IMG/VR virus record: IMGVR_UViG_3300017716_002607
Span: 1-58,227 of that record
DNA: 58,227 bases
Origin: a virus
Taxonomy: Duplodnaviria > Caudoviricetes
Reading direction: 5' to 3' (one strand)
Below the pieces are notes generated by a model. That model did not search any database. It saw nothing but the letters and a program-made list of their open reading frames with translations, and had not been told where the DNA came from. This document shows positions 1 to 58,227 of this stretch, piece by piece. The position numbers were made by a program, and so were the translations under genes. Numbering within the stretch: the stretch's first letter is position 1; every line of letters starts with the position of its first letter.

Positions 1-26
1 CCTACAATTACTATTTTTTTACTCAT
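1..26 (-). CDS. 5' end of probable FAD/NAD-binding oxidoreductase (runs off window)
   Basis: Reads MSKKIVIVG, a typical Rossmann beta-1 start; promoter-like TCGTATATTTA just upstream (48-58). Confidence 0.5.
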
Positions 27-60
27 GTTTATATCTTTTGAACTGTTAAATATACGAAAA

Positions 61-95
61 AGAGATGCGGTCTCAAAAACTGAGGCCACATCTCT
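61..95 (-). terminator. hairpin, possible terminator
   Basis: agagatgcggtctca-aaaac-tgaggccacatctct imperfect inverted repeat; short U-run follows on minus strand. Confidence 0.5.
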
Positions 96-159
96 CTAAA
101 ATTTATCTCTTACGAGCGACTAGGATATGAATCTAGTCTGTATGTTTGGTTTAATTTTT

Positions 160-567
160 TTATGCTGTTATATTCAATTCTTTCATAGCTTGACGTAATG
201 CTAACATAGGTTCTCCAGTCAAATCTTCTATTTTACTTTTTACCAAAATAAGATTTCTTGGTAACTCAGATGGATCTTCATTATTTATAATATCATAAGC
301 ATCATCAACGGACATATTAATACCATATACTTTATATGCTAAACATGCTAATTCCATATCGGCATCCATTATGTTTCCTATATCATTATTAATATAGTCA
401 GGATATGTTTTTTTAATTTCGTTTTTTATTTGATTTACTTCTTCTCTATATCCCGATGGCTTTCTAAAAGTAAAAGGCTCATATGTCTTGTATTTATCTT
501 GATCTTCATTAATAATACCAGCCAATTTTTGTAAACGTTTAGCCTCAGTAATAAATTGTTTTTTCAT
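160..567 (-). CDS. hypothetical protein with MKKQFITEA-RLQKLAGI leader (putative head-internal protein)
   Basis: ORF; leader shared with four genes at 35.5-38.1 kb. Confidence 0.75.
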   Translation of the reverse strand: MKKQFITEAKRLQKLAGIINEDQDKYKTYEPFTFRKPSGYREEVNQIKNEIKKTYPDYINNDIGNIMDADMELACLAYKVYGINMSVDDAYDIINNEDPSELPRNLILVKSKIEDLTGEPMLALRQAMKELNITA

Positions 568-1202
568 AATATTTGTTGGGATTTTAATTTATCTTGTTGG
601 AACTTCATATCTTTAGACATTTTTATAGGGTAATCATCTTTTTCCCATCCTGTTACTTCTATAGGAATATTAGTATACTTTTTTATATCTCTTATAAGAT
701 TATTAATTCGTTCTTTCCTTTTTTCTATTGTACCTGATTTAGGACCACTAATCCATTCAACATCTTTGAAGGCTTTAGTATGACCTAATATTATAATACC
801 TTTTAAATATTTTTTTATATTCTCTATATCTTTATTACTAGAAGTAGCGGGGATTTTAATTCTTTCTTCATATTCAGGCTTAGAGGTTTCAGAAGAATTA
901 AAGGGTTCAAATTTATATTTATTAGAAAGCATATCTCCATCTAAAACAAGAGCTATTTCTACATCAGTATAAAGTTTAGATTTATTAATAAATAAATTTT
1001 TATTACGAGTAAAAGAAACATAATAAAAATTTTGATCATCTCCCATACCACTTCTTGGAAAAGCCATCATTTTATTACTTTTTAAAATATCCAAAAGGGC
1101 ATCAACATCTGTAAAATGATAAAGTGTACCTATTTGTTTACCTTCATTTAGTACATTATTAATTTCTTCCTTAATGAGAAGTTTTAATTCGGATATTTTC
1201 AT
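564..1202 (-). CDS. putative ADP-ribosyltransferase-fold protein with N-terminal leader
   Basis: LYHFT...IL, VSFTR and EYEE motifs in ART order; MKISELKLLIKEEI..LNE leader. Confidence 0.5.
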   Translation of the reverse strand: MKISELKLLIKEEINNVLNEGKQIGTLYHFTDVDALLDILKSNKMMAFPRSGMGDDQNFYYVSFTRNKNLFINKSKLYTDVEIALVLDGDMLSNKYKFEPFNSSETSKPEYEERIKIPATSSNKDIENIKKYLKGIIILGHTKAFKDVEWISGPKSGTIEKRKERINNLIRDIKKYTNIPIEVTGWEKDDYPIKMSKDMKFQQDKLKSQQIL

Positions 1203-1204
1203 TT

Positions 1205-1340
1205 TTATATAATATCGTTGTAAGATAATTCAATTTTATTACCTGTTACAGCTCCGTCTTTATACAATAAGTTTTTAGGTTGTACTGTAGCTCTTAAACC
1301 ACCAGTAGCGCTTCTAGTTGAATCATGTCTGATGTTAGAA
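1205..1340 (-). pseudogene. orphan 3' gene fragment
   Basis: Open frame NIRHDSTRSATGGLRATVQPKNLLYKDGAVTGNKIELSYNDII* with no ATG, filling the intergenic gap. Confidence 0.45.
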
Positions 1341-1982
1341 TTTCTTATTGTTGATTTGAACAATTTTAGCTATAGACTTTCTGAATATGTCATCACTACC
1401 ATCTCTAGTTACAAAAACATTCTTTTTATCAGCTGCTACGTTTTTAGCGTAATAAGTAGTTTTATCATCTTTAAAGAATAAACGAGTACCTTTACCAATA
1501 TCTTCAGGTTTAGCATTTTCATTTATTTGAGGTTCATCTGATTCTGCTATAGCATCAGGGATAATGTATTCGTTTTTACCAATTTTAAGGTTTTTAATAG
1601 TATTAGCATTAACCATTCTATACCCTTTAGCACCCATATCATATACTGTGATGTAATTGAATTCAGCTGGGTCATATGCTAATGTTCCTCCTCTTAAATA
1701 TTTTTTAACACCTAAACGAGCATTCATTACACGCTCACTACCATCTTTTTTAATAAATGTTACTGTAAAGAATTTACCTCCAGTATCAAATATTAATTCT
1801 TTAGCTGTTTCTACATCAATCTCACCTGACGGTTCAGATGGTGTTTCAGCAGGTACCGCTGGTATTTGTGCTAATGGGTCATCAGCTGGTATTCCTTCTG
1901 GTTCTGGTTGTTCGTTTAATAGTCTTGAGTTTCTAGTCATTTTGTTTTCAATAAGAAAACGTTTTAAGTCAAAGTCTTGCAT
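1335..1982 (-). CDS. leader-bearing protein with WYL_2/SH3-like barrel
   Basis: FTVTFIKKDGSERVM...VYDMGAKGYR motif; FDLKRFLIENKMTRNSRLLNE leader. Confidence 0.6.
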   Translation of the reverse strand: MQDFDLKRFLIENKMTRNSRLLNEQPEPEGIPADDPLAQIPAVPAETPSEPSGEIDVETAKELIFDTGGKFFTVTFIKKDGSERVMNARLGVKKYLRGGTLAYDPAEFNYITVYDMGAKGYRMVNANTIKNLKIGKNEYIIPDAIAESDEPQINENAKPEDIGKGTRLFFKDDKTTYYAKNVAADKKNVFVTRDGSDDIFRKSIAKIVQINNKKF

Positions 1983-2861
1983 TTTATTTTTATTTATTGT
2001 TGATTTATTTTTTTAATTTAATGAGTTCATAAAAGCATCATCTAAATCATCTTCAGTATAATCTGTTTCAATATCTTTTCCACTTTTTGAATAAATATAT
2101 CCTATATCATCCATTTCATCCATATCATCATATCCAATAATGAATTTTACTTTTTTTCCTTCTTCTTCATGAAAACCATCAGCTAGACCTTTTTCATCAT
2201 AATTATCTTTATCTTTATAATAAGTAACTACTAAATCAGATTGAGATTCCTGATCAATACCAGATCTCATAAAATTAGTAAAGGAACTTATAGTTCCAGA
2301 TGTTATATCTAAATATAAATCGTCACCTCCTAAATCATCTGGGACTATTGTATTCTTTTGAAAATTTAAGTATTTTACTTCTTCTAGTAAACTGACGAAT
2401 ATTGTATCATCATTCATATATTGATATTTTCGATCATTTTTATAATCTTCCATATCGTCACTTATACTTCTATCCATTACAAATACAACTCCAATTTTAC
2501 CATATAGGTAGTCATTAGAATTATTAAGATCTTGTAAACATGTTTGGATAAATTTGGGACTTTTATTTAAATAACTAATATTATCAGAAATTAAATCTTC
2601 AGTTTCTTCAATTTCTTTTTGGTAAGAAGGATATAAAGGATGATTAATAAATTCATTAATATTTTCTTCAAAATCATTATCGGGATCAAGATTTAGTTCA
2701 TTTAATATTTTATCTTGTATTAATTTTCCTTGTTTTGTTATAAATATTAACCCACCATGATATGAATCCTGCCATAATATAATGTAAGGACTAGAACTTT
2801 CGTTTAATAGTCTTGAGTTTCTAGTCATTTTGTTTTCAATAAGAAAACGTTTTAAGTCAAA
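1911..2861. repeat. 63-bp identical direct repeat (1911-1973 and 2799-2861) encoding a shared leader
   Basis: ttcgtttaatagtcttgag...gttttaagtcaaa present twice. Confidence 0.9.
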
Positions 2862-2870
2862 ATTGTCCAT
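2013..2870 (-). CDS. acidic hypothetical protein with FDLKRFLIEN leader
   Basis: 285 aa ORF; leader DNA identical to downstream gene. Confidence 0.75.
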   Translation of the reverse strand: MDNFDLKRFLIENKMTRNSRLLNESSSPYIILWQDSYHGGLIFITKQGKLIQDKILNELNLDPDNDFEENINEFINHPLYPSYQKEIEETEDLISDNISYLNKSPKFIQTCLQDLNNSNDYLYGKIGVVFVMDRSISDDMEDYKNDRKYQYMNDDTIFVSLLEEVKYLNFQKNTIVPDDLGGDDLYLDITSGTISSFTNFMRSGIDQESQSDLVVTYYKDKDNYDEKGLADGFHEEEGKKVKFIIGYDDMDEMDDIGYIYSKSGKDIETDYTEDDLDDAFMNSLN

Positions 2871-2883
2871 GCAAATATTTTAC

Positions 2884-2893
2884 TATAAATATT
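2884..2893 (-). promoter_or_regulatory. putative late promoter motif ATATTTATA (also near 5247, 14714, 22464, 28622, 31231, 34100, 38093)
   Basis: Recurs about 13-25 nt upstream of start codons of structural and leader-bearing genes. Confidence 0.6.
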
Positions 2894-3672
2894 TACTCTT
2901 TCTCTTCCCCTTCAAACTGTTTAGCAATTATTGCATCATATGTTCTACTAGCAACAGTGTGGTATTTGTAACAATCATTGCATTGCATTTGAACACGTGG
3001 AGTTCCAGCAGCAGAATAACGAGTTTGTGAATGTCTTAAATCAGTTGATCCACATTCAGGACAACATGTTTTTTCTCCTGTCTCTAAAGCACCATAATGT
3101 GTTTTATGTGGTACATAATTTTTAATATGATTATATACTTTTTCAAGTATTACAACATCATTCTTACAATAATCAACCATTGTTGTCATTGCGTCTTTAT
3201 CGTTGTTTAAAACGATGTTTTTCCACAAGTCAAAACCACCTGTTTCAGATTTTTCACCCACACCTAAGTATTGAGCAATATAATCTAAACGATTACTATT
3301 AAATCTAAATTTAGATCTTGCGTGTTTTAAAGTGTCAAGTGTAGTGTAGTTTGGAAAACATGGTATACCATGAAATAAACAACGTGTTCTGATCCAAGGT
3401 AAATCAAATCGATCACCATTATGTCCTACTAATTCATGAGCTTCGTTAGCTACAACCATGAATTTTTCTAACATAGATTTATCGTTTTGATTTTTATCCC
3501 AATGTAAAGAATATACTTTATCATCATCTGCCCATTTATAGCAAATACAGATAATAGCTCTTTCTTTAATTATATTGGTATATGGGACATTTAATTTGTA
3601 TCCTGACTGCCAGAAAAAGCCAATGTTTGGACTTGTTTCGATGTCGAAAAATAATCTTTTCTTTTGATTCAT
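2893..3672 (-). CDS. RNase H-like 3'-5' exonuclease with C-terminal Zn ribbon
   Basis: FFDIET, GHNGDRFD, YCKNDV motifs; CPEC...CNDC. Confidence 0.85.
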   Translation of the reverse strand: MNQKKRLFFDIETSPNIGFFWQSGYKLNVPYTNIIKERAIICICYKWADDDKVYSLHWDKNQNDKSMLEKFMVVANEAHELVGHNGDRFDLPWIRTRCLFHGIPCFPNYTTLDTLKHARSKFRFNSNRLDYIAQYLGVGEKSETGGFDLWKNIVLNNDKDAMTTMVDYCKNDVVILEKVYNHIKNYVPHKTHYGALETGEKTCCPECGSTDLRHSQTRYSAAGTPRVQMQCNDCYKYHTVASRTYDAIIAKQFEGEEKE

Positions 3673-3731
3673 AACGTGATGTTAAATTAGGGGTTAAATA
3701 TAAAAAGGCTCCCTGTGGGAGCCAAATTTAT

Positions 3732-4211
3732 TTATAATTCTTCCGGTTCTACTGGAGGTGTTGATGATTCTCCTTTAGCTGGTGTTAGATTTTGTTGTGC
3801 TAAGTCTTCAGGTGACATGTTAACATTTAGAGGACCATATTGAATTAAGTCAGATAATGATTTGATTGCTCTTTCTCTTTCTTGAAGTGATAACATATCA
3901 TACTTTTTACCAGCTACTTTAACAATAAAGTCTTGTGTATTCCAAATTAAATTAAAATACTGTTTATTAGGTAATATTACTTTAAATGTAGTAGGTCTTG
4001 GAGCAACCCATTGAATATCATCAACAAACAATCTAAATTGCATTGTTAATAATTTTTCTAATGTTTGTCTCAATTGAGGAAAACGTTGAAGCATCAAATT
4101 CATAGGTGAATTTGGATCACCTTGATATGCTTCTTCTGCTGTTTTTCCTAACAGTTGACGAACTCTACCTCTTACGTAATCTTCTAATTCTTGTTTTGAA
4201 TTAAATTCCAT
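3732..4211 (-). CDS. hypothetical phage protein
   Basis: 159 aa ORF abutting upstream gene. Confidence 0.75.
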   Translation of the reverse strand: MEFNSKQELEDYVRGRVRQLLGKTAEEAYQGDPNSPMNLMLQRFPQLRQTLEKLLTMQFRLFVDDIQWVAPRPTTFKVILPNKQYFNLIWNTQDFIVKVAGKKYDMLSLQERERAIKSLSDLIQYGPLNVNMSPEDLAQQNLTPAKGESSTPPVEPEEL

Positions 4212-5233
4212 TATTTACGTTTTATTATGTTTTCTAATTGATAATCAGATGCAGGTCCAGCATATGCTCTTCTCTCACTTTCTAAATCACTTTGCATATT
4301 AATTAATAAACCTAATATTGTGTTTAAATCTTCCTCAATTTTAGGTGATTGTTTTACACCAAAGTCCATCATTTGTTCTACTTTAGATAACGCACCTCCG
4401 ATCATACGGATTGTATTTACTAGTTCTGGTCCTTCCATTTCTTGTAATGAATCAATAGCTGCTACTTTTTCTTCACCATCTAAATAACCATAGGCTGCCT
4501 GTAAATAATCATATGCTTTAATGATTTTAGCTTGCCACCAATGAGGAAAATCTACTTCTCCTCCTATTTTATCATAGTTATCTAACTGCTTGTATAACAT
4601 AGAAGCCATTTTAGCTATTCTATATACATCGCTTTTAAGCATTTTTGGCTCGTCATCTTGGTGACCTACGTCTATATCTTCTTTCATATTTTTAGCAATA
4701 GCTTGTCTTCTTTTTAATAAGTATTTATCAGTTGAATTTACTTTATTATCGTTATTAACATCTTTATCTTCTTGTCCTACTGGGTCTAGTTTTTCATCAA
4801 AGTTAAATTCTTCTTCGTCTGGTAATTCATCGGAATCAAGACCAATTTCTAATTCTGATTTGTCTAGGTCTATTTTTTCAAGACTGTCTATATCCGTTAA
4901 AGCCCATGAATCATCTCCTTCATATTGGAATCCAGCTAAAAATTTAAAATATACCCCAGGGAGTTTAGATGTTTTAAACCATATAGTTCCAAATCCATTT
5001 CCTTCATTGTCCCAATCTTCTACATCTTTTTCAACAAATTCTAATTGATATTCATGACCTTGATAGTTTATAATAGGGTCAAGATCGTTGTTTGTTTCTC
5101 CTTTATAATTAACATTATTAGGATTAAAATTTTTCATCTCCTTTTTAGTAAAAGCAGGTGCATTATCATTTTCTAATAATATAGAATTACGAGTTAATTT
5201 ATTTTCTTTAAGAAATTTAGTTAAGTCAAACAT
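4211..5233 (-). CDS. modular acidic protein with FDL leader (putative head-internal protein)
   Basis: MFDLTKFLKENKLTRNSILLE leader; DVNNDNKVNSTDKYL EF-hand-like loop. Confidence 0.7.
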   Translation of the reverse strand: MFDLTKFLKENKLTRNSILLENDNAPAFTKKEMKNFNPNNVNYKGETNNDLDPIINYQGHEYQLEFVEKDVEDWDNEGNGFGTIWFKTSKLPGVYFKFLAGFQYEGDDSWALTDIDSLEKIDLDKSELEIGLDSDELPDEEEFNFDEKLDPVGQEDKDVNNDNKVNSTDKYLLKRRQAIAKNMKEDIDVGHQDDEPKMLKSDVYRIAKMASMLYKQLDNYDKIGGEVDFPHWWQAKIIKAYDYLQAAYGYLDGEEKVAAIDSLQEMEGPELVNTIRMIGGALSKVEQMMDFGVKQSPKIEEDLNTILGLLINMQSDLESERRAYAGPASDYQLENIIKRK

Positions 5234-5254
5234 AATTTTAATTTATTATAAATA

Positions 5255-6265
5255 TTAATCTAAATCAGATAATCCAGTATCATCTTTTTTAAGATCAACT
5301 ACAATATCACGCATTGAATCACTTGCCCATTTCTTTTGGTCATTAGTTAATTCATTGTTTATAGCGTTTTCTATAAATTCAATAAATTTGTCTTCAGGTA
5401 ATTTATATATTTCGGTAAATAGCAGTTCTCTAACTCTAGGATCATTTATATTACTACCATTATATATGTCTGATATGGCATCATATATAAATTTTCCGTA
5501 TTGGAAATCTCTAGGTTCATTTTCTAATTTATCTACAGCACCTACGATGGCTTGATTTTTTTCTTTATCTGATCCAAATCCTTCAGTACCTACAATCTCA
5601 TATAATCCTTTTACGATTTCATGAACTAACATAGGAAAACAAATAGCTCTAGCTTTAATAACGAATTGATCTTCGTCTTCATCATATACCATTTCGCTTT
5701 CACCTCCAGGCATGTTTTGTTTTTGAGCAATCATTGCTAATAACATAGCAATAGCTTCCTCACTATCATAGATACCAAACGATAATTTTAATATTTCACT
5801 ATATTTGGCTACTAAAGCTTCATCAATAGCATCTAGATAATCTCTAAATAATAAAAATGCAAATGAACCTCTAATAGAGGCACCTTGAGTAATACCGTTT
5901 ATAATACGACGTTTGGCTTGTTGTGCTTCAGGTGGTGCTTGATCTGCTGGGACTTCATCCTCACTTGGTGGTGGGATTTTTATATCTCCCATAGGAACTA
6001 TTTTAGCATCGATTTTAATATTAGCATAATCAATAATAGGGTATGCTTGTGTTACAATATCAGCTGCTAAAAATTCTAATTGATCACGATATCCTTCCTC
6101 AGCTTCAACTAATTCAGGTACTAAACCAGAAGAACGCATTATAGCTTGTTGAAGATTTTTATCTCCTAACATTTGTCTTAATGATTCACCTGACTTACCT
6201 TTTAAGGCAGCCATGGTTTCTGGTTTAAATATTTTTTCGTATTCTACTTCTAACAGTCTAGCCAT
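5255..6265 (-). CDS. hypothetical phage protein
   Basis: 336 aa ORF in operon. Confidence 0.75.
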   Translation of the reverse strand: MARLLEVEYEKIFKPETMAALKGKSGESLRQMLGDKNLQQAIMRSSGLVPELVEAEEGYRDQLEFLAADIVTQAYPIIDYANIKIDAKIVPMGDIKIPPPSEDEVPADQAPPEAQQAKRRIINGITQGASIRGSFAFLLFRDYLDAIDEALVAKYSEILKLSFGIYDSEEAIAMLLAMIAQKQNMPGGESEMVYDEDEDQFVIKARAICFPMLVHEIVKGLYEIVGTEGFGSDKEKNQAIVGAVDKLENEPRDFQYGKFIYDAISDIYNGSNINDPRVRELLFTEIYKLPEDKFIEFIENAINNELTNDQKKWASDSMRDIVVDLKKDDTGLSDLD

Positions 6266-9200
6266 TATTTTTTAGATTTAAAACGTGCTACAATTTGTTT
6301 AATAATTTCTTGCTCATTTTCATTCATCGTTGCTGTTGCTTTAGCAGGAGTTTTTTCTGGCATTTTATCAGGGTTTCCAATTCTACGACGTTTTTTCTCT
6401 TCTTCAGTATCTTTATCGGGAATAGTTTCAGTTTCACGACCAGGTGTTTTCCTTGCTGGTGCTGGTTGGTTTTCTGCTAGTTTTTTCTTAACTGCTTCTC
6501 TAACTAGAGATTTAAATTCGTTTATTCTCATATTTTTATTTTTTATTTTTTTTAAGAATATATCTTTAAACTGTTTAAGTGATTTAGGATTATAATCTCT
6601 TACATTTCCAGTTATTACATCTCTAATAATATTTTCTCGTGATTCACCTTTATATTGTTTGATATAATCAATTAATTTTCTAGCATCTACATTATTATAA
6701 TCAATAAAGTCTTGAGCGCTTTGTTGTCCAGTTTGTAACATAGCATGAATAGCTGCTGCTTCTTGTGATATTTCTTCTTTTAAGTTTTTCATTTGTTCTA
6801 GTAAATTATTGTTTTTTAAAAATGTTGTTAATTCATTAGGTGAGTTTAATAAAAATGCTTTTTGAGAAGTTACAACATAATCTCTATTTCCAGGTTGTAT
6901 TTTAATAGATGCTATTATATCTTGATTTGCATTATTTAATTTAATAAAATATATTCTACTGTAACTAACTTGAAGAACATCTGTTACTTGACCTTTGCCT
7001 GCTAAATACTTATTTCGAGCAAATGCTCCTGTACCTATATCCATAATGTCATTTGAGGCATAACCATTTGTAACATTTAATTTTGCAAAATCCTCTAAAG
7101 GTAAATCAGCAAATCCTTTGCCTAATCCTTTATTAATAAATGCTTTAGGTACATCTACACGGCTTTCTGTTTTACGAGATTCTTTTGATGATAGGGGTTC
7201 TGGTGGATTATTGTTTTTTAAAAATGTTGTTAATTCACGTAGTGAACTTAAAGAATAAGCGTTATTATTTGTTACAACATATTCTCTATTTCCAGGTCGC
7301 ATATTAATTGATGCAATTTGTGTATCATTATCTAATTTAATAAAATATATTCTATTTCGATCTACCCTAATAACATCTGTTACTTTACCTTGTCCAGATA
7401 ATAAATTATCTCTATCTGCTGCTCCCCCATCAAATGTTTTATTTAAAGCAACAGCATTATCAACGTTTAATCTTCTAAAATCCCAGAAAGGTAAATCAGC
7501 AAACCCCTTATCTAATCCTTTATCAACAAATCTTTCAAATACTCTAGATACATCTACATTTTCTATTGGAAATCGACGAGAAAGATCTGGTCTATCTGCT
7601 GGTCTTCCTCTTCTAGGTTCTACTGTATCTGAAGGTAACGTATCTTCTGATAGAGATTTGATTTTTTTCATTTCATCAATCATATGTGGATTTTCCTGTA
7701 AATATAATTTAAACATTGACTTTCTCAAAGCCTCTAGTATATCATTGTTTTGTAAAAAGTTTAATAGTTCACGTGGTGAATTTAAAGAATAAGCATTATT
7801 ATCAGTTACAACATATTCTCTATTTCCAGGTTGTATGTTGATAGATGCTATTCGTGTATCATCATTTAATCGAATAAAGTATATTTTACTTTTACCAATA
7901 CTTACAACATTAGTTACTCGACCTTGTCCTGTTAATCGATTATCTCTAGCAGATGCTCCTCTATCCCCTACTCTAGGTGATGCAACAGCATCCGTAACAT
8001 TTAATCTTCTTTGATCATTTCTAGGTAAATTTCCAAATCCAGTAAGTAAACCTCTTTCAGCAAACGCTTCTCCTACATTAACATTACCTCTTTGTCTTTC
8101 TTGAGGTTGGCGAGGTGCATTTGGTACACCCTGAGGTCTTCCTCTTCCAGGAGCTCTGTTTTGTGGTGCTGCTGGTACTTGTGCTGCTGGTTGGTCTGCT
8201 GCTGGCGCTTCTGGTTCTGCTTGTGGTGCTCTTGCTCCTAGTAAACGTCTAGCAGCATTTGCTGTAATGTTAGCTTTAATTAATTTACCTGTATCATTTG
8301 ATATTTTAGCGCTATTAGATGGGTTTTGAGTATTTATTAGATAATTAATACCACCATTTTCTATGGGAATGTATATATTGGCTTGATCTAAAGGTAAATT
8401 AGGGTTATCTAATATATATTTCTTTTTATTTTTATTTAAATCACTAGGATCTATTTTCATCATATCAAGTAACTGGCTGTCATTAAGTACTTGATTTTGG
8501 TTTTGTAAATAAGAAAAATAAGCATCCAACTCCGCATTAGACATAACCATACGATTGGTTCTTATAGTTTTCCAATTTCCAGAAGTTCCCCAACTTGATC
8601 TAGCATATGGAATATTATTTCCAGATACATTTTGAATAGAATCAAAAGCAGTAAATATTATTGGATCATTTCCATCTGTAGTTAAAAATACTAAAGGTAT
8701 GTCTGAATATGCTGTAGGAAATGTTCTATCAGGATATGAGGTTGAATTGATTAAAGAGATTAAACTTTCTCTGTCCATAGAGTTAGGAATGTCTTTTCTA
8801 TCTCTAAATAGATTATTTAATACTCCTTGTTGAAATTCTTGATTGTCTTCTTCTCCATTAAATATAGCTTGTACTTCTTCATCATTAAAAGGTATTTGGG
8901 ATACATCTTCACCTTGTAATCTATAAGCTATTAAAGAATTACCGTCTATTATTATAGTACCGTTTTCTGTATCTTTAGCAACTATAGTAGATTCGGGATT
9001 ATTTTTAGCTTTTGTTAGTATTTGATTTAAAACATTTTTATTTATTATATTTTTAGAAATTAAATCTAATAAAGTTTTAAAAGGTATTTTATCTAAATCA
9101 GGATAATCTAAAAGATATTTTGATGTTCTTTGATTTAGTTTAATATTAGGATAATCATCTTCTTCTGTAAATAAACTAATTCTGATGTCATCATCGTTTA

Positions 9201-10299
9201 GGTCTAATTCTATAATAGCTTTGCCATCTTTACTATTGTATATTCTTTTATTAGAAGGAACATCAAATTTATCTAAAGCAACTAATAGTTTTTTAACATC
9301 GAATGGAATATTTGTATTAAGTAAATCCAATCTTAATTTTTCTCTAATACGAGCTGTTATTGTTTTTCTGTCTTGATTAGAAAATTTATCCAAATTCTTT
9401 AACAAATCAGTCATATCAATAATATCAGGAACTTCAGCTATTGCTGTTGCTATTTGAGGATATTCTGGTAAATATTTTGATATAAATTCAACATTATCTA
9501 TATCTAAAAATAATTGATTACCTTGTCTAGCTATTAAATATTGCTTTTTATCATTAAATGAAAGTTGTGCCCATTGTCTAATAGATAATGCTCTGTTTTT
9601 ATAAACATTATTTGCTTTTTCAGTGTTAGAAAGAGGAATATATTTTAATATATTTCTAGCATTAGGAATTTCTTGTAACCAAGGAATTCTATTATTTAAT
9701 TCAGACCAGCTAAAAGGTCCTTCCATTCCTGGGCTATTATTTCTATTTGTGAATTTATATTCTCCGTCGTTTAATACTTGTATAGCTACAAAACTTAATT
9801 TATCATTATCTGATAGAGCATTATTTTTGGCTAGATAAAATGTTGGTTCACCTGTTCCATATCTATAATTTCCCCAATAACTACCCCCTGGTCTAGTTAT
9901 ACACCATCTTTCTCCTTCACCATAAGTAATACAGTTACCTTGTTTAGCACCATTCCAAATAATAATATTACCCTCATGATATACTACATCTGGGGTGTCG
10001 TCTTCTTGTTCTTCTTCATTTTCTATTTCAGCACCTGGTGAGCTTGTAACTATTTTAATTAATTTTCCTAAAGAATATTTAAATAGATCTGGTTCAGTCA
10101 CTCTAGATGAATTTTTTAAAACATCAAAACGTTCAATATATTTTTTTAATTGTTCGTCTGTTATATTAATATTTAAATCATCTGCTTCATCTTTAAACTT
10201 ATCCATTAATTTAGTCATAATAGAAGGAGCATAGGCTTCATTTAGCTCATTATCCCAGTTATGAATAACATGTAATATAAATTTATCTATTGGTCTCAT
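6265..10299 (-). CDS. large multidomain protein with three tandem ~110 aa repeats
   Basis: 1344 aa; repeats GF(A/G)(D/N)LP...IYFI.L...PGNR.YVV...EL..FL.NN. Confidence 0.8.
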   Translation of the reverse strand: MRPIDKFILHVIHNWDNELNEAYAPSIMTKLMDKFKDEADDLNINITDEQLKKYIERFDVLKNSSRVTEPDLFKYSLGKLIKIVTSSPGAEIENEEEQEDDTPDVVYHEGNIIIWNGAKQGNCITYGEGERWCITRPGGSYWGNYRYGTGEPTFYLAKNNALSDNDKLSFVAIQVLNDGEYKFTNRNNSPGMEGPFSWSELNNRIPWLQEIPNARNILKYIPLSNTEKANNVYKNRALSIRQWAQLSFNDKKQYLIARQGNQLFLDIDNVEFISKYLPEYPQIATAIAEVPDIIDMTDLLKNLDKFSNQDRKTITARIREKLRLDLLNTNIPFDVKKLLVALDKFDVPSNKRIYNSKDGKAIIELDLNDDDIRISLFTEEDDYPNIKLNQRTSKYLLDYPDLDKIPFKTLLDLISKNIINKNVLNQILTKAKNNPESTIVAKDTENGTIIIDGNSLIAYRLQGEDVSQIPFNDEEVQAIFNGEEDNQEFQQGVLNNLFRDRKDIPNSMDRESLISLINSTSYPDRTFPTAYSDIPLVFLTTDGNDPIIFTAFDSIQNVSGNNIPYARSSWGTSGNWKTIRTNRMVMSNAELDAYFSYLQNQNQVLNDSQLLDMMKIDPSDLNKNKKKYILDNPNLPLDQANIYIPIENGGINYLINTQNPSNSAKISNDTGKLIKANITANAARRLLGARAPQAEPEAPAADQPAAQVPAAPQNRAPGRGRPQGVPNAPRQPQERQRGNVNVGEAFAERGLLTGFGNLPRNDQRRLNVTDAVASPRVGDRGASARDNRLTGQGRVTNVVSIGKSKIYFIRLNDDTRIASINIQPGNREYVVTDNNAYSLNSPRELLNFLQNNDILEALRKSMFKLYLQENPHMIDEMKKIKSLSEDTLPSDTVEPRRGRPADRPDLSRRFPIENVDVSRVFERFVDKGLDKGFADLPFWDFRRLNVDNAVALNKTFDGGAADRDNLLSGQGKVTDVIRVDRNRIYFIKLDNDTQIASINMRPGNREYVVTNNNAYSLSSLRELTTFLKNNNPPEPLSSKESRKTESRVDVPKAFINKGLGKGFADLPLEDFAKLNVTNGYASNDIMDIGTGAFARNKYLAGKGQVTDVLQVSYSRIYFIKLNNANQDIIASIKIQPGNRDYVVTSQKAFLLNSPNELTTFLKNNNLLEQMKNLKEEISQEAAAIHAMLQTGQQSAQDFIDYNNVDARKLIDYIKQYKGESRENIIRDVITGNVRDYNPKSLKQFKDIFLKKIKNKNMRINEFKSLVREAVKKKLAENQPAPARKTPGRETETIPDKDTEEEKKRRRIGNPDKMPEKTPAKATATMNENEQEIIKQIVARFKSKK

Positions 10300-10310
10300 T
10301 CAATATCAGT

Positions 10311-10721
10311 TTATTTAAGTTTAGGACGTAAATCTGTGTTTACTCTATCTATTAAACTTTGAATACTTTCATCTGGGAAATTGGTAATTCCTTTTTCTGA
10401 TATAAAATTTTTTATAAAATCAAATGTAAGATTATTAATATCAATAGCTGTTGAACTTATAAATGTTCTTATAGGCATACCTCCAGATCCTGGATTGTAT
10501 AGTGCTATTTTTAATTTTCCATTATCTGATAGAGTTGCTGTTAAAGATCCACTTTTATTAGAAACAGTTCCTATCCCAAAAATAGAATCTGAATCTGTTT
10601 CTTTAGAACTAGAATCTTCACCATATTTTACAGATGAGAAACCATCATTATCTTCATTAATTTTATTTAGTTTGGATCTAACTATAGTTCTTATAGCTTC
10701 TCTTAATTGTGATTTTTTCAT
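10311..10721 (-). CDS. hypothetical protein with MKKSQLREAIR leader
   Basis: ORF; leader ends in INE. Confidence 0.7.
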   Translation of the reverse strand: MKKSQLREAIRTIVRSKLNKINEDNDGFSSVKYGEDSSSKETDSDSIFGIGTVSNKSGSLTATLSDNGKLKIALYNPGSGGMPIRTFISSTAIDINNLTFDFIKNFISEKGITNFPDESIQSLIDRVNTDLRPKLK

Positions 10722-10733
10722 ATTATAGTTTAA

Positions 10734-11126
10734 TTATTTTGTTTTTCCCCAAGAATCACCTTTGCCTTTATCTTTACAAGCTGCTGGTGTTGGTCTACAA
10801 GATGGGTATTTTGAGCGTTGTTCGCCTGCTTTCCGTCCACATGATTTACATTTACCATCTCGACATGTATTGCAATCTACCCATCCACCTTCTTTACCTG
10901 GTGCTCCTTTACGTTTAAACCAAGTACGAAGTGTTTCTTTTTGTTTTTCATTTAATTGACCTAATTGTTCTTTAACACCTTTCCAAATATCTCCTTGACG
11001 ACATCTAACAATAGCACCAGATTTATAAGCAGATGGTTTATCGTATTTACGATCAGCAATACGTTTACATCTATCTGCTTTTTTCTCAGATAATATTTCG
11101 TTTAGTATATCAGTTAATTTGATCAT
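10734..11126 (-). CDS. basic Cys-containing protein with MIKLTDILNE leader
   Basis: PSAYKSGAIVRCR, WF...WVD, YPSCRP motifs resembling large-phage virion proteins. Confidence 0.7.
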   Translation of the reverse strand: MIKLTDILNEILSEKKADRCKRIADRKYDKPSAYKSGAIVRCRQGDIWKGVKEQLGQLNEKQKETLRTWFKRKGAPGKEGGWVDCNTCRDGKCKSCGRKAGEQRSKYPSCRPTPAACKDKGKGDSWGKTK

Positions 11127-11386
11127 AATTTGATTATCTTAACAAGCAAATTTCCTGTACCCTTTATTACTCTGTGGTACATGTGTTTAGGTATAAATAT
11201 TGGTTTATTTAGTACTATAGGAAGAGAGTCGTCTAATTGTAATGACCAATCAGTTGACTCTAAAGCTTCTACTATTCTATCTTCATTATCACGATGCCAC
11301 ATAAAATTAATGATATCTGTTTTATCACTAAATTCTCGAATTATGTGTTTATCTGTTACTTCTATATTTTTGTATGGATCTATCAT
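11123..11386 (-). CDS. small cupin-like protein
   Basis: WHRD.EDR and IFIPKHMYHRVIKG cupin-like motifs. Confidence 0.55.
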   Translation of the reverse strand: MIDPYKNIEVTDKHIIREFSDKTDIINFMWHRDNEDRIVEALESTDWSLQLDDSLPIVLNKPIFIPKHMYHRVIKGTGNLLVKIIKL

Positions 11387-11892
11387 AGCCCTAATTTTTT
11401 TAATTGTTTGATAGTATCGGGAGTATTATTATATAGTATGCCTATACCACCAGCGTTATTCCAACTATCAATTGTTTCTGGTTTATCATCAATTAATATT
11501 TTGTTTTTATCTGAATAGTGGTGTTTTTCTTTGGCTCGTTTAAATATTACTTTTTGGTCAGGCCCTATTTCTTGATCAATCCATCCTCGTTTTCCTTCTT
11601 CAGAGCTTTTTTCTCGTGATGGAGCAGATAAAATTATGGGATCATATTGTTTAATATAATTCCAAAGTGCTTTACCTCCAGACATCCAATCTAAATTTAA
11701 CCAAAAATTAGAACCAGCATCAGATATGGGTTTCCAAAATTTAGCATCTCCTTTAGTATGTTTTCCTCCTAAATCAATACCAGTTAATTCTTTATAACCT
11801 TTATCAAAGTCAGCTAAAACACCATCCATATCGCAGTATATTTGATATTGGGGTGCTTTAATTTCATTTAATAAATCTATTAATTTAATCAT
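11383..11892 (-). CDS. HAD-family 5'(3')-deoxyribonucleotidase with MIKL leader
   Basis: DMDGVLADF, ILSA, K..W, LIDD motifs. Confidence 0.85.
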   Translation of the reverse strand: MIKLIDLLNEIKAPQYQIYCDMDGVLADFDKGYKELTGIDLGGKHTKGDAKFWKPISDAGSNFWLNLDWMSGGKALWNYIKQYDPIILSAPSREKSSEEGKRGWIDQEIGPDQKVIFKRAKEKHHYSDKNKILIDDKPETIDSWNNAGGIGILYNNTPDTIKQLKKLGL

Positions 11893-11936
11893 TTATATTT
11901 GTCTGTAACTTCTGTGTTTTTATATGGGTCTATCAT
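11889..11936 (-). pseudogene. duplicated 5' stub of the cupin-like gene
   Basis: MIDPYKNTEVTDKYK* versus MIDPYKNIEVTDKH at 11386. Confidence 0.7.
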
Positions 11937-12469
11937 TAACTGAATAGAGGTTTTAATAAGGCTCCTATTTTGGTTGGGTCTTTTGTTACTATAGATTGTA
12001 TTAATTCGCTAGATATATCAGGTGCTAAATTTTTAATTAACGATATTGTAGGTTCAATTTGTTTAATATCCACAGCACCATATATAGACATTAAAGTTAA
12101 AACTACAGCTTTAATAATTTTAGCTATTTTTTCTCTTTTAGTTTGATCAGCAATAAATGGTTTTAATATATATTTAATTGGTGTGTCTATATAATTATCT
12201 ATTTCGTCTGTTACTTTTCCTATAACTTGATACCATTTAGGGTCTTTTTTCTTTAATTGAATTCCTGATTTTTTAGCTATAGTTTCTATAATTCTAGTTA
12301 TAGCACTTATTATACCTGGTAGAGCAAGTACTAAAGATACTGTTCCTATTATTTCATTTTTAGGAGCGTTTTCTAAAGCTTTTTGAATTTCATCGTCTAA
12401 AAAATTTAATGATGATATATCAATTTGATCTTCATTAATTTCTTTTAATAAATCAGTTAGTTTAATCAT
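11936..12469 (-). CDS. hypothetical protein with MIKLTDLLKE leader and hydrophobic segments
   Basis: Start placed at the leader Met (12469). Confidence 0.7.
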   Translation of the reverse strand: MIKLTDLLKEINEDQIDISSLNFLDDEIQKALENAPKNEIIGTVSLVLALPGIISAITRIIETIAKKSGIQLKKKDPKWYQVIGKVTDEIDNYIDTPIKYILKPFIADQTKREKIAKIIKAVVLTLMSIYGAVDIKQIEPTISLIKNLAPDISSELIQSIVTKDPTKIGALLKPLFS

Positions 12470-13104
12470 TACCAATATCCGCTAAATGTTGTTTTAAATC
12501 CTAGCATTTTGGCGTAGCGTGGTAAACGACAAGACCAATATGATGCTTTAGTTCTATCTTTTTTATTTTTACAATCGTGACGAGCAGCAAATGCTTGACG
12601 TGCTTTTGAATTATTTAATTTAGCTGATAATCCTGTTGTATCACCAAATGATACTTTTTTAACTTTGTCTCCGTCTTTAACGTAAACATAGAATTTTTTA
12701 GAACCACCACGTTTAGGTTTACCAATAGATACTTTTTTACCTTTAAATTCGGCTTCATCTATTTCTTGTGATTCATGTAATTCTATTAATTCGTCAAGTG
12801 AAATAGGATAATCTAAAGGTACTCTTATACCTTCGTAAATACCATATTCACCTAAATTTGATTCTAATAATTCAGCATCATCTTCTACTACAGATAATAA
12901 TCCTTCATTATATAATGCTCTAGCTTCTCTAACTAAAGCCATGTAGTTAGAAGATAAAGGTCTATAAATGTTATGTATTAACATTCTACCTTCTTGTATG
13001 TGATAACTTAGTCCTTCAGAAAGTAAAATATTATTTTTACCTTCGTTAAGCATTAATTTAGGACCATTACATCCACAGTCGTCAATAGGAGTTATATTAT
13101 TCAT
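12469..13104 (-). CDS. hypothetical phage protein with basic C-terminal domain
   Basis: KKFYVYV...VSFGD...FAARHDC...YWSC motif. Confidence 0.7.
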   Translation of the reverse strand: MNNITPIDDCGCNGPKLMLNEGKNNILLSEGLSYHIQEGRMLIHNIYRPLSSNYMALVREARALYNEGLLSVVEDDAELLESNLGEYGIYEGIRVPLDYPISLDELIELHESQEIDEAEFKGKKVSIGKPKRGGSKKFYVYVKDGDKVKKVSFGDTTGLSAKLNNSKARQAFAARHDCKNKKDRTKASYWSCRLPRYAKMLGFKTTFSGYW

Positions 13105-13110
13105 ATGTTA

Positions 13111-13338
13111 TTATTTAGCGTGCCACCAATTACAACAGTATTCATCAGCAGGAGCAGGAATTTTAGCATCACCGTCGTGCCATTGAAGCCAATATTTGTT
13201 ATTACATAAATTACCTTTTTCAACCCAATATTCACAATTAGCGCACATTGATCCGCCTTTTGTTACTCGCATTCCTGGTTGGTGATCGGCTGGGTATTCT
13301 GTTTCCCCTTCCTTTAATAAATCAGTTAATTTTATCAT
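13111..13338 (-). CDS. small Cys-rich (HiPIP-like pattern) protein with MIKL leader
   Basis: CANCEYW...C...YCCNWW. Confidence 0.6.
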   Translation of the reverse strand: MIKLTDLLKEGETEYPADHQPGMRVTKGGSMCANCEYWVEKGNLCNNKYWLQWHDGDAKIPAPADEYCCNWWHAK

Positions 13339-13912
13339 CTTGTATAGTTTCTGTTGCTTCTTTAATTTTTTGAAGCTTCTCCAAAATTTGTTGTTTTAAT
13401 TGAATAGTATCTATCCCGTTACCAACCCAATTTTGAATAGTTCCATCTTCCATAACATACGTACCATTAACTAGATCATCTAAAAAATCATCTAACCCAT
13501 TTGATGTAGTATCAGCAGCATAACGAGCGTTATTCATTATCATGTTGCGTTCATACTCTTCGTATTCTCCCTTCATTTTTAATTCACTTTCCATTTCAGT
13601 AACACAATGTAAACACATTTGATGAATGTTATACATTCTTTTATCTAAATGATGATTCATAGGTGTACCGCAATTAGGACATAATAAAGGCATAGCTAAC
13701 GAAGCTGTTTTTCTTACATTACGCTTTATACCATTTTTAATGGTCCACGTACGCCCATTTTCTTCCCACACATCTCCATCTTCATGTAATTCATCTGCTT
13801 TAGTATAACCTACAGAAGTTATAGTTTTATCATTGTATTTCTTCTGTATAATGTTTCTCATACGTTTTAAATCACGTTCTGAGAATTGTTTTTTTAATTG
13901 TGTTTCTTTCAT
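13322..13912 (-). CDS. Zn-finger hypothetical protein
   Basis: CPNC...CLHC. Confidence 0.7.
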   Translation of the reverse strand: MKETQLKKQFSERDLKRMRNIIQKKYNDKTITSVGYTKADELHEDGDVWEENGRTWTIKNGIKRNVRKTASLAMPLLCPNCGTPMNHHLDKRMYNIHQMCLHCVTEMESELKMKGEYEEYERNMIMNNARYAADTTSNGLDDFLDDLVNGTYVMEDGTIQNWVGNGIDTIQLKQQILEKLQKIKEATETIQDDKIN

Positions 13913-14697
13913 AACTGAGGTTTGTTGTATATTGCAATTATATCCTCTCCATCATTAGCTTCTGCTTCAAATGAATATTGAGAAGGTAAATTATTTTTTA
14001 TGTAGGTTGATACTATATTAAATCTTCTTCTATCTAAAGGTACTATATAGATCATAGTAAAATCAGGCGTACGTTTCATAAAATCTAAAGTAATAGCCAT
14101 TACAGTAGCATTAATTTGTAACGGTTTTCCTTCTTTAGTGTCTTCATAATTAGTACCTAAAGGTCTATTTGTTGTATGATATACTCGTTCATATGTGCTT
14201 TCACCATCTGGTTTGAATGCTACGGTATAATCATTATTCTCTGTTTTAAATCTATATTCGTTGTATTTACCTCCTATATATACAAATGGTAAAGCTTTAC
14301 TTAAATCGCTACCTAATTCAATAACTAAATGTTCAAATAAATTAGGTTTAGCTTCAGCAAAGTTACGCATAATAATAGCGGCTCTAGAATTTGCTTCATT
14401 TTCAATATCACTACCTGTTTTACCATCACCGGGATTTAAACGTCCAGTAACATCTTGTTTGTAATGAACTAATTCATGAGCTAATGTTCTAAAAATATCG
14501 GCAGGATGCCTTTTAGCTATTACTATTTCAATAGATTGGTCTCCAGTAGAATAACCGCCCCAAGATTTTCTTGAGACAGCATCTTCTGATTTGTTTGATA
14601 ATTTTATATTAGGTAAAGAATCTAATTTAAGTTCCTTCATAACATGTCTCATGAACTCTTTAACCAATTCTTTATTTAATGAAGATTTATTACTCAT
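13909..14697 (-). CDS. HExxH zinc metallopeptidase-like protein
   Basis: TLAHELVH followed by ENEAN. Confidence 0.65.
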   Translation of the reverse strand: MSNKSSLNKELVKEFMRHVMKELKLDSLPNIKLSNKSEDAVSRKSWGGYSTGDQSIEIVIAKRHPADIFRTLAHELVHYKQDVTGRLNPGDGKTGSDIENEANSRAAIIMRNFAEAKPNLFEHLVIELGSDLSKALPFVYIGGKYNEYRFKTENNDYTVAFKPDGESTYERVYHTTNRPLGTNYEDTKEGKPLQINATVMAITLDFMKRTPDFTMIYIVPLDRRRFNIVSTYIKNNLPSQYSFEAEANDGEDIIAIYNKPQL

Positions 14698-14730
14698 AAT
14701 ATATATTATATACTATAAATATTTATAAAA

Positions 14731-15516
14731 CTATTCTATCTTACAAGTTGTTGGTAATGTTTCAGTTGCAGGTTTGGCGTCAGGATTTTCTAAGGTATAA
14801 ATGTCATATATTTTAAGAAACATTTCAAAATTTCGTTCAATTTCATCTATTTCCTTTAATTGCCATCCTTTACCTTGTATTTTCTTACCGCTTTTATCTT
14901 CACCACGAGTAGAAGCTTTTAACCATAAAATACCAGTTCGCTCAATTTTTTCATCATGAGTTTCGTTCCATGCTTTAGCGTAAGATGCTAATTGTAAATC
15001 CATTGATGTGTGTAATGAATTAGATGTTTTATTATCTAATAACCATAATTGTCCATTTAAACGACATACAATGTCTGTTGTACCTGCGTATTTGTGTTCA
15101 TCTGAAAATAAATGATATTCTGTCGTTACTAATTCAGGTTTATGTGTATTCCAAAAGTCAGCAAATTTTAAAATCATTTTCCAAACGTCAAGAGAATATT
15201 TAGCATTACCCCATTCATCTAACCAATTAATTTCTGCTCCATTTAAAAAATCATCAATAGCAGTGTGCACTTGAGTACCTTCAGCGGCCGCTTTAGATGC
15301 AATAATATCTGAATTATGTCCTACATCTTTTAACCAAGAGTGAAAAAATTGGTTTTTAGGGAAATAATTTAAAATACTGGATACAGACGGGTAGTATTCT
15401 CCATTTCGTCTATAAAACCGTTGGTCTAGCACGTTAATTTGTTTATTATCTGCGCTATACTCAACGATTCTTTTTATTTTAACGTCTTTTATGACGTTGG
15501 CATTTCTGTCGATCAT
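14731..15516 (-). CDS. PD-(D/E)xK exonuclease
   Basis: YPSVSSIL, GTQVH, AGTTD, LDNKTS, QLASY motifs. Confidence 0.85.
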   Translation of the reverse strand: MIDRNANVIKDVKIKRIVEYSADNKQINVLDQRFYRRNGEYYPSVSSILNYFPKNQFFHSWLKDVGHNSDIIASKAAAEGTQVHTAIDDFLNGAEINWLDEWGNAKYSLDVWKMILKFADFWNTHKPELVTTEYHLFSDEHKYAGTTDIVCRLNGQLWLLDNKTSNSLHTSMDLQLASYAKAWNETHDEKIERTGILWLKASTRGEDKSGKKIQGKGWQLKEIDEIERNFEMFLKIYDIYTLENPDAKPATETLPTTCKIE

Positions 15517-16472
15517 ATCAATTCTAGTTTTTTATTTATAAGTGTTGAAAATGTAAGAGGCTGGGTTTGTTCAATTGTATTTAGGAAATTCTCAAATCCT
15601 ATTTCATTGGCATCTTTACCTCCTAGTTCAACTAAATACACTTCCTTACCATAAGAAAGTAATTTTTCACAATGTTTAATTGCTTCTTTTAAAGCATCAT
15701 TATCTAACGCAATGTATATTTTTTGTACTTGAGAACCAACTATTTTCTTCATTAATGTTTCAGAAATATCTTTACCAAATAATGGAATAACATTTCGTTT
15801 AATAGTTAAAGCATCAAATATACCTTCAACTAATATTAAAGGAGTGTTCCAATTAATATAATATTCCCAACCAATAATGTTTCTACCAGCAGGTGGGTTT
15901 TTATATTTTTGAGGTTCGTCTTCGCGATAAGTTCTTGTGCTAAAATAATTTAGAGTACCATATTCATCATAAGAAGGTACTACTATACGATGGTCAAAAG
16001 GTCCACTAGGGCAAAAACCAATATTATATTTTAATATATCGTTCTCATTAATACCTCGCTTTTTTAGAAATTTTAAAGCATGTTTGGCTTCAATAGCGGT
16101 TATATTATCTAAAGAATCAATATTAAATAAAGGAATAAAATCTTTAGGTAGTGATATAGTTTGATTAGTTTCTACTACCTTGCTTCCCGGTTTAATTAAT
16201 GCGTTTAGTTCTTGAATGCGGTGAGATGGTGCCTTTATTTTTTTAAATAATGATACAAGTGTTTTACCTTTTTCACCACATACCCAACAATGCCAAGGGT
16301 TTTCCTTTTTCTCGTTAGTATGAATTTGTATTTCTAATTTAGGTTTAGAGTGATGGCAAAATGGACAGTTTACGGCTACATTACTACGTGCCGTAGACTT
16401 ACTCCGTCCTAATACCGCTTCTACAACTGTTAGAACCATTTTCCCTCTTATTCCCTCTTCTTTTATTTCCAT
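15513..16472 (-). CDS. DNA primase (Zn finger + TOPRIM)
   Basis: CPFC...HCWVC, VEGIFDA, ALDNDA, KDANE. Confidence 0.9.
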   Translation of the reverse strand: MEIKEEGIRGKMVLTVVEAVLGRSKSTARSNVAVNCPFCHHSKPKLEIQIHTNEKKENPWHCWVCGEKGKTLVSLFKKIKAPSHRIQELNALIKPGSKVVETNQTISLPKDFIPLFNIDSLDNITAIEAKHALKFLKKRGINENDILKYNIGFCPSGPFDHRIVVPSYDEYGTLNYFSTRTYREDEPQKYKNPPAGRNIIGWEYYINWNTPLILVEGIFDALTIKRNVIPLFGKDISETLMKKIVGSQVQKIYIALDNDALKEAIKHCEKLLSYGKEVYLVELGGKDANEIGFENFLNTIEQTQPLTFSTLINKKLELI

Positions 16473-16535
16473 TTTTTTATGTTTTCAAACCCTGTAGGGC
16501 GAAGGTAATAAAAATTTCTGGGTATTCCAAGCGGG

Positions 16536-16967
16536 TTAAACTAGATCTTTGCGGAAGAATTTACCTAATATATTATCGTTATAAGAATTGTAGCTAAGTA
16601 AGCATTCATTTATACACTGGTAGTGTAATTCGTAATAAGTTAACTCCTTTTTATCTCTACAAAGTTTTAAAATAATACATTCAAAAAATTCAGGACCTAG
16701 CTCTTTAACGTCTTGTTGTAATTCTTTAGATGAACCCCAATAAGACCTCCAGTCGCTTTCCTTAATTACTTGCTTTGTAGTCGATTTTCTCCCTCGAGTC
16801 ACGGGAAGTGCTGCTAATTCTTTTTTCCCCAATTTAACATTGGAAGTATGGTAGAAATATTTCTTACCAATATAGAATTTACCATTAGTAAGATTTGTAA
16901 TTTTATAAACAAATCCAAAGTAGTCTTGAGGATCAAATTCCTCTGAGTGTAGCCATTTATTTTCCAT
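16536..16967 (-). CDS. GIY-YIG endonuclease (T4 endonuclease II-like)
   Basis: GFVYKITN...YIGKK, DWRSYWGSS, YNDNI. Confidence 0.8.
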   Translation of the reverse strand: MENKWLHSEEFDPQDYFGFVYKITNLTNGKFYIGKKYFYHTSNVKLGKKELAALPVTRGRKSTTKQVIKESDWRSYWGSSKELQQDVKELGPEFFECIILKLCRDKKELTYYELHYQCINECLLSYNSYNDNILGKFFRKDLV

Positions 16968-16981
16968 AACGTTATTTTATT

Positions 16982-17332
16982 TTATTTATCGTATTTTATA
17001 ACAAAAGTCATATCTGTATTTTGTGATATAGGTAATGCTTGAGATAATTTAGCAACAGCTAATAAGGTATTATCTTCATTGTATAATCCTATAGTTGTAA
17101 CATAAGGCTCAAAATATGAAGAAGTTGCAAAATATTTTAATTCAGGTAAAGGTGTATTTAATGATTGTGACATAAAATTACTTCCTGAGAATAGATTATC
17201 TTGTAATAATGTTGGATTATAAGATGCATTAAATTCATTATCCTTAACATGACATATTACGTTTTGCTCATAGATTATCACTTCGTTTTGAAACGAAATA
17301 TTAAAACTTGGTGGCGGTGGAGAATATGGCAT
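16982..17332 (-). CDS. tail/baseplate-associated protein
   Basis: YVTTIGLYNE...LLAVAKLS motif shared with 20753-21775. Confidence 0.7.
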   Translation of the reverse strand: MPYSPPPPSFNISFQNEVIIYEQNVICHVKDNEFNASYNPTLLQDNLFSGSNFMSQSLNTPLPELKYFATSSYFEPYVTTIGLYNEDNTLLAVAKLSQALPISQNTDMTFVIKYDK

Positions 17333-17354
17333 ATTATTATTTTATTATAATTAT

Positions 17355-18095
17355 TTAACAAATAGTAGTATTTGAAATAACTCCCAAATTACTTACTTGG
17401 ATAGCTGTTGTTATAGGACCAATTCCTAAATAAGACAATGCAATCCATCTATTATTACCTATAACAGGTACAGTACATGCCTCATTAGAATATAAAATAT
17501 TTCCTGCACCCAAACTACCCCCAGATAAAATATAATAAGCAGTACTAGCAATTGTATTATAAGCACTGCAAGCTAAATAAGCTTGTGTATAAGTTTGAGC
17601 AGGAGTACCTATATATAACACCCCAGCCGGTGGTGGTGTTGTAGATGGTGTTCTACTAATAGTAATAGAAGGTGTTGGTGTTAATGAAATACCCGCTGTT
17701 TTACTTGGTGTAACACTTGGTGTTATACTTGGAGTCACACTTGGTGGTGGTGTTAAACTAGGTGTAACAGTTGGTGTAGCACTTGGTGTAGCACTTACAC
17801 TAGGTGTTACACTTATTGATGGTGTTTTTGATGGTGTTACACTTATTGTTGGTGTAGGAGATAAAGTTGGTGTTGGAAATGGTACATCATCTTGTGTAGC
17901 ACAACCATACGCCATATCAAATACAACAACAGAAGATGATGTAAATCCACTTGGAAGAGAAATAACATATCCTGCTTCCATTTGAGCTTGAGTTACTCCT
18001 GAACCATACAATGTTAACCCTGAGCTACCTGATAAGTAGACATCGTATGGTCCATTTGCTGTTCCTTCTTGATAATATATATAAAAGTCTGGCAT
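17355..18095 (-). CDS. virion protein with Thr/Pro/Ser-rich linker
   Basis: TPS(I/V) repeats between two small domains. Confidence 0.75.
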   Translation of the reverse strand: MPDFYIYYQEGTANGPYDVYLSGSSGLTLYGSGVTQAQMEAGYVISLPSGFTSSSVVVFDMAYGCATQDDVPFPTPTLSPTPTISVTPSKTPSISVTPSVSATPSATPTVTPSLTPPPSVTPSITPSVTPSKTAGISLTPTPSITISRTPSTTPPPAGVLYIGTPAQTYTQAYLACSAYNTIASTAYYILSGGSLGAGNILYSNEACTVPVIGNNRWIALSYLGIGPITTAIQVSNLGVISNTTIC

Positions 18096-18114
18096 TTTTA
18101 AATGTTATTAATTA

Positions 18115-20727
18115 TTAACAAAATGTTGGGAATCCTGCAAAATCTAACCCATCCCAATATCTAACTATAGTTCCATCTGAATAATACCCTGCTGGAGCTA
18201 AAATTGTTCCTCCTGCATCTGTATACAATGCTGACATATTATTTAGGTTTGAATTATCTGAGTAGTAATTACTATAAGTTAAATCAGTACATGCACGGAA
18301 TTCATTAGTACCATAACCTAATGATACTAAAATTAAACCTGCTGGTTGTGATGTAGACGGTGTTATACTCGGTGTAGCTGTTACTGTTATACTAGGTGTT
18401 GCTGTTGGTGTAGGGAACGGCGTTGGTGATACATTAGCTGTTACTGACGGTGTTATACTTGGAGTAATACTAGGTGTAACAGTTGGTGTTATACTTGGTG
18501 TTTTAGTTACACTTGGTGTAGCAGTCATTGTTGGCGTAAAACTTATACTAGGTGTAGCCGTTGCTGTTGGTGTAATACTAGGTGTTATAGATGGTGTTCT
18601 AGTTATACTTACACTAGGTGTTACACTAGGTGTAGGACATGGGTTAGATGTCTGACATGTAGCACAATCTGGGTATCCTAAATTACCACTCCATGTTAAA
18701 GTTGCAGTTAATTCAATATTACTATTTATAGTAAAACATTCACCTGTTGTTGATGTTACAACTGAGCCTATAAATGCAGCAGATATTACCATTGCTTCTT
18801 TTCTAGAATCACAACAACTTATTGCCTGACGAATAGCTAATGGTGATGAAGTTGATGGTGTAATACTAGGTGTAATACTTGGCGTTATACTTGGTGTAGC
18901 ACTTATTGAAACTGATGGTGTTACACTTGGTGTTCTAGAAATTGATATACTTGGTGTTACACTAGGAGTAGCACTATTTGTTGGCGTTATACTTGGTGTA
19001 GCACTTATTGAAACTGATGGTGTTACACTTGGAGTTGTACTAAGAGAATTACCAGGAGTTACACTTGGAGTTGCACTTATCGAGATCGAAGGTGTAGCTG
19101 TTGGTGTAGCACTTATCGAGATCGAAGGTGTAATTGATACACTTGGTGTTATACTTGGTGTATTACTAATAGAGATCGAAGGTGTTACACTTGGTGTTAT
19201 TGATGGTGTTGCACTAATAGATATACTTGGTGTAACCGTTGGTGTAGCACTTGGTGTTGCACTGATCGAAATTGAAGGCGTTGTACTAGGTGTAGCCGTG
19301 TTTGTTGGTGTTATAGACGGTGTTCTAGAAACAGAAATACTTGGCGTTACAGATGGTGTATTACTAATTGAAATCGTTGGTGTTAAACTAGGTGTTATAC
19401 TTGGAGTCACACTAAGTGAAATCGAAGGCGTTACACTTGGAGTAGCACTTGGTGTAGCACTTATCGAGATCGATGGTGTTACACTTGGTGTAGCACTTGG
19501 AGTAGCACTTGGTGTAGCACTTATCGAGATCGATGGTGTTACACTCGGTGTAGCGCTAATCGAAATTGAAGGTGTTAAACTTGGTGTTATTGAAGGTGTT
19601 ACACTTGGTGTTGCACTGATCGAAATCGATGGTGTAATCGATGGTGTAATCGATGGTGTAGCACTAATTGAAATCGAAGGTGTTATTGATACACTTGGCG
19701 TTAAACTAGGTGTTCTACTTATACTAATAGTAGGAGTAGGTGTTACAGTTATTGATGGTGTTACAGATATAGTTGGTGTAACAGTTGGTGTTGGTGGTGG
19801 TAATTCTACAATTCCTATTTCAAATTCACATTCTGGATCTGTTACATTTACGGTTATACTTCCTGTACCACTTCGTAAAGGAGCACAATAAGAACCAGTA
19901 ACTAAAAATGTATAAAATGTTTGATATATTCCAGTTCCTAAACCGGAGAAAGACATAGATACAGTGTTACTAGAACCCGTACTAAAAAATGATATATCCC
20001 CTCCAAATAAAGTAATAGACTGATTTACTAATGTATTACCTCTTAAATCATCATTTAATAAAGGATTAAACGAGAATGTTGCTGGGTTAGGATAATCACT
20101 TCTTATAATTGTGTAAGTATCATTATAAGCAACTGGGGGTAATACAAATAAGGTTTGAAAGTTTTGATCTGTAATTACTATTGTACCTTGCTCATAAAAA
20201 ATATTACCCACATGAGCTGGTGGGTTACTATTAAAGTTATCATAAACATTACCTTTACCATCATCATAGAAATTATAGGCAGATGATGACATTTGGAAAG
20301 TATAAGGTAATAATCTACTTCCGTATGATTTAGGTGATATTTGAATTACTTTTATTGTTTCATTTGCGCCTGTAGGAAAATTAGAAATAAAAGCAGGGTC
20401 ATTATTATAGTTAAAATATGAAGCAGTAGGGTGACTACTGCTAGCTGACTCATAGTATAATGATGATGCTAAAGAAGATGTATTTAAACTACCCGAAAAA
20501 TCATGGTAGAATAATTGATTTATTTGTCGGTAAGTTAATCTATCGTATTGCCCATTAGTTATATAATCCCCATTAGGATTAAATAAATCTACTGCATTTA
20601 TACCATTATAATACGAAACATAAGGGTCATTAGTTGGAACTGGACAATAGTTAAAGTTCCAACTTTTATTTGCTACAACAGGTACTGTTATAACATCCGA
20701 AGATTTTAACTTTTTGAATGAACCCAT
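18115..20727 (-). CDS. tail-fibre-like protein with long Thr/Ser/Pro repeat stalk
   Basis: 870 aa; TPSI/TPSV/SISA repeats; Cys-rich insert; tail gene context. Confidence 0.75.
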   Translation of the reverse strand: MGSFKKLKSSDVITVPVVANKSWNFNYCPVPTNDPYVSYYNGINAVDLFNPNGDYITNGQYDRLTYRQINQLFYHDFSGSLNTSSLASSLYYESASSSHPTASYFNYNNDPAFISNFPTGANETIKVIQISPKSYGSRLLPYTFQMSSSAYNFYDDGKGNVYDNFNSNPPAHVGNIFYEQGTIVITDQNFQTLFVLPPVAYNDTYTIIRSDYPNPATFSFNPLLNDDLRGNTLVNQSITLFGGDISFFSTGSSNTVSMSFSGLGTGIYQTFYTFLVTGSYCAPLRSGTGSITVNVTDPECEFEIGIVELPPPTPTVTPTISVTPSITVTPTPTISISRTPSLTPSVSITPSISISATPSITPSITPSISISATPSVTPSITPSLTPSISISATPSVTPSISISATPSATPSATPSVTPSISISATPSATPSVTPSISLSVTPSITPSLTPTISISNTPSVTPSISVSRTPSITPTNTATPSTTPSISISATPSATPTVTPSISISATPSITPSVTPSISISNTPSITPSVSITPSISISATPTATPSISISATPSVTPGNSLSTTPSVTPSVSISATPSITPTNSATPSVTPSISISRTPSVTPSVSISATPSITPSITPSITPSTSSPLAIRQAISCCDSRKEAMVISAAFIGSVVTSTTGECFTINSNIELTATLTWSGNLGYPDCATCQTSNPCPTPSVTPSVSITRTPSITPSITPTATATPSISFTPTMTATPSVTKTPSITPTVTPSITPSITPSVTANVSPTPFPTPTATPSITVTATPSITPSTSQPAGLILVSLGYGTNEFRACTDLTYSNYYSDNSNLNNMSALYTDAGGTILAPAGYYSDGTIVRYWDGLDFAGFPTFC
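18350..19800. repeat. degenerate coding tandem repeats (TPS(I/V) units)
   Basis: Recurrent ggtgttacact / acttggtgt units. Confidence 0.85.
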
Positions 20728-20752
20728 TTATTAACATTTGTTATTGATTGAA

Positions 20753-21775
20753 TTAATAATCTAATTTTACTTGAATTAATGCTTCTTTTGTAAAATCTTT
20801 TACTAATGGTCTACTTAATTTAGCAACAGCTAATAACTCATTTTGATCATTATACATACCAACAGTGGTAATATATGTTTGAGGATTATTAATTAATGTA
20901 GTATATATTAAGTTACCATTAGCATCAATAATAGATGGGTTAGTAGTATAATTGAAATCCTGGTTTTTAACTCTAGTAAAGAATAAATGAGAAGAAACAC
21001 TTTCTTCAGACTGCAATGCAAAATAAGAACTACCAGACATTATTTGATATATTCCTGTTTGAATATTATTATTTGTTCCAGGTGCATTTACTGTAGGGTT
21101 ATAAGCTATACCTCCATCTACAATAGATTTACTTAAAGCTGTAGGATTTAAAATAATAATATCACTATCTGGATATAAATAACCATATATAGAAGCATTA
21201 GTAGCTGCTGTTGCTGCTGTACCTGTACTACCTGAAATTAATGTGTAATATAAAGTACCAGCTGTTGTATAATTTGTTGTACTTGATATTTGACTATTAT
21301 CTGTTAAAGAAATTTCATTTACTCCATTTTTAAGTTTTAATGTCATTGAACCTGGTTGGATATGTTCTTTATATCTGTTTCGAGCAACGTTTATAATATA
21401 AATACCATTTGGGTTATCATTATTAAACTCAAAACTACCACTTTCAGTTCCTAATAATAATGTTCTGTATTGACCATATACTACTCTAGAAGTTGTAAGT
21501 GATGAACCATCAGGTAAAACAGTTGTAACTCCACTATTTATATAACTAGAACCACTTCCATATTTGTTACCATATTGGAGAGCCATCTGAACTGACTCAG
21601 TAGTAGAAGTTAAAGCTCCCGGGTAATTGGAATAAACATTTAAGTAAAATGAGCTTGTAATAGCACTAGAAGTGAAAAATGTTGATAATACATTTTCATC
21701 ACCACTCCACATTGGCCTTACAATAGCTTCAGTACTTACTACAGAATCTTCTGGGGTATATCTTACGAATGACAT
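20753..21775 (-). CDS. tail/baseplate-associated protein
   Basis: YITTVGMYND.NELLAVAKLSRPL motif; structural context. Confidence 0.7.
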   Translation of the reverse strand: MSFVRYTPEDSVVSTEAIVRPMWSGDENVLSTFFTSSAITSSFYLNVYSNYPGALTSTTESVQMALQYGNKYGSGSSYINSGVTTVLPDGSSLTTSRVVYGQYRTLLLGTESGSFEFNNDNPNGIYIINVARNRYKEHIQPGSMTLKLKNGVNEISLTDNSQISSTTNYTTAGTLYYTLISGSTGTAATAATNASIYGYLYPDSDIIILNPTALSKSIVDGGIAYNPTVNAPGTNNNIQTGIYQIMSGSSYFALQSEESVSSHLFFTRVKNQDFNYTTNPSIIDANGNLIYTTLINNPQTYITTVGMYNDQNELLAVAKLSRPLVKDFTKEALIQVKLDY

Positions 21776-21781
21776 ATGTTA

Positions 21782-22444
21782 TTATGTGTTTGATTTTGTT
21801 ATTGTTAATGGTATTGTTATTCTAGCTCCACTATCTCTACCCAACACAGTAATGGTAGTTGTAATTTGATTTAAATTAGAACCAAATAACGTATTAATTG
21901 TAGTACCTGTTAATGTAAACGAAGTACCTATAATAGTTTGACTTAATTGTGAACCTACTGTTGATGTAATACCTGTTGGTGTAGTTTCAGAACCAGCAAC
22001 CCCAGTAGCTGAGAATGTGGATAAGAATCTAACATCAGCAATTGTAACAGCGTATCCATTTGCTTCAAATGTACTAGTAGCCCCTAAATAATTCAATGTT
22101 TGAGGAGTAATTGTTAAAGTAGCTCCTTGTTTTAATGATATACTGTTATAACCAATATTGATTACAGGTAATTTAGATGTACCTCTAGGTAAAGTTGCTA
22201 ACTTATAAATCATTATTTGAGTATCATCAGGAAATGCTTCCATTACAGGCATAGCTTCAATTGCTTGTCCGTAAAAAGCTGACCCTGATGGGTGTTGTGG
22301 GTTATACAATGTATAATCTACTTCGTCGTCTGCCAAAGAGAATTGCGTGATTCTAAATGAACCATCATTTCTAGCTAATAGTTCTCTTCCTTTAGCTGTT
22401 AAAATAGCGTCTACTGTTACAGTATTGTTGTTTAATATAGCCAT
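21782..22444 (-). CDS. virion structural protein
   Basis: DAILTAKGRELLA...FSLADDEVDY; structural context. Confidence 0.65.
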   Translation of the reverse strand: MAILNNNTVTVDAILTAKGRELLARNDGSFRITQFSLADDEVDYTLYNPQHPSGSAFYGQAIEAMPVMEAFPDDTQIMIYKLATLPRGTSKLPVINIGYNSISLKQGATLTITPQTLNYLGATSTFEANGYAVTIADVRFLSTFSATGVAGSETTPTGITSTVGSQLSQTIIGTSFTLTGTTINTLFGSNLNQITTTITVLGRDSGARITIPLTITKSNT

Positions 22445-22489
22445 TATTAATTAATTATTTGTTTATAAATATTATATATTTTAATTTCT

Positions 22490-25400
22490 TTATTGAATTA
22501 AATTGATTCCGGCATCAATTAATTGTTGTTTAGTGTTAACTGTTATGACATCTATGTTATTTAAAACATCCAATGATAAATTTTCTGGGATGGAGAATCC
22601 ATAAGAAGTTTTTCCATTAGGTTTAATTAGATTAAGTATGATGTTAGTTTCATCATTTATACGTTTTAAAAATACTAGTTTATAAAATTTATTACAACTA
22701 TCCCCAAAATAACCACTAATATCTTCTTTTACATTAATATAAACAATCCCATTACCTGTAAGATCTCCTGAATATATTACATTATTAACTGTATATTCTA
22801 AAAATGGACCATTTTCATCTATTACTTGAACTATAATTTTATCGTTTTCTTGTAATATTAATGGGTATAAAATATCTCCATACTCTTGATACAAATCAGC
22901 ATATGATGAAGATACTAATGAATCTAAAGGATTAAATATATAATTAGCACTAAAGAAAGGTGATAATTGAGGTGATAGATAAAATGTATTAGATGCTTGG
23001 CTCACACATATAGAGGATGTTGATACTAATAAAGAATCATTAGTAGGGACTACTTTCAACACACTATCTGTTCTATTATAATTACTTAAAAGAGAAGCAG
23101 TTACTATATCTTCATTTGATTCTATAAAAAATCTAAACCCAATTTTATCACCTACTGTATAATCAAATTGATTAATTTCTACTAAAGTACTTCTTTCAAA
23201 TGTTAAAATTTGTGGTTGGGGACCTGAAAAAGGTTCTGATATAAAACTATATTTAGGTGAAGGTTTTGGAGGTAACCCACTTCTTACCCAAACTGGTTCT
23301 AACTGGATAATATCTAACCCTCCAAATTGACCTGATAAATCAGTTTCATCTATACCCGAAAAATACCCAGTTACATTATAAGCAGCAAATACAGTATCTG
23401 CTGTTAATAATTCTATACTTATAGGATCTGGGTTTACACCATCATAGGTATATAATCTATATCCGTTTAATAAGGTTTTATTTAAAGAAGGGTTAGCTAT
23501 ATATTGGATGTTTCCTCCGTCAAAATTAGGAAGAGAAGTTAATATTCCATCATAATAGTCATTTCTCATTTTAGCTGTTAACGTCTGAGTAGCCCCATTT
23601 ATTACACTTGTTGCACCTACAGAATCCTCTTTCCATAGCTGCATACTAGCTGTAAATTGAGAATTTAAAGGACCATTTACAAGAACACTAAAATTATATG
23701 TAAACATATAGTCTCCCTCAGATGATAAAGTATAATAGGAAGATGTTAAATCATTACCAGTATTAGGGCCCGTTCCTGGGTTAAAATATATTCCATTATT
23801 TGAATTTAAAAGAGGTAAATTAAATAAATTCCAAACTTCATGTTTTCTTCCCGATCCTAAAAAACTAGAAGAAACATATTCTGTAGTAGGATTTGTACCT
23901 CCTGCTACTAAAAGCCCTCCAGATGGGTATATTGTAAAGAATCTGTCAACAACAGATGAATTACCTCCACCTAGAGTATTAAATATAGCTTGTGATGTAT
24001 AACTTGCAGATTCAGTACCATACATGTAAAAAGTAGGAAAGTAAGAATATCCACTTTCATAAATAATCTTATTACCATTAGTTTGTACTTGATTTGAATA
24101 TTGTTGAGTGTTAAATAAAGACACATTCAACGTCTGCCCAGCTGTAAAAGTATTTTGAACTTCTTGCCAGTTTCTATTTCTTTGGTTTAATTCAGTAAAC
24201 CCTCCTACATCATTAACTAAATATTTTAATTTAACATTTGATTTATATGGTAATATACTATCTACAACTTCTGTAAATAATCCTATTTTTTTAGTGTTAT
24301 GTCTAATAACTGGAGATTGACCATATGCTACATCTCCTGGAGTCCATATATTATAAAAAGTACTATATAATTGAACTCCATTGTATCTTGGATTTGTATA
24401 TGCTTGTAAACTTAAATATGAGTCTTGTAAATCAACAGATTCTTCAATAGAATAAGATGTAAAAACTCTACCTAAACTATCAGCTGACATAATAGGGGTT
24501 AATTTTTTTCTAAATTCTGATTTTAAACTTTTACTTACATTATTAAATAAAGCATTAAAACTTGAATTATAAAAGAAATTCTCATAAAATGGAGCATCAT
24601 AATTTAATATAAAATCAGTATTACCACCCATAAATCCAGGAGGTATTACTCCCGCAGTGTTATTAACTAGATATGGGTTAATATTATTTTCTTCAAAATA
24701 AGCATAAGTATCAATAAATGAACCTGTAATTTCACCATTATAATAAGCTACTTTATCTCCAGCTAAGTATTCATAGTATGGATCATATATAGGAATTATA
24801 GCAGCGCCTGTTATAGCACCATCTAAATCTATCTGTACATTAGCTACAGGTCTAGCTTCTGGTACTTTAGGGCGTTCTAATACTGGTGATTTAATAGATA
24901 CCCCTGTCCAAGTATTACCTCTAGCAGGAGTAAAATCTTTAACCATTTTAAACAATGAGTTGTCAAAGAATTGAATCAATCGAATAAACCCAGCATAGTC
25001 AAATCCTTCATTTGGGTGTGTAAATGTTTGACCAAACCAAAAATCTCTTTGGTATGATAAAGAAGGATATGTGTCTAAATATAAAGCTTGAGGGTAGGCT
25101 ATATAGTCATCTATAACCCATGATGGGTTAGAAGCAGCTATAGAAGCAGATACAGCTTCATCTATTTGTGTTTGAGGTGAAAACGATACATCAATAAAAT
25201 GTAAATCTTGACTTTTAATTGCTCTAGATGATGTTGTAGTTGTTTCAAATCGTTTTATAGGAGATAAAATACTTCCTGTAATATTATTAGAACCAATTGA
25301 TATTTTATCAACAGTATATCCTTTTAAATCTTGATAATCATTTGTCCCTCCATATTCTTTAATAGGAAGGATTGAACCTGTAATACCAAATAAAGTAATT

Positions 25401-27100
25401 AAGCCTTGTAAACCACCATGTGCACCTTTACCTTTAAATAGATAAGGTAAATTGTGATAAATTCTTTTATAAGTATCTAATACTAAATCTTTTCTAGGTA
25501 CGTTATTTAAGAAACTACTTGATGGAGAGTAATCATCATTAAAATCAACACTACCACTAAATCCACCTACATTATAATCTAATACACTTTGGTTACCTTG
25601 AGAATTATATAGTTTTACCCCAAACGATTGTAACCAATTATATACTAAATCTTGAGATATCCCTTCATTTAGATTATTATTATTATCCCATACATCAGTT
25701 AATTTATCTATATAAATCCAAACATTATCAAAATATTGACCTATCATTTCGACAAATACAATATATGGTAGATAATTGTCTGGGTCATCTGTTATATATG
25801 ACGGTATAGTATTAGTTAATATGTCTTTATTATTTAAATCAAATTCACTAGCTACTTCAACAGTATCATTATACCAAGATTGAACTATAGCTGATGATGA
25901 AGCATATAGTGTGTATGGTTTAGTTGTATTTGATTTTGGATAAGGAGCAGTATTATAAATAAAATATGAACCAGTTTCTAAAGTATATGTTACTATACTT
26001 GAAGTTAAAGAACTAGAAGTATAATATAAATAAGTTTCAAACCCATCAAAACTAGCTATAGTTGTATTTAAACTAGAACTTGCTCTATTTATTTGATTTA
26101 CTAAAGATGCATTACTAGATGTTAAAGGTGAAAGAGTACTAATTTCAGATTGATATCCTTCAATTTCACCTATTTTATTTAAAAAATTATTTACTCTACT
26201 TGTAGCTGAGCTATAATGGATAAATTCATTAAATATACTATAATCTATATTTATATTTACATTTTGATTAGCTAATGAATTTAATACTGCTTGGTAAGAT
26301 GAACCTGTAAATGATGTTACTAATTGATTTAAATTACTATATTGTGTTGGTACTACCTCTTTAATTTCTAAATCAATGTCAAAATTAGGGCCTTTTAAGA
26401 AAGGTTGAGGTAGAGGAGTTGTTAGTTTATCTAAATTAAGATCAAATACATAAGGAGTAACTATTTCTTCTACAATCCAAAATGTAGATCTTAAAGAAAC
26501 ATTAGCTGGTAGTGGTTCGTATAGTTTAAATAATATGCTAACATTACCTGTTTGGTCTACTTCACTTACTATATTTACTGCTATTACTTGATTATTATCA
26601 CCAAAATTTAAAATAACATAGTAATAATAAGGAACATCAAGCTGTTTATTAGCAAAATTTTCAGCTATATCAATTAAAGCCTCATCAGTCAATTCAGTAG
26701 AATCAACTCTTAACTCAGTTCTATCTGTTGATATTTGCTGAATGAATAATTGATTGCTGAATGGTTCGCCTGATACTTTTCTAAAAAAGTTATAACGAGC
26801 AATTACCTCCCCAGATTCATATCCTAAATCTTGTATATCCTTAATAGGATCTATTTCAATATCAGGTAATAAGCTTTGAGAATAAGCAGAATTAGATGGT
26901 AATTTATATGAATTATAGTTATAATCAGAATTTAAAACATTACCTCCCTGATCAAATACAAAGTATTCAATATAATCAGATGGTAAACCAAATGTTTCTT
27001 GTTGTATTATAGGATTAAGAAGTTGTTCTTCCTGAGGTGTATATCTGTTTATACGCTCAGTATCTATAACTTGTCCTACTATTTTAATATTATCTGCCAT
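22490..27100 (-). CDS. large baseplate/tail structural protein
   Basis: 1536 aa; YLFKGKG...GLITLFG resembles baseplate wedge/tail I motif. Confidence 0.65.
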   Translation of the reverse strand: MADNIKIVGQVIDTERINRYTPQEEQLLNPIIQQETFGLPSDYIEYFVFDQGGNVLNSDYNYNSYKLPSNSAYSQSLLPDIEIDPIKDIQDLGYESGEVIARYNFFRKVSGEPFSNQLFIQQISTDRTELRVDSTELTDEALIDIAENFANKQLDVPYYYYVILNFGDNNQVIAVNIVSEVDQTGNVSILFKLYEPLPANVSLRSTFWIVEEIVTPYVFDLNLDKLTTPLPQPFLKGPNFDIDLEIKEVVPTQYSNLNQLVTSFTGSSYQAVLNSLANQNVNINIDYSIFNEFIHYSSATSRVNNFLNKIGEIEGYQSEISTLSPLTSSNASLVNQINRASSSLNTTIASFDGFETYLYYTSSSLTSSIVTYTLETGSYFIYNTAPYPKSNTTKPYTLYASSSAIVQSWYNDTVEVASEFDLNNKDILTNTIPSYITDDPDNYLPYIVFVEMIGQYFDNVWIYIDKLTDVWDNNNNLNEGISQDLVYNWLQSFGVKLYNSQGNQSVLDYNVGGFSGSVDFNDDYSPSSSFLNNVPRKDLVLDTYKRIYHNLPYLFKGKGAHGGLQGLITLFGITGSILPIKEYGGTNDYQDLKGYTVDKISIGSNNITGSILSPIKRFETTTTSSRAIKSQDLHFIDVSFSPQTQIDEAVSASIAASNPSWVIDDYIAYPQALYLDTYPSLSYQRDFWFGQTFTHPNEGFDYAGFIRLIQFFDNSLFKMVKDFTPARGNTWTGVSIKSPVLERPKVPEARPVANVQIDLDGAITGAAIIPIYDPYYEYLAGDKVAYYNGEITGSFIDTYAYFEENNINPYLVNNTAGVIPPGFMGGNTDFILNYDAPFYENFFYNSSFNALFNNVSKSLKSEFRKKLTPIMSADSLGRVFTSYSIEESVDLQDSYLSLQAYTNPRYNGVQLYSTFYNIWTPGDVAYGQSPVIRHNTKKIGLFTEVVDSILPYKSNVKLKYLVNDVGGFTELNQRNRNWQEVQNTFTAGQTLNVSLFNTQQYSNQVQTNGNKIIYESGYSYFPTFYMYGTESASYTSQAIFNTLGGGNSSVVDRFFTIYPSGGLLVAGGTNPTTEYVSSSFLGSGRKHEVWNLFNLPLLNSNNGIYFNPGTGPNTGNDLTSSYYTLSSEGDYMFTYNFSVLVNGPLNSQFTASMQLWKEDSVGATSVINGATQTLTAKMRNDYYDGILTSLPNFDGGNIQYIANPSLNKTLLNGYRLYTYDGVNPDPISIELLTADTVFAAYNVTGYFSGIDETDLSGQFGGLDIIQLEPVWVRSGLPPKPSPKYSFISEPFSGPQPQILTFERSTLVEINQFDYTVGDKIGFRFFIESNEDIVTASLLSNYNRTDSVLKVVPTNDSLLVSTSSICVSQASNTFYLSPQLSPFFSANYIFNPLDSLVSSSYADLYQEYGDILYPLILQENDKIIVQVIDENGPFLEYTVNNVIYSGDLTGNGIVYINVKEDISGYFGDSCNKFYKLVFLKRINDETNIILNLIKPNGKTSYGFSIPENLSLDVLNNIDVITVNTKQQLIDAGINLIQ

Positions 27101-27111
27101 TAACTATTTGA

Positions 27112-27462
27112 TTATTGTATTCGACCTGTTTGGGCTTCCAATGTAGCATTAGTTGTTTCAGCCTCCAACAATTGTTGTCTTAGATCTGTTATTTCCTGTA
27201 GTAATGCTTGTACTTCACTATCATCTGCTATTCTTACTCCCAAATACTCCGCTTCACGTTCTAAAATAAATCTATGAGAAGCTATATCTCCTTCTCTAGG
27301 TATTTCAGTGAATAATTCATCATATAATTCAAAAAAATTCTCTAAAGTAGTATCCGGAGTAGTAGGAGGAACAAAGTTAAGTTCACTAAATTGAGTATTA
27401 ATTACTTTAGCAAACGTATCTTTATCATAAACTAAATTCCTAATTGGGATTACTTCAGCCAT
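27112..27462 (-). CDS. hypothetical structural-region protein
   Basis: ORF with coiled-coil C-terminus. Confidence 0.7.
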   Translation of the reverse strand: MAEVIPIRNLVYDKDTFAKVINTQFSELNFVPPTTPDTTLENFFELYDELFTEIPREGDIASHRFILEREAEYLGVRIADDSEVQALLQEITDLRQQLLEAETTNATLEAQTGRIQ

Positions 27463-28604
27463 TATTTATTAAGTTTAAAAATATATGCGTTATCATAAAC
27501 AACAGACGAACCGTTTGCGAATGAAGATTTTATTAATATTTTATAATATCTTTCAGGTTGTAACCCAGCCATATACATGTCAAAATAATTTCCTGACCCA
27601 TCGCAACTTAATTTAGTACAAGTTGGGTCAAAATCTATAACATATTCACCTGTGTTTAAATCTTGTAAAGCCCAGTATGAGCTTGAAGGTAATGCTTTAT
27701 TTAATGTATAAACAGATACAGTTGTAAACTGTCTAGCAGGATATATATCTCGAGCATTTACTCTAAATCTATAAACATCATCTCTATTATATTTACCTAT
27801 ATTATTACCTAATGTAATAGCTATATTCTCATTAGTTAAAACAGATAATGAACCCGTATTATATACACTATCATCCCATTTAATTTCTAATTGAGGTAAA
27901 TATATTGTATGAGTATCTCTAGAGAAATATTTTAATGAAAATGATGATGAGGTACTAAATTCATTATTACCTCCCATTTTTAATAGGAAACCATCATTTT
28001 GTATAGTGTTACTATTATATACATTAGTAATATTAGTTACATCTAAATTAATATCTTTAGTTTGATTTATACCGAATGTTTGAGCACCGGCGTATGTAAA
28101 CCACCACGTACCTCCACCAGGATTTGTAGATTGAAAAGATGCTGTTGAATCTGTATAAAAACTAGCAGTTAACCATTCATTAGTATTATCTCTATTTACC
28201 CAAGTAGCATTTGTTTTTTCATATGGGTCATATAAAAAACGTCCCGTACCTTGTTCCCAAGATTGAGATACACTATAACATTCTAAAGAATAAGTATCAG
28301 GTAAATTTGAAGCGTCTGCTAAATATAATCTTAAAGAGGCTGAATATAGACCATTTGATGAAACTATAGGAGTTAAAGAATTTATACTTTCTGTATTAAC
28401 TGTAGGTAACACTATATTATTTAATACTTCATCTATAGTACTAGTAGGAAATTTTATTAATATACGAGATGCATAAGGAGTTGAACCAGCTAACAAAGAA
28501 CTTTCATTAGAAATTTCCAAGATCTGATCCAATCCAGTATTCATGTCTGGGTATTTTGAGTAAATAGTTGTATCCTTTTCAGGGAATATCTTGTAGACTG
28601 CCAT
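27462..28604 (-). CDS. virion protein (DNRLRE-like beta domain)
   Basis: KDTTIY...SRILIKF...ASLRLY...PQLEIKWDD. Confidence 0.6.
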   Translation of the reverse strand: MAVYKIFPEKDTTIYSKYPDMNTGLDQILEISNESSLLAGSTPYASRILIKFPTSTIDEVLNNIVLPTVNTESINSLTPIVSSNGLYSASLRLYLADASNLPDTYSLECYSVSQSWEQGTGRFLYDPYEKTNATWVNRDNTNEWLTASFYTDSTASFQSTNPGGGTWWFTYAGAQTFGINQTKDINLDVTNITNVYNSNTIQNDGFLLKMGGNNEFSTSSSFSLKYFSRDTHTIYLPQLEIKWDDSVYNTGSLSVLTNENIAITLGNNIGKYNRDDVYRFRVNARDIYPARQFTTVSVYTLNKALPSSSYWALQDLNTGEYVIDFDPTCTKLSCDGSGNYFDMYMAGLQPERYYKILIKSSFANGSSVVYDNAYIFKLNK

Positions 28605-28637
28605 TTATGTTACTTGTTTATTATAAATATAAAGTTG

Positions 28638-30449
28638 TTAAAAAGTTACAACTCTACCTTGAATGTCTAATTCAGGATATCTTATTTCAAATATAGAAGG
28701 ATCTAATGAAGGATATAAAATTCCATTTTGAATAGCACCGGCTACATCATAGCTGTATGGAGAGTAATTTCCACCTGATTTGTTTATAAATTCTATTTTA
28801 ACTACAGATTGTACTCCTTTTATTTGGAGTAAAACAGCATTAACGTTAGATATGATAATAGGTTGATTTACTTGCCATTTATCTATATCAAAATAACTTG
28901 TAAGAGCAGCTATACAATCAGTTAATATTTGATTATTACTTAAACCAGGTATAACTGTTATATCAAAATTTAAACCTAAATTTATGTAAAAAGCATCTTT
29001 AATAGTAATAGCATCTGTAACCATTCTAAATGGCTCCATGTATTCTTTCAAATTCGCTTTTAAATTTAAAGTAGCATTTTCTAATTTTTTAGTAGAGTTA
29101 TATGCTAACACATACATTGAAAGTGCAAGTGGATTATTATCTATTAAGGGGTCGTTTCCTGAATTAACAGATAAAGCAGAGGCTTGTTCAACATATACTT
29201 TAGATATAGTACCAAAATCAGAAGGCATACTTAAAGCACGACTCATATAATCGTCTTTAGTTACAGCTCTTAATTGAGCTGAGAATGCATTTAGCGTGTT
29301 TAAACGTATTTCTTCTACAGTATCACCACTCCTGCCACCTGTAGCAGGTATTGGATTATTCGCGATTAAAGTCGCCAAAGACGCATTAGTATACACGGGG
29401 TTTGAAGCCACTATACCGGCATTTGAATTAATAACGGTAATATCATTAGCAGATACATTTGATGTTACACCACCACCTGAAAGATATTGGACTGTTAATG
29501 TTATATTTGAAGGAACAGTACCATACTGTTTAGTATAAAACACAGCTGATTGGTTGTAGTTATTAACTAAATCAGAAGTATCAACTGAAGGTATTAAACC
29601 TAACTGGATATTATCTGGTGTTGGTATAATAACATCATCGTTATCATTTACGTACATACCTGATCCAAATTGTAACTCTACAACATCATCAGTTCTAATT
29701 CTAGATACATATCTGTTAGGAGTTTCTAAATAACTTAAAAGATAAGGTACTTGATTAGCTGAAGGTCCTGTGTTTGTTGTTCTATTAATTATATTAGATT
29801 GAGCTAAATAAGGCACTTCATACCATTGACTACCATCACTTCCTGTGGCTTGTAAAATTTGTAAAAAGTTTGGATCATTTATTTCAACTGAGTTAAATTT
29901 TAAAGGTGCCCCAAACGTAAATGTTTGGGTTTGTAAAGTAGCCGATATAGCTCTAACAGATTTTTTAAATAAGTAATTATTACCATCGTATAACGTTATT
30001 TCAACTGACTCTGTTTTAGAGAAATCAACTGGATCTAATGTTAAAAAGTCAGTACTATTAGATACTGAACGTAAAGATAAATTTTCTGGTATTATTAAAG
30101 CATAATCTAAGTTAGGTTGTCCTGCTACTATTGGAATTCTTTGATAAAAATCAATTGTAGTAACGGCAGCATATGACGATTTAGGACGATATCCTAATGA
30201 ATACGCCATATTTAATAGATTTTCTTTTTCCCTAGCTGTTAATACAAAGTTTTCTTGTATTTGAGTATCAGTATAGAATGACAAAACATCTCCAACATAT
30301 GAAGACATTTCAATAAACATCGTACCAGGTGAAGCTTCTGAGAAGTCAGTATATGTGTTAGGAAAATAATTTCTAGCAAACTCTATAAGAGATGCTTTAT
30401 ATTGAAGGAAATTCTTATTTAAATAAGATATATTTTTTTGTTCGGTCAT
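28638..30449 (-). CDS. baseplate wedge protein (T4 gp6 / baseplate J-like)
   Basis: YTDFSEASPG, LGYRP, QLRAVTKDDY motifs. Confidence 0.85.
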   Translation of the reverse strand: MTEQKNISYLNKNFLQYKASLIEFARNYFPNTYTDFSEASPGTMFIEMSSYVGDVLSFYTDTQIQENFVLTAREKENLLNMAYSLGYRPKSSYAAVTTIDFYQRIPIVAGQPNLDYALIIPENLSLRSVSNSTDFLTLDPVDFSKTESVEITLYDGNNYLFKKSVRAISATLQTQTFTFGAPLKFNSVEINDPNFLQILQATGSDGSQWYEVPYLAQSNIINRTTNTGPSANQVPYLLSYLETPNRYVSRIRTDDVVELQFGSGMYVNDNDDVIIPTPDNIQLGLIPSVDTSDLVNNYNQSAVFYTKQYGTVPSNITLTVQYLSGGGVTSNVSANDITVINSNAGIVASNPVYTNASLATLIANNPIPATGGRSGDTVEEIRLNTLNAFSAQLRAVTKDDYMSRALSMPSDFGTISKVYVEQASALSVNSGNDPLIDNNPLALSMYVLAYNSTKKLENATLNLKANLKEYMEPFRMVTDAITIKDAFYINLGLNFDITVIPGLSNNQILTDCIAALTSYFDIDKWQVNQPIIISNVNAVLLQIKGVQSVVKIEFINKSGGNYSPYSYDVAGAIQNGILYPSLDPSIFEIRYPELDIQGRVVTF

Positions 30450-30865
30450 TATACAAAGTTAACTGTTATATTATCGGTTTCTCCTGAAATTAGTATTACG
30501 TATGCTATTTTTACAAGTAATGTATTAAATGACTCATTAGGTTCTATTAATAATTCAATATTTTGAATTGATACTTCTGGTATATATACACCTACACTAT
30601 TAATTATATCTTCTCTAACATTATTTAAAGTGTCTTCTGTCATCTGTCCAAATAGTTGACTTCTTAAAGTAGTACCAAAATTTGGATTTTCTATTCTTTC
30701 TCCTTTAGAGGTTAATACTAAATTAACTACATTAAATTTTATTTGCTCTCTTGTAGAATATATACTATTAAAAACCCCTGGAGCATTAAATGGCAAACCA
30801 ACACCAATAGCGGTGTTGACTTGAAAATCTCTCGGGTCAACTCTAGTACTTCTAACGTAAGCCAT
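30449..30865 (-). CDS. baseplate protein (T4 gp25-like)
   Basis: NLVLTSKGERIENPNFGT motif. Confidence 0.85.
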   Translation of the reverse strand: MAYVRSTRVDPRDFQVNTAIGVGLPFNAPGVFNSIYSTREQIKFNVVNLVLTSKGERIENPNFGTTLRSQLFGQMTEDTLNNVREDIINSVGVYIPEVSIQNIELLIEPNESFNTLLVKIAYVILISGETDNITVNFV

Positions 30866-31227
30866 TACTGTACACTTCTAAAATTATTTAAATCAGCTGG
30901 GTTTGATCTCATTTCAGCTGCTACTTGAGATAGTAAATCTGAGTATACTGCTTGTTTTTCACCGAATGTTTTAGGTGGTTCTGGTTTCATAGCATCTGCT
31001 ATGCCCATTTTTTCCATTAAACTATTTCGTAAAGCAGGGTTTGTATTACCAGTATTAAAATTCATAGTAGGCCATGCTTCATTAGTATTAGTTGAAGGTG
31101 GTGGTGTATAAGGTAAACCATATGAAACAGATTCACTAAGTTTTTGTTTACCTAACTCTGCTAATTCTTCTTTTAAAACCTCTCTTACGGCTTCTTTAAT
31201 AAGGGTTTTTAATTCATTTGTTTTCAT
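30865..31227 (-). CDS. hypothetical protein with MKTNELKTLIKEAVRE leader
   Basis: ORF; late motif upstream. Confidence 0.7.
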   Translation of the reverse strand: MKTNELKTLIKEAVREVLKEELAELGKQKLSESVSYGLPYTPPPSTNTNEAWPTMNFNTGNTNPALRNSLMEKMGIADAMKPEPPKTFGEKQAVYSDLLSQVAAEMRSNPADLNNFRSVQ

Positions 31228-31238
31228 ATCAATAAATA

Positions 31239-32525
31239 TTAAGCTTCAAGTCTTCGTTTGTCAATTTCTAATTTTAATTCATCAATTAGAACCTCAGGAT
31301 CTAATGTAAATGACGGTTCTGATTGTAATGCTATAAATCCACTTCGGTCTAAAGCAACAGCATATCTTCGTTTATTACCAGCTACTATAAATCTAGGATC
31401 ATCTTCTTCTAATATAGAGAAAGTAAATCCATTATATTCAACTCCAAGTACAGGACCTAATCCTCCATCTAACCCAGCACCAGAAGTTTCTAATAAATCT
31501 CTTGCTTCTTGTGGTGTAACATTCGGATCATCTAGTATTTTACCTAATGGAAGTAATCTAGAACGTTCATATTGAATAGTTGATTTAAATCTATTTAAAG
31601 TTCCTATTGCAATCTGTAACAGTATGTTAAGAGATATTATTACGGGTGCATATTTTGCTATTGTTCTTGTTGTTTTAATACCAATAGGTGATATCTGATA
31701 CGGTGTATATGGAATAGCAGTTAATACAGATACAGTTAATGATAATATTGTTAAAGTAGTACTTATGGATTTAAGTGTTCTATTAAATCTATTAACCTGG
31801 TCTTCTGCTGATTTTAAAGACACTAATGCTGCATCTCTAGCTATTTTTGCTTTTTCTAAGTCTGCTTTAGTAGTTGCATTTCTAATAATGTTATTAGTTT
31901 TATCTACTAATTCATTTAATTTGGAAATAGTTTGAGATAATTTATTAACTTGGTTACTTAATATAAAACCAAAAACAAGTATAATAGCAGTAGGACCTTG
32001 TGATTTTATTATCTGTAGTAATGCTTTTTTAATTTTAGCTTTGTTTAATTTTATTTTTACACTATCTTTTTTAACTTTTAATCTTTCTTTTATTCGATTA
32101 ACATCTTTTTTTTCTTTTAAAGGACGTTCCGCAGTTAATATCCCTAACTGCTCTTTAATCTTATCAATTTGTTTTTTAGCACCTTCAACAGCTTTCTTAG
32201 CTTTTTCTAATTCTTGCTCTGCTTTTCTTTCTATTTTTCTGATAGCTTCTTTTCTATCATTTATAGTTTTAGCTCGTTGTTCTGGTGTTATATTACTGGC
32301 AAGAGCTGCTATGGCTGCCGTTCCTAATGCTGCTACTGCTGCTGGTGAATTTAAATTAGGAAGAGTAGGAGATAAAGCTTTAATAGCATTAGCTTGTACC
32401 TTAGCTTTATTATATAAGGCTTCTGCTTTACTATATTGAGCTTCAGCCTTTTGATATAGTGATTTAGACTCATCAAGTGCTTTTTTAGCTGCTTTTATTC
32501 TATCTTGGTTACTAGGACTAGCCAT
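31239..32525 (-). CDS. coiled-coil protein with hydrophobic segments
   Basis: 428 aa Lys/Ala-rich helical ORF. Confidence 0.7.
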   Translation of the reverse strand: MASPSNQDRIKAAKKALDESKSLYQKAEAQYSKAEALYNKAKVQANAIKALSPTLPNLNSPAAVAALGTAAIAALASNITPEQRAKTINDRKEAIRKIERKAEQELEKAKKAVEGAKKQIDKIKEQLGILTAERPLKEKKDVNRIKERLKVKKDSVKIKLNKAKIKKALLQIIKSQGPTAIILVFGFILSNQVNKLSQTISKLNELVDKTNNIIRNATTKADLEKAKIARDAALVSLKSAEDQVNRFNRTLKSISTTLTILSLTVSVLTAIPYTPYQISPIGIKTTRTIAKYAPVIISLNILLQIAIGTLNRFKSTIQYERSRLLPLGKILDDPNVTPQEARDLLETSGAGLDGGLGPVLGVEYNGFTFSILEEDDPRFIVAGNKRRYAVALDRSGFIALQSEPSFTLDPEVLIDELKLEIDKRRLEA

Positions 32526-33724
32526 TATATTGTATTAGTAGTTTTTGAAAGTAAACTTTCATTAAGTAATGTTTTGTTTAATATCTCCAATTTATCTTGA
32601 AGTGCAATAGCAGCATCATTAACAGTATACAAAGGAGTACCTTCAGGTTGCGATATTGTATTCGCTATATTAGATGAAAAATCACTTAACGTTAATATTA
32701 AATCAGATAACCACACATTTAAACTACATCCCAACACTAAAGGTTCAGGAGTAAGCGCATTATTATTAGGACCTAAAAATATTTGATTGTCCTGTAATGC
32801 TAAACCAACTTTATCACTTTGTAAATAAATTGGTCCTTGTGAGTAAGCTTCAATTCCGGTTTTACCTAATATTAAAACTTCATCTGATTTAGAAGATATA
32901 ATAGTTCTATCAGCATTTATTATAACCTGGGGATCTGTAAAATCTCTAACGTTAATAGGACTGGTAATATTACTAAACGCTATATTACCTGTATCTAGAG
33001 GTATAGATTGATTTGATGTTAAATAGACAGATGATCCATCTTTATTAATATCTTCAACATATAAATCTGAACCTGGTGATTTAAAATTATGTTGAGTTGT
33101 TATTAATGTGATGGGGTTATTAGTTAATTCGTTAGGATTAGTAGACCAGGGTGTTAAATCTAAACCACCGGCTTTATTTGTACTACCAAAACGAAGAGAA
33201 TTTCCAAATCTACCTTCTAATAAATAATCACCTTCAAATGTTTGTAATCCTCTAAAATCTGAGTTTTCATTAAACGAATTATATAGTACTTCTTTATCAT
33301 CACTTAAAAATAAACCATTAAATTGAGTACTATTCCATGCATTAATTACACTAACATAATAAGTTTCATCTGTTTTGTTAGTAATAGGAGAAGGTGCTGA
33401 TGGTAAATCCATTAACATGACAATCTCACCAGGTAAAGGGAAATATTTTTGATTAGGATATAAAGGTAAAGCTGTATCTAATTCTATTAATTGGGAATCA
33501 CTAAGTGATTCTAATGGTAGTTCAGTATCTTCTCTATATTCAGCATATAAAACAGTACCAACACCAGCCCATCCTCCATTATTGATCCAGACTTGTTGAG
33601 GAACGCTCTGTTCATCTAATATAACGGCATACACTTTCCCAACTTTATATCCTTGGGCAGCAGTATAATTATTAAAGCCTATATTGGCCGTAATATTAGA
33701 TAAACCGGCTCTAACTCTAGTCAT
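32525..33724 (-). CDS. baseplate hub / central spike-like protein (gp5-like)
   Basis: PLPGEIV, EGDYLLEGRFGNSLRFG, beta-helix-like C-terminus; near gp25/gp6. Confidence 0.6.
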   Translation of the reverse strand: MTRVRAGLSNITANIGFNNYTAAQGYKVGKVYAVILDEQSVPQQVWINNGGWAGVGTVLYAEYREDTELPLESLSDSQLIELDTALPLYPNQKYFPLPGEIVMLMDLPSAPSPITNKTDETYYVSVINAWNSTQFNGLFLSDDKEVLYNSFNENSDFRGLQTFEGDYLLEGRFGNSLRFGSTNKAGGLDLTPWSTNPNELTNNPITLITTQHNFKSPGSDLYVEDINKDGSSVYLTSNQSIPLDTGNIAFSNITSPINVRDFTDPQVIINADRTIISSKSDEVLILGKTGIEAYSQGPIYLQSDKVGLALQDNQIFLGPNNNALTPEPLVLGCSLNVWLSDLILTLSDFSSNIANTISQPEGTPLYTVNDAAIALQDKLEILNKTLLNESLLSKTTNTI

Positions 33725-33727
33725 ATG

Positions 33728-34084
33728 TTATTCTTTAGTTGGTCCTTCTACACCATTACCTATTTCACTTACGGCGGAGAATAATTGCTCTTTTTCTGCT
33801 TCACTTAATATAAAACCACCAATGCTGTCTCCTTCACCTAAAGAGGCAGCACGTTGAACTATACTAGCTAGTTTAATTAGTTGTTCATCGTTTTTAACAC
33901 TAATGTTAAGATAATTTGCAATTAATGGAACTATAGTAAGAGCTGAATGGTTATCTGTAATGAATGGTTTTAGGGTACCTATTAATTCTTTGATTTGTTT
34001 TTCCTTTTCTTTAGAATTGGCATAAATATCTTTTAACAAATCGGAGAATTTTTTATTACCCCATATAGTTTTATCAAAATCCAT
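33728..34084 (-). CDS. hypothetical phage protein
   Basis: 118 aa ORF, late motif upstream. Confidence 0.7.
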   Translation of the reverse strand: MDFDKTIWGNKKFSDLLKDIYANSKEKEKQIKELIGTLKPFITDNHSALTIVPLIANYLNISVKNDEQLIKLASIVQRAASLGEGDSIGGFILSEAEKEQLFSAVSEIGNGVEGPTKE

Positions 34085-34123
34085 ATAAATTTATTTTATT
34101 ATAAATATAAAAATTAACAAAAA

Positions 34124-34879
34124 TTACATATTAATGTAACTATCTTCATAATATTTATTATATAAATCAATATATATAACCTTTAATTTTTTAATTATTT
34201 TAGTAATTTGAGGAGTATCTACATCTATCATTTCACGAATATAAATGTATAGCGCCTTTTTATTAAATATATCCAATGATTCACATTTACGGAATAATTC
34301 AACGACAGCATCTGCTGTTTTAGCATCTATTTCTTTAGGAAACAATTTATGAAGATTTTTATCAACATATTTAGTGTATAACGACATAAATTCACTTACA
34401 CTATAGTCTTGTCCATAGTGGTCGTTTATTATTTCTTCTCGTATAGTTTTATCCTCTTCAATCTCTAATATGTCACCTTTATTTTGAAGTTTTTGGTAAT
34501 TTTTCTTATTTTTTAAAATTAAATAACGTTTAGCTATAGTTCCAAAATAGGAATAAGCCTTACCTTTAGCAGGCTTATATAATTTAAGTTTTTCAAGTAA
34601 AAAAGCAATTACTTCTTGTTGTACATCTTCAACAGACTCACCGTCAGTATAATAAAATTTAAAAGTGTGAATAATGTTTTGAGTTAATTTAAAAAATCCA
34701 TACTCAATACGCTCACGATAAACTCTATCTCTGAATTTCTGGTCTTGTGATCTAACGTACTCTACAATAGCATTTTGGGTGTCTTCTGTAAAATATGTAT
34801 GTGACGTTTTAGGTTTACGTTTACGAGGTTTGCCTGATTTGGTTAACTCAACTACTACTGGGCTATCTTCTAACTCCAT
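34124..34879 (-). CDS. RNA polymerase sigma-like factor (T4 gp55-like late sigma)
   Basis: YFTE...AIVEY and KAYSYFGTIAKRYLI region-2-like motif. Confidence 0.65.
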   Translation of the reverse strand: MELEDSPVVVELTKSGKPRKRKPKTSHTYFTEDTQNAIVEYVRSQDQKFRDRVYRERIEYGFFKLTQNIIHTFKFYYTDGESVEDVQQEVIAFLLEKLKLYKPAKGKAYSYFGTIAKRYLILKNKKNYQKLQNKGDILEIEEDKTIREEIINDHYGQDYSVSEFMSLYTKYVDKNLHKLFPKEIDAKTADAVVELFRKCESLDIFNKKALYIYIREMIDVDTPQITKIIKKLKVIYIDLYNKYYEDSYINM

Positions 34880-35144
34880 TTAGATTAAAATCGTTTAGTT
34901 CACTTTGCAATGTTTTAACACTTTCAAAAAACCACCCTATCTCATCATCTGATTGGAATGTTCCTTTCTCATCAATTTCTCCTAATCTTCTATTAGCAAA
35001 GTCTACTGAATTAGAAAATTTAGAAATATATGATTCTTGAGAATCTACTATTCTTTCTAATTGTTCTACTTTTCTAAATAAATTATAAGAAATATATCCT
35101 AAAATAAGGACGATAATAATTAAAATAATTACAAATGTTGTCAT
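34863..35144 (-). CDS. small membrane-anchored coiled-coil protein
   Basis: N-terminal hydrophobic helix. Confidence 0.7.
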   Translation of the reverse strand: MTTFVIILIIIVLILGYISYNLFRKVEQLERIVDSQESYISKFSNSVDFANRRLGEIDEKGTFQSDDEIGWFFESVKTLQSELNDFNLNGVRR

Positions 35145-35145
35145 A

Positions 35146-35331
35146 TTAATAATTCATTTCGTCGTTTTCAATAGAGATAGTATCTCTTAAACTCGTTACA
35201 GCTTCTCTCATGTCTCTAAAGGCACCAGCAATAACACTTCTATCTTCATTACGGCTAATAGCGCTTTCTAAAGCAGCAACTTTGTGCTCAATTCTTTCAA
35301 TTTTCTTAAGGGCTTGTTCTTTGTATTTCAT
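35146..35331 (-). CDS. hypothetical protein
   Basis: 61 aa ORF downstream of promoter-like motif. Confidence 0.65.
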   Translation of the reverse strand: MKYKEQALKKIERIEHKVAALESAISRNEDRSVIAGAFRDMREAVTSLRDTISIENDEMNY

Positions 35332-35456
35332 TTTGTTTTAAATTTTATAGTTATAATGTATTATACGAAAGGAGGAGGCGGTAGCCAAGTTTTCTTTAAA
35401 AGCAGTGCATTTCATACCACTATCAATAGATACATATATATAAGGTGGTAAAGGAC

Positions 35457-35486
35457 AAAAAAACCCGCCTTTTTAGGGGCGGGTTA
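35457..35486 (-). terminator. intrinsic terminator
   Basis: aacccgcc-loop-ggcgggtt with A-run on + strand. Confidence 0.75.
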
Positions 35487-35515
35487 TATTTTTAAGATTT
35501 AATTAATTTTTAAGA

Positions 35516-36109
35516 TTAAAGATCATAAGTAATAGAAATGAATTCCTTATATAATTCCCCAGGAGTCAATTCCATATTATATCCTCCCATTTCTTCAAAG
35601 TTTTCAAAATCCCCAGTACCATAATCATAACCAAAACTATTAAGACTTTCTATATAATATTCTAAATTATCAGGATCAATTTCTAAATTGTTTTGAGCAG
35701 CATATTTTTTTATAGCATCTACTACACCTTTTACATTAATCACATATTTTCCATCTTCATCATCTTCATCATATTCATCAGCAGGATCATAATTAGGATT
35801 AGCTATAAAGTATTTTATTTTACTATTATCTTTAATTCCTCTTTTACCTGCTAATTGTTGTTTAAGTATTTTATCAACTTTATCTTTTTCACTTTGTGCA
35901 AATGAAGTTTTTAATGCATCTATACCTTCTTGATCTGAAGGGAAATACCCACTGCCTAACCATGTATGAGGTATACCATTAAAAATTTTAGTTGGCCCAT
36001 CATATTTTTTTAAATCGGGGTTTTCATTTAATTCTCTATATTGAGATTCGGTAATAATACCTGCTAGTTTTTGAAGGCGTGTTGCCTCAGTAATAAATTG
36101 TTTTTTCAT
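35516..36109 (-). CDS. hypothetical protein with MKKQFITEA leader
   Basis: Shared leader. Confidence 0.75.
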   Translation of the reverse strand: MKKQFITEATRLQKLAGIITESQYRELNENPDLKKYDGPTKIFNGIPHTWLGSGYFPSDQEGIDALKTSFAQSEKDKVDKILKQQLAGKRGIKDNSKIKYFIANPNYDPADEYDEDDEDGKYVINVKGVVDAIKKYAAQNNLEIDPDNLEYYIESLNSFGYDYGTGDFENFEEMGGYNMELTPGELYKEFISITYDL

Positions 36110-36126
36110 TGTTATTTGTTATTTAA

Positions 36127-36522
36127 TTATACTTTATCTAATTTTTGAGTTCTTAAATCGTAAGTAAGGTATTCCGGTATTGAATCAAAATAGCCACTTT
36201 GTATTAAATCATTAACATAATCCCTTACTGCTTTGTCGGATAATTCATCATTCCCATTAGTAGTAATAGATTTAACCAAAAATCTCCCGCCTTCATTTAC
36301 CGAAATTACAACATAGGCATCGTCATTTAAACCATCTTCTAAATTTACAGTAACAATAAATTCACGAACAGGAAATCCTACCATTGAATCAACTTTCAAC
36401 GACTTATTTGAATTTGCTTCGGGTTGTTCACATAAACTCTTTACTTTATCCATCTGAGATTCAGTAATGATACCAGCCAATTTTTGCATTCTAGCAGTTT
36501 CAGTTATAAATTGTTTTTTCAT
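36127..36522 (-). CDS. hypothetical protein with MKKQFITE leader
   Basis: Shared leader. Confidence 0.75.
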   Translation of the reverse strand: MKKQFITETARMQKLAGIITESQMDKVKSLCEQPEANSNKSLKVDSMVGFPVREFIVTVNLEDGLNDDAYVVISVNEGGRFLVKSITTNGNDELSDKAVRDYVNDLIQSGYFDSIPEYLTYDLRTQKLDKV

Positions 36523-36547
36523 GGTTATTTATTTGATTGTTTATTAA

Positions 36548-36943
36548 TTACATTCCTCCAAAATCTTCACCTTTGGATGAACTAGCAAGAAAGGCAACTG
36601 CTACTCTACCATCGGGAAGAGTGTAATATCCTGCCTTTGAACCGTAAGTTGGGTCTTTCATAGCTTTCTCTAGTTCTGCTTTTGTATCAAAGATTAAAAA
36701 ATTTGTATATTCATCACCTCTATCATCGATTAATGCAGTATACATAGGAAAATTAGGGCTTACTCTTTTCTTAACTATCTTAGCGTCAGCGTAATCTTCT
36801 TCTTCCTCTTCATAGTTACGTTCGTCATCATAATCATTATATGTATCTCGATGTGGTGCATCTCTATCCCACATTTCATTTTCAGTAATGATACCGGCTA
36901 GTTTTTGAAGGCGAGTTGCCTCTGTTATGAATTGTTTTTTCAT
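36548..36943 (-). CDS. acidic hypothetical protein with MKKQFITEA leader
   Basis: Shared leader. Confidence 0.75.
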   Translation of the reverse strand: MKKQFITEATRLQKLAGIITENEMWDRDAPHRDTYNDYDDERNYEEEEEDYADAKIVKKRVSPNFPMYTALIDDRGDEYTNFLIFDTKAELEKAMKDPTYGSKAGYYTLPDGRVAVAFLASSSKGEDFGGM

Positions 36944-37206
36944 TGTTTGATTGATTGTAATATTTCTTTTAAACTAATTTTCTTAACTTTAAAATTAAAA
37001 GCTTTTTGATCAATAAGTTGATCTAATACTTTTTCCTCTACAGGATCACCTGTTACAAAAATGCATTTATCATCATCTTTATTTTCAGGTACATCAACAA
37101 AACTAGTATTATCTACACCCAATCCTGGTTGTAGTTGAGATAACACTTTATTCATTTTATTAATAAACGCTGCTTTGTCTTTGTCTTGTAGTACGTATTC
37201 GGCCAT
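36940..37206 (-). CDS. hypothetical protein
   Basis: 88 aa ORF in operon. Confidence 0.7.
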   Translation of the reverse strand: MAEYVLQDKDKAAFINKMNKVLSQLQPGLGVDNTSFVDVPENKDDDKCIFVTGDPVEEKVLDQLIDQKAFNFKVKKISLKEILQSIKQ

Positions 37207-37207
37207 A

Positions 37208-38071
37208 TTATTTTACAGTATAATTACCTGATTTTTTTAAGCGTTCTCTATTTTCTTTGTCTTTGCGTTTAAATTTAAGATCAGCAGCTATTCTACCTCG
37301 TCTATATTCTTTATCTATCTCAGTATCTTGATGTTGTTCTAAATCTTTTAACATTTCGCGATAAATACCGGATGTCATAATTACATCTCCAAAAGCATCA
37401 TGTGCCTGAGAATTATCTATTCCTAAAGAATTTGCTACTTTTCCTAAAGTACTCCCAACTAAATTACCAGAACCACTAGTTCCTAATTTATTTAATATTT
37501 CAATACTTCGTCCATTACCTTTTTCAGCTAACTGTTGTTGAAGAGGAATCCAAAAATATTGAGCTATTTTCATTACATCTAATGTAGTAGATTTTAATTT
37601 TTTATCTTTAGATACAGTATTAAATACTTCCATATCAAATGGAGTATTATAAATTAATAAAATAGGATTAGGAAATGAATTAACCCAATCAACAAAATCT
37701 GACAGTATGATTTGTTGTTCTCTTTTAATTGATGTATCATCAGCATAACGATTTATTTGTAATGCTTTACTTACACCAGATTCTGGGTCTTCTGCTGCTT
37801 TAGCAATTTTTGGTTCTAGTTTAGCTTTTTCATTAAATTGACCTATTTTATTTCCTTCACTATCAGTAGCAATAGCGGCTATTTGAGTAATTTGTAAAGG
37901 TCTATCAAAAGTAAATCCTGAAGTTTCAGTATCAAACCAAATAAATGTCTTATCTGAGTACGAATTAATTCTATTTAAAAGATCTTTAATTTGAGTAGTA
38001 TCAAATCTGGTTTCTTTTATACCAGCCAATTTTTGTAAACGCCTAGCTTCAGTTATGAATTGTTTTCTCAT
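37208..38071 (-). CDS. DEDDh 3'-5' exonuclease (DnaQ-like) with MRKQFITEA leader
   Basis: FDTETSG, YNTPFD, AHDAFGD; start moved to the leader Met at 38071. Confidence 0.85.
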   Translation of the reverse strand: MRKQFITEARRLQKLAGIKETRFDTTQIKDLLNRINSYSDKTFIWFDTETSGFTFDRPLQITQIAAIATDSEGNKIGQFNEKAKLEPKIAKAAEDPESGVSKALQINRYADDTSIKREQQIILSDFVDWVNSFPNPILLIYNTPFDMEVFNTVSKDKKLKSTTLDVMKIAQYFWIPLQQQLAEKGNGRSIEILNKLGTSGSGNLVGSTLGKVANSLGIDNSQAHDAFGDVIMTSGIYREMLKDLEQHQDTEIDKEYRRGRIAADLKFKRKDKENRERLKKSGNYTVK

Positions 38072-38111
38072 TCTATTTTTGATTAATCTAGGTATAAATA
38101 TATTAGTATTA

Positions 38112-38618
38112 CTAAATACTTGCATTATTATCGGAAATAACACCAGCAATTGTCTCCTCAGCATAAGATATGGTTACAGCAAATCCCTCTTTATTAACAT
38201 GAAACGGTTTAAGTTTCTTATGTATTAAAGACTCAATTTGTAAAGGCGCTCTACAGGCGAATGCGTTAACAATGTACCAAGGTGTTATAACACCTGTTGC
38301 CCCGTTAATCTCTCGGACTCTCTCCTGTGGCGTCCTATCCGTATATCCAATTTTCAACACACCAGGTTGGCCTTTATTCTCCAAAATATAAATGTATCCT
38401 TCATTAAATGACAAAGAAGCATTAAATTTATTATTCTTTATCCAATAATGTATATAATCATTGGTTGGATCATTAGGATCAGGCGTTAAAGTATAAGCAT
38501 CAGAGTAAAAACAATTTACTCCTTCGGGTTTAGGATAATAATCCACCTTAGCTTCTTCTAATGTTATGTGTTTAAATTCTCCCATACTATTAATCTCTCC
38601 AAGCTTGTTCCACATCAC
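38112..38618 (-). CDS. T5orf172-type GIY-YIG domain protein
   Basis: GYIYIL...KIGYT.RTPQERV...TGV..P...E..IH. Confidence 0.8.
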   Translation of the reverse strand: MMWNKLGEINSMGEFKHITLEEAKVDYYPKPEGVNCFYSDAYTLTPDPNDPTNDYIHYWIKNNKFNASLSFNEGYIYILENKGQPGVLKIGYTDRTPQERVREINGATGVITPWYIVNAFACRAPLQIESLIHKKLKPFHVNKEGFAVTISYAEETIAGVISDNNASI

Positions 38619-39576
38619 TCATAAATGTAGTTGGATCAGTATTACAAGCTACTATTCGTTCTTCCATTTGCATTGTAACTGGTTCTTCAATGTTAAATGC
38701 TTCATCGTACGTGATAGCTCTACGAACAGCTAATCCTAAACCACCTACGTTTTCTTGAACAGTTGGTTGATTTGGTTGTTCATAACTAGAAAGTTGCTTA
38801 TTTTTATAATCTTCTGGGAATAATTCCCAATTAGTTAATTTAGTATGAGTAAACTCATCGCGTATGATGCTCAGGATGTGAGAGGGAAGATTAGTATCCA
38901 TAGAATCTAAACGGATATCTTTAACATCCCAAAACGATGTTTCATACTCATAATCGGTATTAAGATTCTTAAATGCGGCTACTTTATCACCCGTGGAGCG
39001 ATTTATACAATAAATCACAATCCCACGTCTAGAATAACGAATAAAATATTCGGGATCATTCTTCATGGCGGTACACCATTTAGTAGAGGCACCATACTTT
39101 AGAGATGCTTCGAATGATAAAGGTTTTAAAACCAACCATTCATCCGTATCATGTAAGATTTGTGCTTGGGATTGTAATTCTTTACCCATTACTTTTATCT
39201 CTGCTAGATTTACTTGACTCTCCAATTCATCAAAATTCTTATACGTAGATATATCGTTTCGAGTAATTAATTTTCGCTCGTTATATTCGGCAAATTTAAG
39301 TAGATTTTTAATATTTTCTCTACCTGCTGATTCTAAGAAAACGTATACAAAGTGTAATTCATGTATAGATAAAGCATCTATTTTTTCCTGGGGTATTTCC
39401 CAATCTACTAATATCTCAATAACATCATTATGGTAAGTACGCGCGTTTTCTGCGTTTTTAAACAATGAAACTGCTAGTTCGACGTACTTGGGCTTATCAA
39501 GAAGCCAATGCATTATATCGATGGTTGATTTTCCGTAATAAGGATTGTGCTGTTTTAATTCTTCAATTTTATTCAT
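38590..39576 (-). CDS. hypothetical phage protein (YG..TKWC motif)
   Basis: 328 aa ORF. Confidence 0.75.
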   Translation of the reverse strand: MNKIEELKQHNPYYGKSTIDIMHWLLDKPKYVELAVSLFKNAENARTYHNDVIEILVDWEIPQEKIDALSIHELHFVYVFLESAGRENIKNLLKFAEYNERKLITRNDISTYKNFDELESQVNLAEIKVMGKELQSQAQILHDTDEWLVLKPLSFEASLKYGASTKWCTAMKNDPEYFIRYSRRGIVIYCINRSTGDKVAAFKNLNTDYEYETSFWDVKDIRLDSMDTNLPSHILSIIRDEFTHTKLTNWELFPEDYKNKQLSSYEQPNQPTVQENVGGLGLAVRRAITYDEAFNIEEPVTMQMEERIVACNTDPTTFMSDVEQAWRD

Positions 39577-39712
39577 TTTCTTTATCTTTAATTACTAAAT
39601 AAGCGGATTTATCTTCTAAATATTTTACTTCACCCGAATCAATAAGTGTCTGGGTTCCCTTGGGGTTTAGTTTACCTAATAACTCAATGGTTTTTTCCAT
39701 GTATATTATCAT
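39569..39712 (-). CDS. small hypothetical protein (47 aa)
   Basis: Manually translated MIIYMEKTIELLG...; follows promoter near 39731. Confidence 0.5.
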   Translation of the reverse strand: MIIYMEKTIELLGKLNPKGTQTLIDSGEVKYLEDKSAYLVIKDKENE

Positions 39713-39877
39713 AACTTTTTAATTTAAGTCTAAATATACGAATGTTTTTTCTTGTTTCCAAATTCTTGTATATACGTTTTGAAAGGGATAAAAGATCGTT
39801 AAAGGAAGAGATTTCGGGGTCTTGGATTTTGTATCGAATGGGATATAATGGATTTTATGGTATATTTGTATATACAT

Positions 39878-40135
39878 GGGGCGCGGGGCGAATTTTGTTG
39901 TCTTGTTGTGTAGCCGGGGCCTTCTATCGTTTTGTTAGCGCAGCGTCGATGGACCGCAATTACCGTGGGCCCACTTCGCCGTCGCAGCGCGCGCGCAGCG
40001 CTAGCGTATCGATAGTTTGAAAGAGGATGTTCTTTTTTTGTCACACGCCAGTCCAGACGTGGATCCAGACATTTGGATGTTCTTTTTGTCACACGCGCGC
40101 TAAGGATAACGAAGGCGACCTTTTGGCCGCCTTAT
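39878..40135. other. GC-rich noncoding island with palindromes and direct repeats
   Basis: GGGG runs, CGCGCGCG, GGATGTTC-Tn-GTCACACGC twice. Confidence 0.7.
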
Positions 40136-40164
40136 GTTGTTTTCTTAATATTTACCGTATATGT

Positions 40165-40302
40165 TTAATTTAACGTTGGATCAATTGATATTATACGTTT
40201 TACTAAGTTACTCAATGAGAATTCAATTAATGTAATAGGTCCTACTGTATATTCAAACCAACTGAATCCATCTTGCTCTATATGTTGTGTTATTGTACTC
40301 AT
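40165..40302 (-). CDS. small hypothetical protein (45 aa)
   Basis: Manually translated MSTITQHIEQDGFSWFEY... Confidence 0.5.
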   Translation of the reverse strand: MSTITQHIEQDGFSWFEYTVGPITLIEFSLSNLVKRIISIDPTLN

Positions 40303-40473
40303 TTATTTGGTAGTTATTTTATAATAATAAAGTGAACTTACCCCACATACCATCATTAAAACCCAATACATAGCAAATTGTTCTAATGTTTCAGAATAAT
40401 AAAACATACCTATTACACTTAATAACATTAAGGTAACTAATAGTATTTTAATTAAAATTTCTAATGTTTTCAT
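40303..40473 (-). CDS. small two-helix membrane protein (56 aa)
   Basis: Manually translated MKTLEILIKILLVTLMLLSVIGMF...; promoter at 40505. Confidence 0.6.
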   Translation of the reverse strand: MKTLEILIKILLVTLMLLSVIGMFYYSETLEQFAMYWVLMMVCGVSSLYYYKITTK

Positions 40474-40504
40474 TTTTAATTGTTTTTAATTGTTAAACTA
40501 TGCT

Positions 40505-40537
40505 ATAAAATTACAAACTTAACTTAACATAACCAAA
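40505..40537 (-). promoter_or_regulatory. early Bacteroidota-type promoter; copies near 39730, 41039, 41573, 41898, 42596, 43042, 43445, 44068, 44334, 44949, 45384, 45942, 46027, 46531, 48377, 49800, 50595, 51735, 54187, 56833
   Basis: Fixed-length ~33 nt TT(T/G)G...TAnnTTTA element upstream of ATGs; resembles the Bacteroidota -33/-7 consensus (TTTG/TAnnTTTG). Confidence 0.8.
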
Positions 40538-40591
40538 CTAAATATAAATTATTTTCAAACTATTTCATTATTTATATTATTTCTAAATTAT

Positions 40592-40996
40592 TTAATCTTC
40601 ATAATCCCAATCATCATCATTATAATCTTCTCCATACATCATTTTATTAATATCTCTTAATTCAAACATACTAAACTCATCTTTTTCAAACCCATCTTTA
40701 TCAAACATATCTCTAAAATAATCTTCAATACTATATTCCCAACAAATCATATTCAATTCTAATTCTATAACTACTTCACTTTCATTCCAATCACACATCT
40801 TTTTATATAAAATACCACTACTACAATTTAAATCTTCTAATACAATTTCTCTATCTTCACCTTTAAATTCCCAAAATTCATTACTAAACTCTACAAATCT
40901 AATTCTTTTATCTTCATTTAATTCATTTATATCATAATCTTCTAAATCTACTTTTAACATTACTTTAAACCAATCACTTAATAATACTTTTTTCAT
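40592..40996 (-). CDS. highly acidic protein encoded by a C-free coding strand (candidate DNA mimic)
   Basis: 134 aa, about 40 D/E versus 16 K/R; no A, P, T, H or Q; own promoter. Confidence 0.8.
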   Translation of the reverse strand: MKKVLLSDWFKVMLKVDLEDYDINELNEDKRIRFVEFSNEFWEFKGEDREIVLEDLNCSSGILYKKMCDWNESEVVIELELNMICWEYSIEDYFRDMFDKDGFEKDEFSMFELRDINKMMYGEDYNDDDWDYED

Positions 40997-41196
40997 AACA
41001 TTTAATTTTTTAATTAATAATTTATTTATTTTAACACTATAAAATTACAAAATATAAACAACATATCATAACATATTTACAATTATTTTATATAATATAT
41101 TAATTTATAATCATTCTAAATAACAATAAAGCCCCATATTAATTAAAATATGAGGCCTTAAAGCGTTAAAATAAAAGTGTTAATTAAAATATGTAA

Positions 41197-41379
41197 TTAT
41201 GAATTTGCTAGCTTAGTTATTCTGTCTAGCTCAGAATTAAATTCATCTTCAGCATCATATACCTTATATAATGTTCTGTTCCCTCTAATAAACTCCATAT
41301 GTGACCTTTCCCGGGGATCCATCACTACATCTACTGGTTTATTGTTTTCGTTTTTGTATCTGAATAGTAACTTATTCAT
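41197..41379 (-). CDS. hypothetical protein
   Basis: 60 aa ORF. Confidence 0.6.
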   Translation of the reverse strand: MNKLLFRYKNENNKPVDVVMDPRERSHMEFIRGNRTLYKVYDAEDEFNSELDRITKLANS

Positions 41380-41380
41380 T

Positions 41381-41548
41381 TTATTTAAGGGCGTTTAATT
41401 TGTCTATTGTATGTAAGGCATCTTCTTGATCGTTAACAGGTATCATTCGGTTTTCCCCTAACACGTACCATCCATCATAACGCTCTTCTGCTCTTAATTC
41501 GCCTGATAAATCAAATGTTTCTCCGTCTGTAAATTTTAATATACTCAT
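41381..41548 (-). CDS. small hypothetical protein (55 aa)
   Basis: Manually translated MSILKFTDGETFDLSGELR...; promoter at 41573. Confidence 0.65.
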   Translation of the reverse strand: MSILKFTDGETFDLSGELRAEERYDGWYVLGENRMIPVNDQEDALHTIDKLNALK

Positions 41549-41613
41549 TGTTTTGTGTTTTTAAATTATACTATAAAATTACGACCTATATTTCCAGTAA
41601 CCACATATAATGT

Positions 41614-41640
41614 AAAAAAAGACTCAATTAAGAGTCTTTT
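41614..41640 (-). terminator. repeated terminator AAAGACTC-AATTAA-GAGTCTTT (also 42637-42663, 43147-43171)
   Basis: Three identical hairpins with A-run on + strand between cassettes. Confidence 0.8.
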
Positions 41641-41643
41641 AAT

Positions 41644-41856
41644 TTATGAAGCCATATTCTCGACCCACACTTGATTATAATCTTCTACGTAATAAACACA
41701 AATATCTTTATAATCGTATCTTTGTCTAAAACTATCTTTTAAATAGTCGACAATATCGTTATCGATTTCGTTTGTGTTGTACTCTTTAACTTCACTGTTT
41801 TCTAATAAATTAAACTCGTTTAAGTTTTCGTTGATAAAATTTTCGATTTTTAACAT
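41644..41856 (-). CDS. small acidic protein
   Basis: 70 aa; own promoter and terminator. Confidence 0.7.
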   Translation of the reverse strand: MLKIENFINENLNEFNLLENSEVKEYNTNEIDNDIVDYLKDSFRQRYDYKDICVYYVEDYNQVWVENMAS

Positions 41857-41946
41857 AATGTTTTTGTTTTAATTGTTTTTATTATTTTAACTCTTGTATA
41901 AAGATACAAATAAAAGATAACGTAACAAAATAAAAACGTAATTACT

Positions 41947-42186
41947 TTAAATAAAATTAAATACTTCATTTAAACCTTCTTTATCATTTAATAAACCTTC
42001 TTTAGATGTTATTTCAAATAAACAATTACATTCTTCAATATCAACTAAAATACAATCATCTTCACTTAATATCTCATTTATCAATTCTACTTCATTTTCA
42101 GTTAATTGTTTATTGTAAATTTTCTTTACATTACCAATACTTGAATCATAAACAAAACCATAAACATTTTCTTTAAATACTAACAT
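41947..42186 (-). CDS. small acidic protein (no Ala/Pro)
   Basis: 79 aa ORF with A-rich leader. Confidence 0.7.
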   Translation of the reverse strand: MLVFKENVYGFVYDSSIGNVKKIYNKQLTENEVELINEILSEDDCILVDIEECNCLFEITSKEGLLNDKEGLNEVFNFI

Positions 42187-42227
42187 AACTTTTATTTTTA
42201 ATTATACTTAAATATACAAACTTTTAT

Positions 42228-42554
42228 TTAAAAAACAAATTCATTCTCTTTCTCAATTATTTCTAATTTAACTATTCTATAATTAATATGTTTTAATTGA
42301 ATTGAAAAATAACCACCACCATATTCTGAACCTTTAATATATTGTGTACAATTATAATTTCCAATATAGTTATTTTCTTTCAATTTTAGAAATGATTTCT
42401 CTTGTTTAAATATTTTTGTTTTACCACCTACAATTTCTCCTAACTTAAATTCAAAATCCCATAACTCACTAATATTATCTTTATAATAATTGTTTAATTC
42501 CTGAACACCAAATTCATTTAAACCTAAATTAATAACCTTAAATTGTACTTTCAT
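42228..42554 (-). CDS. hypothetical protein (no Ala/Pro)
   Basis: 108 aa; promoter at 42596. Confidence 0.7.
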   Translation of the reverse strand: MKVQFKVINLGLNEFGVQELNNYYKDNISELWDFEFKLGEIVGGKTKIFKQEKSFLKLKENNYIGNYNCTQYIKGSEYGGGYFSIQLKHINYRIVKLEIIEKENEFVF

Positions 42555-42690
42555 AACTTTTATCTTTTTAATTATTTATTTATTTTAACTCTTGTATAAA
42601 GATATAAACAAAATATAACATAACCAAATATAATATAAAAAAAGACTCAATTAAGAGTCTTTTAATTATTAATGTAATTGTTTTTAAATA

Positions 42691-42999
42691 TTAATTAACA
42701 AATAAATCAGTATCAGTTAAATTATACTTTAATTTAATTTCGTTATAAACATTATCACAATCGTTATTATTATTTACAGTATAATAATCGTTATTATTTA
42801 TAATAACCATACAGCTTAAATTGTTATAAACTATATTACTTAATATACTTAATAAACAACTACCATCACAATCGTTTAACTGTTGTTCACAACAATAAAC
42901 ATTATTAACTACATCGTCTATTTCACAATTAAATCCGTTAATGTTAAATTTATTAACTTCTGTTAAATTGTCTGTAAAACTCATTAATTTAATTACCAT
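42691..42999 (-). CDS. Asn/Cys-rich acidic protein (no Ala/Pro/Arg)
   Basis: 102 aa; own promoter and terminator. Confidence 0.65.
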   Translation of the reverse strand: MVIKLMSFTDNLTEVNKFNINGFNCEIDDVVNNVYCCEQQLNDCDGSCLLSILSNIVYNNLSCMVIINNNDYYTVNNNNDCDNVYNEIKLKYNLTDTDLFVN

Positions 43000-43175
43000 A
43001 ATTTTTTGTTTTTAATTATTAATATTTTTATTTTTAACGATATAAAGATATAAACATTATATAACGTAACAAAACATAATTATAATTATTTTATATAGTT
43101 TTATCATTTATAATTAATCCAAATAAACTTAGTCTTGGGTTAGAATAAAAAAGACTCAATTAAGAGTCTTTAAAT

Positions 43176-43406
43176 TTAATCAATATCTTGAATATTATTT
43201 TCTTCTTTACATTCAATCAAAACAACTTTTTCAAATATTTCTTCATCATTATCATCAAAACCAATAAACATTTCATGATCATCAGTTATCTCATCTTCAC
43301 CAAATTCCATTTTATACACCCAATCTGTGTGATCAACATACTCTAAAACTACAATCTGATCAGGATTACACTTACTTAACCTGTCAATTAATTCTTTTAC
43401 TGTCAT
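43176..43406 (-). CDS. small acidic protein (MTVKELI..L N-terminus; no Ala)
   Basis: 76 aa; own promoter and terminator. Confidence 0.75.
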   Translation of the reverse strand: MTVKELIDRLSKCNPDQIVVLEYVDHTDWVYKMEFGEDEITDDHEMFIGFDDNDEEIFEKVVLIECKEENNIQDID

Positions 43407-43483
43407 AACTTTTGTTTTTAATTATTAATTATTTTAACTTTGATATAAAATTACGAAACATAATTATAACAACCAAATTTATT

Positions 43484-43702
43484 TTAATCGTTTTTATCGT
43501 TATTTGGTTTAGTGGCCGCATTATAATTCCTCCATTCCAGCCAGAATCCAATAGCCACTATAATGTTCATTCCGAATGAGGCTAGTATCTCATGGATGTC
43601 CTCATACACATTAGTTGTCAAGTGGACGTGCCCCACCATCCAAAATGGAATAGACAGATTGCCTGCTACCCATGTAATCAAAAATATAATAAACTTCTTC
43701 AT
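43484..43702 (-). CDS. small membrane protein
   Basis: Two hydrophobic segments. Confidence 0.65.
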   Translation of the reverse strand: MKKFIIFLITWVAGNLSIPFWMVGHVHLTTNVYEDIHEILASFGMNIIVAIGFWLEWRNYNAATKPNNDKND

Positions 43703-43713
43703 GATGATAAATA

Positions 43714-43740
43714 GAAAAAACCCATCATTTCTGATGGGTT
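43714..43740 (-). terminator. intrinsic terminator
   Basis: aacccatca-tttc-tgatgggtt with A-run on + strand. Confidence 0.8.
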
Positions 43741-43777
43741 AATTCACTAATTAAAAACAATAAATAATGAGAAATCT

Positions 43778-44038
43778 TTATGCTTGACCTACTACACCAC
43801 CAAATGCTGGTGTTTGTGGTTCGTCTTGAGGTTCTTCTTCTTGGTTTTGACTCATTTCATATTCAATTAGCATCATCATAGCCATTTTTAAAACCCTGTT
43901 TACTTCTTCTGAATGTGTAGCTGCATTAGCTATTGTTTCTGCTAAATTTATAGCACCACCTTCAATTTTGATACTTACTTCTTCACCTAGTACTTCAATA
44001 CTAAAAAGACAATTGTTGTTTTTTGTTTCTTCTGACAT
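43778..44038 (-). CDS. small acidic protein
   Basis: 86 aa; own promoter. Confidence 0.7.
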   Translation of the reverse strand: MSEETKNNNCLFSIEVLGEEVSIKIEGGAINLAETIANAATHSEEVNRVLKMAMMMLIEYEMSQNQEEEPQDEPQTPAFGGVVGQA

Positions 44039-44108
44039 AATAAAAATATTTAATTGTTAAACTTTGATATAAAAGTATGAATAATATTTTAGGTAACCAA
44101 ATAAAGAT

Positions 44109-44130
44109 AAAAAAAGCGCCGAAACGCTTT
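44109..44130 (-). terminator. terminator AAAGCG-CCGAA(A/G)-CGCTTT (second copy about 44989-45011)
   Basis: Near-identical hairpins with A-runs. Confidence 0.7.
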
Positions 44131-44132
44131 AA

Positions 44133-44303
44133 TTAACTTAAACAACCATCTACGTAGGCGTAAAATTCATCGTATGATTTAAAACCTTCAATATTAAATC
44201 TCTCAGTAACATTATTTATTACTTTTTGTCTTACATTTTGTTTACAACTATTGTCGTCTAAAATGTTTTTTAATTCTTCTAATAATACATCTAATTCTAA
44301 CAT
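44133..44303 (-). CDS. small hypothetical protein (56 aa)
   Basis: Manually translated MLELDVLLEELKNILDD...; promoter at 44334 and terminator. Confidence 0.65.
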   Translation of the reverse strand: MLELDVLLEELKNILDDNSCKQNVRQKVINNVTERFNIEGFKSYDEFYAYVDGCLS

Positions 44304-44367
44304 AACTTTTATTTTTAATTGTTAAACTTTGATATAAAATTATGAAACATAACTATAACAACCAAAT

Positions 44368-44928
44368 CTATCTACAAAAAAGACGATTGTAGTTGTACTT
44401 AGCTACTGGATTAATGTCTGCTATTATGCTGTATGTGCCACTAGTCTGTTCAAACAAAAGACTGGTGTCTCTGGTGTCCTGAAGCTTTTCCCTAAGTATG
44501 TTAACAAAACCGTGGTTCGATTCGTCCACTATATATTGGGGTGTACCAGGCAATCCACAATAAGCAGCCTCACCCGTCTCAGAGATAAACATGCCGGTAT
44601 AAAAACCCTTCAGCATGTGTCTATTAACAAACTGATCTGCGTTGCACCAAATAAAAATACTATTGTCTTTCTGGCTTAGTGCCTCCACCATACCAGTTCC
44701 AATCACATAACTAGCAAAAGGGCTATTAGTAGGGAACTGACCTACGGCAAATAATCCACTTGGGCTCCCATGCCCCATCATCATCACTTGATCGTGTGTC
44801 TGGATTGCCTCCTGGATCTGGTTCTGGGGCCAGCTGTCAGTTACTAGAGTGACATTATCTAGGCCGGCATAAATTGGACTCAAAAAATTAGTTGAGGCAT
44901 CATGGGGGTGTATTACTAGTGTTTTCAT
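44368..44928 (-). CDS. putative caspase/CHAT-fold cysteine peptidase
   Basis: Hydrophobic-MGHGS and FIWCNA motifs matching a His-Gly/Cys dyad. Confidence 0.55.
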   Translation of the reverse strand: MKTLVIHPHDASTNFLSPIYAGLDNVTLVTDSWPQNQIQEAIQTHDQVMMMGHGSPSGLFAVGQFPTNSPFASYVIGTGMVEALSQKDNSIFIWCNADQFVNRHMLKGFYTGMFISETGEAAYCGLPGTPQYIVDESNHGFVNILREKLQDTRDTSLLFEQTSGTYSIIADINPVAKYNYNRLFCR

Positions 44929-45015
44929 TTTTTTAATTTAAATTTGGTATAAAGGTATGAAAAATTTCTTGGGTATCCTAGTAAAGACAAAAAAAAGCGC
45001 CGAAGCGCTTTAATT

Positions 45016-45342
45016 TTATTCTTCTGGGTCTGGTTCTCCTAAAGGCATCAAATATTCTTCTAGTGTGTCACGAATAAAATCTATATCAAAATCTATACTT
45101 TCTATATAAATCTCATTACCACTTAACTCAAATTCAACTGATCTTCTATCTATAGCATCATCACTTTTATGACTAATCTCACTTAATGCTTTGTCTAATG
45201 CATCACTAATGTCTGACACTGTAATGGATTTACCTGTTAAATCATACATTTCAACCATTTCAATTAAACGAACAACGTCGTCTTTGCTAAAAATAGAACT
45301 CTCAGAATTCAATACACGGTCTAATACTTCTTGTTTTTTCAT
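45016..45342 (-). CDS. acidic hypothetical protein
   Basis: 108 aa; own promoter and terminator. Confidence 0.75.
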   Translation of the reverse strand: MKKQEVLDRVLNSESSIFSKDDVVRLIEMVEMYDLTGKSITVSDISDALDKALSEISHKSDDAIDRRSVEFELSGNEIYIESIDFDIDFIRDTLEEYLMPLGEPDPEE

Positions 45343-45389
45343 AACCTTAATTTTTTAATTGTTTTTATTATTTTAACTCTGCTATAAAA

Positions 45390-45545
45390 TTACGACACAA
45401 AAATCTGGTAACCAAAGATAAATGAAGAGTCTTTACGACTCTTGTTTTTATGTTTATCCTTACGGGTGTATGTCTTTTTTGTCTTGTGGATCAGGAGCCT
45501 AGATGCTGCCCAGCGCTCTTGAAGTGTGATTTGGATCGTCTTCAT
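45390..45545 (-). CDS. ArfA-like basic peptide (51 aa)
   Basis: Manually translated ...KTKKTYTRKDKHKNKSRKDSSFIFGYQIFVS*; internal hairpin. Confidence 0.5.
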   Translation of the reverse strand: MKTIQITLQERWAASRLLIHKTKKTYTRKDKHKNKSRKDSSFIFGYQIFVS

Positions 45546-45664
45546 AATCATAATGTTTAATGTCTTCCGACATACATACTAAAAAAATAGTGTTCCCTAT
45601 TTCTGGATCTATGGGGATCCCCTGAACCCAGAGGAATTGCTCCCACTGGGCCAGATGGTCCAAC

Positions 45665-45916
45665 TCATTCATTTAGATCTTTTCTAGTACCAACACCTAA
45701 ACCCTCATACTGTAAAAGTGAATTACAGATGTATCTTTGGATCTGGGCAATCGATTTAAGATTCTCTATGTTGTTTAGGATTGTTTTTTTATCATCGTCG
45801 TTAATATTCTTTTCATTAACGAATTCGGTGATAAACGTTTTAGCTTTAGTTGCATCGGTCATTTTAAATACTTGCTCTGCAATTTGCTCGAAAATGGATT
45901 TAATTTGTACTCTCAT
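45665..45916 (-). CDS. hypothetical protein
   Basis: 83 aa; promoter at 45942. Confidence 0.7.
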   Translation of the reverse strand: MRVQIKSIFEQIAEQVFKMTDATKAKTFITEFVNEKNINDDDKKTILNNIENLKSIAQIQRYICNSLLQYEGLGVGTRKDLNE

Positions 45917-46101
45917 AACTTTATTATTTTAATTTAACATCGTAAAGATACAAACAAAAAAACCAATACCCAAACAAAAAACAAAAAATGTTGTAACGTT
46001 TTGAAGAAAAAAAAAACGGACCCCCCATAAAGGTACGAACAAAAAAACTAATAACCTACTTGGATATTAGAAATAGTTATCCCTAAAACGTACGACGGAA
46101 G

Positions 46102-46133
46102 AAAAAAAAGACCCAACATTACTGTCGGGTCTC
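46102..46133 (-). terminator. probable terminator
   Basis: agaccc...gggtct stem with A-run on + strand. Confidence 0.6.
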
Positions 46134-46154
46134 TTCTCGTTTAACAATTAAAAA

Positions 46155-46487
46155 TTACGCAACGACCATCTTCGGACGGCCCCTTTGTATTGTCTCACCA
46201 GCTGTTTTTCTGGCTTCCCATGCAGCTAGTCTTTGCTGTCTAGCACTTGTTAGATTCGGTTTGCGTCCTTTTTGTATCGGACCATTCTCTAACAACATAG
46301 CTCTAGTAGCTAATCTTTGTTGTCTAGCACTTGCTGGATTGATTTTACGTCCACGAGCTTTGTGATCTTCTATCACCACTGTTTTGTGAATTAAAGCAAT
46401 TAATGCTTCTGTTTTCATCTGATGAGCTGGTCTTTCTGTTTTGATACCTAACTCTTTTACTTTTGCTAATACTTCTGTACGCGTCAT
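46155..46487 (-). CDS. basic AT-hook-like DNA-binding protein
   Basis: RGRK, KGRKP, RGRPK and duplicated SARQQRLA. Confidence 0.65.
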   Translation of the reverse strand: MTRTEVLAKVKELGIKTERPAHQMKTEALIALIHKTVVIEDHKARGRKINPASARQQRLATRAMLLENGPIQKGRKPNLTSARQQRLAAWEARKTAGETIQRGRPKMVVA

Positions 46488-46794
46488 AACCTTGATTTTT
46501 AAATTAATTATTTATGTTTTTAACTCTGGCATAAAATTAATATCTAAACCTCACGCAACCAAATCTCTCCACAAAAAAAAGAAAAAAACTTTCGTCGTCG
46601 TACGTTTTAGTTATTCCACCACATAAACGATATACCAAAAAAACCTAACGCTAATTGGATGACATGCACCTCGTTATCGTTATACGCTTCGTCGTCGTTC
46701 GGAACATAATATAAACCAAATGCCAATCCTTGAATCCAAAAAGGTACAATCATATATTTTAAATTTTTATTTATACCAATGTACAAAAAAATTC

Positions 46795-46992
46795 TTAGTT
46801 ATCCCAATCTTTAACAAAAAAGAAATAAAATAAGAACAAAAGAAATATTGGCCAGAAAAAAATTGTTATAACGACGTCTTTATTAGTTAAAGGAGTTCCG
46901 TCGTCGTACTTAACAAAATAATTATTCATTAATATAACCAAAGCACCAACAATGGCGCCAATAAGCATATAAATGTTAATGTAATACATCAT
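46795..46992 (-). CDS. small membrane protein
   Basis: Start placed at MMYYIN; two hydrophobic helices, FWP motif. Confidence 0.55.
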   Translation of the reverse strand: MMYYINIYMLIGAIVGALVILMNNYFVKYDDGTPLTNKDVVITIFFWPIFLLFLFYFFFVKDWDN

Positions 46993-47029
46993 AGTAGTTA
47001 TGTTATGTTTCGTATATACGTTTTGAAGT

Positions 47030-47056
47030 GGGGAAACGGGGCGTGTCGGGGCGGGG
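47030..47056 (+). other. G-quadruplex-forming motif
   Basis: GGGG-AAAC-GGGG-CGTGTC-GGGG-C-GGGG. Confidence 0.75.
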
Positions 47057-47358
47057 ATCTTTTCCCCTGCCACAAAACACCATCACACATTGCTCCATTG
47101 TATTCCATATGTTAAGTACAAAAAAATGCAGCAACAAAAAAAAATATCGTTATGTTTTCCACCCTTAACCCTTGTTTTCCATCCTCACCTATTCCTTTAA
47201 GCAACAAAAAAATCGCGATTATTTGCGCAAAAAAACGCGTAATTTTGCATTACCTCCCCATAATCACATAATGCCGTGGTAAAAAAACAATGCGTTTAAA
47301 TGCGACATTTCATACCCGAAGCACCCAGCTCCTATTATTCAGTAATCGCCCTTTCGCC

Positions 47359-47433
47359 CGTACGTTATTATTCTATTTCGTCGTACGTTTCGTTTTTCTC
47401 GTCGTACGTTCTGCTCTTTCCGTCGTACGTTTT
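47359..47433. repeat. iteron-like CGTCGTACGTT repeats with 21-bp period
   Basis: Copies at 47379, 47400, 47421; partial copy at 47359. Confidence 0.85.
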
Positions 47434-47445
47434 ATTTTAGCTGGA

Positions 47446-47664
47446 TTATGTATTTGGTGCTTTGTTTTTAAATTGTTCAAACCATTCTTCTAATGTTACC
47501 TTCTTTCCAGCTAACAAATCTTCTGTATGTTTATAAAGAATATCTAATACTTCCTCCTCACTATAACTTATTTTTTGTTGCCATTTAGCACCTTCAATAA
47601 AAGCATCTTCATTATAAGGTTGTTTAGCCCAATAATTTTCAGCAACTTCTTCAAGTGTTTCCAT
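47446..47664 (-). CDS. hypothetical protein (AF.EGAKWQ...YSEEEV motif)
   Basis: Start placed at METLEE. Confidence 0.7.
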   Translation of the reverse strand: METLEEVAENYWAKQPYNEDAFIEGAKWQQKISYSEEEVLDILYKHTEDLLAGKKVTLEEWFEQFKNKAPNT

Positions 47665-47678
47665 AATCTTATTTGTTT

Positions 47679-48044
47679 TTATCTTATTGTTAACCAATTT
47701 CCACCTTTACTATAAACATAACCATACGCCTCACTTAAACGATTTTTAAATTGTTCAATTGAAATATCTGTTCTCGCCTCATTCTTGTCCTCACCTCTAT
47801 CTCTATGATAAGCCACTGTTATACCTTCTTTTGGATTATCAAAAGTATGTTCATCCATAGTTGCTACCTGTTCTCCCAAAATACTAATATCACCTAAATT
47901 AAGTAACATTCTTACTTTTTGAGTACTCAAATAATGCTCTTTTAACGTTGCTCCTACACCTTCTGTATAACCGTCCCAATGACAGTAAATTGATGTTATT
48001 GATCCGTTTTCGTTTTCGATTCCTATTCTACTTGGTGTTGCCAT
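47679..48044 (-). CDS. hypothetical phage protein (IYCHWDGY motif)
   Basis: MATPSRIG...YCHWDGY. Confidence 0.75.
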   Translation of the reverse strand: MATPSRIGIENENGSITSIYCHWDGYTEGVGATLKEHYLSTQKVRMLLNLGDISILGEQVATMDEHTFDNPKEGITVAYHRDRGEDKNEARTDISIEQFKNRLSEAYGYVYSKGGNWLTIR

Positions 48045-48053
48045 AACTTTTAT

Positions 48054-48350
48054 TTATCTACTTGTTACTGATTCAATTAATGATGTTCCTGAGTTAATCA
48101 TCTTGATGGCTTCGTCCCATCCTTCTTCGTCTGCTGCCCATTCAATCTCATGTACTTGATATTTGAACTGCCAATTTGATAGTGAAAATCCGTTACTACT
48201 CATTTTAAAGTCGCCTTCACCATTTTTCTTAAACTTCAAATACCCTACATTATCACACATACATGATATTGTTTTGAATATTACTTCTCTTGCTCCTCCA
48301 CTAATAGATAATTTAGGTGAGTTTGCTCTTAATTCTAAATACTTGTCCAT
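48054..48350 (-). CDS. hypothetical protein
   Basis: 98 aa; promoter at 48377. Confidence 0.7.
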   Translation of the reverse strand: MDKYLELRANSPKLSISGGAREVIFKTISCMCDNVGYLKFKKNGEGDFKMSSNGFSLSNWQFKYQVHEIEWAADEEGWDEAIKMINSGTSLIESVTSR

Positions 48351-48415
48351 AACTTTTATTTGTTTTAAATTATGCTATAAAATTACGAATAATAATCCTG
48401 TAAGCCAACCTACTT

Positions 48416-48604
48416 TTACCTTATTTTTTTCCACCATATTCGTTTCAACTTAATGCTATTGTCGTGTTTAAATCTACCATAATACTTGTATACCACAATG
48501 TGAGTGTATTTTTTTATCTCCCACTTATCCCAATCCACTAGAGTATCTTCAATTACGATTGTATAACCAATCCAAAATGCTATGTTGTATAATAATCGTT
48601 TCAT
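48416..48604 (-). CDS. hypothetical protein
   Basis: 62 aa ORF. Confidence 0.5.
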   Translation of the reverse strand: MKRLLYNIAFWIGYTIVIEDTLVDWDKWEIKKYTHIVVYKYYGRFKHDNSIKLKRIWWKKIR

Positions 48605-48664
48605 ATTCTTGTATATACGTATGTTTGTATTGATGTGTGGTACTGCAAGCTTTCTTGTAATTTT

Positions 48665-49774
48665 TTATTCATAATCTCTTATCGCTATTACTTTTGGAAA
48701 TCTTAAAGAACCATCTACTGTTTTTTCAAAGTATTTAACTGTTGCTTGTTTACCTATTAATGTGTCTTTGATTTGAAATAATTCTTCTAAATATTCCATC
48801 GTTCCATTTATAGTACAATCCACTTCTACATTATTAACATTTACTTTTAATGTTGCTACTTTACCACTAAATTTACCTATACCTTCGGCATAACCAATTA
48901 TTGTAAACTCTTCATCAAAGAATGTTTTATGTTTTAATAAACCATTTGAGCGTTTATTTTCATAAGGTGTGTTTGGATCTCTTAACATTTGGCCTTCAAA
49001 ACCTTGTTCAATATATTCTTGTAATTTGAAATTAATTTGTTCAAATGAAATTACATTAGTAGTATCAACTATCTTATAATAAAGAGTTGATATATCGTGT
49101 GTAAGAAATAAATCTAATAATTTACCTCGTCTTGAAGTGTATATTAAATCTTCACCTTCATAAACGTCATACATCCAATATTCAATATATTGAGCAGATA
49201 AATCTAAATCGGCTTGTGTTGGTTTTGTTTTTCTAACACATGATATAATTGTGTTAAAGTCTACTTCTGTATTTGAAGTATATAATTCACCATCTAATAC
49301 TAAATCAGGATGTTCTTCAAATACATGTTTTAACCCTTCAAATATGTGAGGAGCAGATATAATTTCCTTTCCTGTTCGTGTCCACATACCATCTGATTTA
49401 ACTATACATCTTACTCCGTCTAGTTTTGGTTGTGATAAAATTGGAAACTGTACTTTATCCTTACGTTTGTCATAGTCTTGAGCTAGCATTGGTTGAAAGA
49501 ATACTTTCTTATCACAATCATTTATGTCTTCCCAATAACCTAAATCTTTACGTTTAGTATGAAGTGCTTGTGCTTCGAATAATGCTTGTTGTTCCGCTGT
49601 TGTAGCGTTCTTTTTACCTACATTTTTAGGAGTACATTCGGTCCAATCACCTGTAAACATTTTCATATTTACAAATCCTGTAGTTGTTCTAAATTTGTTT
49701 CCTTCAACTTCAATTTGCCATTGGTTGATGTGTTCTTTACTATTTGAACGTTTGTATAAAATTGGTAATATCAT
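48665..49774 (-). CDS. ATP-dependent DNA ligase
   Basis: PMLA, QPKLDGVR, LDGELY, EGQMLR, KRS..LLKHK, SLRFP. Confidence 0.95.
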   Translation of the reverse strand: MILPILYKRSNSKEHINQWQIEVEGNKFRTTTGFVNMKMFTGDWTECTPKNVGKKNATTAEQQALFEAQALHTKRKDLGYWEDINDCDKKVFFQPMLAQDYDKRKDKVQFPILSQPKLDGVRCIVKSDGMWTRTGKEIISAPHIFEGLKHVFEEHPDLVLDGELYTSNTEVDFNTIISCVRKTKPTQADLDLSAQYIEYWMYDVYEGEDLIYTSRRGKLLDLFLTHDISTLYYKIVDTTNVISFEQINFKLQEYIEQGFEGQMLRDPNTPYENKRSNGLLKHKTFFDEEFTIIGYAEGIGKFSGKVATLKVNVNNVEVDCTINGTMEYLEELFQIKDTLIGKQATVKYFEKTVDGSLRFPKVIAIRDYE

Positions 49775-49843
49775 AACTTTTATTGTTTTAAATTATGCTA
49801 TAAAATTACGAAAAAAGGCTCGCGTTAGCAAGCCTTTCTCTAA

Positions 49844-49948
49844 TTATTTTTTAATCTTTTTTAAACTTTGAAATATTAATATAAAACCTATCACAAACCC
49901 AGCAAGAACACATCCTGCCGCTATTGATCCTATAATTAAATGTATCAT
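49844..49948 (-). CDS. small membrane peptide (34 aa)
   Basis: Manually translated MIHLIIGSIAAGCVLAGFVIGFILIF... Confidence 0.45.
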   Translation of the reverse strand: MIHLIIGSIAAGCVLAGFVIGFILIFQSLKKIKK

Positions 49949-49949
49949 T

Positions 49950-50141
49950 TTATTTATCTTTAATTAATAATAATACACCTAATACGGCTAGAACTCCTAA
50001 TATAAGCAATAATGGAATCCATAACGGAGCAGTTATCCACCACCATGACCAATCAATGTAGTTTGTTAATTTTAATACCATGAATATTAGAAACAATATA
50101 GTTCCTATACCTAAACCGTTGCTTGATTTTGAATCTGCCAT
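49950..50141 (-). CDS. small membrane protein (IDWSWWW..APLW motif)
   Basis: Two TM helices with Trp-rich motif. Confidence 0.75.
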   Translation of the reverse strand: MADSKSSNGLGIGTILFLIFMVLKLTNYIDWSWWWITAPLWIPLLLILGVLAVLGVLLLIKDK

Positions 50142-50145
50142 AACT

Positions 50146-50271
50146 TTATTTTTTGTCTAATGACTGTTGTAATTTTTGAATACGTTTTTTATCCTCAGGT
50201 GTAAGAGGTTTCTTTAATTTTAATTTTAAGATTTCTTTCTGAATTTGTTCTTTACTTAGATCTTGTGACAT
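50146..50271 (-). CDS. small basic protein (41 aa)
   Basis: Manually translated MSQDLSKEQIQKEILKLK... Confidence 0.45.
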   Translation of the reverse strand: MSQDLSKEQIQKEILKLKLKKPLTPEDKKRIQKLQQSLDKK

Positions 50272-50274
50272 ATA

Positions 50275-50571
50275 TTAATTACGTTTTAAAATGACATTTA
50301 ATAAACTTCCAAAACCTAAATAAATTAAATGAAACCATAAGAATATTTGATACCATATTTTCATATGTGAAGGTGCAGGACCGAACATAGCGTATGTTCC
50401 AAATATATACAATATAGAACCTAAAATTAAAATCAAACCTAAGAATTTAACCATAGCATCAAATTGTTCATTATTTTTTTTATTCCATATTAACTTAGTC
50501 ATACCTTCACAAGCCCAATAATATATAAAAAATATTATCAATGGTGTTATTAATTTTTCTAACTGTTTCAT
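50275..50571 (-). CDS. membrane protein
   Basis: Three hydrophobic segments; promoter at 50595. Confidence 0.7.
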   Translation of the reverse strand: MKQLEKLITPLIIFFIYYWACEGMTKLIWNKKNNEQFDAMVKFLGLILILGSILYIFGTYAMFGPAPSHMKIWYQIFLWFHLIYLGFGSLLNVILKRN

Positions 50572-50634
50572 AACCTATTATTTTTAATTATGCTATAAAA
50601 TTACGGAGGGGCTTTTACCCCTCCAAATTTTTGA

Positions 50635-50892
50635 TTAATAGTTGTAACTATAGTCTTCATCATCATCATCTGAAAAGTAATCATCTACATCATCTTTCAA
50701 TTCTAGTAGATCTTCACCTTCTCTAAGAAGACGATACACAACACCGTCATTCTCTTGTGTTGATGCTTTATCGATTAATTCGTCCATATCTTTTACTTCG
50801 AATTCTTCTAAGTATTCTTCAACGATTGAAAGCCACATTTCATCGTTTATTAATTGTGTGTTAATTTCTGCTAATTGATCGTAAATGTTCAT
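50635..50892 (-). CDS. very acidic small protein
   Basis: 85 aa, D/E-rich. Confidence 0.7.
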   Translation of the reverse strand: MNIYDQLAEINTQLINDEMWLSIVEEYLEEFEVKDMDELIDKASTQENDGVVYRLLREGEDLLELKDDVDDYFSDDDDEDYSYNY

Positions 50893-50919
50893 AGTTGTTA
50901 AATTTTTAAAATAAATATA

Positions 50920-51711
50920 TTAGTTTAAATACTCCTCTGCTAAGTGCCATAATTCACCATTAAATTGCATATCTGCTGTGAAATTTTTTAAAGCTCGTAC
51001 TTTACGTGTTTTTCTACCATTATTGTAGTTAATACCACCGTTTACCAACTTTTCTTGCACTCTATTAAATACCGCCCATAAATCTGAACCCATATCTAAA
51101 TTACGCTCAGCTAATAATAATTCATCAGGATTTATTGTTATATCTTGGTGTTTCCATCTAAGTTGAGCAGCTCTGATAGCAAATTCAATTTGTTGTTCAT
51201 CTGATAATGAAATATCTCTGAATGTATTGATTTTATTTACTAAGTTAGGTAATGTTTCAATCATAGCTAATACTTGAGCACGTAATTCTTCAAACGTATA
51301 ACCTGAGTGACGAATTGCTACATTACTAAATTCAGCATCAGCTACTACTAGACCATTAGAACATACCGTTCTATATAATCCTACTCGTAAATGAAATGCA
51401 TTTTTACCATCGTGTGAATTAGTCAATAATAATTCCGGAAACACATTATCATCATTAGCACCATTAATAGTGATGTTTTGATTTTGAAATCTAATAATGT
51501 GTTTTTGAAATCCTATTGACTTACGGGATTTAACTTCTTGGGCACTAACTGGTGTCCAACCTAATTCAATCATATCCAATACTACCTGTGAGGTAGGAAT
51601 ATGAGTGTAATTTTGAGATAAGTGAGGCGCTACAGTAGTTGTGAACGCACTTGGGCAAACTGCCTGTACTTCTGGGAGTACCATTGGGATTCTTTGATTT
51701 GTAATTTTCAT
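50920..51711 (-). CDS. DUF932/DUF945-family protein
   Basis: NSHDG...GLYRTVCSNGLV, DLWAVFNRVQE motifs. Confidence 0.85.
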   Translation of the reverse strand: MKITNQRIPMVLPEVQAVCPSAFTTTVAPHLSQNYTHIPTSQVVLDMIELGWTPVSAQEVKSRKSIGFQKHIIRFQNQNITINGANDDNVFPELLLTNSHDGKNAFHLRVGLYRTVCSNGLVVADAEFSNVAIRHSGYTFEELRAQVLAMIETLPNLVNKINTFRDISLSDEQQIEFAIRAAQLRWKHQDITINPDELLLAERNLDMGSDLWAVFNRVQEKLVNGGINYNNGRKTRKVRALKNFTADMQFNGELWHLAEEYLN

Positions 51712-51759
51712 AACCTTTGATTTTTAAATTATGCTATAAAATTAATATAGAGAAATCAC

Positions 51760-51969
51760 CTAACCAAGCTTTTCTTGCTCTTTTCTTTCTCTTTCTAACT
51801 TTAATGCTTTAGATAAGTATAAAATCGCATCCATATGCTCTTCCAATGCGTGTTGTAAATAATCTTCTAAATCTAAATCAGTACGATCTAAATCAACACC
51901 ATATTTTTGTTTTCCAAATTCAGCTCTGTGTATGAATTTATCTATAACACCTCTTACTATACTATCCAT
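51760..51969 (-). CDS. MazG-like all-alpha nucleotide pyrophosphohydrolase-like protein
   Basis: G..KYG...HALEE..DAILY motif. Confidence 0.55.
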   Translation of the reverse strand: MDSIVRGVIDKFIHRAEFGKQKYGVDLDRTDLDLEDYLQHALEEHMDAILYLSKALKLERERKEQEKLG

Positions 51970-52183
51970 TTTGTTGTGGTTTAAATTGAAATACTTCTTG
52001 TTTAACTACGTTTTTATATTCTTTAGGACAATCATTATCACATAATTCGAATATGTAAGTCTCTAATTGTGTTATTCTGTTTTGAACAATACATAATTTT
52101 TCTTGAAGCTCACTTATTTGTTTATTTTTTAAATCAAATAAATCTTTTACTGTATCATTCATATTATTCTTCTGATTTGACAT
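51962..52183 (-). CDS. coiled-coil hypothetical protein
   Basis: ORF; start uncertain (52183 or 52162). Confidence 0.55.
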   Translation of the reverse strand: MSNQKNNMNDTVKDLFDLKNKQISELQEKLCIVQNRITQLETYIFELCDNDCPKEYKNVVKQEVFQFKPQQNG

Positions 52184-52310
52184 ACTTTTTGGTTTTTTTC
52201 TGAATTTCAAGATAATTATCCTTAATTGGTTCCCACATTGTTATTGGATTTAATCCTAATTCCCAAAATGGTTTTGATGGTTTCTTTGTAGTTGTTTTCT
52301 CCTTTGTCAT
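52164..52310 (-). CDS. small hypothetical protein (48 aa)
   Basis: Manually translated MTKEKTTTKKPSKPFWELGLNP... Confidence 0.45.
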   Translation of the reverse strand: MTKEKTTTKKPSKPFWELGLNPITMWEPIKDNYLEIQKKTKKYVKSEE

Positions 52311-52314
52311 AGTC

Positions 52315-52407
52315 CTAAAATATTAAATTGTAAATTGTTGTCCATATAACCACTGTTATAACTCCTAATAAGATCCATACAATACCTTTTGTGTAGTCTC
52401 GTTTCAT
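52315..52407 (-). CDS. small membrane peptide (30 aa)
   Basis: Manually translated MKRDYTKGIVWILLGVITVVIW... Confidence 0.45.
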   Translation of the reverse strand: MKRDYTKGIVWILLGVITVVIWTTIYNLIF

Positions 52408-52409
52408 AA

Positions 52410-52718
52410 TTATATTTTTAAATCTGTTTTTGGATAATATTTTTCGTATAATTCTGCTTCTTTTTGAGCACAATCATTACATTGAACTCCTCTACCTACA
52501 GTACTTAATAATTGATCGTATACTGTTAAACCATCTAATTCCTTAAATTCATCTTCTGTTATATCGGTTCGCTCTAAATTCTCCCACCAATTGTCTCTAC
52601 CCCACTTCTCGATTAATGCTTCGGCTTCGGGTATTGGAATTGTCATTGCTATAAACCCGTAATAACAATCCGCTTTGTCCTCACCACAATGATGACATTT
52701 TTCTAATTTACTTTCCAT
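52410..52718 (-). CDS. Zn-finger hypothetical protein
   Basis: CHHC...CNDC. Confidence 0.7.
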   Translation of the reverse strand: MESKLEKCHHCGEDKADCYYGFIAMTIPIPEAEALIEKWGRDNWWENLERTDITEDEFKELDGLTVYDQLLSTVGRGVQCNDCAQKEAELYEKYYPKTDLKI

Positions 52719-52851
52719 CTCTTATTGATATTAATTCCCAATTTGGAAGTTTTTCTCTTAAAAATTTAATTATATATTCATTTAGTCGATTATAGAAATT
52801 AATCTCTGCACCCACTGTTAGTCCTCTTCTTATTTTCGCTATCTTTTTCAT
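52708..52851 (-). CDS. small hypothetical protein
   Basis: Likely start MKKIAK overlapping the upstream stop. Confidence 0.45.
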   Translation of the reverse strand: MKKIAKIRRGLTVGAEINFYNRLNEYIIKFLREKLPNWELISIRDGK

Positions 52852-53186
52852 TTCCAAAATATTTGTACCCCCATTATCGCTAGGGATAATATTAAACATA
52901 TTCCTGTTTTTAATGTAATTGGTTCTCGAAACCAAACCCAGGACATAAAGGTAAATACAATAGCTCCAATAGCAAACCCTACTAAGCGAGAAGGCCATAA
53001 ATTCCCATTAAAATATGCTACCATATGTTTTACAGACATTATATATAATATTGATAATGGAAAACCAAACGCAGCCATTATTAATGGATTGTCTTTCATC
53101 CATGGATATTTGAATTGCCCTTGCAATTGTACAAATGTAAGTATTTGGGCTAGTATCCCGTAAAGCAACCCTGTTATAAAATTCAT
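52848..53186 (-). CDS. four-helix small membrane protein (DMT/SMR-like)
   Basis: Four TM segments; F.EPIT.K motif. Confidence 0.65.
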   Translation of the reverse strand: MNFITGLLYGILAQILTFVQLQGQFKYPWMKDNPLIMAAFGFPLSILYIMSVKHMVAYFNGNLWPSRLVGFAIGAIVFTFMSWVWFREPITLKTGICLILSLAIMGVQIFWK

Positions 53187-53200
53187 TAGTTTTTTAATTT

Positions 53201-53386
53201 CTATAAGTACTTATTAAACATTTCTTTTGCTTTTTCTAAATTGTCTTGATCCTCTTCCATTATAGTCATAATAATAAAATTGGCTTCTTCTTCAGTACAT
53301 TTTTCAATTATGTCAATGTATACTTCTACATCTACTCCTAATTCTCCTGCAATGGCATAATCCATCATGTCCCATAGTCCTGCCAT
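53201..53386 (-). CDS. small acidic protein
   Basis: 61 aa ORF. Confidence 0.65.
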   Translation of the reverse strand: MAGLWDMMDYAIAGELGVDVEVYIDIIEKCTEEEANFIIMTIMEEDQDNLEKAKEMFNKYL

Positions 53387-53387
53387 T

Positions 53388-53573
53388 TTATCTAAATTGT
53401 TTGAAATGTGCGTGGTTTCTTAAACTTCCTGTTAAGTCATAATCATTATATATATTACGAAAGTTTGTTATTAATCTATTCACAGTATCAATTTGTTGAT
53501 GTGATTTACAAGAATCAATTACTTTAATAATCCAATTATATACATCGTACTTATTGTTATAAATTTCTATCAT
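53388..53573 (-). CDS. hypothetical protein
   Basis: 61 aa ORF. Confidence 0.65.
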   Translation of the reverse strand: MIEIYNNKYDVYNWIIKVIDSCKSHQQIDTVNRLITNFRNIYNDYDLTGSLRNHAHFKQFR

Positions 53574-53794
53574 TATAGTTTACTAAATTTTATATATTCA
53601 GCTGCTTTACAAGCCTCTAAAAATTGATTATATACTTGTTCAAGAGATGGTTTACGCCCTTCAGGAGTTTTAATTTTGGTTTTTGTTTTACCTACTTGAG
53701 TTGAATCACCCCATTTAATATAATGCCAACCTAATTCTTTAACTAACTGTACTTCGTTTCCATTTACAATGGCTGATGCTATAAATTTTACCAT
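53573..53794 (-). CDS. hypothetical protein
   Basis: 73 aa ORF. Confidence 0.65.
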   Translation of the reverse strand: MVKFIASAIVNGNEVQLVKELGWHYIKWGDSTQVGKTKTKIKTPEGRKPSLEQVYNQFLEACKAAEYIKFSKL

Positions 53795-54162
53795 TTAATC
53801 TGATTATATAGTTTATCTAGTATTGTATCTTTTTTACCTCTAATTGTATCTTCAAGATCTGCTCTTTGTTTTGATACTTCTTCTTTGATTCTTTGTACAG
53901 CACGTTCTGTTACCTTTTTATTAAGATTAAGAGGATAAATTTGTTTTGTATTTACAACTTCTGCTTTTTCTGTATCAATGATTAGATCAAGGTGAAGACA
54001 AGGTACTTGAATAAAGAATTTAGTTACCTCTGGATCTTTAAGAGGTGTTTCTGCTTTAGGGTGATAAAGTAACTTTAGAATGTTTCTATATCCTCTTAAG
54101 TCGTCCTGAGTTAATTTGTTTCTAAATTTTTTAGCTATTTTAATTTTGGTTCTTCTAAACAT
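53788..54162 (-). CDS. hypothetical protein
   Basis: 124 aa; promoter at 54187. Confidence 0.7.
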   Translation of the reverse strand: MFRRTKIKIAKKFRNKLTQDDLRGYRNILKLLYHPKAETPLKDPEVTKFFIQVPCLHLDLIIDTEKAEVVNTKQIYPLNLNKKVTERAVQRIKEEVSKQRADLEDTIRGKKDTILDKLYNQIKW

Positions 54163-54230
54163 AACCTTTATTGTTTTAAATTCCTTATAAATATAAGAAG
54201 AAAGGCTCGTGTAAACAAGCCTTTTATCAT

Positions 54231-54956
54231 TTATTTTACAAATTCAATTGTATTTGTTTCTTTATCCCAATCAAATGTTATTGGTTTTTGAGTGTACTCG
54301 TAACTTTCATTCAATACAGCGGCATTGAAGAAATGTGTACCATCTTTAAATTCATAACCATATCCTGAATGAATATGACCACATACATGAATTTTAGGTC
54401 TTAATCTTTCAATTCTTTCTGCTAATAACTCGCATCCTAAATTATCCCAAGGTCTTCCTGTTACTGTATCCAGAGTTCCAAAAGCCGGACCATGAGTAAC
54501 TAAGATATCTGTGTTGTCAGGAATTGCTTCCCATTTACCTGATAATTCAATACTGTTTCTTTGTAAATTAAATGCCCATGAATAAAATTCAGGTTGCCAA
54601 GGTGATCCGTAAATGCGAATATTATCTTCAGGGTGTTCTCCATTTGGTCCATCAAAATATAATGTCACTTGCTCGTCTTGCAGATAGTCAATATCTAAGA
54701 ACTTATTTAACCACCCCTCTACATCCTCTGGGTGATTTTGAAACATACGATCATGATTACCTGCTATGAATATCTTGGTATCGTATCCTGGAATTGAATG
54801 GTACCAGTATAAAAAATCATGAATGTCATTTTTATTGTAACCTGAGTTCATTATATCTCCAGCATGAAGTATCAAATCACCACCTGGTAAATCTTCCATA
54901 GGAATCAATCCATGTCTTGTATGTGTATCTGAAAGGACTGTTATTCTTGTTTTCAT
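54231..54956 (-). CDS. calcineurin-like metallophosphoesterase
   Basis: SDTH, HAGD, AGNHD, THGP, CGHIH. Confidence 0.92.
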   Translation of the reverse strand: MKTRITVLSDTHTRHGLIPMEDLPGGDLILHAGDIMNSGYNKNDIHDFLYWYHSIPGYDTKIFIAGNHDRMFQNHPEDVEGWLNKFLDIDYLQDEQVTLYFDGPNGEHPEDNIRIYGSPWQPEFYSWAFNLQRNSIELSGKWEAIPDNTDILVTHGPAFGTLDTVTGRPWDNLGCELLAERIERLRPKIHVCGHIHSGYGYEFKDGTHFFNAAVLNESYEYTQKPITFDWDKETNTIEFVK

Positions 54957-55207
54957 TTTACCTTACATTTTTCACAATAAAGTTCTTCAGTTTTTGGTCC
55001 TGTTGAAATTATTGTTCTACATTTGTTACAGAGCATTGCTCCTCTACCGTTGTTGAATTTGTAGATTGGATATACCTCTTCCTCTTCTCCAAACAAATCT
55101 TCTCCTTTATAATCAGGATGATTTGTATGCATATAATCAATTCCTTCAACCCATACTGCGACTATTCCAATTAGCACAAATATTCCTATAGTAATTAATC
55201 CCACCAT
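54953..55207 (-). CDS. membrane-anchored Zn-ribbon protein
   Basis: N-terminal TM; CNKC...CEKC. Confidence 0.65.
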   Translation of the reverse strand: MVGLITIGIFVLIGIVAVWVEGIDYMHTNHPDYKGEDLFGEEEEVYPIYKFNNGRGAMLCNKCRTIISTGPKTEELYCEKCKVK

Positions 55208-55839
55208 CCTTCTATATTTTCTTCCATTATTTTAAATAACAACTTTCTTGCTCTATCTTGATTTATGTGTGCAATGTTCATTGCAATGATTCTTTTCATT
55301 TCAGATTCATCTCTACCATCTAGAGTAATTGGCCCTTCACCTTTTAAAACTCTTTTATAAATTAAAGGATATTTAGCGAAGTACTCATCATAGTTTTCCC
55401 ATACCTCTTCTGAGTTATATAAAGAATTTCCTGTACCATCATCACAAGGTGTCCACCATACTCGATCTTTATGATAGTCCATATATTCCATTTGGTAATC
55501 GTCTTCTTGTACTTTTTCAATCAACTTAACACATAGTCTCATTCTACGAGCATCTTGTTGTGCTCTTGTATGAAAATCTCTACGTCCAATGTAATCAGCT
55601 TGGGATTTTAGTTTATGTTTTAGAATGTCAAAGATGTAACCACTATCCCAATTTCTATCTTTCCATATAATTGGTAACCAATAAATAAGGTTTTGAATAC
55701 CCCATTTAATATCCTTATGATAATATCTAGCTTCATGTTCCCACCACAGCCATATTCTTCTAAAGAAATTTGGTCTTGGTCTGTTTTTTAAGTCTTCGAA
55801 AAAATCTTCCATATTATTTATTTTATACTGTATGTTCAA
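55195..55839 (-). CDS. hypothetical phage protein
   Basis: IWKDRNWD...WWD; start may be MEDFF. Confidence 0.7.
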   Translation of the reverse strand: MNIQYKINNMEDFFEDLKNRPRPNFFRRIWLWWEHEARYYHKDIKWGIQNLIYWLPIIWKDRNWDSGYIFDILKHKLKSQADYIGRRDFHTRAQQDARRMRLCVKLIEKVQEDDYQMEYMDYHKDRVWWTPCDDGTGNSLYNSEEVWENYDEYFAKYPLIYKRVLKGEGPITLDGRDESEMKRIIAMNIAHINQDRARKLLFKIMEENIEGWWD

Positions 55840-56230
55840 TTTGTACTCTTACACAATTCTGAGGTAATCTGTGGATGTGTCTGTAGTTGTTTATATACCC
55901 CATCATATTTGCACTACCAACTGCATTTGCAGAATGTATTATAACATCAACAACAGGAGCTCCATCAAGCCATTGCTCCACCAACCATTTAGTGCAATCC
56001 ATTCCAGTTTTCTCTTCAATATTATCATAATTCAATTCGTAATTGTGATACACGTTTGAGTGCCATTCAGCCATTGCTGAAGGTCCTAAATCATGATCTA
56101 ATGAAATTATATCAATGTTTTCTAAACCATAGTAAGTAACTTGATCTACAAATTGTTCGTAGTTTCTAACTACTTTCCAAGTTGGGTCAACTGGTGTTCT
56201 TACGTCGTCTAAATATATTTTATGTTTCAT
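55823..56230 (-). CDS. cyclic-phosphate-processing receiver-like domain protein
   Basis: YLDDVR, ISLDHDLG, TG.D..KWL, HSAN..G. Confidence 0.75.
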   Translation of the reverse strand: MKHKIYLDDVRTPVDPTWKVVRNYEQFVDQVTYYGLENIDIISLDHDLGPSAMAEWHSNVYHNYELNYDNIEEKTGMDCTKWLVEQWLDGAPVVDVIIHSANAVGSANMMGYINNYRHIHRLPQNCVRVQIEHTV

Positions 56231-56244
56231 AACTTATTTATTTT

Positions 56245-56808
56245 TTAATTAAACTTACTTTTTAAGTCTTGTTTACTAATAATTTGTTTTAATCTCTGAA
56301 CATATGTTGGATCCTCAGCATAGTTCTGTCTTAAGTATTCAAAATACTCTCCTTCAGTTTTAATACTTCTTAAGTAAGATGAATAGTACAAAGCATAATC
56401 AATAACTGATTCTTGCCATGTATCATAATAGGCATGACCTCTATTTGTTCCTTTTGCTAAATTAGCTCTTAACTTAGCTTCCTTCATACCAAACATGTTG
56501 TTGTTCTCTAGAAAGATAGTTGATTTAAAATGCCCTGATTCTAATTTAGCTTGTGCTAAAATGATGTGCGGGTATCTAAAATTTAACTCTGTAATCTTTT
56601 CAATTAACTTATTTTCTGAGAACTCATTATATTCTCTAATTACAATTAATTTATCTTCTTGAGATAAATTCTGTACTTCATTAGCTGGATTAGATGTAAA
56701 TCCAAATACTAATAGTAATCCTACTGCTGCTCCTAATCCCATTAATGTTTTATTAGTTACATTAACTTTTTCAGGTAACAATGTTTCTTCATTAAATTTG
56801 TAATACAT
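56245..56808 (-). CDS. GH73 glucosaminidase-like cell-wall hydrolase with N-terminal TM
   Basis: AQAKLESG, NNMFGMK, YAEDPTY. Confidence 0.8.
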   Translation of the reverse strand: MYYKFNEETLLPEKVNVTNKTLMGLGAAVGLLLVFGFTSNPANEVQNLSQEDKLIVIREYNEFSENKLIEKITELNFRYPHIILAQAKLESGHFKSTIFLENNNMFGMKEAKLRANLAKGTNRGHAYYDTWQESVIDYALYYSSYLRSIKTEGEYFEYLRQNYAEDPTYVQRLKQIISKQDLKSKFN

Positions 56809-56881
56809 AACCTTTGATTTTATAATTAAGGCCTAAAGATATAAAAAGAGGCTCAGAAAACCAAGCCTCTAATCAATTATT

Positions 56882-58009
56882 TTAATGAGAATCTCCTACA
56901 TCATTCTTCTCTCCGTAGATCAAATAGTCTGGATTGATTACTTTGGCTACTTTTTGACGTTCACCTGTGTAGTATTTTATTACAATCCCTTCATGTGGTA
57001 CTTTAGTTCCTTCAATGAAGTTGTTAAATGTAAATTTATCTTGGATTTCTTGTGTCCAATCTCCGTAATGTAAAATCTCTACATAAGGTAATTTTAAATG
57101 GTCTTTAACTAAATTCCAAGCATCATATGTACTTAAATATTCACCTCTAAGCTTCACATCAAATCCGGCAAACTCAATTTCAGTTAAACCATAGTCATAG
57201 TTTTTCTGAATACCTGCTCCATAAATTTCTCCATACAAAATAATACCTTCACCTACTTCAACATTTCTGTTTTTAATATAACTCCAAAGTTTTTCTTTGA
57301 TGTCATATTTTTCAGCTACTGTTCTCCAAACATCAGTTGAATAGAATCCTTGAGAGTCACTTCCTTTTTCACAGTTATGAGATCCATAAATGTATTCATA
57401 GTCAATCCACTTATCGGCTAGTCTAAAGAATTTTTTTACTTTATCCCAGAATGACAATTTAGATTTCTTTACAATACCATATCTAGCATTTGTACCATGA
57501 ACCTTTCTAGTAATTTCTACTAAATCTTCTTCAGTAAACATTCCATCAACGTTTTTAAGGTTTGGGAATTTGTAATAGATATGAAAGTTCTGATTGTCTC
57601 TCCATTTAATCTTTCTACCTGAAGCAAGTTGAATTTGTTTAACTGGTGGTTCGTATTTTACAATACCAAATTTTTCCATCATGTCATCTCCATCCTGGTA
57701 TCTGTCTCCATATCCTGGAATGTATTTAGTTGGAATGATTAAACATTCAGAATAAACTCCTCTTAATTTTACAGTTCTTACTCTGCCTCCTTTTCTTAGG
57801 TAAGAAGTAACTCCCATTTTTTCAGAGAATGCTTCTGGTATAACTGCATCAGTTGTTGCAATGACAGTTAAGTCACCTTCTTTAAATTCTCCTTTTTTAG
57901 TAATAGCATTCCATCCTCCAACAACTACTTGTTCAATGTTGTCAGCTCCTTCGATTGCTTTTACTTCTTTGATTGTTGCTATAAAGCAAACACTATTTTG
58001 ATTTTCCAT
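56882..58009 (-). CDS. RNA ligase (DRB0094/Rnl5-like, N-terminal OB domain)
   Basis: IEGADNIE, KLRGVYSE, KVHGTN, YGEIYG, FDV, EGIV, KVIN. Confidence 0.9.
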   Translation of the reverse strand: MENQNSVCFIATIKEVKAIEGADNIEQVVVGGWNAITKKGEFKEGDLTVIATTDAVIPEAFSEKMGVTSYLRKGGRVRTVKLRGVYSECLIIPTKYIPGYGDRYQDGDDMMEKFGIVKYEPPVKQIQLASGRKIKWRDNQNFHIYYKFPNLKNVDGMFTEEDLVEITRKVHGTNARYGIVKKSKLSFWDKVKKFFRLADKWIDYEYIYGSHNCEKGSDSQGFYSTDVWRTVAEKYDIKEKLWSYIKNRNVEVGEGIILYGEIYGAGIQKNYDYGLTEIEFAGFDVKLRGEYLSTYDAWNLVKDHLKLPYVEILHYGDWTQEIQDKFTFNNFIEGTKVPHEGIVIKYYTGERQKVAKVINPDYLIYGEKNDVGDSH

Positions 58010-58226
58010 CTTTATGTTCTTTAATTGCTTTTTTAATTAATTCCATTTTTTCGTCATTCCAGATTTGTTCAGGAGTGATTTCTTTTATTGGGAGTAGTTG
58101 TACCTCGAATCTATTTTTCATTTGTACTAATTTTTCTTCTGGTACTCCATGCTCGTTTACTCCTCCATGTCTATTTTCTACAATCAAAGAATAAACTCTG
58201 TATCCGTATTTTTCTGCTAGATCATA
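57993..58226 (-). CDS. 3' end of P-loop polynucleotide-kinase-like protein (partial)
   Basis: Frame open to window edge; ENRHGG.NEHGVPEE...MKNRFE. Confidence 0.6.
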   Translation of the reverse strand, partial: YDLAEKYGYRVYSLIVENRHGGVNEHGVPEEKLVQMKNRFEVQLLPIKEITPEQIWNDEKMELIKKAIKEHKDGKSK

Positions 58227-58227
58227 G

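What the first reader, a model, noticed from the sequence alone, without database searches (positions are those of the whole stretch)
40165..46560. Candidate new system: array of early cassettes each purged of a different short sequence motif
Seen: consecutive self-contained units obey different, sharply bounded rules. No G on + strand (40503-41130); no CC/GG/GC (41667-41974); no CG/GC/GG (41939-42740); no GA/GG (42657-43038); no CG/GC (43067-43453); almost no mRNA AAA (43511-43702, 44368-44928). Amino acid usage follows the rules (loss of Ala, Pro and others), and so do non-coding parts: promoter variants swap ttacg for ttaca or taacc for taaca, and the repeated terminator stem contains no CC/GG/CG/GC. 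Many products are small and acidic. Known: phages deplete restriction sites, and T7 and T5 place anti-restriction or takeover genes in first-entering DNA. Inference: each cassette encodes a counter-defence that stays expressible under one sequence-specific attack, so the missing motif predicts the defence targeted. I know of no description of such a gene-by-gene arsenal but cannot search the literature here.
Basis: partly seen in the sequence, partly recalled or inferred. Interest (0 to 1): 0.95.

Follow-up and report, generated by a model that had tools for sequence, protein, structure and literature searches.

The report
Phage genes written without cytosine
A freshwater phage carries a small gene, together with its control region, whose coding strand contains no cytosine at all, and more than a hundred diverged relatives keep the same rule, which points to a gene built to stay expressible when a base-specific attack stops ordinary genes.

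Summary
The sequence facts are real. The + strand has no G over 40503-41130 (628 nt; next longest run 146), so the cassette on the minus strand (promoter motif, leader, 134-aa gene 40592-40996, 3' spacer) has a C-free sense strand and a protein without Ala, Pro, His, Gln or Thr. This is selected, not chance. 112 of 120 homologues (45-94% identity) lack those five residues. 12 of 19 homologous ORFs have 0 C in DNA. At least 429 substitutions in the family produced C in only 3 columns, against 47% of differences in neighbouring genes. Two unrelated neighbouring families obey the same rule (70 of 78; 8 of 9), and related phages carry C-free islands up to 1,534 nt.

The "different rule per cassette" reading is not supported. 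The dinucleotide gaps in 41644-43406 follow from C-poor, AT-rich genes whose residual C sits in a few codons. They are weak under amino-acid-preserving nulls and not conserved in a homologue.

Relatives encode DpdA3 and preQ0 synthesis; the closest cultured relative found replaces all G by a 7-deazaguanine. C-free mRNA therefore also means a template strand free of modified G. I read this as a hazard-proof expression island for accessory, probably counter-defence, proteins. The mechanism is unresolved. I found no description in print.

The parts
40503..41130 (-). C-free island: 628 nt with no C on the sense (minus) strand, that is no G on the + (template) strand. It runs from the base after the upstream terminator hairpin to the C that follows the TTTTATAG core of the next gene's promoter.
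   Evidence: 0 G in 628 nt; 7 and 15 G in the flanking 100 nt
40592..40996 (-). CDS of a 134-aa acidic protein (pI 4.1, D+E 30%) built from 15 amino acids, with no A, P, H, Q or T. It is the founding member here of a family with 120 homologues. AF2 pLDDT 90.6; no known fold or family.
40997..41060 (-). Leader and promoter module of the C-free gene. The TTTTATA core is at 41038-41044. This is the C-free variant of the ~100-nt module shared by the cassettes: sense TGTAA in place of CGTAA, and T in place of C after the core.
41130..41158 (-). Intrinsic-terminator-like hairpin of the upstream gene 41197-41379. It marks the 5' edge of the island.
40504..40510 (-). TTTTATA core of the promoter of the downstream gene 40303-40473. 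The first C of the sense strand follows it, marking the 3' edge of the island.
41947..42186 (-). Low-C cassette: 79 aa, 6 C in 240 nt, of which 3 are unavoidable.
42228..42554 (-). Low-C cassette: 108 aa, 14 C in 327 nt, 8 unavoidable. A 93%-identical homologue has 13 C.
42691..42999 (-). Low-C cassette: 102 aa, 17 C in 309 nt, mostly AAC and ACW codons. In G001 its homologue lies about 730 nt upstream of that genome's C-free island, with two low-C genes between.
43176..43406 (-). Low-C cassette: 76 aa, 11 C in 231 nt, 9 unavoidable. Distant homologues (35% identity) have ordinary C.
44133..44303 (-). Mildly low-C cassette: 56 aa, 12 C in 171 nt.
41621..41636 (-). Repeated terminator hairpin GACTC..GAGTC, copy 1. 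Copies 2 and 3 are at 42644-42659 and 43153-43168.
40165..46560 (-). Array of 18 small genes, most with their own copy of the promoter/leader module and many with a terminator. All lie on the minus strand.

Best explanation
The real feature is a cytosine-free expression island. It is an autonomous cassette (promoter module, leader, small ORF, 3' spacer) in which selection removes every C from the sense strand, and therefore every G from the strand that RNA polymerase reads.

Shown:
- The rule is kept by selection on the nucleic acid, not on the protein.
- It covers leader plus CDS and relaxes after the stop codon.
- It holds in at least three unrelated protein families, which sit together in islands of 0.4-1.5 kb in related phages.
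- The islands are accessory: present in some relatives and absent in others.

Inferred: the cassette is built so that its product can still be made while a base-specific block stops expression of ordinary genes (10-16% C in most). Each C (or template G) carries a per-site risk, so only a transcript with none is safe. The small, mostly acidic, variable products are counter-defence or takeover proteins that relieve the block.

Two versions fit the sequence equally well.
(a) Template level, about 0.3. The clade replaces G in its DNA by a 7-deazaguanine, so the island is the one stretch whose template strand carries no modified base, and the hazard acts at modified G in the template.
(b) RNA level, about 0.25. 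The hazard acts on C in RNA: chain termination by a ddhCTP-type nucleotide, a C-dependent RNase, or CTP shortage.

C is the only base a translatable ORF can lack entirely, because AUG and the stop codons need A, U and G.
For: Chance is excluded.
- The 628-nt run compares with a next longest of 146.
- Given the protein, third-position C is 0 of 90 (P=7e-5) and C-containing Leu/Arg/Ser codons 0 of 23 (P=6e-6).
- C-obligate residues are 0 of 134 against a genome median of 19.3%.

The rule is conserved.
- 112 of 120 homologues have no A/P/H/Q/T.
- Of 19 ORFs with DNA (window included), 12 have 0 C, 3 have 1, 2 have 4, and 2 have 15 and 21.
- 15 aligned ORFs show 298 variable columns and at least 429 substitutions, with C in 3 columns. 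In flanking genes 148 of 313 differences involve C.

The constraint is on the nucleic acid.
- Leaders and spacers are C-free too: the zone starts 27-157 nt before the ATG and ends 0-118 nt after the stop. Promoter-like motifs keep a C at -27 to -34 in L008, L012, L014 and L017, and terminator hairpins after the stop contain C.
- Only C is ever missing: no A-, G- or T-free run of 150 nt or more in 23 sources.

Other families follow the same rule.
- 139-aa family: 70 of 78. 83-aa family: 8 of 9.
- The 138-aa family is C-free in only 4 of 34 diverse representatives, so the fold does not require it.
- Islands: 1,534 nt in L005 (three cassettes), 1,236 nt in L003, and 986 nt in the complete genome G001, where the next longest run is 131.

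Cassettes with the same promoter module have ordinary C.

Context.
- G001 encodes QueC/D/E, FolE and a DpdA whose only phage relatives are the DpdA3 group.
- In the closest cultured relative found, immuto, dG is wholly replaced by fdPreQ1 (PMC10516641, passages read).
- The window encodes RNA ligase, a metallophosphoesterase and a cyclic-phosphate-processing domain.
Against: - No step of the mechanism is shown, and no hazard is identified.
- Transcription starts are not mapped, so 'leader' is inferred from motifs.
- In the window, L002, L005 and G001 the C-free zone also covers 57-95 nt upstream of the promoter motif. Neither version requires this.
- Against (a): only 1 of 7 DpdA3-positive genomes scanned has an island. 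That one is G001. Immuto has one near-C-free gene with 5 C in 357 nt. CP220 and G006-G009 have none, with longest runs of 70-116 nt. No effect of 7-deazaguanines on RNA polymerase and no defence aimed at them is known; Hutinet 2023 only speculates on one. The window fragment itself holds no Que/DpdA gene.
- Against (b): I found no phage RNA polymerase gene in the window or in immuto's annotation. From recall, prokaryotic viperins acted on T7 RNA polymerase rather than the host enzyme. No C-specific antiphage RNase is known to me.
- The products have no recognisable family or fold, so 'counter-defence' rests on size, charge, position and variability alone.
Confidence: 0.55

Rival explanations
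1. One reading: each cassette is purged of its own short motif and so marks a different sequence-specific defence.
For: All listed gaps exist and exceed mononucleotide shuffles. No TC/CC in 42691-42999 has P=0.0004 with the protein kept and genome codon usage.
Against: The gaps follow from few C placed in ACW, CAA, CAT and AAC codons. P is 0.01-0.07 (genome usage) and 0.03-0.14 (low-C usage) for motif sets chosen after looking. One interval is cut to leave out 4 offending dinucleotides. The TC gap is lost in a 76% homologue. Homologues of 43176-43406 at 35% identity have 11-15% C.
Confidence: 0.07
2. Mutational origin: strand-specific C-to-T pressure (deamination of the non-template strand of heavily transcribed genes, or a deaminase) has eroded C, with no function for the C-free state.
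For: The whole genome has G>C on the sense strand. The C-free proteins are rich in the residues that C-to-T changes create: F, Y, M, W, C, V, I.
Against: Cassettes with the same promoter module next door have 10-15% C. The edges coincide with terminator and promoter elements. The ORFs stay open and the proteins stay conserved and well folded. Zero C is kept through at least 429 substitutions in lineages 45-94% identical. The lost C is replaced by G as much as by T: G is 23% against 17%.
Confidence: 0.07
3. Evasion of Rho or a gain in translation: Rho loads on C-rich, G-poor RNA (established knowledge, recalled), and an RNA without C cannot form G-C pairs, so it is Rho-proof and unstructured.
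For: Sense-strand G is raised to 23% with C at 0. The cassettes are short, with AT-rich leaders.
Against: Rho needs many YC steps over tens of nucleotides, so it cannot explain purging the last one or two C from 400-1,500 nt, nor the all-or-little distribution 0/1/4/15-21. Structure near the start codon would not constrain the whole ORF.
Confidence: 0.08
4. Extreme restriction avoidance at the DNA level: a duplex with one strand free of C cannot hold any palindromic site that contains G or C.
For: This follows from the sequence.
Against: Promoters of C-free cassettes keep C at -27 to -34 in four loci, so the unit as a whole is not site-free. The clade's DNA is already protected by G replacement. 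A cut elsewhere in the genome is just as lethal.
Confidence: 0.05
5. Artefact of sequencing or assembly, such as one-strand C-to-T conversion.
For: A one-strand loss of C resembles deaminated or bisulphite-like DNA.
Against: The ORFs are intact, although conversion would turn CAA, CAG and CGA into stops. The same families appear in records from four source collections (JGI, ENA, Logan, NCBI), with real divergence. The stretch or parts of it occur in runs of 15 studies. The edges fall on regulatory elements.
Confidence: 0.01

Closest known systems
Restriction-site and palindrome avoidance in phage genomes (recalled; not read here)
   Same: Selection removes sequences that a host nuclease would recognise.
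   Different: Here a whole base is removed from one strand. The removal is limited to one transcription unit, reshapes the protein alphabet, and is tied to the transcribed part rather than to duplex sites.
Transcripts that lack a toxin's cleavage motif, and the MazF ACA-less 'single protein production' system (recalled; not read here)
   Same: An mRNA without the target sequence is the only one still translated while the nuclease is active. This is the logic proposed here.
   Different: Those cases involve a 3-7 nt motif and a known nuclease. Here the 'motif' is a single base, the state is natural and conserved, and no nuclease is known.
G-less and C-less cassettes of in vitro transcription (recalled; 'C-less' templates appear only in the listing)
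   Same: A template that lacks one base is transcribed to full length without the matching NTP and stops at the first occurrence.
   Different: Those are synthetic, non-coding tools. This is a natural coding unit.
C depletion of RNA virus genomes ascribed to CTP supply and viperin (bioRxiv 10.1101/2020.06.20.162933; abstract seen in the listing)
   Same: Cytidine is treated as the costly or vulnerable base of a virus.
   Different: That is a genome-wide drift of a few percent. Here one unit is purged to zero.
7-Deazaguanine DNA hypermodification by DpdA3 (Hutinet 2019 PMC6884629 and 2023 PMC10516641; passages read)
   Same: It concerns the same phage clade. The base replaced in the DNA is the one absent from the template strand of the island.
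   Different: The papers describe the chemistry and restriction resistance. The passages I searched say nothing of transcription or of base-free genes.
Early anti-defence proteins of modified-DNA phages, such as Ugi of PBS2 and Ocr of T7 (recalled)
   Same: Small acidic proteins made first to disarm a DNA-directed defence.
   Different: No similarity in sequence or fold was found. Those genes have ordinary base composition as far as I know.

Membership tests
   P 0.01-0.07 with genome codon usage, one gene at 0.0004; 0.03-0.14 with low-C usage; not significant with the gene's own codons shuffled
   the 76% homologue of 42691-42999 has TC 2 and GC 3. Only one homologue each was available for two of the genes.
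Cytosine-free expression island (defined here) | No C on the sense strand from leader to stop codon | tested here: met
Cytosine-free expression island (defined here) | The state is conserved in diverged homologues and in unrelated neighbouring families | tested here: met
Interferase-proof or chain-terminator-proof mRNA (MazF-type logic, viperin evasion) | The transcript lacks the attacked element while other transcripts carry it | tested here: met
   (0 C against 10-16% in most other ORFs)
Interferase-proof or chain-terminator-proof mRNA (MazF-type logic, viperin evasion) | A matching attack (ddhCTP producer, C-dependent RNase) exists in the host and the polymerase or RNA is sensitive to it | not testable with these tools
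   The host is unknown. No phage RNA polymerase was found in the window.
DpdA3-type 7-deazaguanine phages | The genome encodes DpdA3 with FolE, QueD, QueE and QueC | tested here: inconclusive
   Not in the window, which is about 36% of its genome. Present in the complete relative G001 and in immuto.
DpdA3-type 7-deazaguanine phages | G in virion DNA is replaced | not testable with these tools
   Measured only for immuto, CP220 and phiST in PMC10516641
DNA-mimic anti-restriction proteins (Ocr, ArdA, Ugi) | Small and strongly acidic | tested here: met
   pI 4.1, D+E 30%
DNA-mimic anti-restriction proteins (Ocr, ArdA, Ugi) | Fold or sequence related to a known mimic | tested here: inconclusive
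   Pfam, PHROGs, Foldseek-PDB and VIA-wide gave nothing above noise; best Z was 4.3
Classical restriction-site avoidance | Genome-wide depletion of particular palindromes | tested here: not met
   The depletion is of one base, on one strand, in one unit

The most novel reading that the evidence does not exclude
A clade of ~160-kb freshwater Flavobacterium-type phages keeps a small regulon written in a three-letter alphabet (A, G, U), encoding proteins built from 15 amino acids. These are emergency genes that can be transcribed and translated when C in RNA, or the phage's own hypermodified G in the template, is under attack. Their products would be inhibitors of a defence not yet described, for example one aimed at 7-deazaguanine DNA, or of viperin-type nucleotides. 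Base-free coding would then be a general signature for finding first-responder counter-defence genes.
Probability: 0.45. Interest if true: 0.92.

Novelty: categorically new. Interest (0 to 1): 0.86.

Why it matters
- It would be the first natural case known to me of genes that exclude a whole nucleotide and, with it, five amino acids. The rule is held by selection across several protein families.
- It gives a purely compositional search key for a class of phage genes with no annotation.
- It gives well-folded natural proteins built from a 15-letter alphabet (pLDDT 90.6).
- It makes two open questions directly testable: whether bacteria attack 7-deazaguanine DNA, and whether phages answer base-specific attacks such as ddhCTP by recoding.
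- A cultured relative exists for experiments: immuto on Flavobacterium sp. LMO8, whose gp143 has 5 C in 357 nt.

Tried and rejected
Function by homology.
- Pfam and PHROGs gave nothing above cut-off for the cassette proteins or for ten further C-free proteins.
- Foldseek-PDB on two good models found no match at E<=0.001. VIA-wide gave a best Z of 4.3.
- The ESM Atlas held the sequence letter for letter but returned no usable hit.
- tblastn of the 134-aa protein and megablast of the region against 50,697 phage records found no match.
- No tRNA. No Rfam family at gathering score. Three sub-threshold Rfam rows at E 0.09-0.19 were taken as chance.

Expression.
- One search for sequencing runs and one laying of four metatranscriptome contig sets were made.
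- The contigs covered 41205-41534 and short shared leader segments. One 211-nt contig spanned 41072-41282.
- Nothing can be said about transcription of 40592-40996, and contigs cannot show starts.

Ideas rejected.
- 'Host RNA polymerase cannot read modified G, so the island bootstraps transcription': islands are missing from CP220 and four complete DpdA3-positive relatives, no C-free family is universal, and synonymous C is not purged genome-wide.
- A queuosine/NAU-codon explanation covers neither the missing residues nor the C-free leaders.
- tRNA-cleavage avoidance fails for the same reason.
- Cas13b collateral cleavage is U-preferring by recall, so a U-rich RNA gains nothing.
- The AAA gaps: 44368-44928 is a 43% GC outlier with 5 Lys; 43484-43702 has 5 AAA against 10.5 expected (P 0.011).

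Association with QueC.
- Four g3-bearing IMG/VR fragments (7-38% complete) show no QueC, which is uninformative.
- Five handles of DpdA-positive genomes were obtained. Four were fetched and scanned; G010 was not.

Literature.
- Searches for natural C-free genes, anti-viperin factors and the like listed nothing relevant.
- This covers only the held library.

Full report
WHAT THE WINDOW IS. The window is a whole IMG/VR virus record of 58,227 bp, which CheckV rates as about 36% of its genome. All genes lie on the minus strand and GC is 30%. [quoted passage not shown] The stretch or parts of it occur in freshwater and lake metagenomes of 15 studies. The finding covers an array of 18 small genes at 40165-46487. 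Most have their own copy of a ~100-nt promoter/leader module with the core TTTTATA, and many have a terminator hairpin. The same promoter core precedes the DNA ligase gene and other genes up to about 51.7 kb.

CHECK OF THE OBSERVATION. The outstanding one is 40503-41130: 628 nt of + strand without G, the next longest G-free run being 146 nt. No run without A, C or T exceeds 62 nt. In mRNA sense this is a C-free unit. It starts at the base after the terminator hairpin of the upstream gene (41130-41158). It contains a promoter module (core at 41038-41044), a leader, the ORF 40592-40996 and an 89-nt 3' spacer. It ends at the first C after the core of the next promoter, 40504-40510. The 134-aa product has no Ala, Pro, His, Gln or Thr, the five residues whose codons must contain C. 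Given the protein, the lack of third-position C (0 of 90 eligible codons, genome rate 10.1%) has P=7e-5. The lack of CTN/CGN/TCN among 23 Leu/Arg/Ser has P=6e-6. Zero of 134 C-obligate residues stands against a genome median of 19.3%.

THE OTHER 'RULES'. Sense-strand C is 10-16% in most of the 92 ORFs of the window. It is 2.5, 4.3, 5.5, 4.8 and 7.0% in 41947-42186, 42228-42554, 42691-42999, 43176-43406 and 44133-44303. In these genes most remaining C is unavoidable (Thr ACW, Gln CAA/CAG, His CAT) or sits in AAC. That by itself leaves no CC, CG or GC.
- With the protein kept and codons drawn from genome usage, the claimed gaps have P 0.07, 0.010, 0.017, 0.0004 and 0.017.
- With the codon usage of the low-C genes P is 0.03-0.14.
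- With each gene's own codons shuffled nothing is significant.
- The motif sets and borders were chosen after looking. The interval 41667-41974 omits the end of its ORF, which holds 4 of the 'forbidden' pairs.
- The strongest gap (no TC/CC in 42691-42999) is not kept in a 76%-identical homologue (TC 2, GC 3), which does keep low C at 4.6%.
- The 93% homologue of 42228-42554 is too close to be informative.
- Homologues of 43176-43406 at 35% identity have 11-15% C.
- The 'AAA-poor' gene 44368-44928 is a compositional outlier (C 20%, A 29%, 5 Lys), and its homologues share this.
I conclude that there is one rule, avoidance of C on the sense strand. It is absolute in one cassette and graded in four or five others.

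CONSERVATION. The 134-aa protein has 120 homologues at 45-94% identity in the 5.8-billion-protein collection. 112 of them have none of the five C-obligate residues. Of the eight exceptions, two have one such residue, five have 1-8, and one is a chimeric match. The family is well conserved, with 21 invariant columns, and folds with pLDDT 90.6.

DNA was obtained for homologous loci from metagenomes and IMG/VR. Of 19 ORFs examined, window included:
- 12 have 0 C;
- 3 have 1 C, each in the last third of the gene;
- 2 have 4 C;
- 2 have 15 and 21 C.
A further partial match (L006) has 0 C. In a codon alignment of 15 ORFs, 298 of 438 columns vary and at least 429 substitutions are needed, yet only 3 columns hold a C. 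Between the window and the same relatives, 148 of 313 differences in the flanking ordinary genes involve C. The exclusion is therefore continuously enforced.

WHERE THE CONSTRAINT LIES. The C-free zone begins 27-157 nt before the ATG and ends 0-118 nt after the stop. In a second group of loci (L012, L014, L017, and L008) the promoter-like motif keeps a C at -27 to -34 while everything downstream to the stop is C-free. Terminator hairpins behind the ORFs contain C (L010, L011, L022), and in L012 a C follows the stop codon directly. So the rule follows leader plus CDS, not the protein alone and not the duplex as a whole. In the window, L002, L005 and G001 the zone also covers 57-95 nt upstream of the promoter motif. 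This may be inherited from spacers of tandem arrays, which are read through, or may mean the starts lie further upstream. Starts are not mapped. Among 23 sources, runs of 150 nt or more lacking one base were only ever C-free and only on the sense strand.

A REGULON, NOT ONE GENE. Next to the homologues lie other C-free ORFs with the same promoter module.
- L005 has three cassettes in a 1,534-nt C-free run.
- L003 has a 1,236-nt run.
- L007, L020 and L022 have two to four such genes.
- A 139-aa family has 70 of 78 members without C-obligate residues, down to 38% identity. An 83-aa family has 8 of 9.
- A 138-aa family, searched against 50%-identity representatives, is C-free in only 4 of 34. The rest carry up to 16-21% of such residues. 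For that fold the C-free state is a derived condition of some lineages, not a need of the protein.
- The complete 165,861-bp relative G001 shares cassettes, promoter and terminator motifs with the window and lacks the 134-aa family. It has exactly one island: 986 nt at 136424-137409 with two cassettes. The next longest C-free run is 131 nt, and no run lacking another base exceeds 62 nt.
- Repertoires differ between phages, and no family is present in all.

The cultured relative immuto encodes FolE, QueD, QueE, QueC, QueF and DpdA. By LC-MS its dG peak is gone, replaced by 7-(formylamino)methyl-7-deazaguanine, and DpdA3 enzymes are described as modifying genomes completely (Hutinet 2023, PMC10516641, passages read). 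G001 encodes QueC, QueD, QueE and FolE at 62-95% identity to immuto's. It also encodes a DpdA whose only relatives among 50,697 phage records are immuto and the CP220-like Campylobacter phages, that is the DpdA3 group. A C-free sense strand is therefore also a template strand without the hypermodified base. The window fragment itself holds none of these genes. All fragments carrying the 134-aa family are rated as 7-38% of genomes of about 160 kb.

To test the link I scanned seven DpdA3-positive genomes.
- G001 has the island.
- Immuto (150 of 160 kb scanned) has none, but one near-C-free gene: gp143, with 5 C in 357 nt against 8-15% in most neighbours.
- CP220 and four complete IMG/VR relatives (G006-G009) have none, with longest runs of 70-116 nt.
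The island is thus accessory within the clade, not a general requirement of G-replaced DNA.

HOW IT MOST LIKELY WORKS. Shown: selection at the nucleic-acid level removes C from leader and CDS of a few autonomous, variable cassettes. Inferred: each C (or template G) carries a risk that the gene product is not made, and this risk matters only for these genes. If it applied to all genes at all times, synonymous C would be purged genome-wide, and it is not (10% at third positions). A conditional, base-specific block fits: while it acts, ordinary genes (about 130 C per kb) fail and only the C-free units deliver protein. A graded risk per site also explains the near-C-free neighbours. The products are small, mostly acidic and without known relatives, as is usual for counter-defence proteins. 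C is the only base an ORF can lose entirely, because AUG and the stop codons need A, U and G.

The sequence cannot tell template G from RNA C.
- For the template version: full G replacement is rare among phages (19 of 50,697 records have a DpdA3 homologue), and the base replaced is exactly the one avoided. Hutinet 2023 speculates that bacteria have evolved systems aimed at 7-deazaguanine.
- Against the template version: 6 of 7 such genomes lack an island, and no effect on transcription is known.
- For the RNA version: C-directed antiviral chemistry exists (ddhCTP; recalled, and in the listings). Modified-DNA phages are typically fought at the RNA level (recalled, T4). This phage carries an RNA ligase, a metallophosphoesterase and a cyclic-phosphate-processing domain.
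- Against the RNA version: no phage RNA polymerase is evident, only a sigma-like protein at 34124-34879, and no C-specific antiphage RNase is known to me.
I put the general reading at 0.55, split about 0.3 template and 0.25 RNA.

RIVALS. A mutational origin is unlikely: neighbours with the same promoter module have ordinary C, the edges fall on regulatory elements, the ORFs stay open, and G rises as much as T. Rho evasion or lack of RNA structure cannot explain purging the last C. Duplex-level site avoidance is at odds with C kept in promoters. An artefact is excluded by intact ORFs, real divergence and occurrence in records of four source collections.

NOVELTY. Searches of the held literature for cytosine-free or C-less natural genes, and for phage answers to viperin, listed nothing relevant. 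One paper's abstract notes that natural nucleic acids rarely have long stretches lacking one nucleotide (PMC6526412, listing). The nearest concepts are restriction-site avoidance, toxin-motif-free mRNAs and synthetic G-less cassettes. None of these is a natural, conserved, protein-coding exclusion of a whole base. I rate it categorically new as a phenomenon, with the mechanism open.

VERDICT. Interest 0.86.

Noticed in passing
window 54231-58009: A likely RNA-repair set lies here: RNA ligase with an OB domain (56882-58009), a calcineurin-like metallophosphoesterase (54231-54956) and a cyclic-phosphate-processing receiver domain (55823-56230). A glucosaminidase-domain protein (56245-56808) sits among them. 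The set suggests that RNA-cleaving host defences matter to this phage.
   Followed up: partly
window 44368-44928: This 186-aa gene has a foreign composition (GC 43%, sense C 20%, A 29%; AAA 5 against 18 expected). Homologues at 65% and 89% identity in L002 and L005 share the composition. It has no Pfam or PHROG family.
   Followed up: partly
window 39768-39792 and 47012-47036: A 25-nt direct repeat (84% identical) brackets the whole cassette array. GC-rich, seemingly non-coding segments lie at both ends (about 39800-40130 and 47000-47450). These may be borders of a variable region or structured RNAs. No Rfam family matches.
   Followed up: no
window 45390-45551; NC_055915.1 67229-67378: A small basic ORF in a C-rich segment between cassettes is conserved in immuto; both begin M(IM)KTIQ(I/V)TLQERWAAS. 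It could be a real peptide or a conserved RNA element.
   Followed up: no
window 46155-46487: This very basic 110-aa protein (pI 11.5) has an internal 45-nt duplication (46224-46268 and 46308-46352, 82% identical) that repeats an ARQQRLA-type segment.
   Followed up: no
NC_055915.1 68330-68686 (L039): In the cultured phage immuto, whose G is fully replaced, gp143 (118 aa, acidic) has only 5 C in 357 nt, while most neighbours have 8-15%. It offers an experimental handle on the phenomenon.
   Followed up: partly
G001 135877-136116 (L034): A 79-aa ORF with 2 C in 240 nt lies about 300 nt upstream of the 986-nt C-free island; a 66-aa gene with 11 C and a terminator come between. Low-C and C-free cassettes cluster, as they do in the window.
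   Followed up: partly
window 34124-34879 and 52425-52712: The window encodes a sigma-70 region 2-like protein and a small Zn-ribbon protein that immuto's record annotates as RNA polymerase subunit N-like. The phage probably redirects the host polymerase rather than bringing its own.
   Followed up: no

What the first reader, a model, noticed from the sequence alone, without database searches (positions are those of the whole stretch)
40503..41130. A whole transcription unit written in three letters: 628 nt with zero G on the + strand
Seen: between G40502 and G41131 there is no G against about 117 C (hand count). The stretch covers the promoter, the 134-codon ORF and both flanks. The mRNA therefore has no C, and the protein lacks all residues whose codons require C (A, P, T, H, Q) while being strongly acidic (about 40 D/E versus 16 K/R), reminiscent of DNA mimics such as T7 Ocr. 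Logical consequences: no palindromic site containing G/C can exist, the template strand has no G to modify, and transcription needs no CTP. Inference: an anti-restriction gene immune to nearly all palindromic restriction sites, or one evading G-directed ADP-ribosylation, C deamination, CTP depletion or ddhCTP. Extension into untranscribed upstream DNA favours DNA-level selection.
Basis: partly seen in the sequence, partly recalled or inferred. Interest (0 to 1): 0.95.

Follow-up and report, generated by a model that had tools for sequence, protein, structure and literature searches.

The report
Phage early genes written without cytosine
A freshwater phage and its many relatives carry small early genes whose messenger RNA contains no cytosine at all, a conserved and selected feature that I found described nowhere and that probably lets these genes be expressed when cytosine is unavailable or under attack.

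Summary
Window 40503-41130 has 0 G, 117 C, 250 A and 261 T on the + strand. The next longest G-free run is 146 nt, and the chance expectation is about 1e-36.

It is not an artefact.
- The 134-aa ORF (40592-40996, - strand) has 120 homologs at 45-94% identity; 112 of 120 have no A, P, T, H or Q.
- In 13 of 21 independently assembled related loci the gene has no C in the sense strand; 19 of 21 have 3 or fewer.
- Over 16 loci, NNT:NNC codons are 863:2, against 18.6% NNC in background genes.

Next to it in relatives, at least five unrelated small acidic ORF families are also fully C-free, in runs up to 1534 nt.

In distant relatives the C-free zone starts just after a conserved C in the promoter box and ends at or soon after the stop codon. 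The constraint therefore follows the transcribed and translated part. It is context-free and looks all-or-none rather than graded.

The protein folds confidently (pLDDT 90.9) but matches no known fold or family.

My best reading, which is inferred, is an immediate-early gene class made independent of C. Its expression would then survive CTP shortage, a poisoned CTP pool or C-directed RNA attack. The mechanism is unproven.

The parts
40503..41130 (+). 628-nt stretch with no G on the + strand, which means no C in the sense (- strand) of the gene it holds
   Evidence: T 261, A 250, C 117, G 0; flanked by G40502 and G41131
40592..40996 (-). 134-aa ORF built from a 15-letter amino-acid alphabet (no A, P, T, H, Q). 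Acidic, pI 4.1. Confidently predicted all-helical fold with no known relatives of known function
   Evidence: ORF, codons, charge; 120 homologs; pLDDT 90.9; no family or fold match
41028..41051 (-). Promoter-like box TTTGTAATTTTATAG followed by TGTTAAAAT (reads like an extended -10), about 30-40 nt before the ATG. Other early genes of the window carry the same box with C at its third position (..CGTAATTTTATA.)
   Evidence: six - strand copies with CGTAATTTTATA at 41571, 43443, 45382, 48375, 49798, 50593; two copies with TTTG at 41037 and 40503; the same block stands upstream of the homologs in L005, L006, L008. Function inferred, not shown
40503..40517 (-). Second exact copy of the promoter-like box, in front of the next small gene (40303-40473). 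The first sense-strand C comes immediately after it
40518..40591 (-). C-free spacer after the stop codon. It holds an element conserved between cassettes (..AATAATGAAATAGTTTGAAAATA..)
   Evidence: the same spacer is seen in L005, L006 (two copies), L008 (two copies) and L010
41052..41126 (-). C-free upstream spacer, similar to the inter-cassette spacer. It lies between the upstream terminator and the promoter box
41127..41160 (-). Terminator-like hairpin (14 pairs, 4 G-C, T-rich tail) ending the two C-normal genes upstream. The C-free zone starts inside its 3' end
40112..40133 (-). First terminator-like hairpin downstream of the focal gene, outside the C-free zone, after two C-containing small ORFs
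   Evidence: (40303-40473 C 7.6%, 40165-40302 C 13%)
41947..43406 (-). Four neighbouring small ORFs with C-poor sense strands (2.5, 4.3, 5.5 and 4.8% C, against 10-20% in other genes). The depletion lies mostly in amino-acid content, not in NNY codon choice
   Evidence: (NNC 29 of 200 over five island genes without the focal one)
41197..41548 (-). Two small genes with normal C (12.6 and 13.7%), bracketed by terminator-like hairpins, interrupting the C-poor region

Best explanation
The window is about a third of a roughly 160-kb freshwater myophage, distantly related to Flavobacterium phage immuto. In its early, small-gene region it carries a gene cassette under strong, long-lasting selection to have no cytosine in the part that is transcribed and translated: from the -10 or start-site region to the stop codon.

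The same rule holds for this gene family in most relatives and for several unrelated small acidic genes beside it. Each gene has its own copy of a repeated promoter and spacer module. This part is shown.

The constraint has four properties. It acts on the nucleotide and not on the protein. It is strand-specific. It is indifferent to sequence context. It is close to all-or-none.

From these I infer that every C in the message (every G in the template) carries a large risk to expression at the time these genes are needed. The genes would then form a class whose synthesis never requires pairing CTP with a template G and whose mRNA offers no C to attack.

The most likely purpose is guaranteed immediate-early expression of host-takeover or anti-defence proteins while C-dependent steps are compromised. 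My candidates in order are:
1. The CTP pool is depleted or poisoned by a chain terminator such as viperin-made ddhCTP.
2. A C-requiring endoribonuclease or cytidine-modifying enzyme acts, from the host or as the phage's own shut-off.

The purpose and the agent are inferred, not shown. What the 134-aa protein does is unknown.
For: Selection on the nucleotide:
- 112 of 120 homologs (45-94% identity) lack A, P, T, H and Q.
- In 16 loci, NNT:NNC is 863:2. Leu uses only TTA/TTG, Arg only AGA/AGG, Ser only AGT. The same window's 27 long genes have 18.6% NNC.
- NNC and NNT codons are read by the same tRNAs (established knowledge), so tRNA supply cannot be the cause.

Not a need of the protein: an index-free profile search found 25 hits. 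13 have at most one of the five residues and 11 have five or more.

A class, not one gene:
- C-free runs reach 1534 nt (L008), 1236 nt (L006) and at least 824 nt (L010).
- They cover other ORF families with 0 C: L008 2908-3327 and L002 1205-1618; L008 3456-3707; L004 6619-6846 and L010 558-803; L001 5713-5910.
- Two families have C-poor copies inside such regions and C-normal copies elsewhere.

Transcript-shaped boundaries: for 30 distinct near-C-free ORFs, the nearest upstream C is a median 56 nt before the ATG (n=24), often the conserved C of the promoter box. The nearest downstream C is a median 24.5 nt after the stop, with a minimum of 0.

Context-free: 272 residual Cs in C-poor regions sit in the same trinucleotide contexts as 7680 background Cs (ACA 18.8% against 16.8%).

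All-or-none: early genes outside the region do not avoid C (NNC 357 of 1314 = 27%, against 17.6% in late genes).

RNA damage matters to this phage: it encodes an RNA ligase, a metallophosphoesterase and a cyclic-phosphate-processing cREC_REC domain.
Against: - No agent was identified. Nothing in the window or the loci points to viperin, a CTP-consuming enzyme or a C-specific RNase.
- Host defences are patchy among strains, while the trait is nearly universal in the family. That fits an agent intrinsic to the phage or to all its hosts better.
- Early expression is inferred only from position, gene size and a shared promoter-like box. The sigma-70 scan was not above chance (16 against 13±4), and one metatranscriptome's contigs did not cover the gene.
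- In several relatives a C follows the stop codon within 0-15 nt. A total absence of CTP would therefore stall the polymerase before the ribosome could finish. This favours a probabilistic per-C hazard over complete CTP lack.
- A few family members keep 1-4 Cs, and two loci have 13-15.
- The four C-poor neighbours in the window still use NNC codons (29 of 200). They may be C-poor only through their amino-acid make-up.
- The nearest cultured relative replaces all G in its DNA by fdPreQ1, which offers a template-side alternative.
Confidence: 0.45

Rival explanations
1. Template-side cause. The injected DNA of this phage group has every G replaced by a bulky 7-deazaguanine (fdPreQ1 in immuto). 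A G-free template strand is then the only fully canonical template for the naive host RNA polymerase, so the first genes are purged of template G.
For: - Immuto, the nearest cultured relative, encodes FolE, QueD, QueE, QueC, QueF, DpdA and a formyltransferase.
- Its virion DNA has no detectable dG, and fdPreQ1 stands at 345,000 per 10^6 nt (passages of PMC10516641).
- Immuto has exactly one near-C-free gene (5 C in 357 nt, record 68330-68686), in the region syntenic with the window's island.
- The idea explains the strand specificity, the restriction to transcribed DNA, the context independence and a selective agent that is always present.
Against: - Dpd/Que genes were not found in the window or in the four records that hold L001-L004. 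All five are 7-38% fragments, so this is inconclusive.
- Campylobacter phage CP220, reported as completely modified by a DpdA3 enzyme (that the base is dADG is my recall), has no C-free or G-free gene. Its longest runs are 78 and 111 nt in 177,534 nt.
- All other immuto and window genes hold normal C, and early genes use more NNC than late ones.
- In vitro, small 7-deazapurine groups were fully tolerated by bacterial RNA polymerases. Where inhibition occurred it was attributed to initiation, not elongation (abstract of PMC4838386).
Confidence: 0.12
2. Protection of, or a mutational footprint on, the non-template DNA strand. A single-strand cytosine deaminase, or prolonged single-strandedness in heavily transcribed or R-loop DNA, removes or penalises every C on the displaced sense strand.
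For: - The effect is strand-specific and limited to the transcribed region.
- Lost C is replaced mainly by T: sense T is 39.8% in the zone against 31.1% window-wide.
- A GC-rich repeat-bearing non-coding element that could be an origin lies 400 nt downstream.
Against: - C is absent from first and second codon positions in a protein under clear purifying selection (21 invariant columns in 24 sequences). Mutation pressure alone does not normally achieve this.
- The state has been stable over divergence down to about 45% identity.
- Residual Cs show no deaminase-like context bias.
- Other early genes with the same promoter box keep normal C.
Confidence: 0.1
3. Escape from Rho-dependent termination, RNA structure, or both. 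Rho loads on C-rich unstructured RNA, so a C-free message cannot be terminated by Rho. It also cannot form G-C helices, which keeps it open for translation.
For: - Rho's preference for YC-rich rut sites is established knowledge.
- Rho is universal, which matches the near-universal trait.
- The focal mRNA has the weakest predicted structure of 22 similar-sized genes (-11.8 against a typical -18 kcal/mol per 100 nt).
- No terminator-like hairpin lies inside the zone.
Against: - Rho needs many Cs over about 70-80 nt (established knowledge). Removing the last few Cs at the cost of five amino acids should give no extra benefit, yet 112 of 120 proteins have none.
- Residual Cs show no depletion of YC contexts (5' neighbour T or C 42% against 43%).
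- The structural effect is modest.
Confidence: 0.1
4. One reading: an anti-restriction gene kept free of G/C-containing palindromes so that restriction enzymes cannot cut it.
For: - A strand without G cannot hold a palindrome with a G:C pair (logic).
- The protein is acidic like DNA mimics.
Against: - Cutting anywhere else in the genome still kills the phage, and the rest of the window has normal G and C.
- Avoiding sites needs only the loss of specific words, not of every C at synonymous positions.
- No fold or family link to Ocr or ArdA was seen.
Confidence: 0.03
5. Artefact (assembly error, chemical deamination or bisulfite-like conversion), or a by-product of the protein's amino-acid composition.
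For: Nothing was found that favours it.
Against: - 21 loci from separate assemblies show the feature or a close version of it.
- Contigs of three runs from three other studies carry the gene without G variants among the rows shown.
- Conversion artefacts would not stop at gene borders or spare the sense-strand G.
- Synonymous codons and non-coding flanks are affected.
- Relatives of the protein with normal composition exist.
Confidence: 0.01

Closest known systems
G-less cassette (synthetic transcription templates that can be transcribed without GTP; recalled, not from a call)
   Same: A transcribed stretch from which one nucleotide is excluded, so RNA synthesis does not need one NTP and the transcript resists a base-specific RNase.
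   Different: That is a laboratory construct of a few hundred non-coding bases. Here it is natural, mirrors it (C-less), encodes folded proteins with a 15-letter amino-acid alphabet, and is conserved across more than 100 lineages.
ACA-less or MazF-resistant mRNAs, and motif avoidance in general (restriction-site avoidance, CpG or APOBEC-motif depletion in viruses); recalled
   Same: The target of a host nuclease or editing enzyme is purged from viral sequence by synonymous and non-synonymous change.
   Different: Those purge a word of 2-6 nt and are statistical. Here a whole nucleotide is purged completely, on one strand, in a bounded set of genes. Residual Cs show no ACA or other context bias.
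T7 Ocr / ArdA-type DNA-mimic anti-restriction proteins
   Same: A small, very acidic (pI 4.1, 40 D/E) protein from a phage small-gene early region.
   Different: No sequence, family or fold similarity was detected. No evidence of dimeric DNA-like shape. Function untested.
Promoter-early stem-loop (PeSL) cassettes of the hyperplastic regions of T4-type phages (recalled)
   Same: Small early ORFs, each preceded by a repeated promoter module that can drive cassette shuffling. The repeated 135-nt promoter and spacer module, joints between module copies in other samples and a chimeric protein P0144 fit this.
   Different: The modules here have no G-C stem-loop and are themselves C-free. Nucleotide exclusion is, as far as I recall, not described for PeSL cassettes.
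7-deazaguanine (Dpd) DNA hypermodification in phages: immuto fdPreQ1, CP220 (PMC10516641, passages read)
   Same: Same phage neighbourhood. The nearest cultured relative replaces all G, and the feature here is a template strand without G.
   Different: No Dpd gene is seen in the fragments at hand. CP220 lacks C-free genes. The modification concerns the whole genome, while the C-free state concerns a few genes.

Membership tests
DNA-mimic anti-restriction proteins (Ocr/ArdA type) | Strong net negative surface charge | tested here: met
   40 D/E against 16 K/R, pI 4.1. This is overall composition only; no surface was calculated.
DNA-mimic anti-restriction proteins (Ocr/ArdA type) | Sequence or fold similarity to a known mimic | tested here: inconclusive
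   No Pfam, PHROGs or PADLOC hit. The PDB profile search gave only E 0.77 to tryptophanase. Foldseek PDB and BFVD best E>2. VIA-align wide best Z 4.3, with no mimic among the 50 rows shown.
DNA-mimic anti-restriction proteins (Ocr/ArdA type) | Binds and inhibits type I restriction-modification enzymes | not testable with these tools
   Needs a bench assay.
Self-contained transcription unit (promoter to terminator) entirely without G | Promoter inside the G-free stretch | tested here: inconclusive
   The repeated box and an extended -10-like TGTTAAAAT lie at 41051-41028, shared with other early genes and with relatives. The generic sigma-70 scan was not above chance. No transcription start data.
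Self-contained transcription unit (promoter to terminator) entirely without G | Terminator inside the G-free stretch | tested here: not met
   No terminator-like site lies within 40503-41126. The nearest downstream one on the - strand is 40133-40112, beyond two C-containing ORFs.
Motif-specific RNase evasion (MazF-type ACA or UAC avoidance) | Depletion is specific to the recognition word | tested here: not met
   All C is gone from the focal gene. In C-poor regions ACA makes up 18.8% of residual C contexts, against 16.8% in the background.
Phage with complete 7-deazaguanine replacement (DpdA3 pathway) | DpdA and preQ0/preQ1 synthesis genes in the genome | tested here: inconclusive
   Immuto DpdA and QueC proteins found no match in the window or in the records of L001-L004. 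These are 7-38% fragments. The Pfam TGT model misses even immuto's annotated DpdA.
Immediate-early gene class | Transcribed in the first minutes from host-type promoters | not testable with these tools
   Inferred only from position among small ORFs between the DNA-metabolism and structural modules and from a shared promoter-like box. The RNA contigs laid did not cover the gene.

The most novel reading that the evidence does not exclude
A previously unrecognised way of encoding genes. A class of phage immediate-early cassettes is written in a three-letter nucleotide alphabet, which leaves 15 amino acids. Their transcription needs no CTP and their mRNA has no cytidine. This makes them immune to a cytidine-directed block of gene expression: CTP depletion, ddhCTP-type chain terminators, C-specific RNases or deaminases, or the phage's own C-directed host shut-off. 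The block and the C-free genes together would gate the first stage of infection.
Probability: 0.45. Interest if true: 0.95.

Novelty: categorically new. Interest (0 to 1): 0.88.

Why it matters
Complete exclusion of one nucleotide from functional protein-coding genes has not been described, as far as four full-text searches could show. Here it is conserved over deep divergence and shared by unrelated neighbouring genes.

If it is an adaptation, three things follow:
- It reveals a strong cytidine-directed (or template-guanine-directed) pressure in phage infection that nobody has measured.
- It gives a simple sequence signature, single-nucleotide-free sense strands, for finding the first-acting and probably anti-defence genes in uncultured phages.
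- It provides natural examples of well-folded proteins built from 15 amino acids.

It is testable now. The cultured Flavobacterium phage immuto carries one near-C-free gene.

It also offers a design principle for expression cassettes that work without CTP or resist C-specific nucleases.

Tried and rejected
- tRNA-depletion explanation: rejected. NNC codons are purged although they share tRNAs with the NNT codons that are used, and the non-coding flanks are C-free too.
- Protein-level explanation: rejected. Relatives with 5-19 A/P/T/H/Q residues exist.
- Graded 'CTP economy' or 'modified template' pressure on all early genes: not seen. Early genes use more NNC (27%) than late genes (17.6%).
- Function of the protein: no hit in Pfam, PHROGs, PADLOC, the PDB sequence profile, Foldseek against PDB and BFVD, VIA-align wide or the ESM Atlas. 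Pfam on nine other C-free or near-C-free ORFs and on immuto gene 128 gave only two sub-threshold hits, DUF1374 and PoNi_C.
- tblastn of the protein against 50,697 phage records: no match.
- Rfam on the window (gathering threshold) and on 39500-41300 (E up to 1): no match. tRNA scan: none.
- A 20-nt promoter-module pattern scanned in viral contigs found two unrelated loci (L039, L040) with no C-free ORF of interest.
- RNA run X24: its contigs lay on 41662-41901, 39944-39979 and 43002-43035 only, not on the focal gene. These are contigs of one run, so this says nothing on expression.
- Dpd/Que searches in fragments were empty and are not informative.
- Supplements of PMC10516641 were not opened. 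They may list further phages with DpdA3/DpdN that bear on the modified-template rival.
Full report
OBSERVATION.
Window 40503-41130 (628 nt) contains T 261, A 250, C 117 and no G, bounded by G at 40502 and 41131. The window as a whole has 13.5% G. The next longest G-free run is 146 nt, and the longest runs lacking A, C or T are 62, 56 and 27 nt. Under an iid model the probability is 3.5e-40 and the expected number of such runs in the window is about 3e-36.

The stretch holds a 134-codon ORF on the - strand (40592-40996). Its sense strand therefore has no C. Its protein has no A, P, T, H or Q and has 40 D/E against 16 K/R, with pI 4.1.

CONTEXT.
- All sizeable ORFs lie on the - strand.
- The window encodes baseplate wedge proteins, an ATP-dependent DNA ligase, an RNA ligase, a metallophosphoesterase, a cREC_REC cyclic-phosphate-processing domain, DUF932, a T5orf172 protein, a DnaQ-type exonuclease, a glucosaminidase and a sigma-70 region-2 protein.
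- The only nucleotide match in 50,697 phage records is 80% identity over about 380 nt to the four Flavobacterium phage immuto records.
- The genome held for this window is the window itself, estimated 36% complete.
- Runs that share its sequence are mostly labelled freshwater or lake metagenomes.
- The focal gene sits in a region of small ORFs between the DNA and RNA-metabolism genes and the structural genes.

NOT AN ARTEFACT, AND CONSERVED.
A word-indexed search found 120 homologs at 45-94% identity, and 112 of the 120 contain none of A, P, T, H, Q. The eight exceptions have 1, 1, 1, 4, 5, 7, 8 and 30 such residues. The one with 30 is a 171-aa protein that matches over only 29% of the query.

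Twenty-one related loci were fetched from viral and metagenome contigs. Within the matched coding part, the number of sense-strand Cs is:
- 0 in 13 loci;
- 1 in 4 loci;
- 3 in 2 loci;
- 13 and 15 in the two relaxed loci, L016 and L012.
L006 and L007 share the same gene sequence, and L017 and L018 likewise.

Around the gene the C-free run is 441-654 nt in several loci, 1236 nt in L006/L007, at least 824 nt in L010 (cut by the contig end) and 1534 nt in L008.

Contigs of three runs from three other studies carry the gene at 88-99% likeness. The ten variant positions listed inside the zone are C>T, T>C or A>T on the + strand and never to G, although only 40 of 201 variant rows were printed.

THE CONSTRAINT IS ON THE NUCLEOTIDE.
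- Over the 16 full-length loci of the family (2051 codons), two-fold NNY codons are 863 NNT against 2 NNC.
- Gly and Val boxes never end in C (0 of 191).
- Leu is only TTA/TTG (218), Arg only AGA/AGG (61), Ser only AGT (82).
- In 27 long genes of the same window, NNC is 601 of 3229 (18.6%), and CTN, CGN and TCN codons are common.

NNC and NNT are read by the same tRNAs, so tRNA supply or anticodon nucleases cannot explain this.

An index-free profile search over 1.84 billion representatives gave 25 hits. Thirteen have at most one of the five residues, one has two, and eleven have five or more. One of the eleven is a 944-aa protein that is probably unrelated, and some others have frameshift-like tails. 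The fold therefore tolerates these residues, and their absence is imposed from the nucleic-acid side.

A CLASS OF GENES, NOT ONE GENE.
In relatives the ORFs next to the focal family are unrelated to it and are also C-free:
- L008 2908-3327 and L002 1205-1618 (139 and 137 aa);
- L008 3456-3707 (83 aa);
- L004 6619-6846 and L010 558-803 (75 and 81 aa);
- L001 5713-5910 (65 aa);
- L006 12-497 (161 aa, 1 C);
- several more at or below 1% C.

All are small, and those printed are rich in D and E. None has a Pfam family above threshold.

Two families have C-poor members inside such regions and C-normal members elsewhere: 0.010 against 0.106, and 0.048 against 0.121 and 0.140.

Immuto, the only cultured relative, has exactly one such gene: immuto26A_128, 118 aa, acidic, 5 C in 357 nt. 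It lies in the syntenic small-gene region, and the rest of its 160,410 nt has no C-free run above 117 nt.

In the window itself four neighbours (41947-43406) have 2.5-5.5% C against 10-20% elsewhere. Together with gene 41644-41856 they still use NNC codons (29 of 200), so their depletion is mainly in amino-acid content and may be of a different nature.

WHERE THE ZONE STARTS AND ENDS.
Upstream of the focal ATG lies the box TTTGTAATTTTATAG followed by TGTTAAAAT. Six other - strand genes of the early region carry the box as ..CGTAATTTTATA... The two copies inside the zone have T in place of that C.

In the window and its close relatives (L005, L006, L008), cassettes are separated by a conserved C-free module of about 135 nt made of spacer, box and leader.

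In distant relatives (L015, L017, L020; and with other promoter versions L002, L004, L013, L014, L001) the promoter keeps a conserved C. The C-free zone starts immediately after it, and a C follows the stop codon within 0-25 nt.

For 30 distinct near-C-free ORFs the nearest upstream C is a median 56 nt before the ATG (n=24, minimum 13). The nearest downstream C is a median 24.5 nt after the stop (n=30, minimum 0).

The conserved constraint thus covers the -10 or start-site region, the leader and the ORF, which is the shape of a functional message.

The zone contains no terminator-like hairpin. Such hairpins lie at 41160-41127, which ends two C-normal inserted genes, and at 40133-40112. The '628 nt' is therefore a cassette plus spacers rather than a complete promoter-to-terminator unit.

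NATURE OF THE PRESSURE.
- Context-free. Residual Cs in C-poor regions (272 in eight regions) have the same neighbours as 7680 background Cs: ACA 18.8 against 16.8%, and a pyrimidine 5' neighbour in 42 against 43%. This argues against a word-specific nuclease such as MazF and gives no sign of Rho's YC preference.
- Close to all-or-none. Most family members have 0 C, a few have 1-4 and a few are fully relaxed.
- Not graded across early genes. Early genes outside the region do not avoid C at synonymous sites (NNC 27.2%, against 17.6% in late genes). A mild general pressure on early transcription, such as nucleotide economy or slow reading of a modified template, is therefore not visible. Membership of a special class is.
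- Modest effect on RNA structure. The focal mRNA has the weakest predicted structure of 22 comparable genes, but only moderately so: -11.8 against about -18 kcal/mol per 100 nt.

BEST EXPLANATION (INFERENCE).
Each C in the message, or each G in the template, must carry a substantial hazard to expression when these genes act. The genes are a class designed to be made without ever using C.

I rank the candidate agents as follows:
1. A depleted or poisoned CTP pool, such as ddhCTP from viperin-type enzymes (recalled from the literature; no call).
2. A C-requiring RNase or cytidine-modifying enzyme, from the host or as the phage's own shut-off. The phage's RNA-repair genes show that RNA damage is part of its life.

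A total lack of CTP is unlikely, because in several relatives a C follows the stop codon so closely that a stalled polymerase would block termination of translation. A probabilistic per-C hazard fits better.

Against any host-defence agent stands the near universality of the trait, which suggests something constant. I give this whole reading 0.45.

RIVALS.
- Modified template. Immuto replaces all dG by fdPreQ1, so a G-free template strand would be the only canonical one in injected DNA. Three results count against it. CP220, also reported as completely modified by a DpdA3 enzyme, has no C-free gene. Other early genes keep normal C. Published in vitro work places the effect of major-groove modification at initiation and finds small 7-deazapurine groups harmless (abstract only). 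Whether the window's phage modifies G is unknown. Confidence 0.12.
- Deaminase attack on, or mutational decay of, the displaced strand: 0.10.
- Rho or RNA-structure avoidance: 0.10.
- Restriction-site avoidance: 0.03.
- Artefact or protein composition: 0.01.

THE PROTEIN.
AlphaFold2 with a 71-sequence alignment gives a confident all-helical model: mean pLDDT 90.9, pTM 0.85. It ends in an acidic, aromatic tail. No sequence family, solved structure or predicted viral structure resembles it. A role as a DNA mimic or other inhibitor is possible but untested.

NOVELTY.
Four full-text searches for natural cytosine-free or C-less genes or mRNAs found nothing relevant. One methods paper states in its abstract that long natural stretches lacking one nucleotide are rare (PMC6526412, listing). 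I therefore rate the phenomenon as new in kind, with the mechanism open.

Noticed in passing
window 39860-40110 (- strand): A GC-rich non-coding element of about 250 nt in a 30% GC phage, just after the terminator at 40133-40112. It holds an imperfect direct repeat (GTGTGACAAAAA..GAACATCC, twice) and GCGC-rich runs. No Rfam match at E up to 1. It is conserved in contigs of three other runs. It could be an origin, a regulatory RNA or a protein-binding site.
   Followed up: partly
window 54231-58009 (- strand): RNA-repair-like gene set: RNA ligase (56882-58009), cREC_REC cyclic-phosphate-processing receiver domain (55823-56230) and calcineurin-like phosphoesterase (54231-54956), with DUF932 at 50920-51711. 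This suggests the phage repairs cleaved RNA, such as tRNA cut by host nucleases.
   Followed up: partly
window 43450-58227 against 1-34100: Early-region genes use more C-ending two-fold codons (357 of 1314, 27%) than structural genes (600 of 3416, 17.6%). This is the opposite of what a general early C-avoidance would give.
   Followed up: yes
window 44368-44928 (- strand): A 186-aa ORF with 43% GC in a 30% GC genome and no family in Pfam, PHROGs or PADLOC. It is probably a recent foreign acquisition.
   Followed up: partly
window 40514-43436, 40578-41029 and other joints: Contigs from other samples join copies of the promoter and spacer module, skipping or replacing the focal ORF or the whole C-poor region (for example 40592>41029 and 40514>43436). 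This fits cassette gain, loss or exchange at the repeated modules. Short 31-nt sides make some joints uncertain.
   Followed up: no
P0144 (62 aa): A chimeric protein. Its N-terminal half resembles the second C-free family (L008 2908-3327) and its C-terminal end resembles the focal family. This hints at recombination between C-free cassettes.
   Followed up: no
L024 22931-23287 (immuto record 68330-68686): The cultured Flavobacterium phage immuto has one acidic 118-aa gene with only 5 C in 357 nt. This gives a tractable system for experiments.
   Followed up: yes
window 34124-34879 (- strand): A 251-aa protein with a sigma-70 region-2 match next to the structural genes, probably a phage late sigma factor.
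   Followed up: no
window 38112-38618 and 37208-38164 (- strand): The T5orf172 ORF (with a GTG start as listed) overlaps the following exonuclease ORF by about 50 nt and the preceding ORF by about 30 nt. The start codons are uncertain.
   Followed up: no

Follow-up and report, generated by a model that had tools for sequence, protein, structure and literature searches.

The window analysed here, a stretch of 58,227 nucleotides, carries baseplate, polymerase, primase and ligase genes and comes from a freshwater, myovirus-like phage whose host probably belongs to the Bacteroidota. On its minus strand, the gene at positions 44368..44928 (stop codon included) encodes a 186-aa protein that is predicted to adopt a caspase-hemoglobinase (clan CD-like) fold, as judged from the open reading frame list, an AF2 model, fold matches, relatives and dN/dS. 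The gene is part of a block of short genes, each of which has its own promoter-like module. The module upstream of the caspase-fold gene (44929..44981, minus strand) is the most divergent of the 11 copies of a 53-nt intergenic repeat found between 40485 and 48409 (repeat family D1; 64% identity to the reference copy), and it fits, by eye rather than by a scan, the Bacteroidetes -33/-7 promoter consensus in the excerpt of PMC6847099. An A-rich leader lies between this module and the ATG. The upstream gene (45016-45342) ends in a terminator-like hairpin (44994..45011, minus strand), so that the caspase-fold gene would start its own transcription unit; the terminator scan found 8 such hairpins compared with 1.2 expected in shuffled sequences.

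Just downstream of the gene lies a 265-bp cassette (44095..44359, minus strand) that contains a 56-aa open reading frame with its own promoter module and is flanked by 86-nt direct repeats (family D4). Contigs of three runs join 44094 directly to 44360 and skip the 265 bp, and the locus with a 95% identical protease (L082) also lacks them. By these comparisons, the cassette is absent from close relatives and lies outside the conserved unit. Small parts of the region occur in two metatranscriptome runs, with one contig that joins 43777-44094 to 44360-44421 and another that covers 44107-44367; these RNA-library contigs, which cannot show transcription, reach just the last 62 nt of the gene, and none lies on 44422-44928. 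No conserved partner gene was found among the neighbours of the family, the commonest of which are unannotated or replication-linked: a 344-aa protein in 60 loci, a DnaA-C HTH protein in 42, a 172-aa protein directly downstream in 29 and a 414-aa protein in 23. Of these, the 344-aa family alone is represented in the window, at a distance of 4.8 kb from the gene.

A sequence-only reading of this DNA had proposed a caspase-fold, peptidase-like product, and the predicted structure bears this out. The AF2 model reached a pLDDT of 90.5 and a pTM of 0.87. Ranks 1-23 of the VIA-align comparison were all occupied by caspase-hemoglobinase-fold peptidases (caspase/CHAT/separase-type, clan CD; Z 8.0-11.3), led by the SAVED-CHAT protease 8tl0 (Z 11.3, 160 aligned residues, rmsd 3.3), separase (Z 10.1) and DdvA (Z 9.9). 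The first other fold, belonging to a flavodoxin-like background, appeared at Z 7.9, and the model's scores of 8-11 stand only moderately above it. Foldseek returned seven PDB chains at E <= 0.001, all of them caspase-4/11 (caspase-4 at E 1.1e-4), while the best BFVD rows were giant-virus caspase proteins, with a best E of 1.3e-3 and 0 rows at E <= 0.001. The C-terminal third of the protein is modeled as a helical bundle (helices 131-180).

In clan CD peptidases, the catalytic His, which is followed by Gly, and the catalytic Cys each end a hydrophobic strand, with the His preceding the Cys. The phage protein is predicted to have the caspase-type alpha/beta central sheet, with His-Gly and then Cys following successive hydrophobic strands. 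More specifically, the candidate catalytic His is His53 (codon 44770..44772, minus strand) of an invariant G-H-G motif (G52-H53-G54) at the C-terminal end of strand 47-54, and the candidate catalytic Cys is Cys95 (codon 44644..44646, minus strand) of a W-C-N-A-D motif right after strand 90-94. This dyad, whose presence the sequence-only reading had suggested checking by fold prediction, was placed by the aligned motifs and the strand order of the model rather than by residue-level superposition. His53-Gly54 and Cys95 are invariant in 39/39 sequences and again in 86/86 diverse relatives; among the latter, the flanking Gly, Trp, Ser116 and Glu120 are also invariant, and the acidic residues D10 and E117 nearly so. 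The model and this pattern of conservation support the caspase-fold reading.

The protein matched no family in Pfam (E <= 1), PHROGs, NCBIfam or PADLOC, and searches of the PDB by sequence and by profile ended at unrelated chains with best E values of 0.4-0.65. Pfam searches with the 86 relatives gave scattered noise, the 25 families listed not including Peptidase_C14, with CHAT (PF12770) in 0/86, and hhalign assigned a probability of 0.3% to a match between the 86-sequence profile and 25 Bacteroidota CHAT domains. Within its own family, the protein has abundant company. Among 1455 candidates, 1435 were relatives; the family comprises 963 clusters at 50% identity, and 236 of the 249 candidate viral stretches encode a member. 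It is encoded on hundreds of phage contigs, some larger than 300 kb, as well as in mobile or conflict islands of bacteria; 39 of the 52 loci from the genome collection lie in records titled as Bacteroidota MAGs, and the INPHARED phages contributed one record, which aligns with 70% of the protein at 34% identity. Fused forms are scarce, with only four longer relatives (327-416 aa), none carrying a Pfam domain, and three long representatives with PCI, B-box or C1 matches, two of which fall below the curated cut-off. The family is large, without annotation and mostly linked to Bacteroidota phages. The literature titles and abstract openings retrieved describe no stand-alone protease of this fold encoded by a phage. 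What emerges is a sizeable, unannotated family of stand-alone caspase-fold proteins, about 180 aa long, with invariant His and Cys.

The best structural matches are CHAT proteases, namely 8tl0, the SAVED-CHAT protein of CBASS-like systems, 8rot, the anti-sigma factor DdvA, and 7zoq, a Csx29-type CRISPR effector partner (Z 11.3, 9.9 and 7.4 over residues 1-186). They share with the phage protein a His that precedes the Cys, both residues following a hydrophobic strand, and CHAT domains are present in 87/151 genomes sampled from the phylum that probably includes the host. In contrast to these proteases, the protein studied here is phage-encoded, has no detectable sequence or profile similarity to them and, at 186 aa, carries no sensor or repeat domain, whereas Bacteroidota CHAT proteins are open frames of about 850-1600 aa. 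Separase (C50) aligned over 141-144 residues with Z 8.5-10.1, but it is a giant eukaryotic enzyme under securin control with no sequence relationship to the phage protein; the single Peptidase_C50 match among the 86 family members (E 0.095) is at noise level. Caspases, metacaspases and MALT1 (C14), legumain and GPI8 (C13), gingipains (C25) and clostripain (C11) have the same fold (Z 7.3-9.0). Unlike caspases, the phage protein shows neither a Peptidase_C14 nor any other Pfam match, and it has no p20/p10 linker, no prodomain and a helical C-terminal third. The giant-virus caspase-domain proteins of Megaviridae, cedratvirus and pithovirus are the best viral structural rows in BFVD, if weak ones (E 1.3e-3), and differ in being proteins of eukaryotic viruses with 200-325 aa.

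The gene also stands out by its composition. The sequence-only reading had counted three TTT runs and no ATTT on the plus strand, compared with about ten runs in the gene at 43778, and all of these counts were reproduced. On the plus strand of 44368..44928, T-runs of at least 3 nt occur solely at 44486 (4 nt), 44668 (3 nt) and 44922 (4 nt), with 0 ATTT, compared with 10 T-runs and 4 ATTT in the 261-nt comparator gene at 43778. Read on the minus strand, the mRNA retains two AAAA runs, one at codon 2 (44922..44925, Lys2 AAA then ACA), where AAA is kept in 12/12 clade sequences with Lys at this position, and one at codons 146-148 (44486..44489); the run scan found a sole remaining A-run, an A3 at the AAA codon of Lys87 (44668..44670). 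The reported scarcity of lysine (5/186 aa) and frequent use of AAG, CAG and GAG are likewise evident from the codon counts (AAG 3/AAA 2, CAG 9/CAA 2, GAG 4/GAA 3), with TTT 10/TTC 1 for Phe, and A-ending codons make up 0.30 of those for Q, E and K compared with 0.88 elsewhere in the window. Of the 87 open reading frames in the window, none has a lower density of AAA (0.89 per 100 nt; mean 5.53) or of AAAT (0; mean 1.58), and the gene ranks third from the top in GC (0.43; mean 0.31); its GC3 is 0.43 compared with a window mean of 0.19. The rise in GC at four-fold sites (A.32, T.375, G.125, C.18, compared with A.44, T.455, G.056, C.050 in the other open reading frames) is roughly symmetric and not a loss of A alone. 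The amino-acid composition is shifted as well (FYMINK 28.8% vs 36.3%; GARP 20.9% vs 17.3%), with Lys, Glu, Ile, Tyr and Asn down and Gln, Ala and Thr up.

The significance of the deficit differs with the null model. When the same protein was encoded with codons drawn from the other open reading frames of the window (5000 simulations), 18.2 +/- 2.1 AAA were expected and 5 observed, a count as low being reached in 0/5000, and AAAT was expected 5.3 times and observed 0 times (P = 0.0002). When the gene's own codons were shuffled among synonymous sites, neither AAA (7.8 +/- 1.9 expected, P = 0.12) nor AAAT (1.8 expected, P = 0.11) deviated significantly, and a dinucleotide shuffle gave 7.2 AAA compared with the 5 observed (P = 0.22). 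The gene is therefore a true outlier in its genome, yet its choice of codons and amino acids accounts for the motif counts, with no extra AAAU-specific avoidance detectable beyond it. The missing AAAU and the scarce AAA are real, but they are probably a by-product of GC3-rich codons and fewer lysines. The case cautions that a gene may look conspicuously purged of a motif wholly because of its own codon usage.

The GC-rich codon pattern is common to a syntenic clade of 12 sequences, and pooling these complicates the picture. AAA was found 82 times compared with an own-codon expectation of 112.9, lying below it in 12/12 members, and the observed/expected ratio was 0.73 compared with 0.96 across the whole window. 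Neither AAAT (22 vs 22.7 expected) nor AAAA (27 vs 27.9) was depleted; AAAG was (15 vs 32.9; like the AAA deficit, in related sequences with few sites), and the deficit sits in AAAG and, by subtraction, AAAC rather than in AAAU or AAAA. A CAA codon ahead of an A-starting codon occurs in 1/48 cases, compared with 36/88 elsewhere, a contrast that comes down to 4 vs 4 sites in related sequences, and the odds ratio for A3 before AAx codons is 0.44 in the clade compared with 0.75 genome-wide, again over few sites in related sequences. The clade-wide AAA deficit and the CAA context count against a pure by-product reading. A separate idea, taken from the excerpt of PMC6847099, was avoidance of spurious internal initiation in a host without Shine-Dalgarno signals; it is unsupported, because in the clade the 15 nt ahead of internal ATGs are nearly as rich in A as the gene background (0.96-0.99 of it).

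The 13 rows of the clade in the tree are monophyletic (SH-aLRT 97-98), all 13 lie on AT-rich phage contigs syntenic with the window, and the nearest relatives are AT-rich viral rows rather than bacterial ones, with no mid-GC bacterial sister in the sample. Within the clade, dN/dS of 0.08-0.29 indicates purifying selection, and dS to distant members is 1.2-3.4. Polarised synonymous changes from three independent triplets comprised 27 W>S and 18 S>W, where neutral decay would predict about 3.5:1 toward S>W; the polarisation is biased, since AT-rich flanking genes also gave 87 W>S vs 41 S>W, and the absence of decay is only semi-quantitative. The sequence-only reading had argued against a simple recent transfer, and it was right: clade depth, synteny and substitution direction (the last by the biased method) rule out recent import from a high-GC donor. 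The GC-rich codon regime appears to be held near equilibrium and not to be decaying.

The same regime is found in two other small genes of the block, 43484-43702 and 45499-45672, which are unrelated to the caspase-fold gene and whose families have GC3 of 0.49 and 0.53 across the lineage, compared with 0.23-0.31 in five neighbouring families. A Bacteroidales MAG with GC 0.43 uses A-ending codons at 0.31 for Q, 0.53 for K and 0.53 for E, and T-ending codons at 0.57-0.67 for F/N/D/H/Y, so the one mid-GC Bacteroidota MAG in the sample shows, in its ordinary genes, the same kind of asymmetry between A-ending and T-ending codons as the caspase-fold gene. The codon usage of the clade resembles that of this genome, in a comparison built on 20-40 kb per MAG and crude open reading frame calls, with no MAG known to be the host. 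Host-adapted codon selection, mRNA selection and exchange with host copies are candidates for what upholds the regime.

On this evidence, we lean, if by a modest degree, toward a compact Cys/His protein that stands alone, has the caspase-hemoglobinase fold, belongs to a large Bacteroidota-phage family, is expressed early, cleaves in a dyad-dependent manner and serves host takeover or counter-defence, with the scarcity of A-runs as a codon by-product. The block of short genes would be expressed early from host-type promoters, and after translation the His53/Cys95 dyad would cleave a protein of the host or of the phage. The cut would probably follow a basic residue, as suggested by the analogy with separase, CHAT proteases and metacaspases and by the conserved D10, E117 and E120. 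The low AAA and AAAU content would follow from the lineage's GC3-rich codons and fewer AT-coded amino acids. Caspase-like proteases are presented as bacterial immunity effectors in published abstracts, examples being CHAT proteases and the caspase-like effector of type IV Thoeris. This makes it plausible that a minimal relative carried by a phage acts in counter-defence or in the takeover of a host from the Bacteroidota, a phylum in which few phage-host mechanisms have been characterised. It is unlikely, in our estimate, that the protein has the fold without being an endopeptidase and instead works as a ligase or transamidase, hydrolyses a different kind of bond or, as a decoy, binds a caspase-like defence protein of the host. 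The fold is indeed shared by transamidases and ligases, of which GPI8 and OaAEP1 were matched here, and by inactive members such as c-FLIP and Raptor, and the protein has no sequence similarity to any characterised peptidase, but the invariance of His and Cys together with flanking Gly and Trp, Ser116 and Glu120 in all 86 relatives is what one would expect of an active enzyme rather than a decoy.

The sequence-only reading had gone further and proposed a toxin-resistant transcript, purged of A-rich RNase sites to survive a type III toxin of the ToxN/AbiQ kind, whose encoded protease would destroy the toxin. Phages are documented to escape type III toxin-antitoxin systems, the conflict invoked here, through mimics of the antitoxin RNA; no description was found of an escape by way of transcripts that lack the motif. 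In favour of the proposal, AAA and AAAT are sparser in the gene than anywhere else among the open reading frames of the window, its A-ending Q/E/K codons are scarce, yet TTT makes up 10/11 of its Phe codons, the AAA deficit recurs in 12/12 clade members, and the trait is kept up and not a recent import. ToxN and AbiQ do cut A-rich sites, given in the excerpt of PMC7781912 as AA^AU, A^AAAA and A^AAA, with AAAA being AbiQ-type. The proposal is nevertheless unsupported on several counts. Within the clade, AAAU is absent only from the gene in the window and from L082, with 1-4 copies in the remaining 10/12 members (0,0,3,3,2,1,3,3,4,1,1,1) and 0-11 among the 45 closest loci listed. The k-mer analysis of homologues that had been suggested for it pointed, from few sites in related sequences, to a depletion of AAA and AAAG and showed none of AAAU and AAAA, two AAAA runs are left in the mRNA itself, the GC rise is roughly symmetric, the A/T asymmetry is shared with MAG genes, and two unrelated small genes follow the identical regime. 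Furthermore, ToxN_toxin (PF13958) at its cut-off was found in 0/401 sampled genomes of the phylum and in 0/5 homologue-carrying MAGs, by a search whose control was positive in 0/14; the window holds no ToxI-like antitoxin repeat array and no Rfam match, and the remaining transcripts of the phage are rich in A, which would leave the virus as a whole without protection. We regard this proposal as highly improbable. A broader version, in which the caspase-fold gene and the two small block genes were recoded GC3-rich to outlast an A/U-preferring RNase of host abortive infection or of the phage itself while the protease cleaves a host immune protein, strikes us as very unlikely. If true, it would be a new form of phage counter-defence that combines motif-depleted mRNAs with a minimal caspase-fold protease.

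Selection on mRNA without a specific toxin is rather unlikely: it would keep these few early genes GC3-rich and poor in A-runs, either for a longer life against AU-preferring host or phage nucleases or for tuned translation. The three families combine GC3 of 0.43-0.53 with the same promoter modules as their AT-richer neighbours, show no net GC3 decay and, in the clade, avoid A-runs by context beyond the genome-wide level; the context signal comes from few sites in related sequences, and the shift in amino acids (Ile and Tyr down, Ala up) is not obviously explained by decay sites. An inherited composition, from an ancestral GC-richer donor or through ongoing recombination with host-borne copies so that phage composition is not yet reached, also seems unlikely. 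It would accord with the homologues in mobile or conflict islands of bacterial chromosomes, with the mid-GC Bacteroidota-like codon and amino-acid usage, with L002, where neighbours are 88-97% identical to the window and the caspase-fold gene only 76%, which suggests allele exchange, and with L004, a nested member on a long branch whose GC is down to 0.36. Against it stand the placement of 13/13 clade rows on syntenic AT-rich phage contigs next to AT-rich viral relatives and a dS of 1.2-3.4 without a net S>W excess; by a rough two-state estimate, neutral decay would need an ancestral GC3 above about 0.8.

The 58,227-base window is an entire IMG/VR record with an estimated completeness of 36%, a GC content of ~0.30 and 86 of its 87 ORFs on the - strand. 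By its PHROG matches, which include baseplate wedge subunits, a DNA polymerase exonuclease subunit, a primase, an ATP-dependent DNA ligase, an RNA ligase and an endolysin, it is a tailed, myovirus-like phage. Near-identical DNA is present in contigs of at least 24 public runs from 21 studies (one may be the source sample), labeled as freshwater, lake, riverine or plain metagenomes.

The 186-aa product of the protease gene (44368-44928, - strand) has no sequence match in Pfam, PHROG, NCBIfam, PADLOC or PDB. A word-indexed search identified 1435 relatives among 1455 candidates, all unnamed or 'hypothetical', and the family spans 963 clusters at 50% identity (E <= 0.001). A relative is encoded in 236 of 249 candidate IMG/VR stretches, on contigs of up to 335 kb, and the species-genome collection contains 52 loci, of which 39 belong to records whose titles name Bacteroidota MAGs or uncultured Bacteroidota. 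The AlphaFold2 model, obtained with a 39-sequence alignment, has a pLDDT of 90.5 and a pTM of 0.87, with loop 64-71 alone disordered. When 48,161 chains were searched with VIA-align, the top 23 all had the caspase-hemoglobinase fold, and the first different fold was a flavodoxin-like protein (Z 7.9). The best match was SAVED-CHAT (Z 11.3), together with separases (Z 8.5-10.1) and DdvA (Z 9.9), followed by legumain, MALT1, metacaspases, gingipains, caspases, clostripain and GPI8. Foldseek matched caspase-4/11 (E 1e-4 to 1e-3), and weak giant-virus caspase rows were the sole structural matches in the viral library.

In the model, G52-H53-G54 lies at the end of strand 47-54, and C95 comes directly after strand 90-94. 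Among 86 relatives (36-91% identity) neither element varies, and T13, G58, W94, M113, S116, E120 and N179 are likewise invariant. Within the clade formed by the window's gene and its syntenic GC3-rich relatives, dN/dS is 0.08-0.29, indicating purifying selection. The description 'caspase-fold peptidase-like', given in the sequence-only reading, thus stands for the fold and the dyad but not for the sequence family: none of the 86 relatives has a CHAT match, Peptidase_C14 is absent among the families listed for them, and 25 CHAT domains of the same phylum, compared by profile-profile alignment, gave a probability of 0.3%. We regard the protein as a new and compact form of the caspase-hemoglobinase fold, not as a CHAT or C14 member.

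The gene had drawn attention through its scarcity of A-runs, and every number reported for it was reproduced on recount. T-runs on the + strand occur only at 44486, 44668 and 44922, with no ATTT, versus 10 T-runs in the 261-nt comparator gene at 43778. The mRNA holds 5 overlapping AAA versus 26 TTT, and the protein 5 Lys versus 11 Phe (TTT 10, TTC 1), with codon counts of CAG 9/CAA 2, AAG 3/AAA 2 and GAG 4/GAA 3. Among the 87 window ORFs, AAA and AAAT density is lowest here, while GC (0.43) ranks third and GC3 (0.43, ORF mean 0.19) fourth from the top. Under the phage's own codon usage, 18.2 +/- 2.1 AAA would be expected versus 5 observed, 5.3 AAAT versus 0, and 20.8 TTT versus 26. Shuffling the gene's own codons among synonymous sites leaves no significant deficit of AAA (7.8 expected versus 5, P = 0.12) or AAAT (1.8 versus 0, P = 0.11), and a dinucleotide shuffle agrees. 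The A-run desert is therefore beyond chance relative to the phage's codon usage but not to the gene's own codons, and comes from codon and amino-acid usage rather than from codon placement that avoids AAAU.

Among 158 loci carrying the gene, high GC (0.41-0.50; flanks 0.29-0.36) and low AAA (4-12 per gene; other listed relatives 10-41) are limited to the same single clade. It comprises 16 loci and 12 distinct sequences with 58-95% identity to the window's protein, and is monophyletic (13 rows in the tree; SH-aLRT 97 and 98); in L004, a nested long-branch member locus, GC goes down to 0.36 with 18 AAA. The clade loci are syntenic with the window and thus represent one phage lineage, in which the gene is carried vertically. 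At the relative locus L002, the neighbors are 88-97% identical to those of the window, but identity in the protease gene is just 76%, a hint of allele exchange or of faster evolution.

The codon regime is specific to a few genes. Fractions in the clade and in flanking ORFs are 0.27 and 0.85 for Gln CAA, 0.37 and 0.77 for Glu GAA, 0.48 and 0.85 for Lys AAA, 0.50 and 0.77 for Asn AAT, 0.47 and 0.78 for Asp GAT, and 0.86 and 0.81 for Phe TTT. Base fractions at four-fold sites are A.27, T.32, G.21 and C.20 in the clade, compared with.39,.40,.11 and.10 in other homologues, a roughly symmetric rise in GC. In the protein, Lys, Glu, Ile, Tyr and Asn are down, and Gln, Ala and Thr are up. The asymmetry between A/G- and T/C-ending codons, taken in the sequence-only reading to speak against a GC effect, occurs as well in the ordinary ORFs of one Bacteroidales MAG (GC 0.43; A-ending Q 0.31, K 0.53, E 0.53; T-ending F, N, D, H and Y 0.57-0.67; small sample, crude ORF calls). 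Two other small - strand genes of the surrounding gene block are likewise GC3-rich: 43484-43702 (72 aa, GC3 0.47), probably a membrane protein by sequence, and 45499-45672 (57 aa, GC3 0.50). Their families keep GC3 at 0.49 and 0.53 throughout the lineage, with five neighboring families at 0.23-0.31.

A modest avoidance of A-runs beyond codon usage does exist in the clade, in a signal from few sites and related sequences. Pooled over 12 sequences, AAA numbers 82 versus 112.9 expected from own-codon shuffles, and is under expectation in all 12; in the window as a whole observed/expected is 0.956, and in the protease gene 0.65, second lowest of 87. A-ending codons are rarer before AAx codons in the clade (OR 0.44) than in other window ORFs (OR 0.75), and the four conserved Gln sites preceding an A use CAG. 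The shortage falls on AAAG (15 versus 32.9 expected) and, by subtraction, AAAC, with no deficit in AAAA (27 versus 27.9). The Lys2 codon is AAA in 12/12 clade sequences having Lys there, in keeping with an A preference near start codons reported for Bacteroidota (PMC6847099).

The sequence-only reading had explained the desert as a transcript purged of A-rich RNase sites to evade a ToxN/AbiQ-type toxin. Such toxins do cut A-rich motifs, and the motifs quoted are broadly right (PMC7781912), but we consider this explanation very improbable. Two AAAA runs persist in the mRNA, relatives carry AAAU (clade 22 versus 22.7 expected), and the same codon regime occurs in other genes. Moreover, ToxI-like arrays, tRNAs and Rfam hits are all absent from the window, and a search of 401 genomes sampled from the phylum, run without a positive control, found 0 ToxN-family toxins. 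A broader mRNA-level selection behind the GC3-rich, A-run-poor genes is somewhat less remote, though still unlikely.

Whether the regime is decaying was assessed from changes at synonymous third positions, with an outgroup giving their direction. Three independent triplets gave 27 AT-to-GC versus 18 GC-to-AT changes, and a wider, overlapping set 101 GC-to-AT versus 74 AT-to-GC; neutral decay of GC3 from 0.45 towards 0.19 predicts ~3.5:1 in favor of GC-to-AT (P <= 6e-8 for the observed counts). Since polarisation is skewed towards the more common base (87 AT-to-GC versus 41 GC-to-AT in AT-rich flanking genes), we claim only that these substitutions give no sign of net decay. Distant members of the clade are separated from the window's gene by a dS of 1.2-3.4. 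The gene is unlikely to be a simple recent import.

The gene lies in a block with a repeated 53-nt intergenic module, present in 11 copies (40485-48409), one before almost every short gene. Many are paired with terminator-like hairpins (8 found versus 1.2 expected), and a near-identical 32-nt hairpin recurs at 41615, 42638 and 43147. Judged by eye, the module agrees with the Bacteroidetes -33/-7 promoter consensus given in PMC6847099; this fit and the A-rich leaders point to putative host-polymerase promoters and a Bacteroidota host. The copy before the protease gene is the most divergent, with 64% identity to the reference copy. Just downstream of the gene, a 265-bp cassette (44095-44359) flanked by 86-nt direct repeats carries a 56-aa ORF (44133-44303) and a promoter module. 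It is an indel, absent from contigs of three public runs, which join 44094 to 44360, and from the relative locus L082, and looks to have been gained or lost through recombination between promoter modules.

Other phages carry the gene amid replication and nucleotide-metabolism genes, and no constant annotated partner was found there. Homologues on bacterial contigs neighbor ImmA/IrrE-HTH pairs, DUF4411 and an Mrr-ResIII helicase (L176:6001-6585), a two-component ART/ARG pair, a UvrD-like helicase and DUF1848 (L168:5941-6579), an 1810-aa helicase-REase_MTES_1575 (L178:5953-6585), or IS21 and an integrase (L197:5908-6372), neighborhoods that are mobile or conflict islands. The protease gene would be expressed early from host-type promoters, its Cys95/His53 pair would act as an endopeptidase, possibly cleaving after basic residues, and the protein may serve in host takeover or counter-defence.

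Several further features were observed. Between two small ORFs, a conserved GC-rich non-coding element (39866-40145, - strand; GC 0.45 in the window, ~0.60 in relatives) is a candidate structured RNA; the overlying + strand ORF 39742-40020 is spurious. The element has no Rfam match, begins with a hairpin and contains a ~75-nt core that does not vary among 6 loci, although identity between the flanking proteins there is just 60-95%. Of the 53 pairs in the RNAalifold prediction, 5 show compensatory changes. ORF 46155-46487 encodes a 110-aa Arg/Lys/Ala-rich protein with an internal 45-nt duplication (46224-46352), its gene being kept GC-rich via amino acids, not GC3, and a 21-nt repeat occurs three times in tandem at 47376-47438. 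The RNA ligase (56882-58009, - strand; phrog_968, E 4e-55) is accompanied by a 5'-3' deoxyribonucleotidase-like protein (11383-11892, - strand) with a weak polynucleotide-kinase match; an RNA ligase and a polynucleotide kinase can together mend tRNAs that host anticodon nucleases have cut. Two Lys-poor ORFs, 17355-18095 and 18115-20727 (the larger, 870 aa), contain dense tandem repeats (17697-19796; period 12-102 nt), which probably encode repetitive peptide units in a structural or fibre protein.
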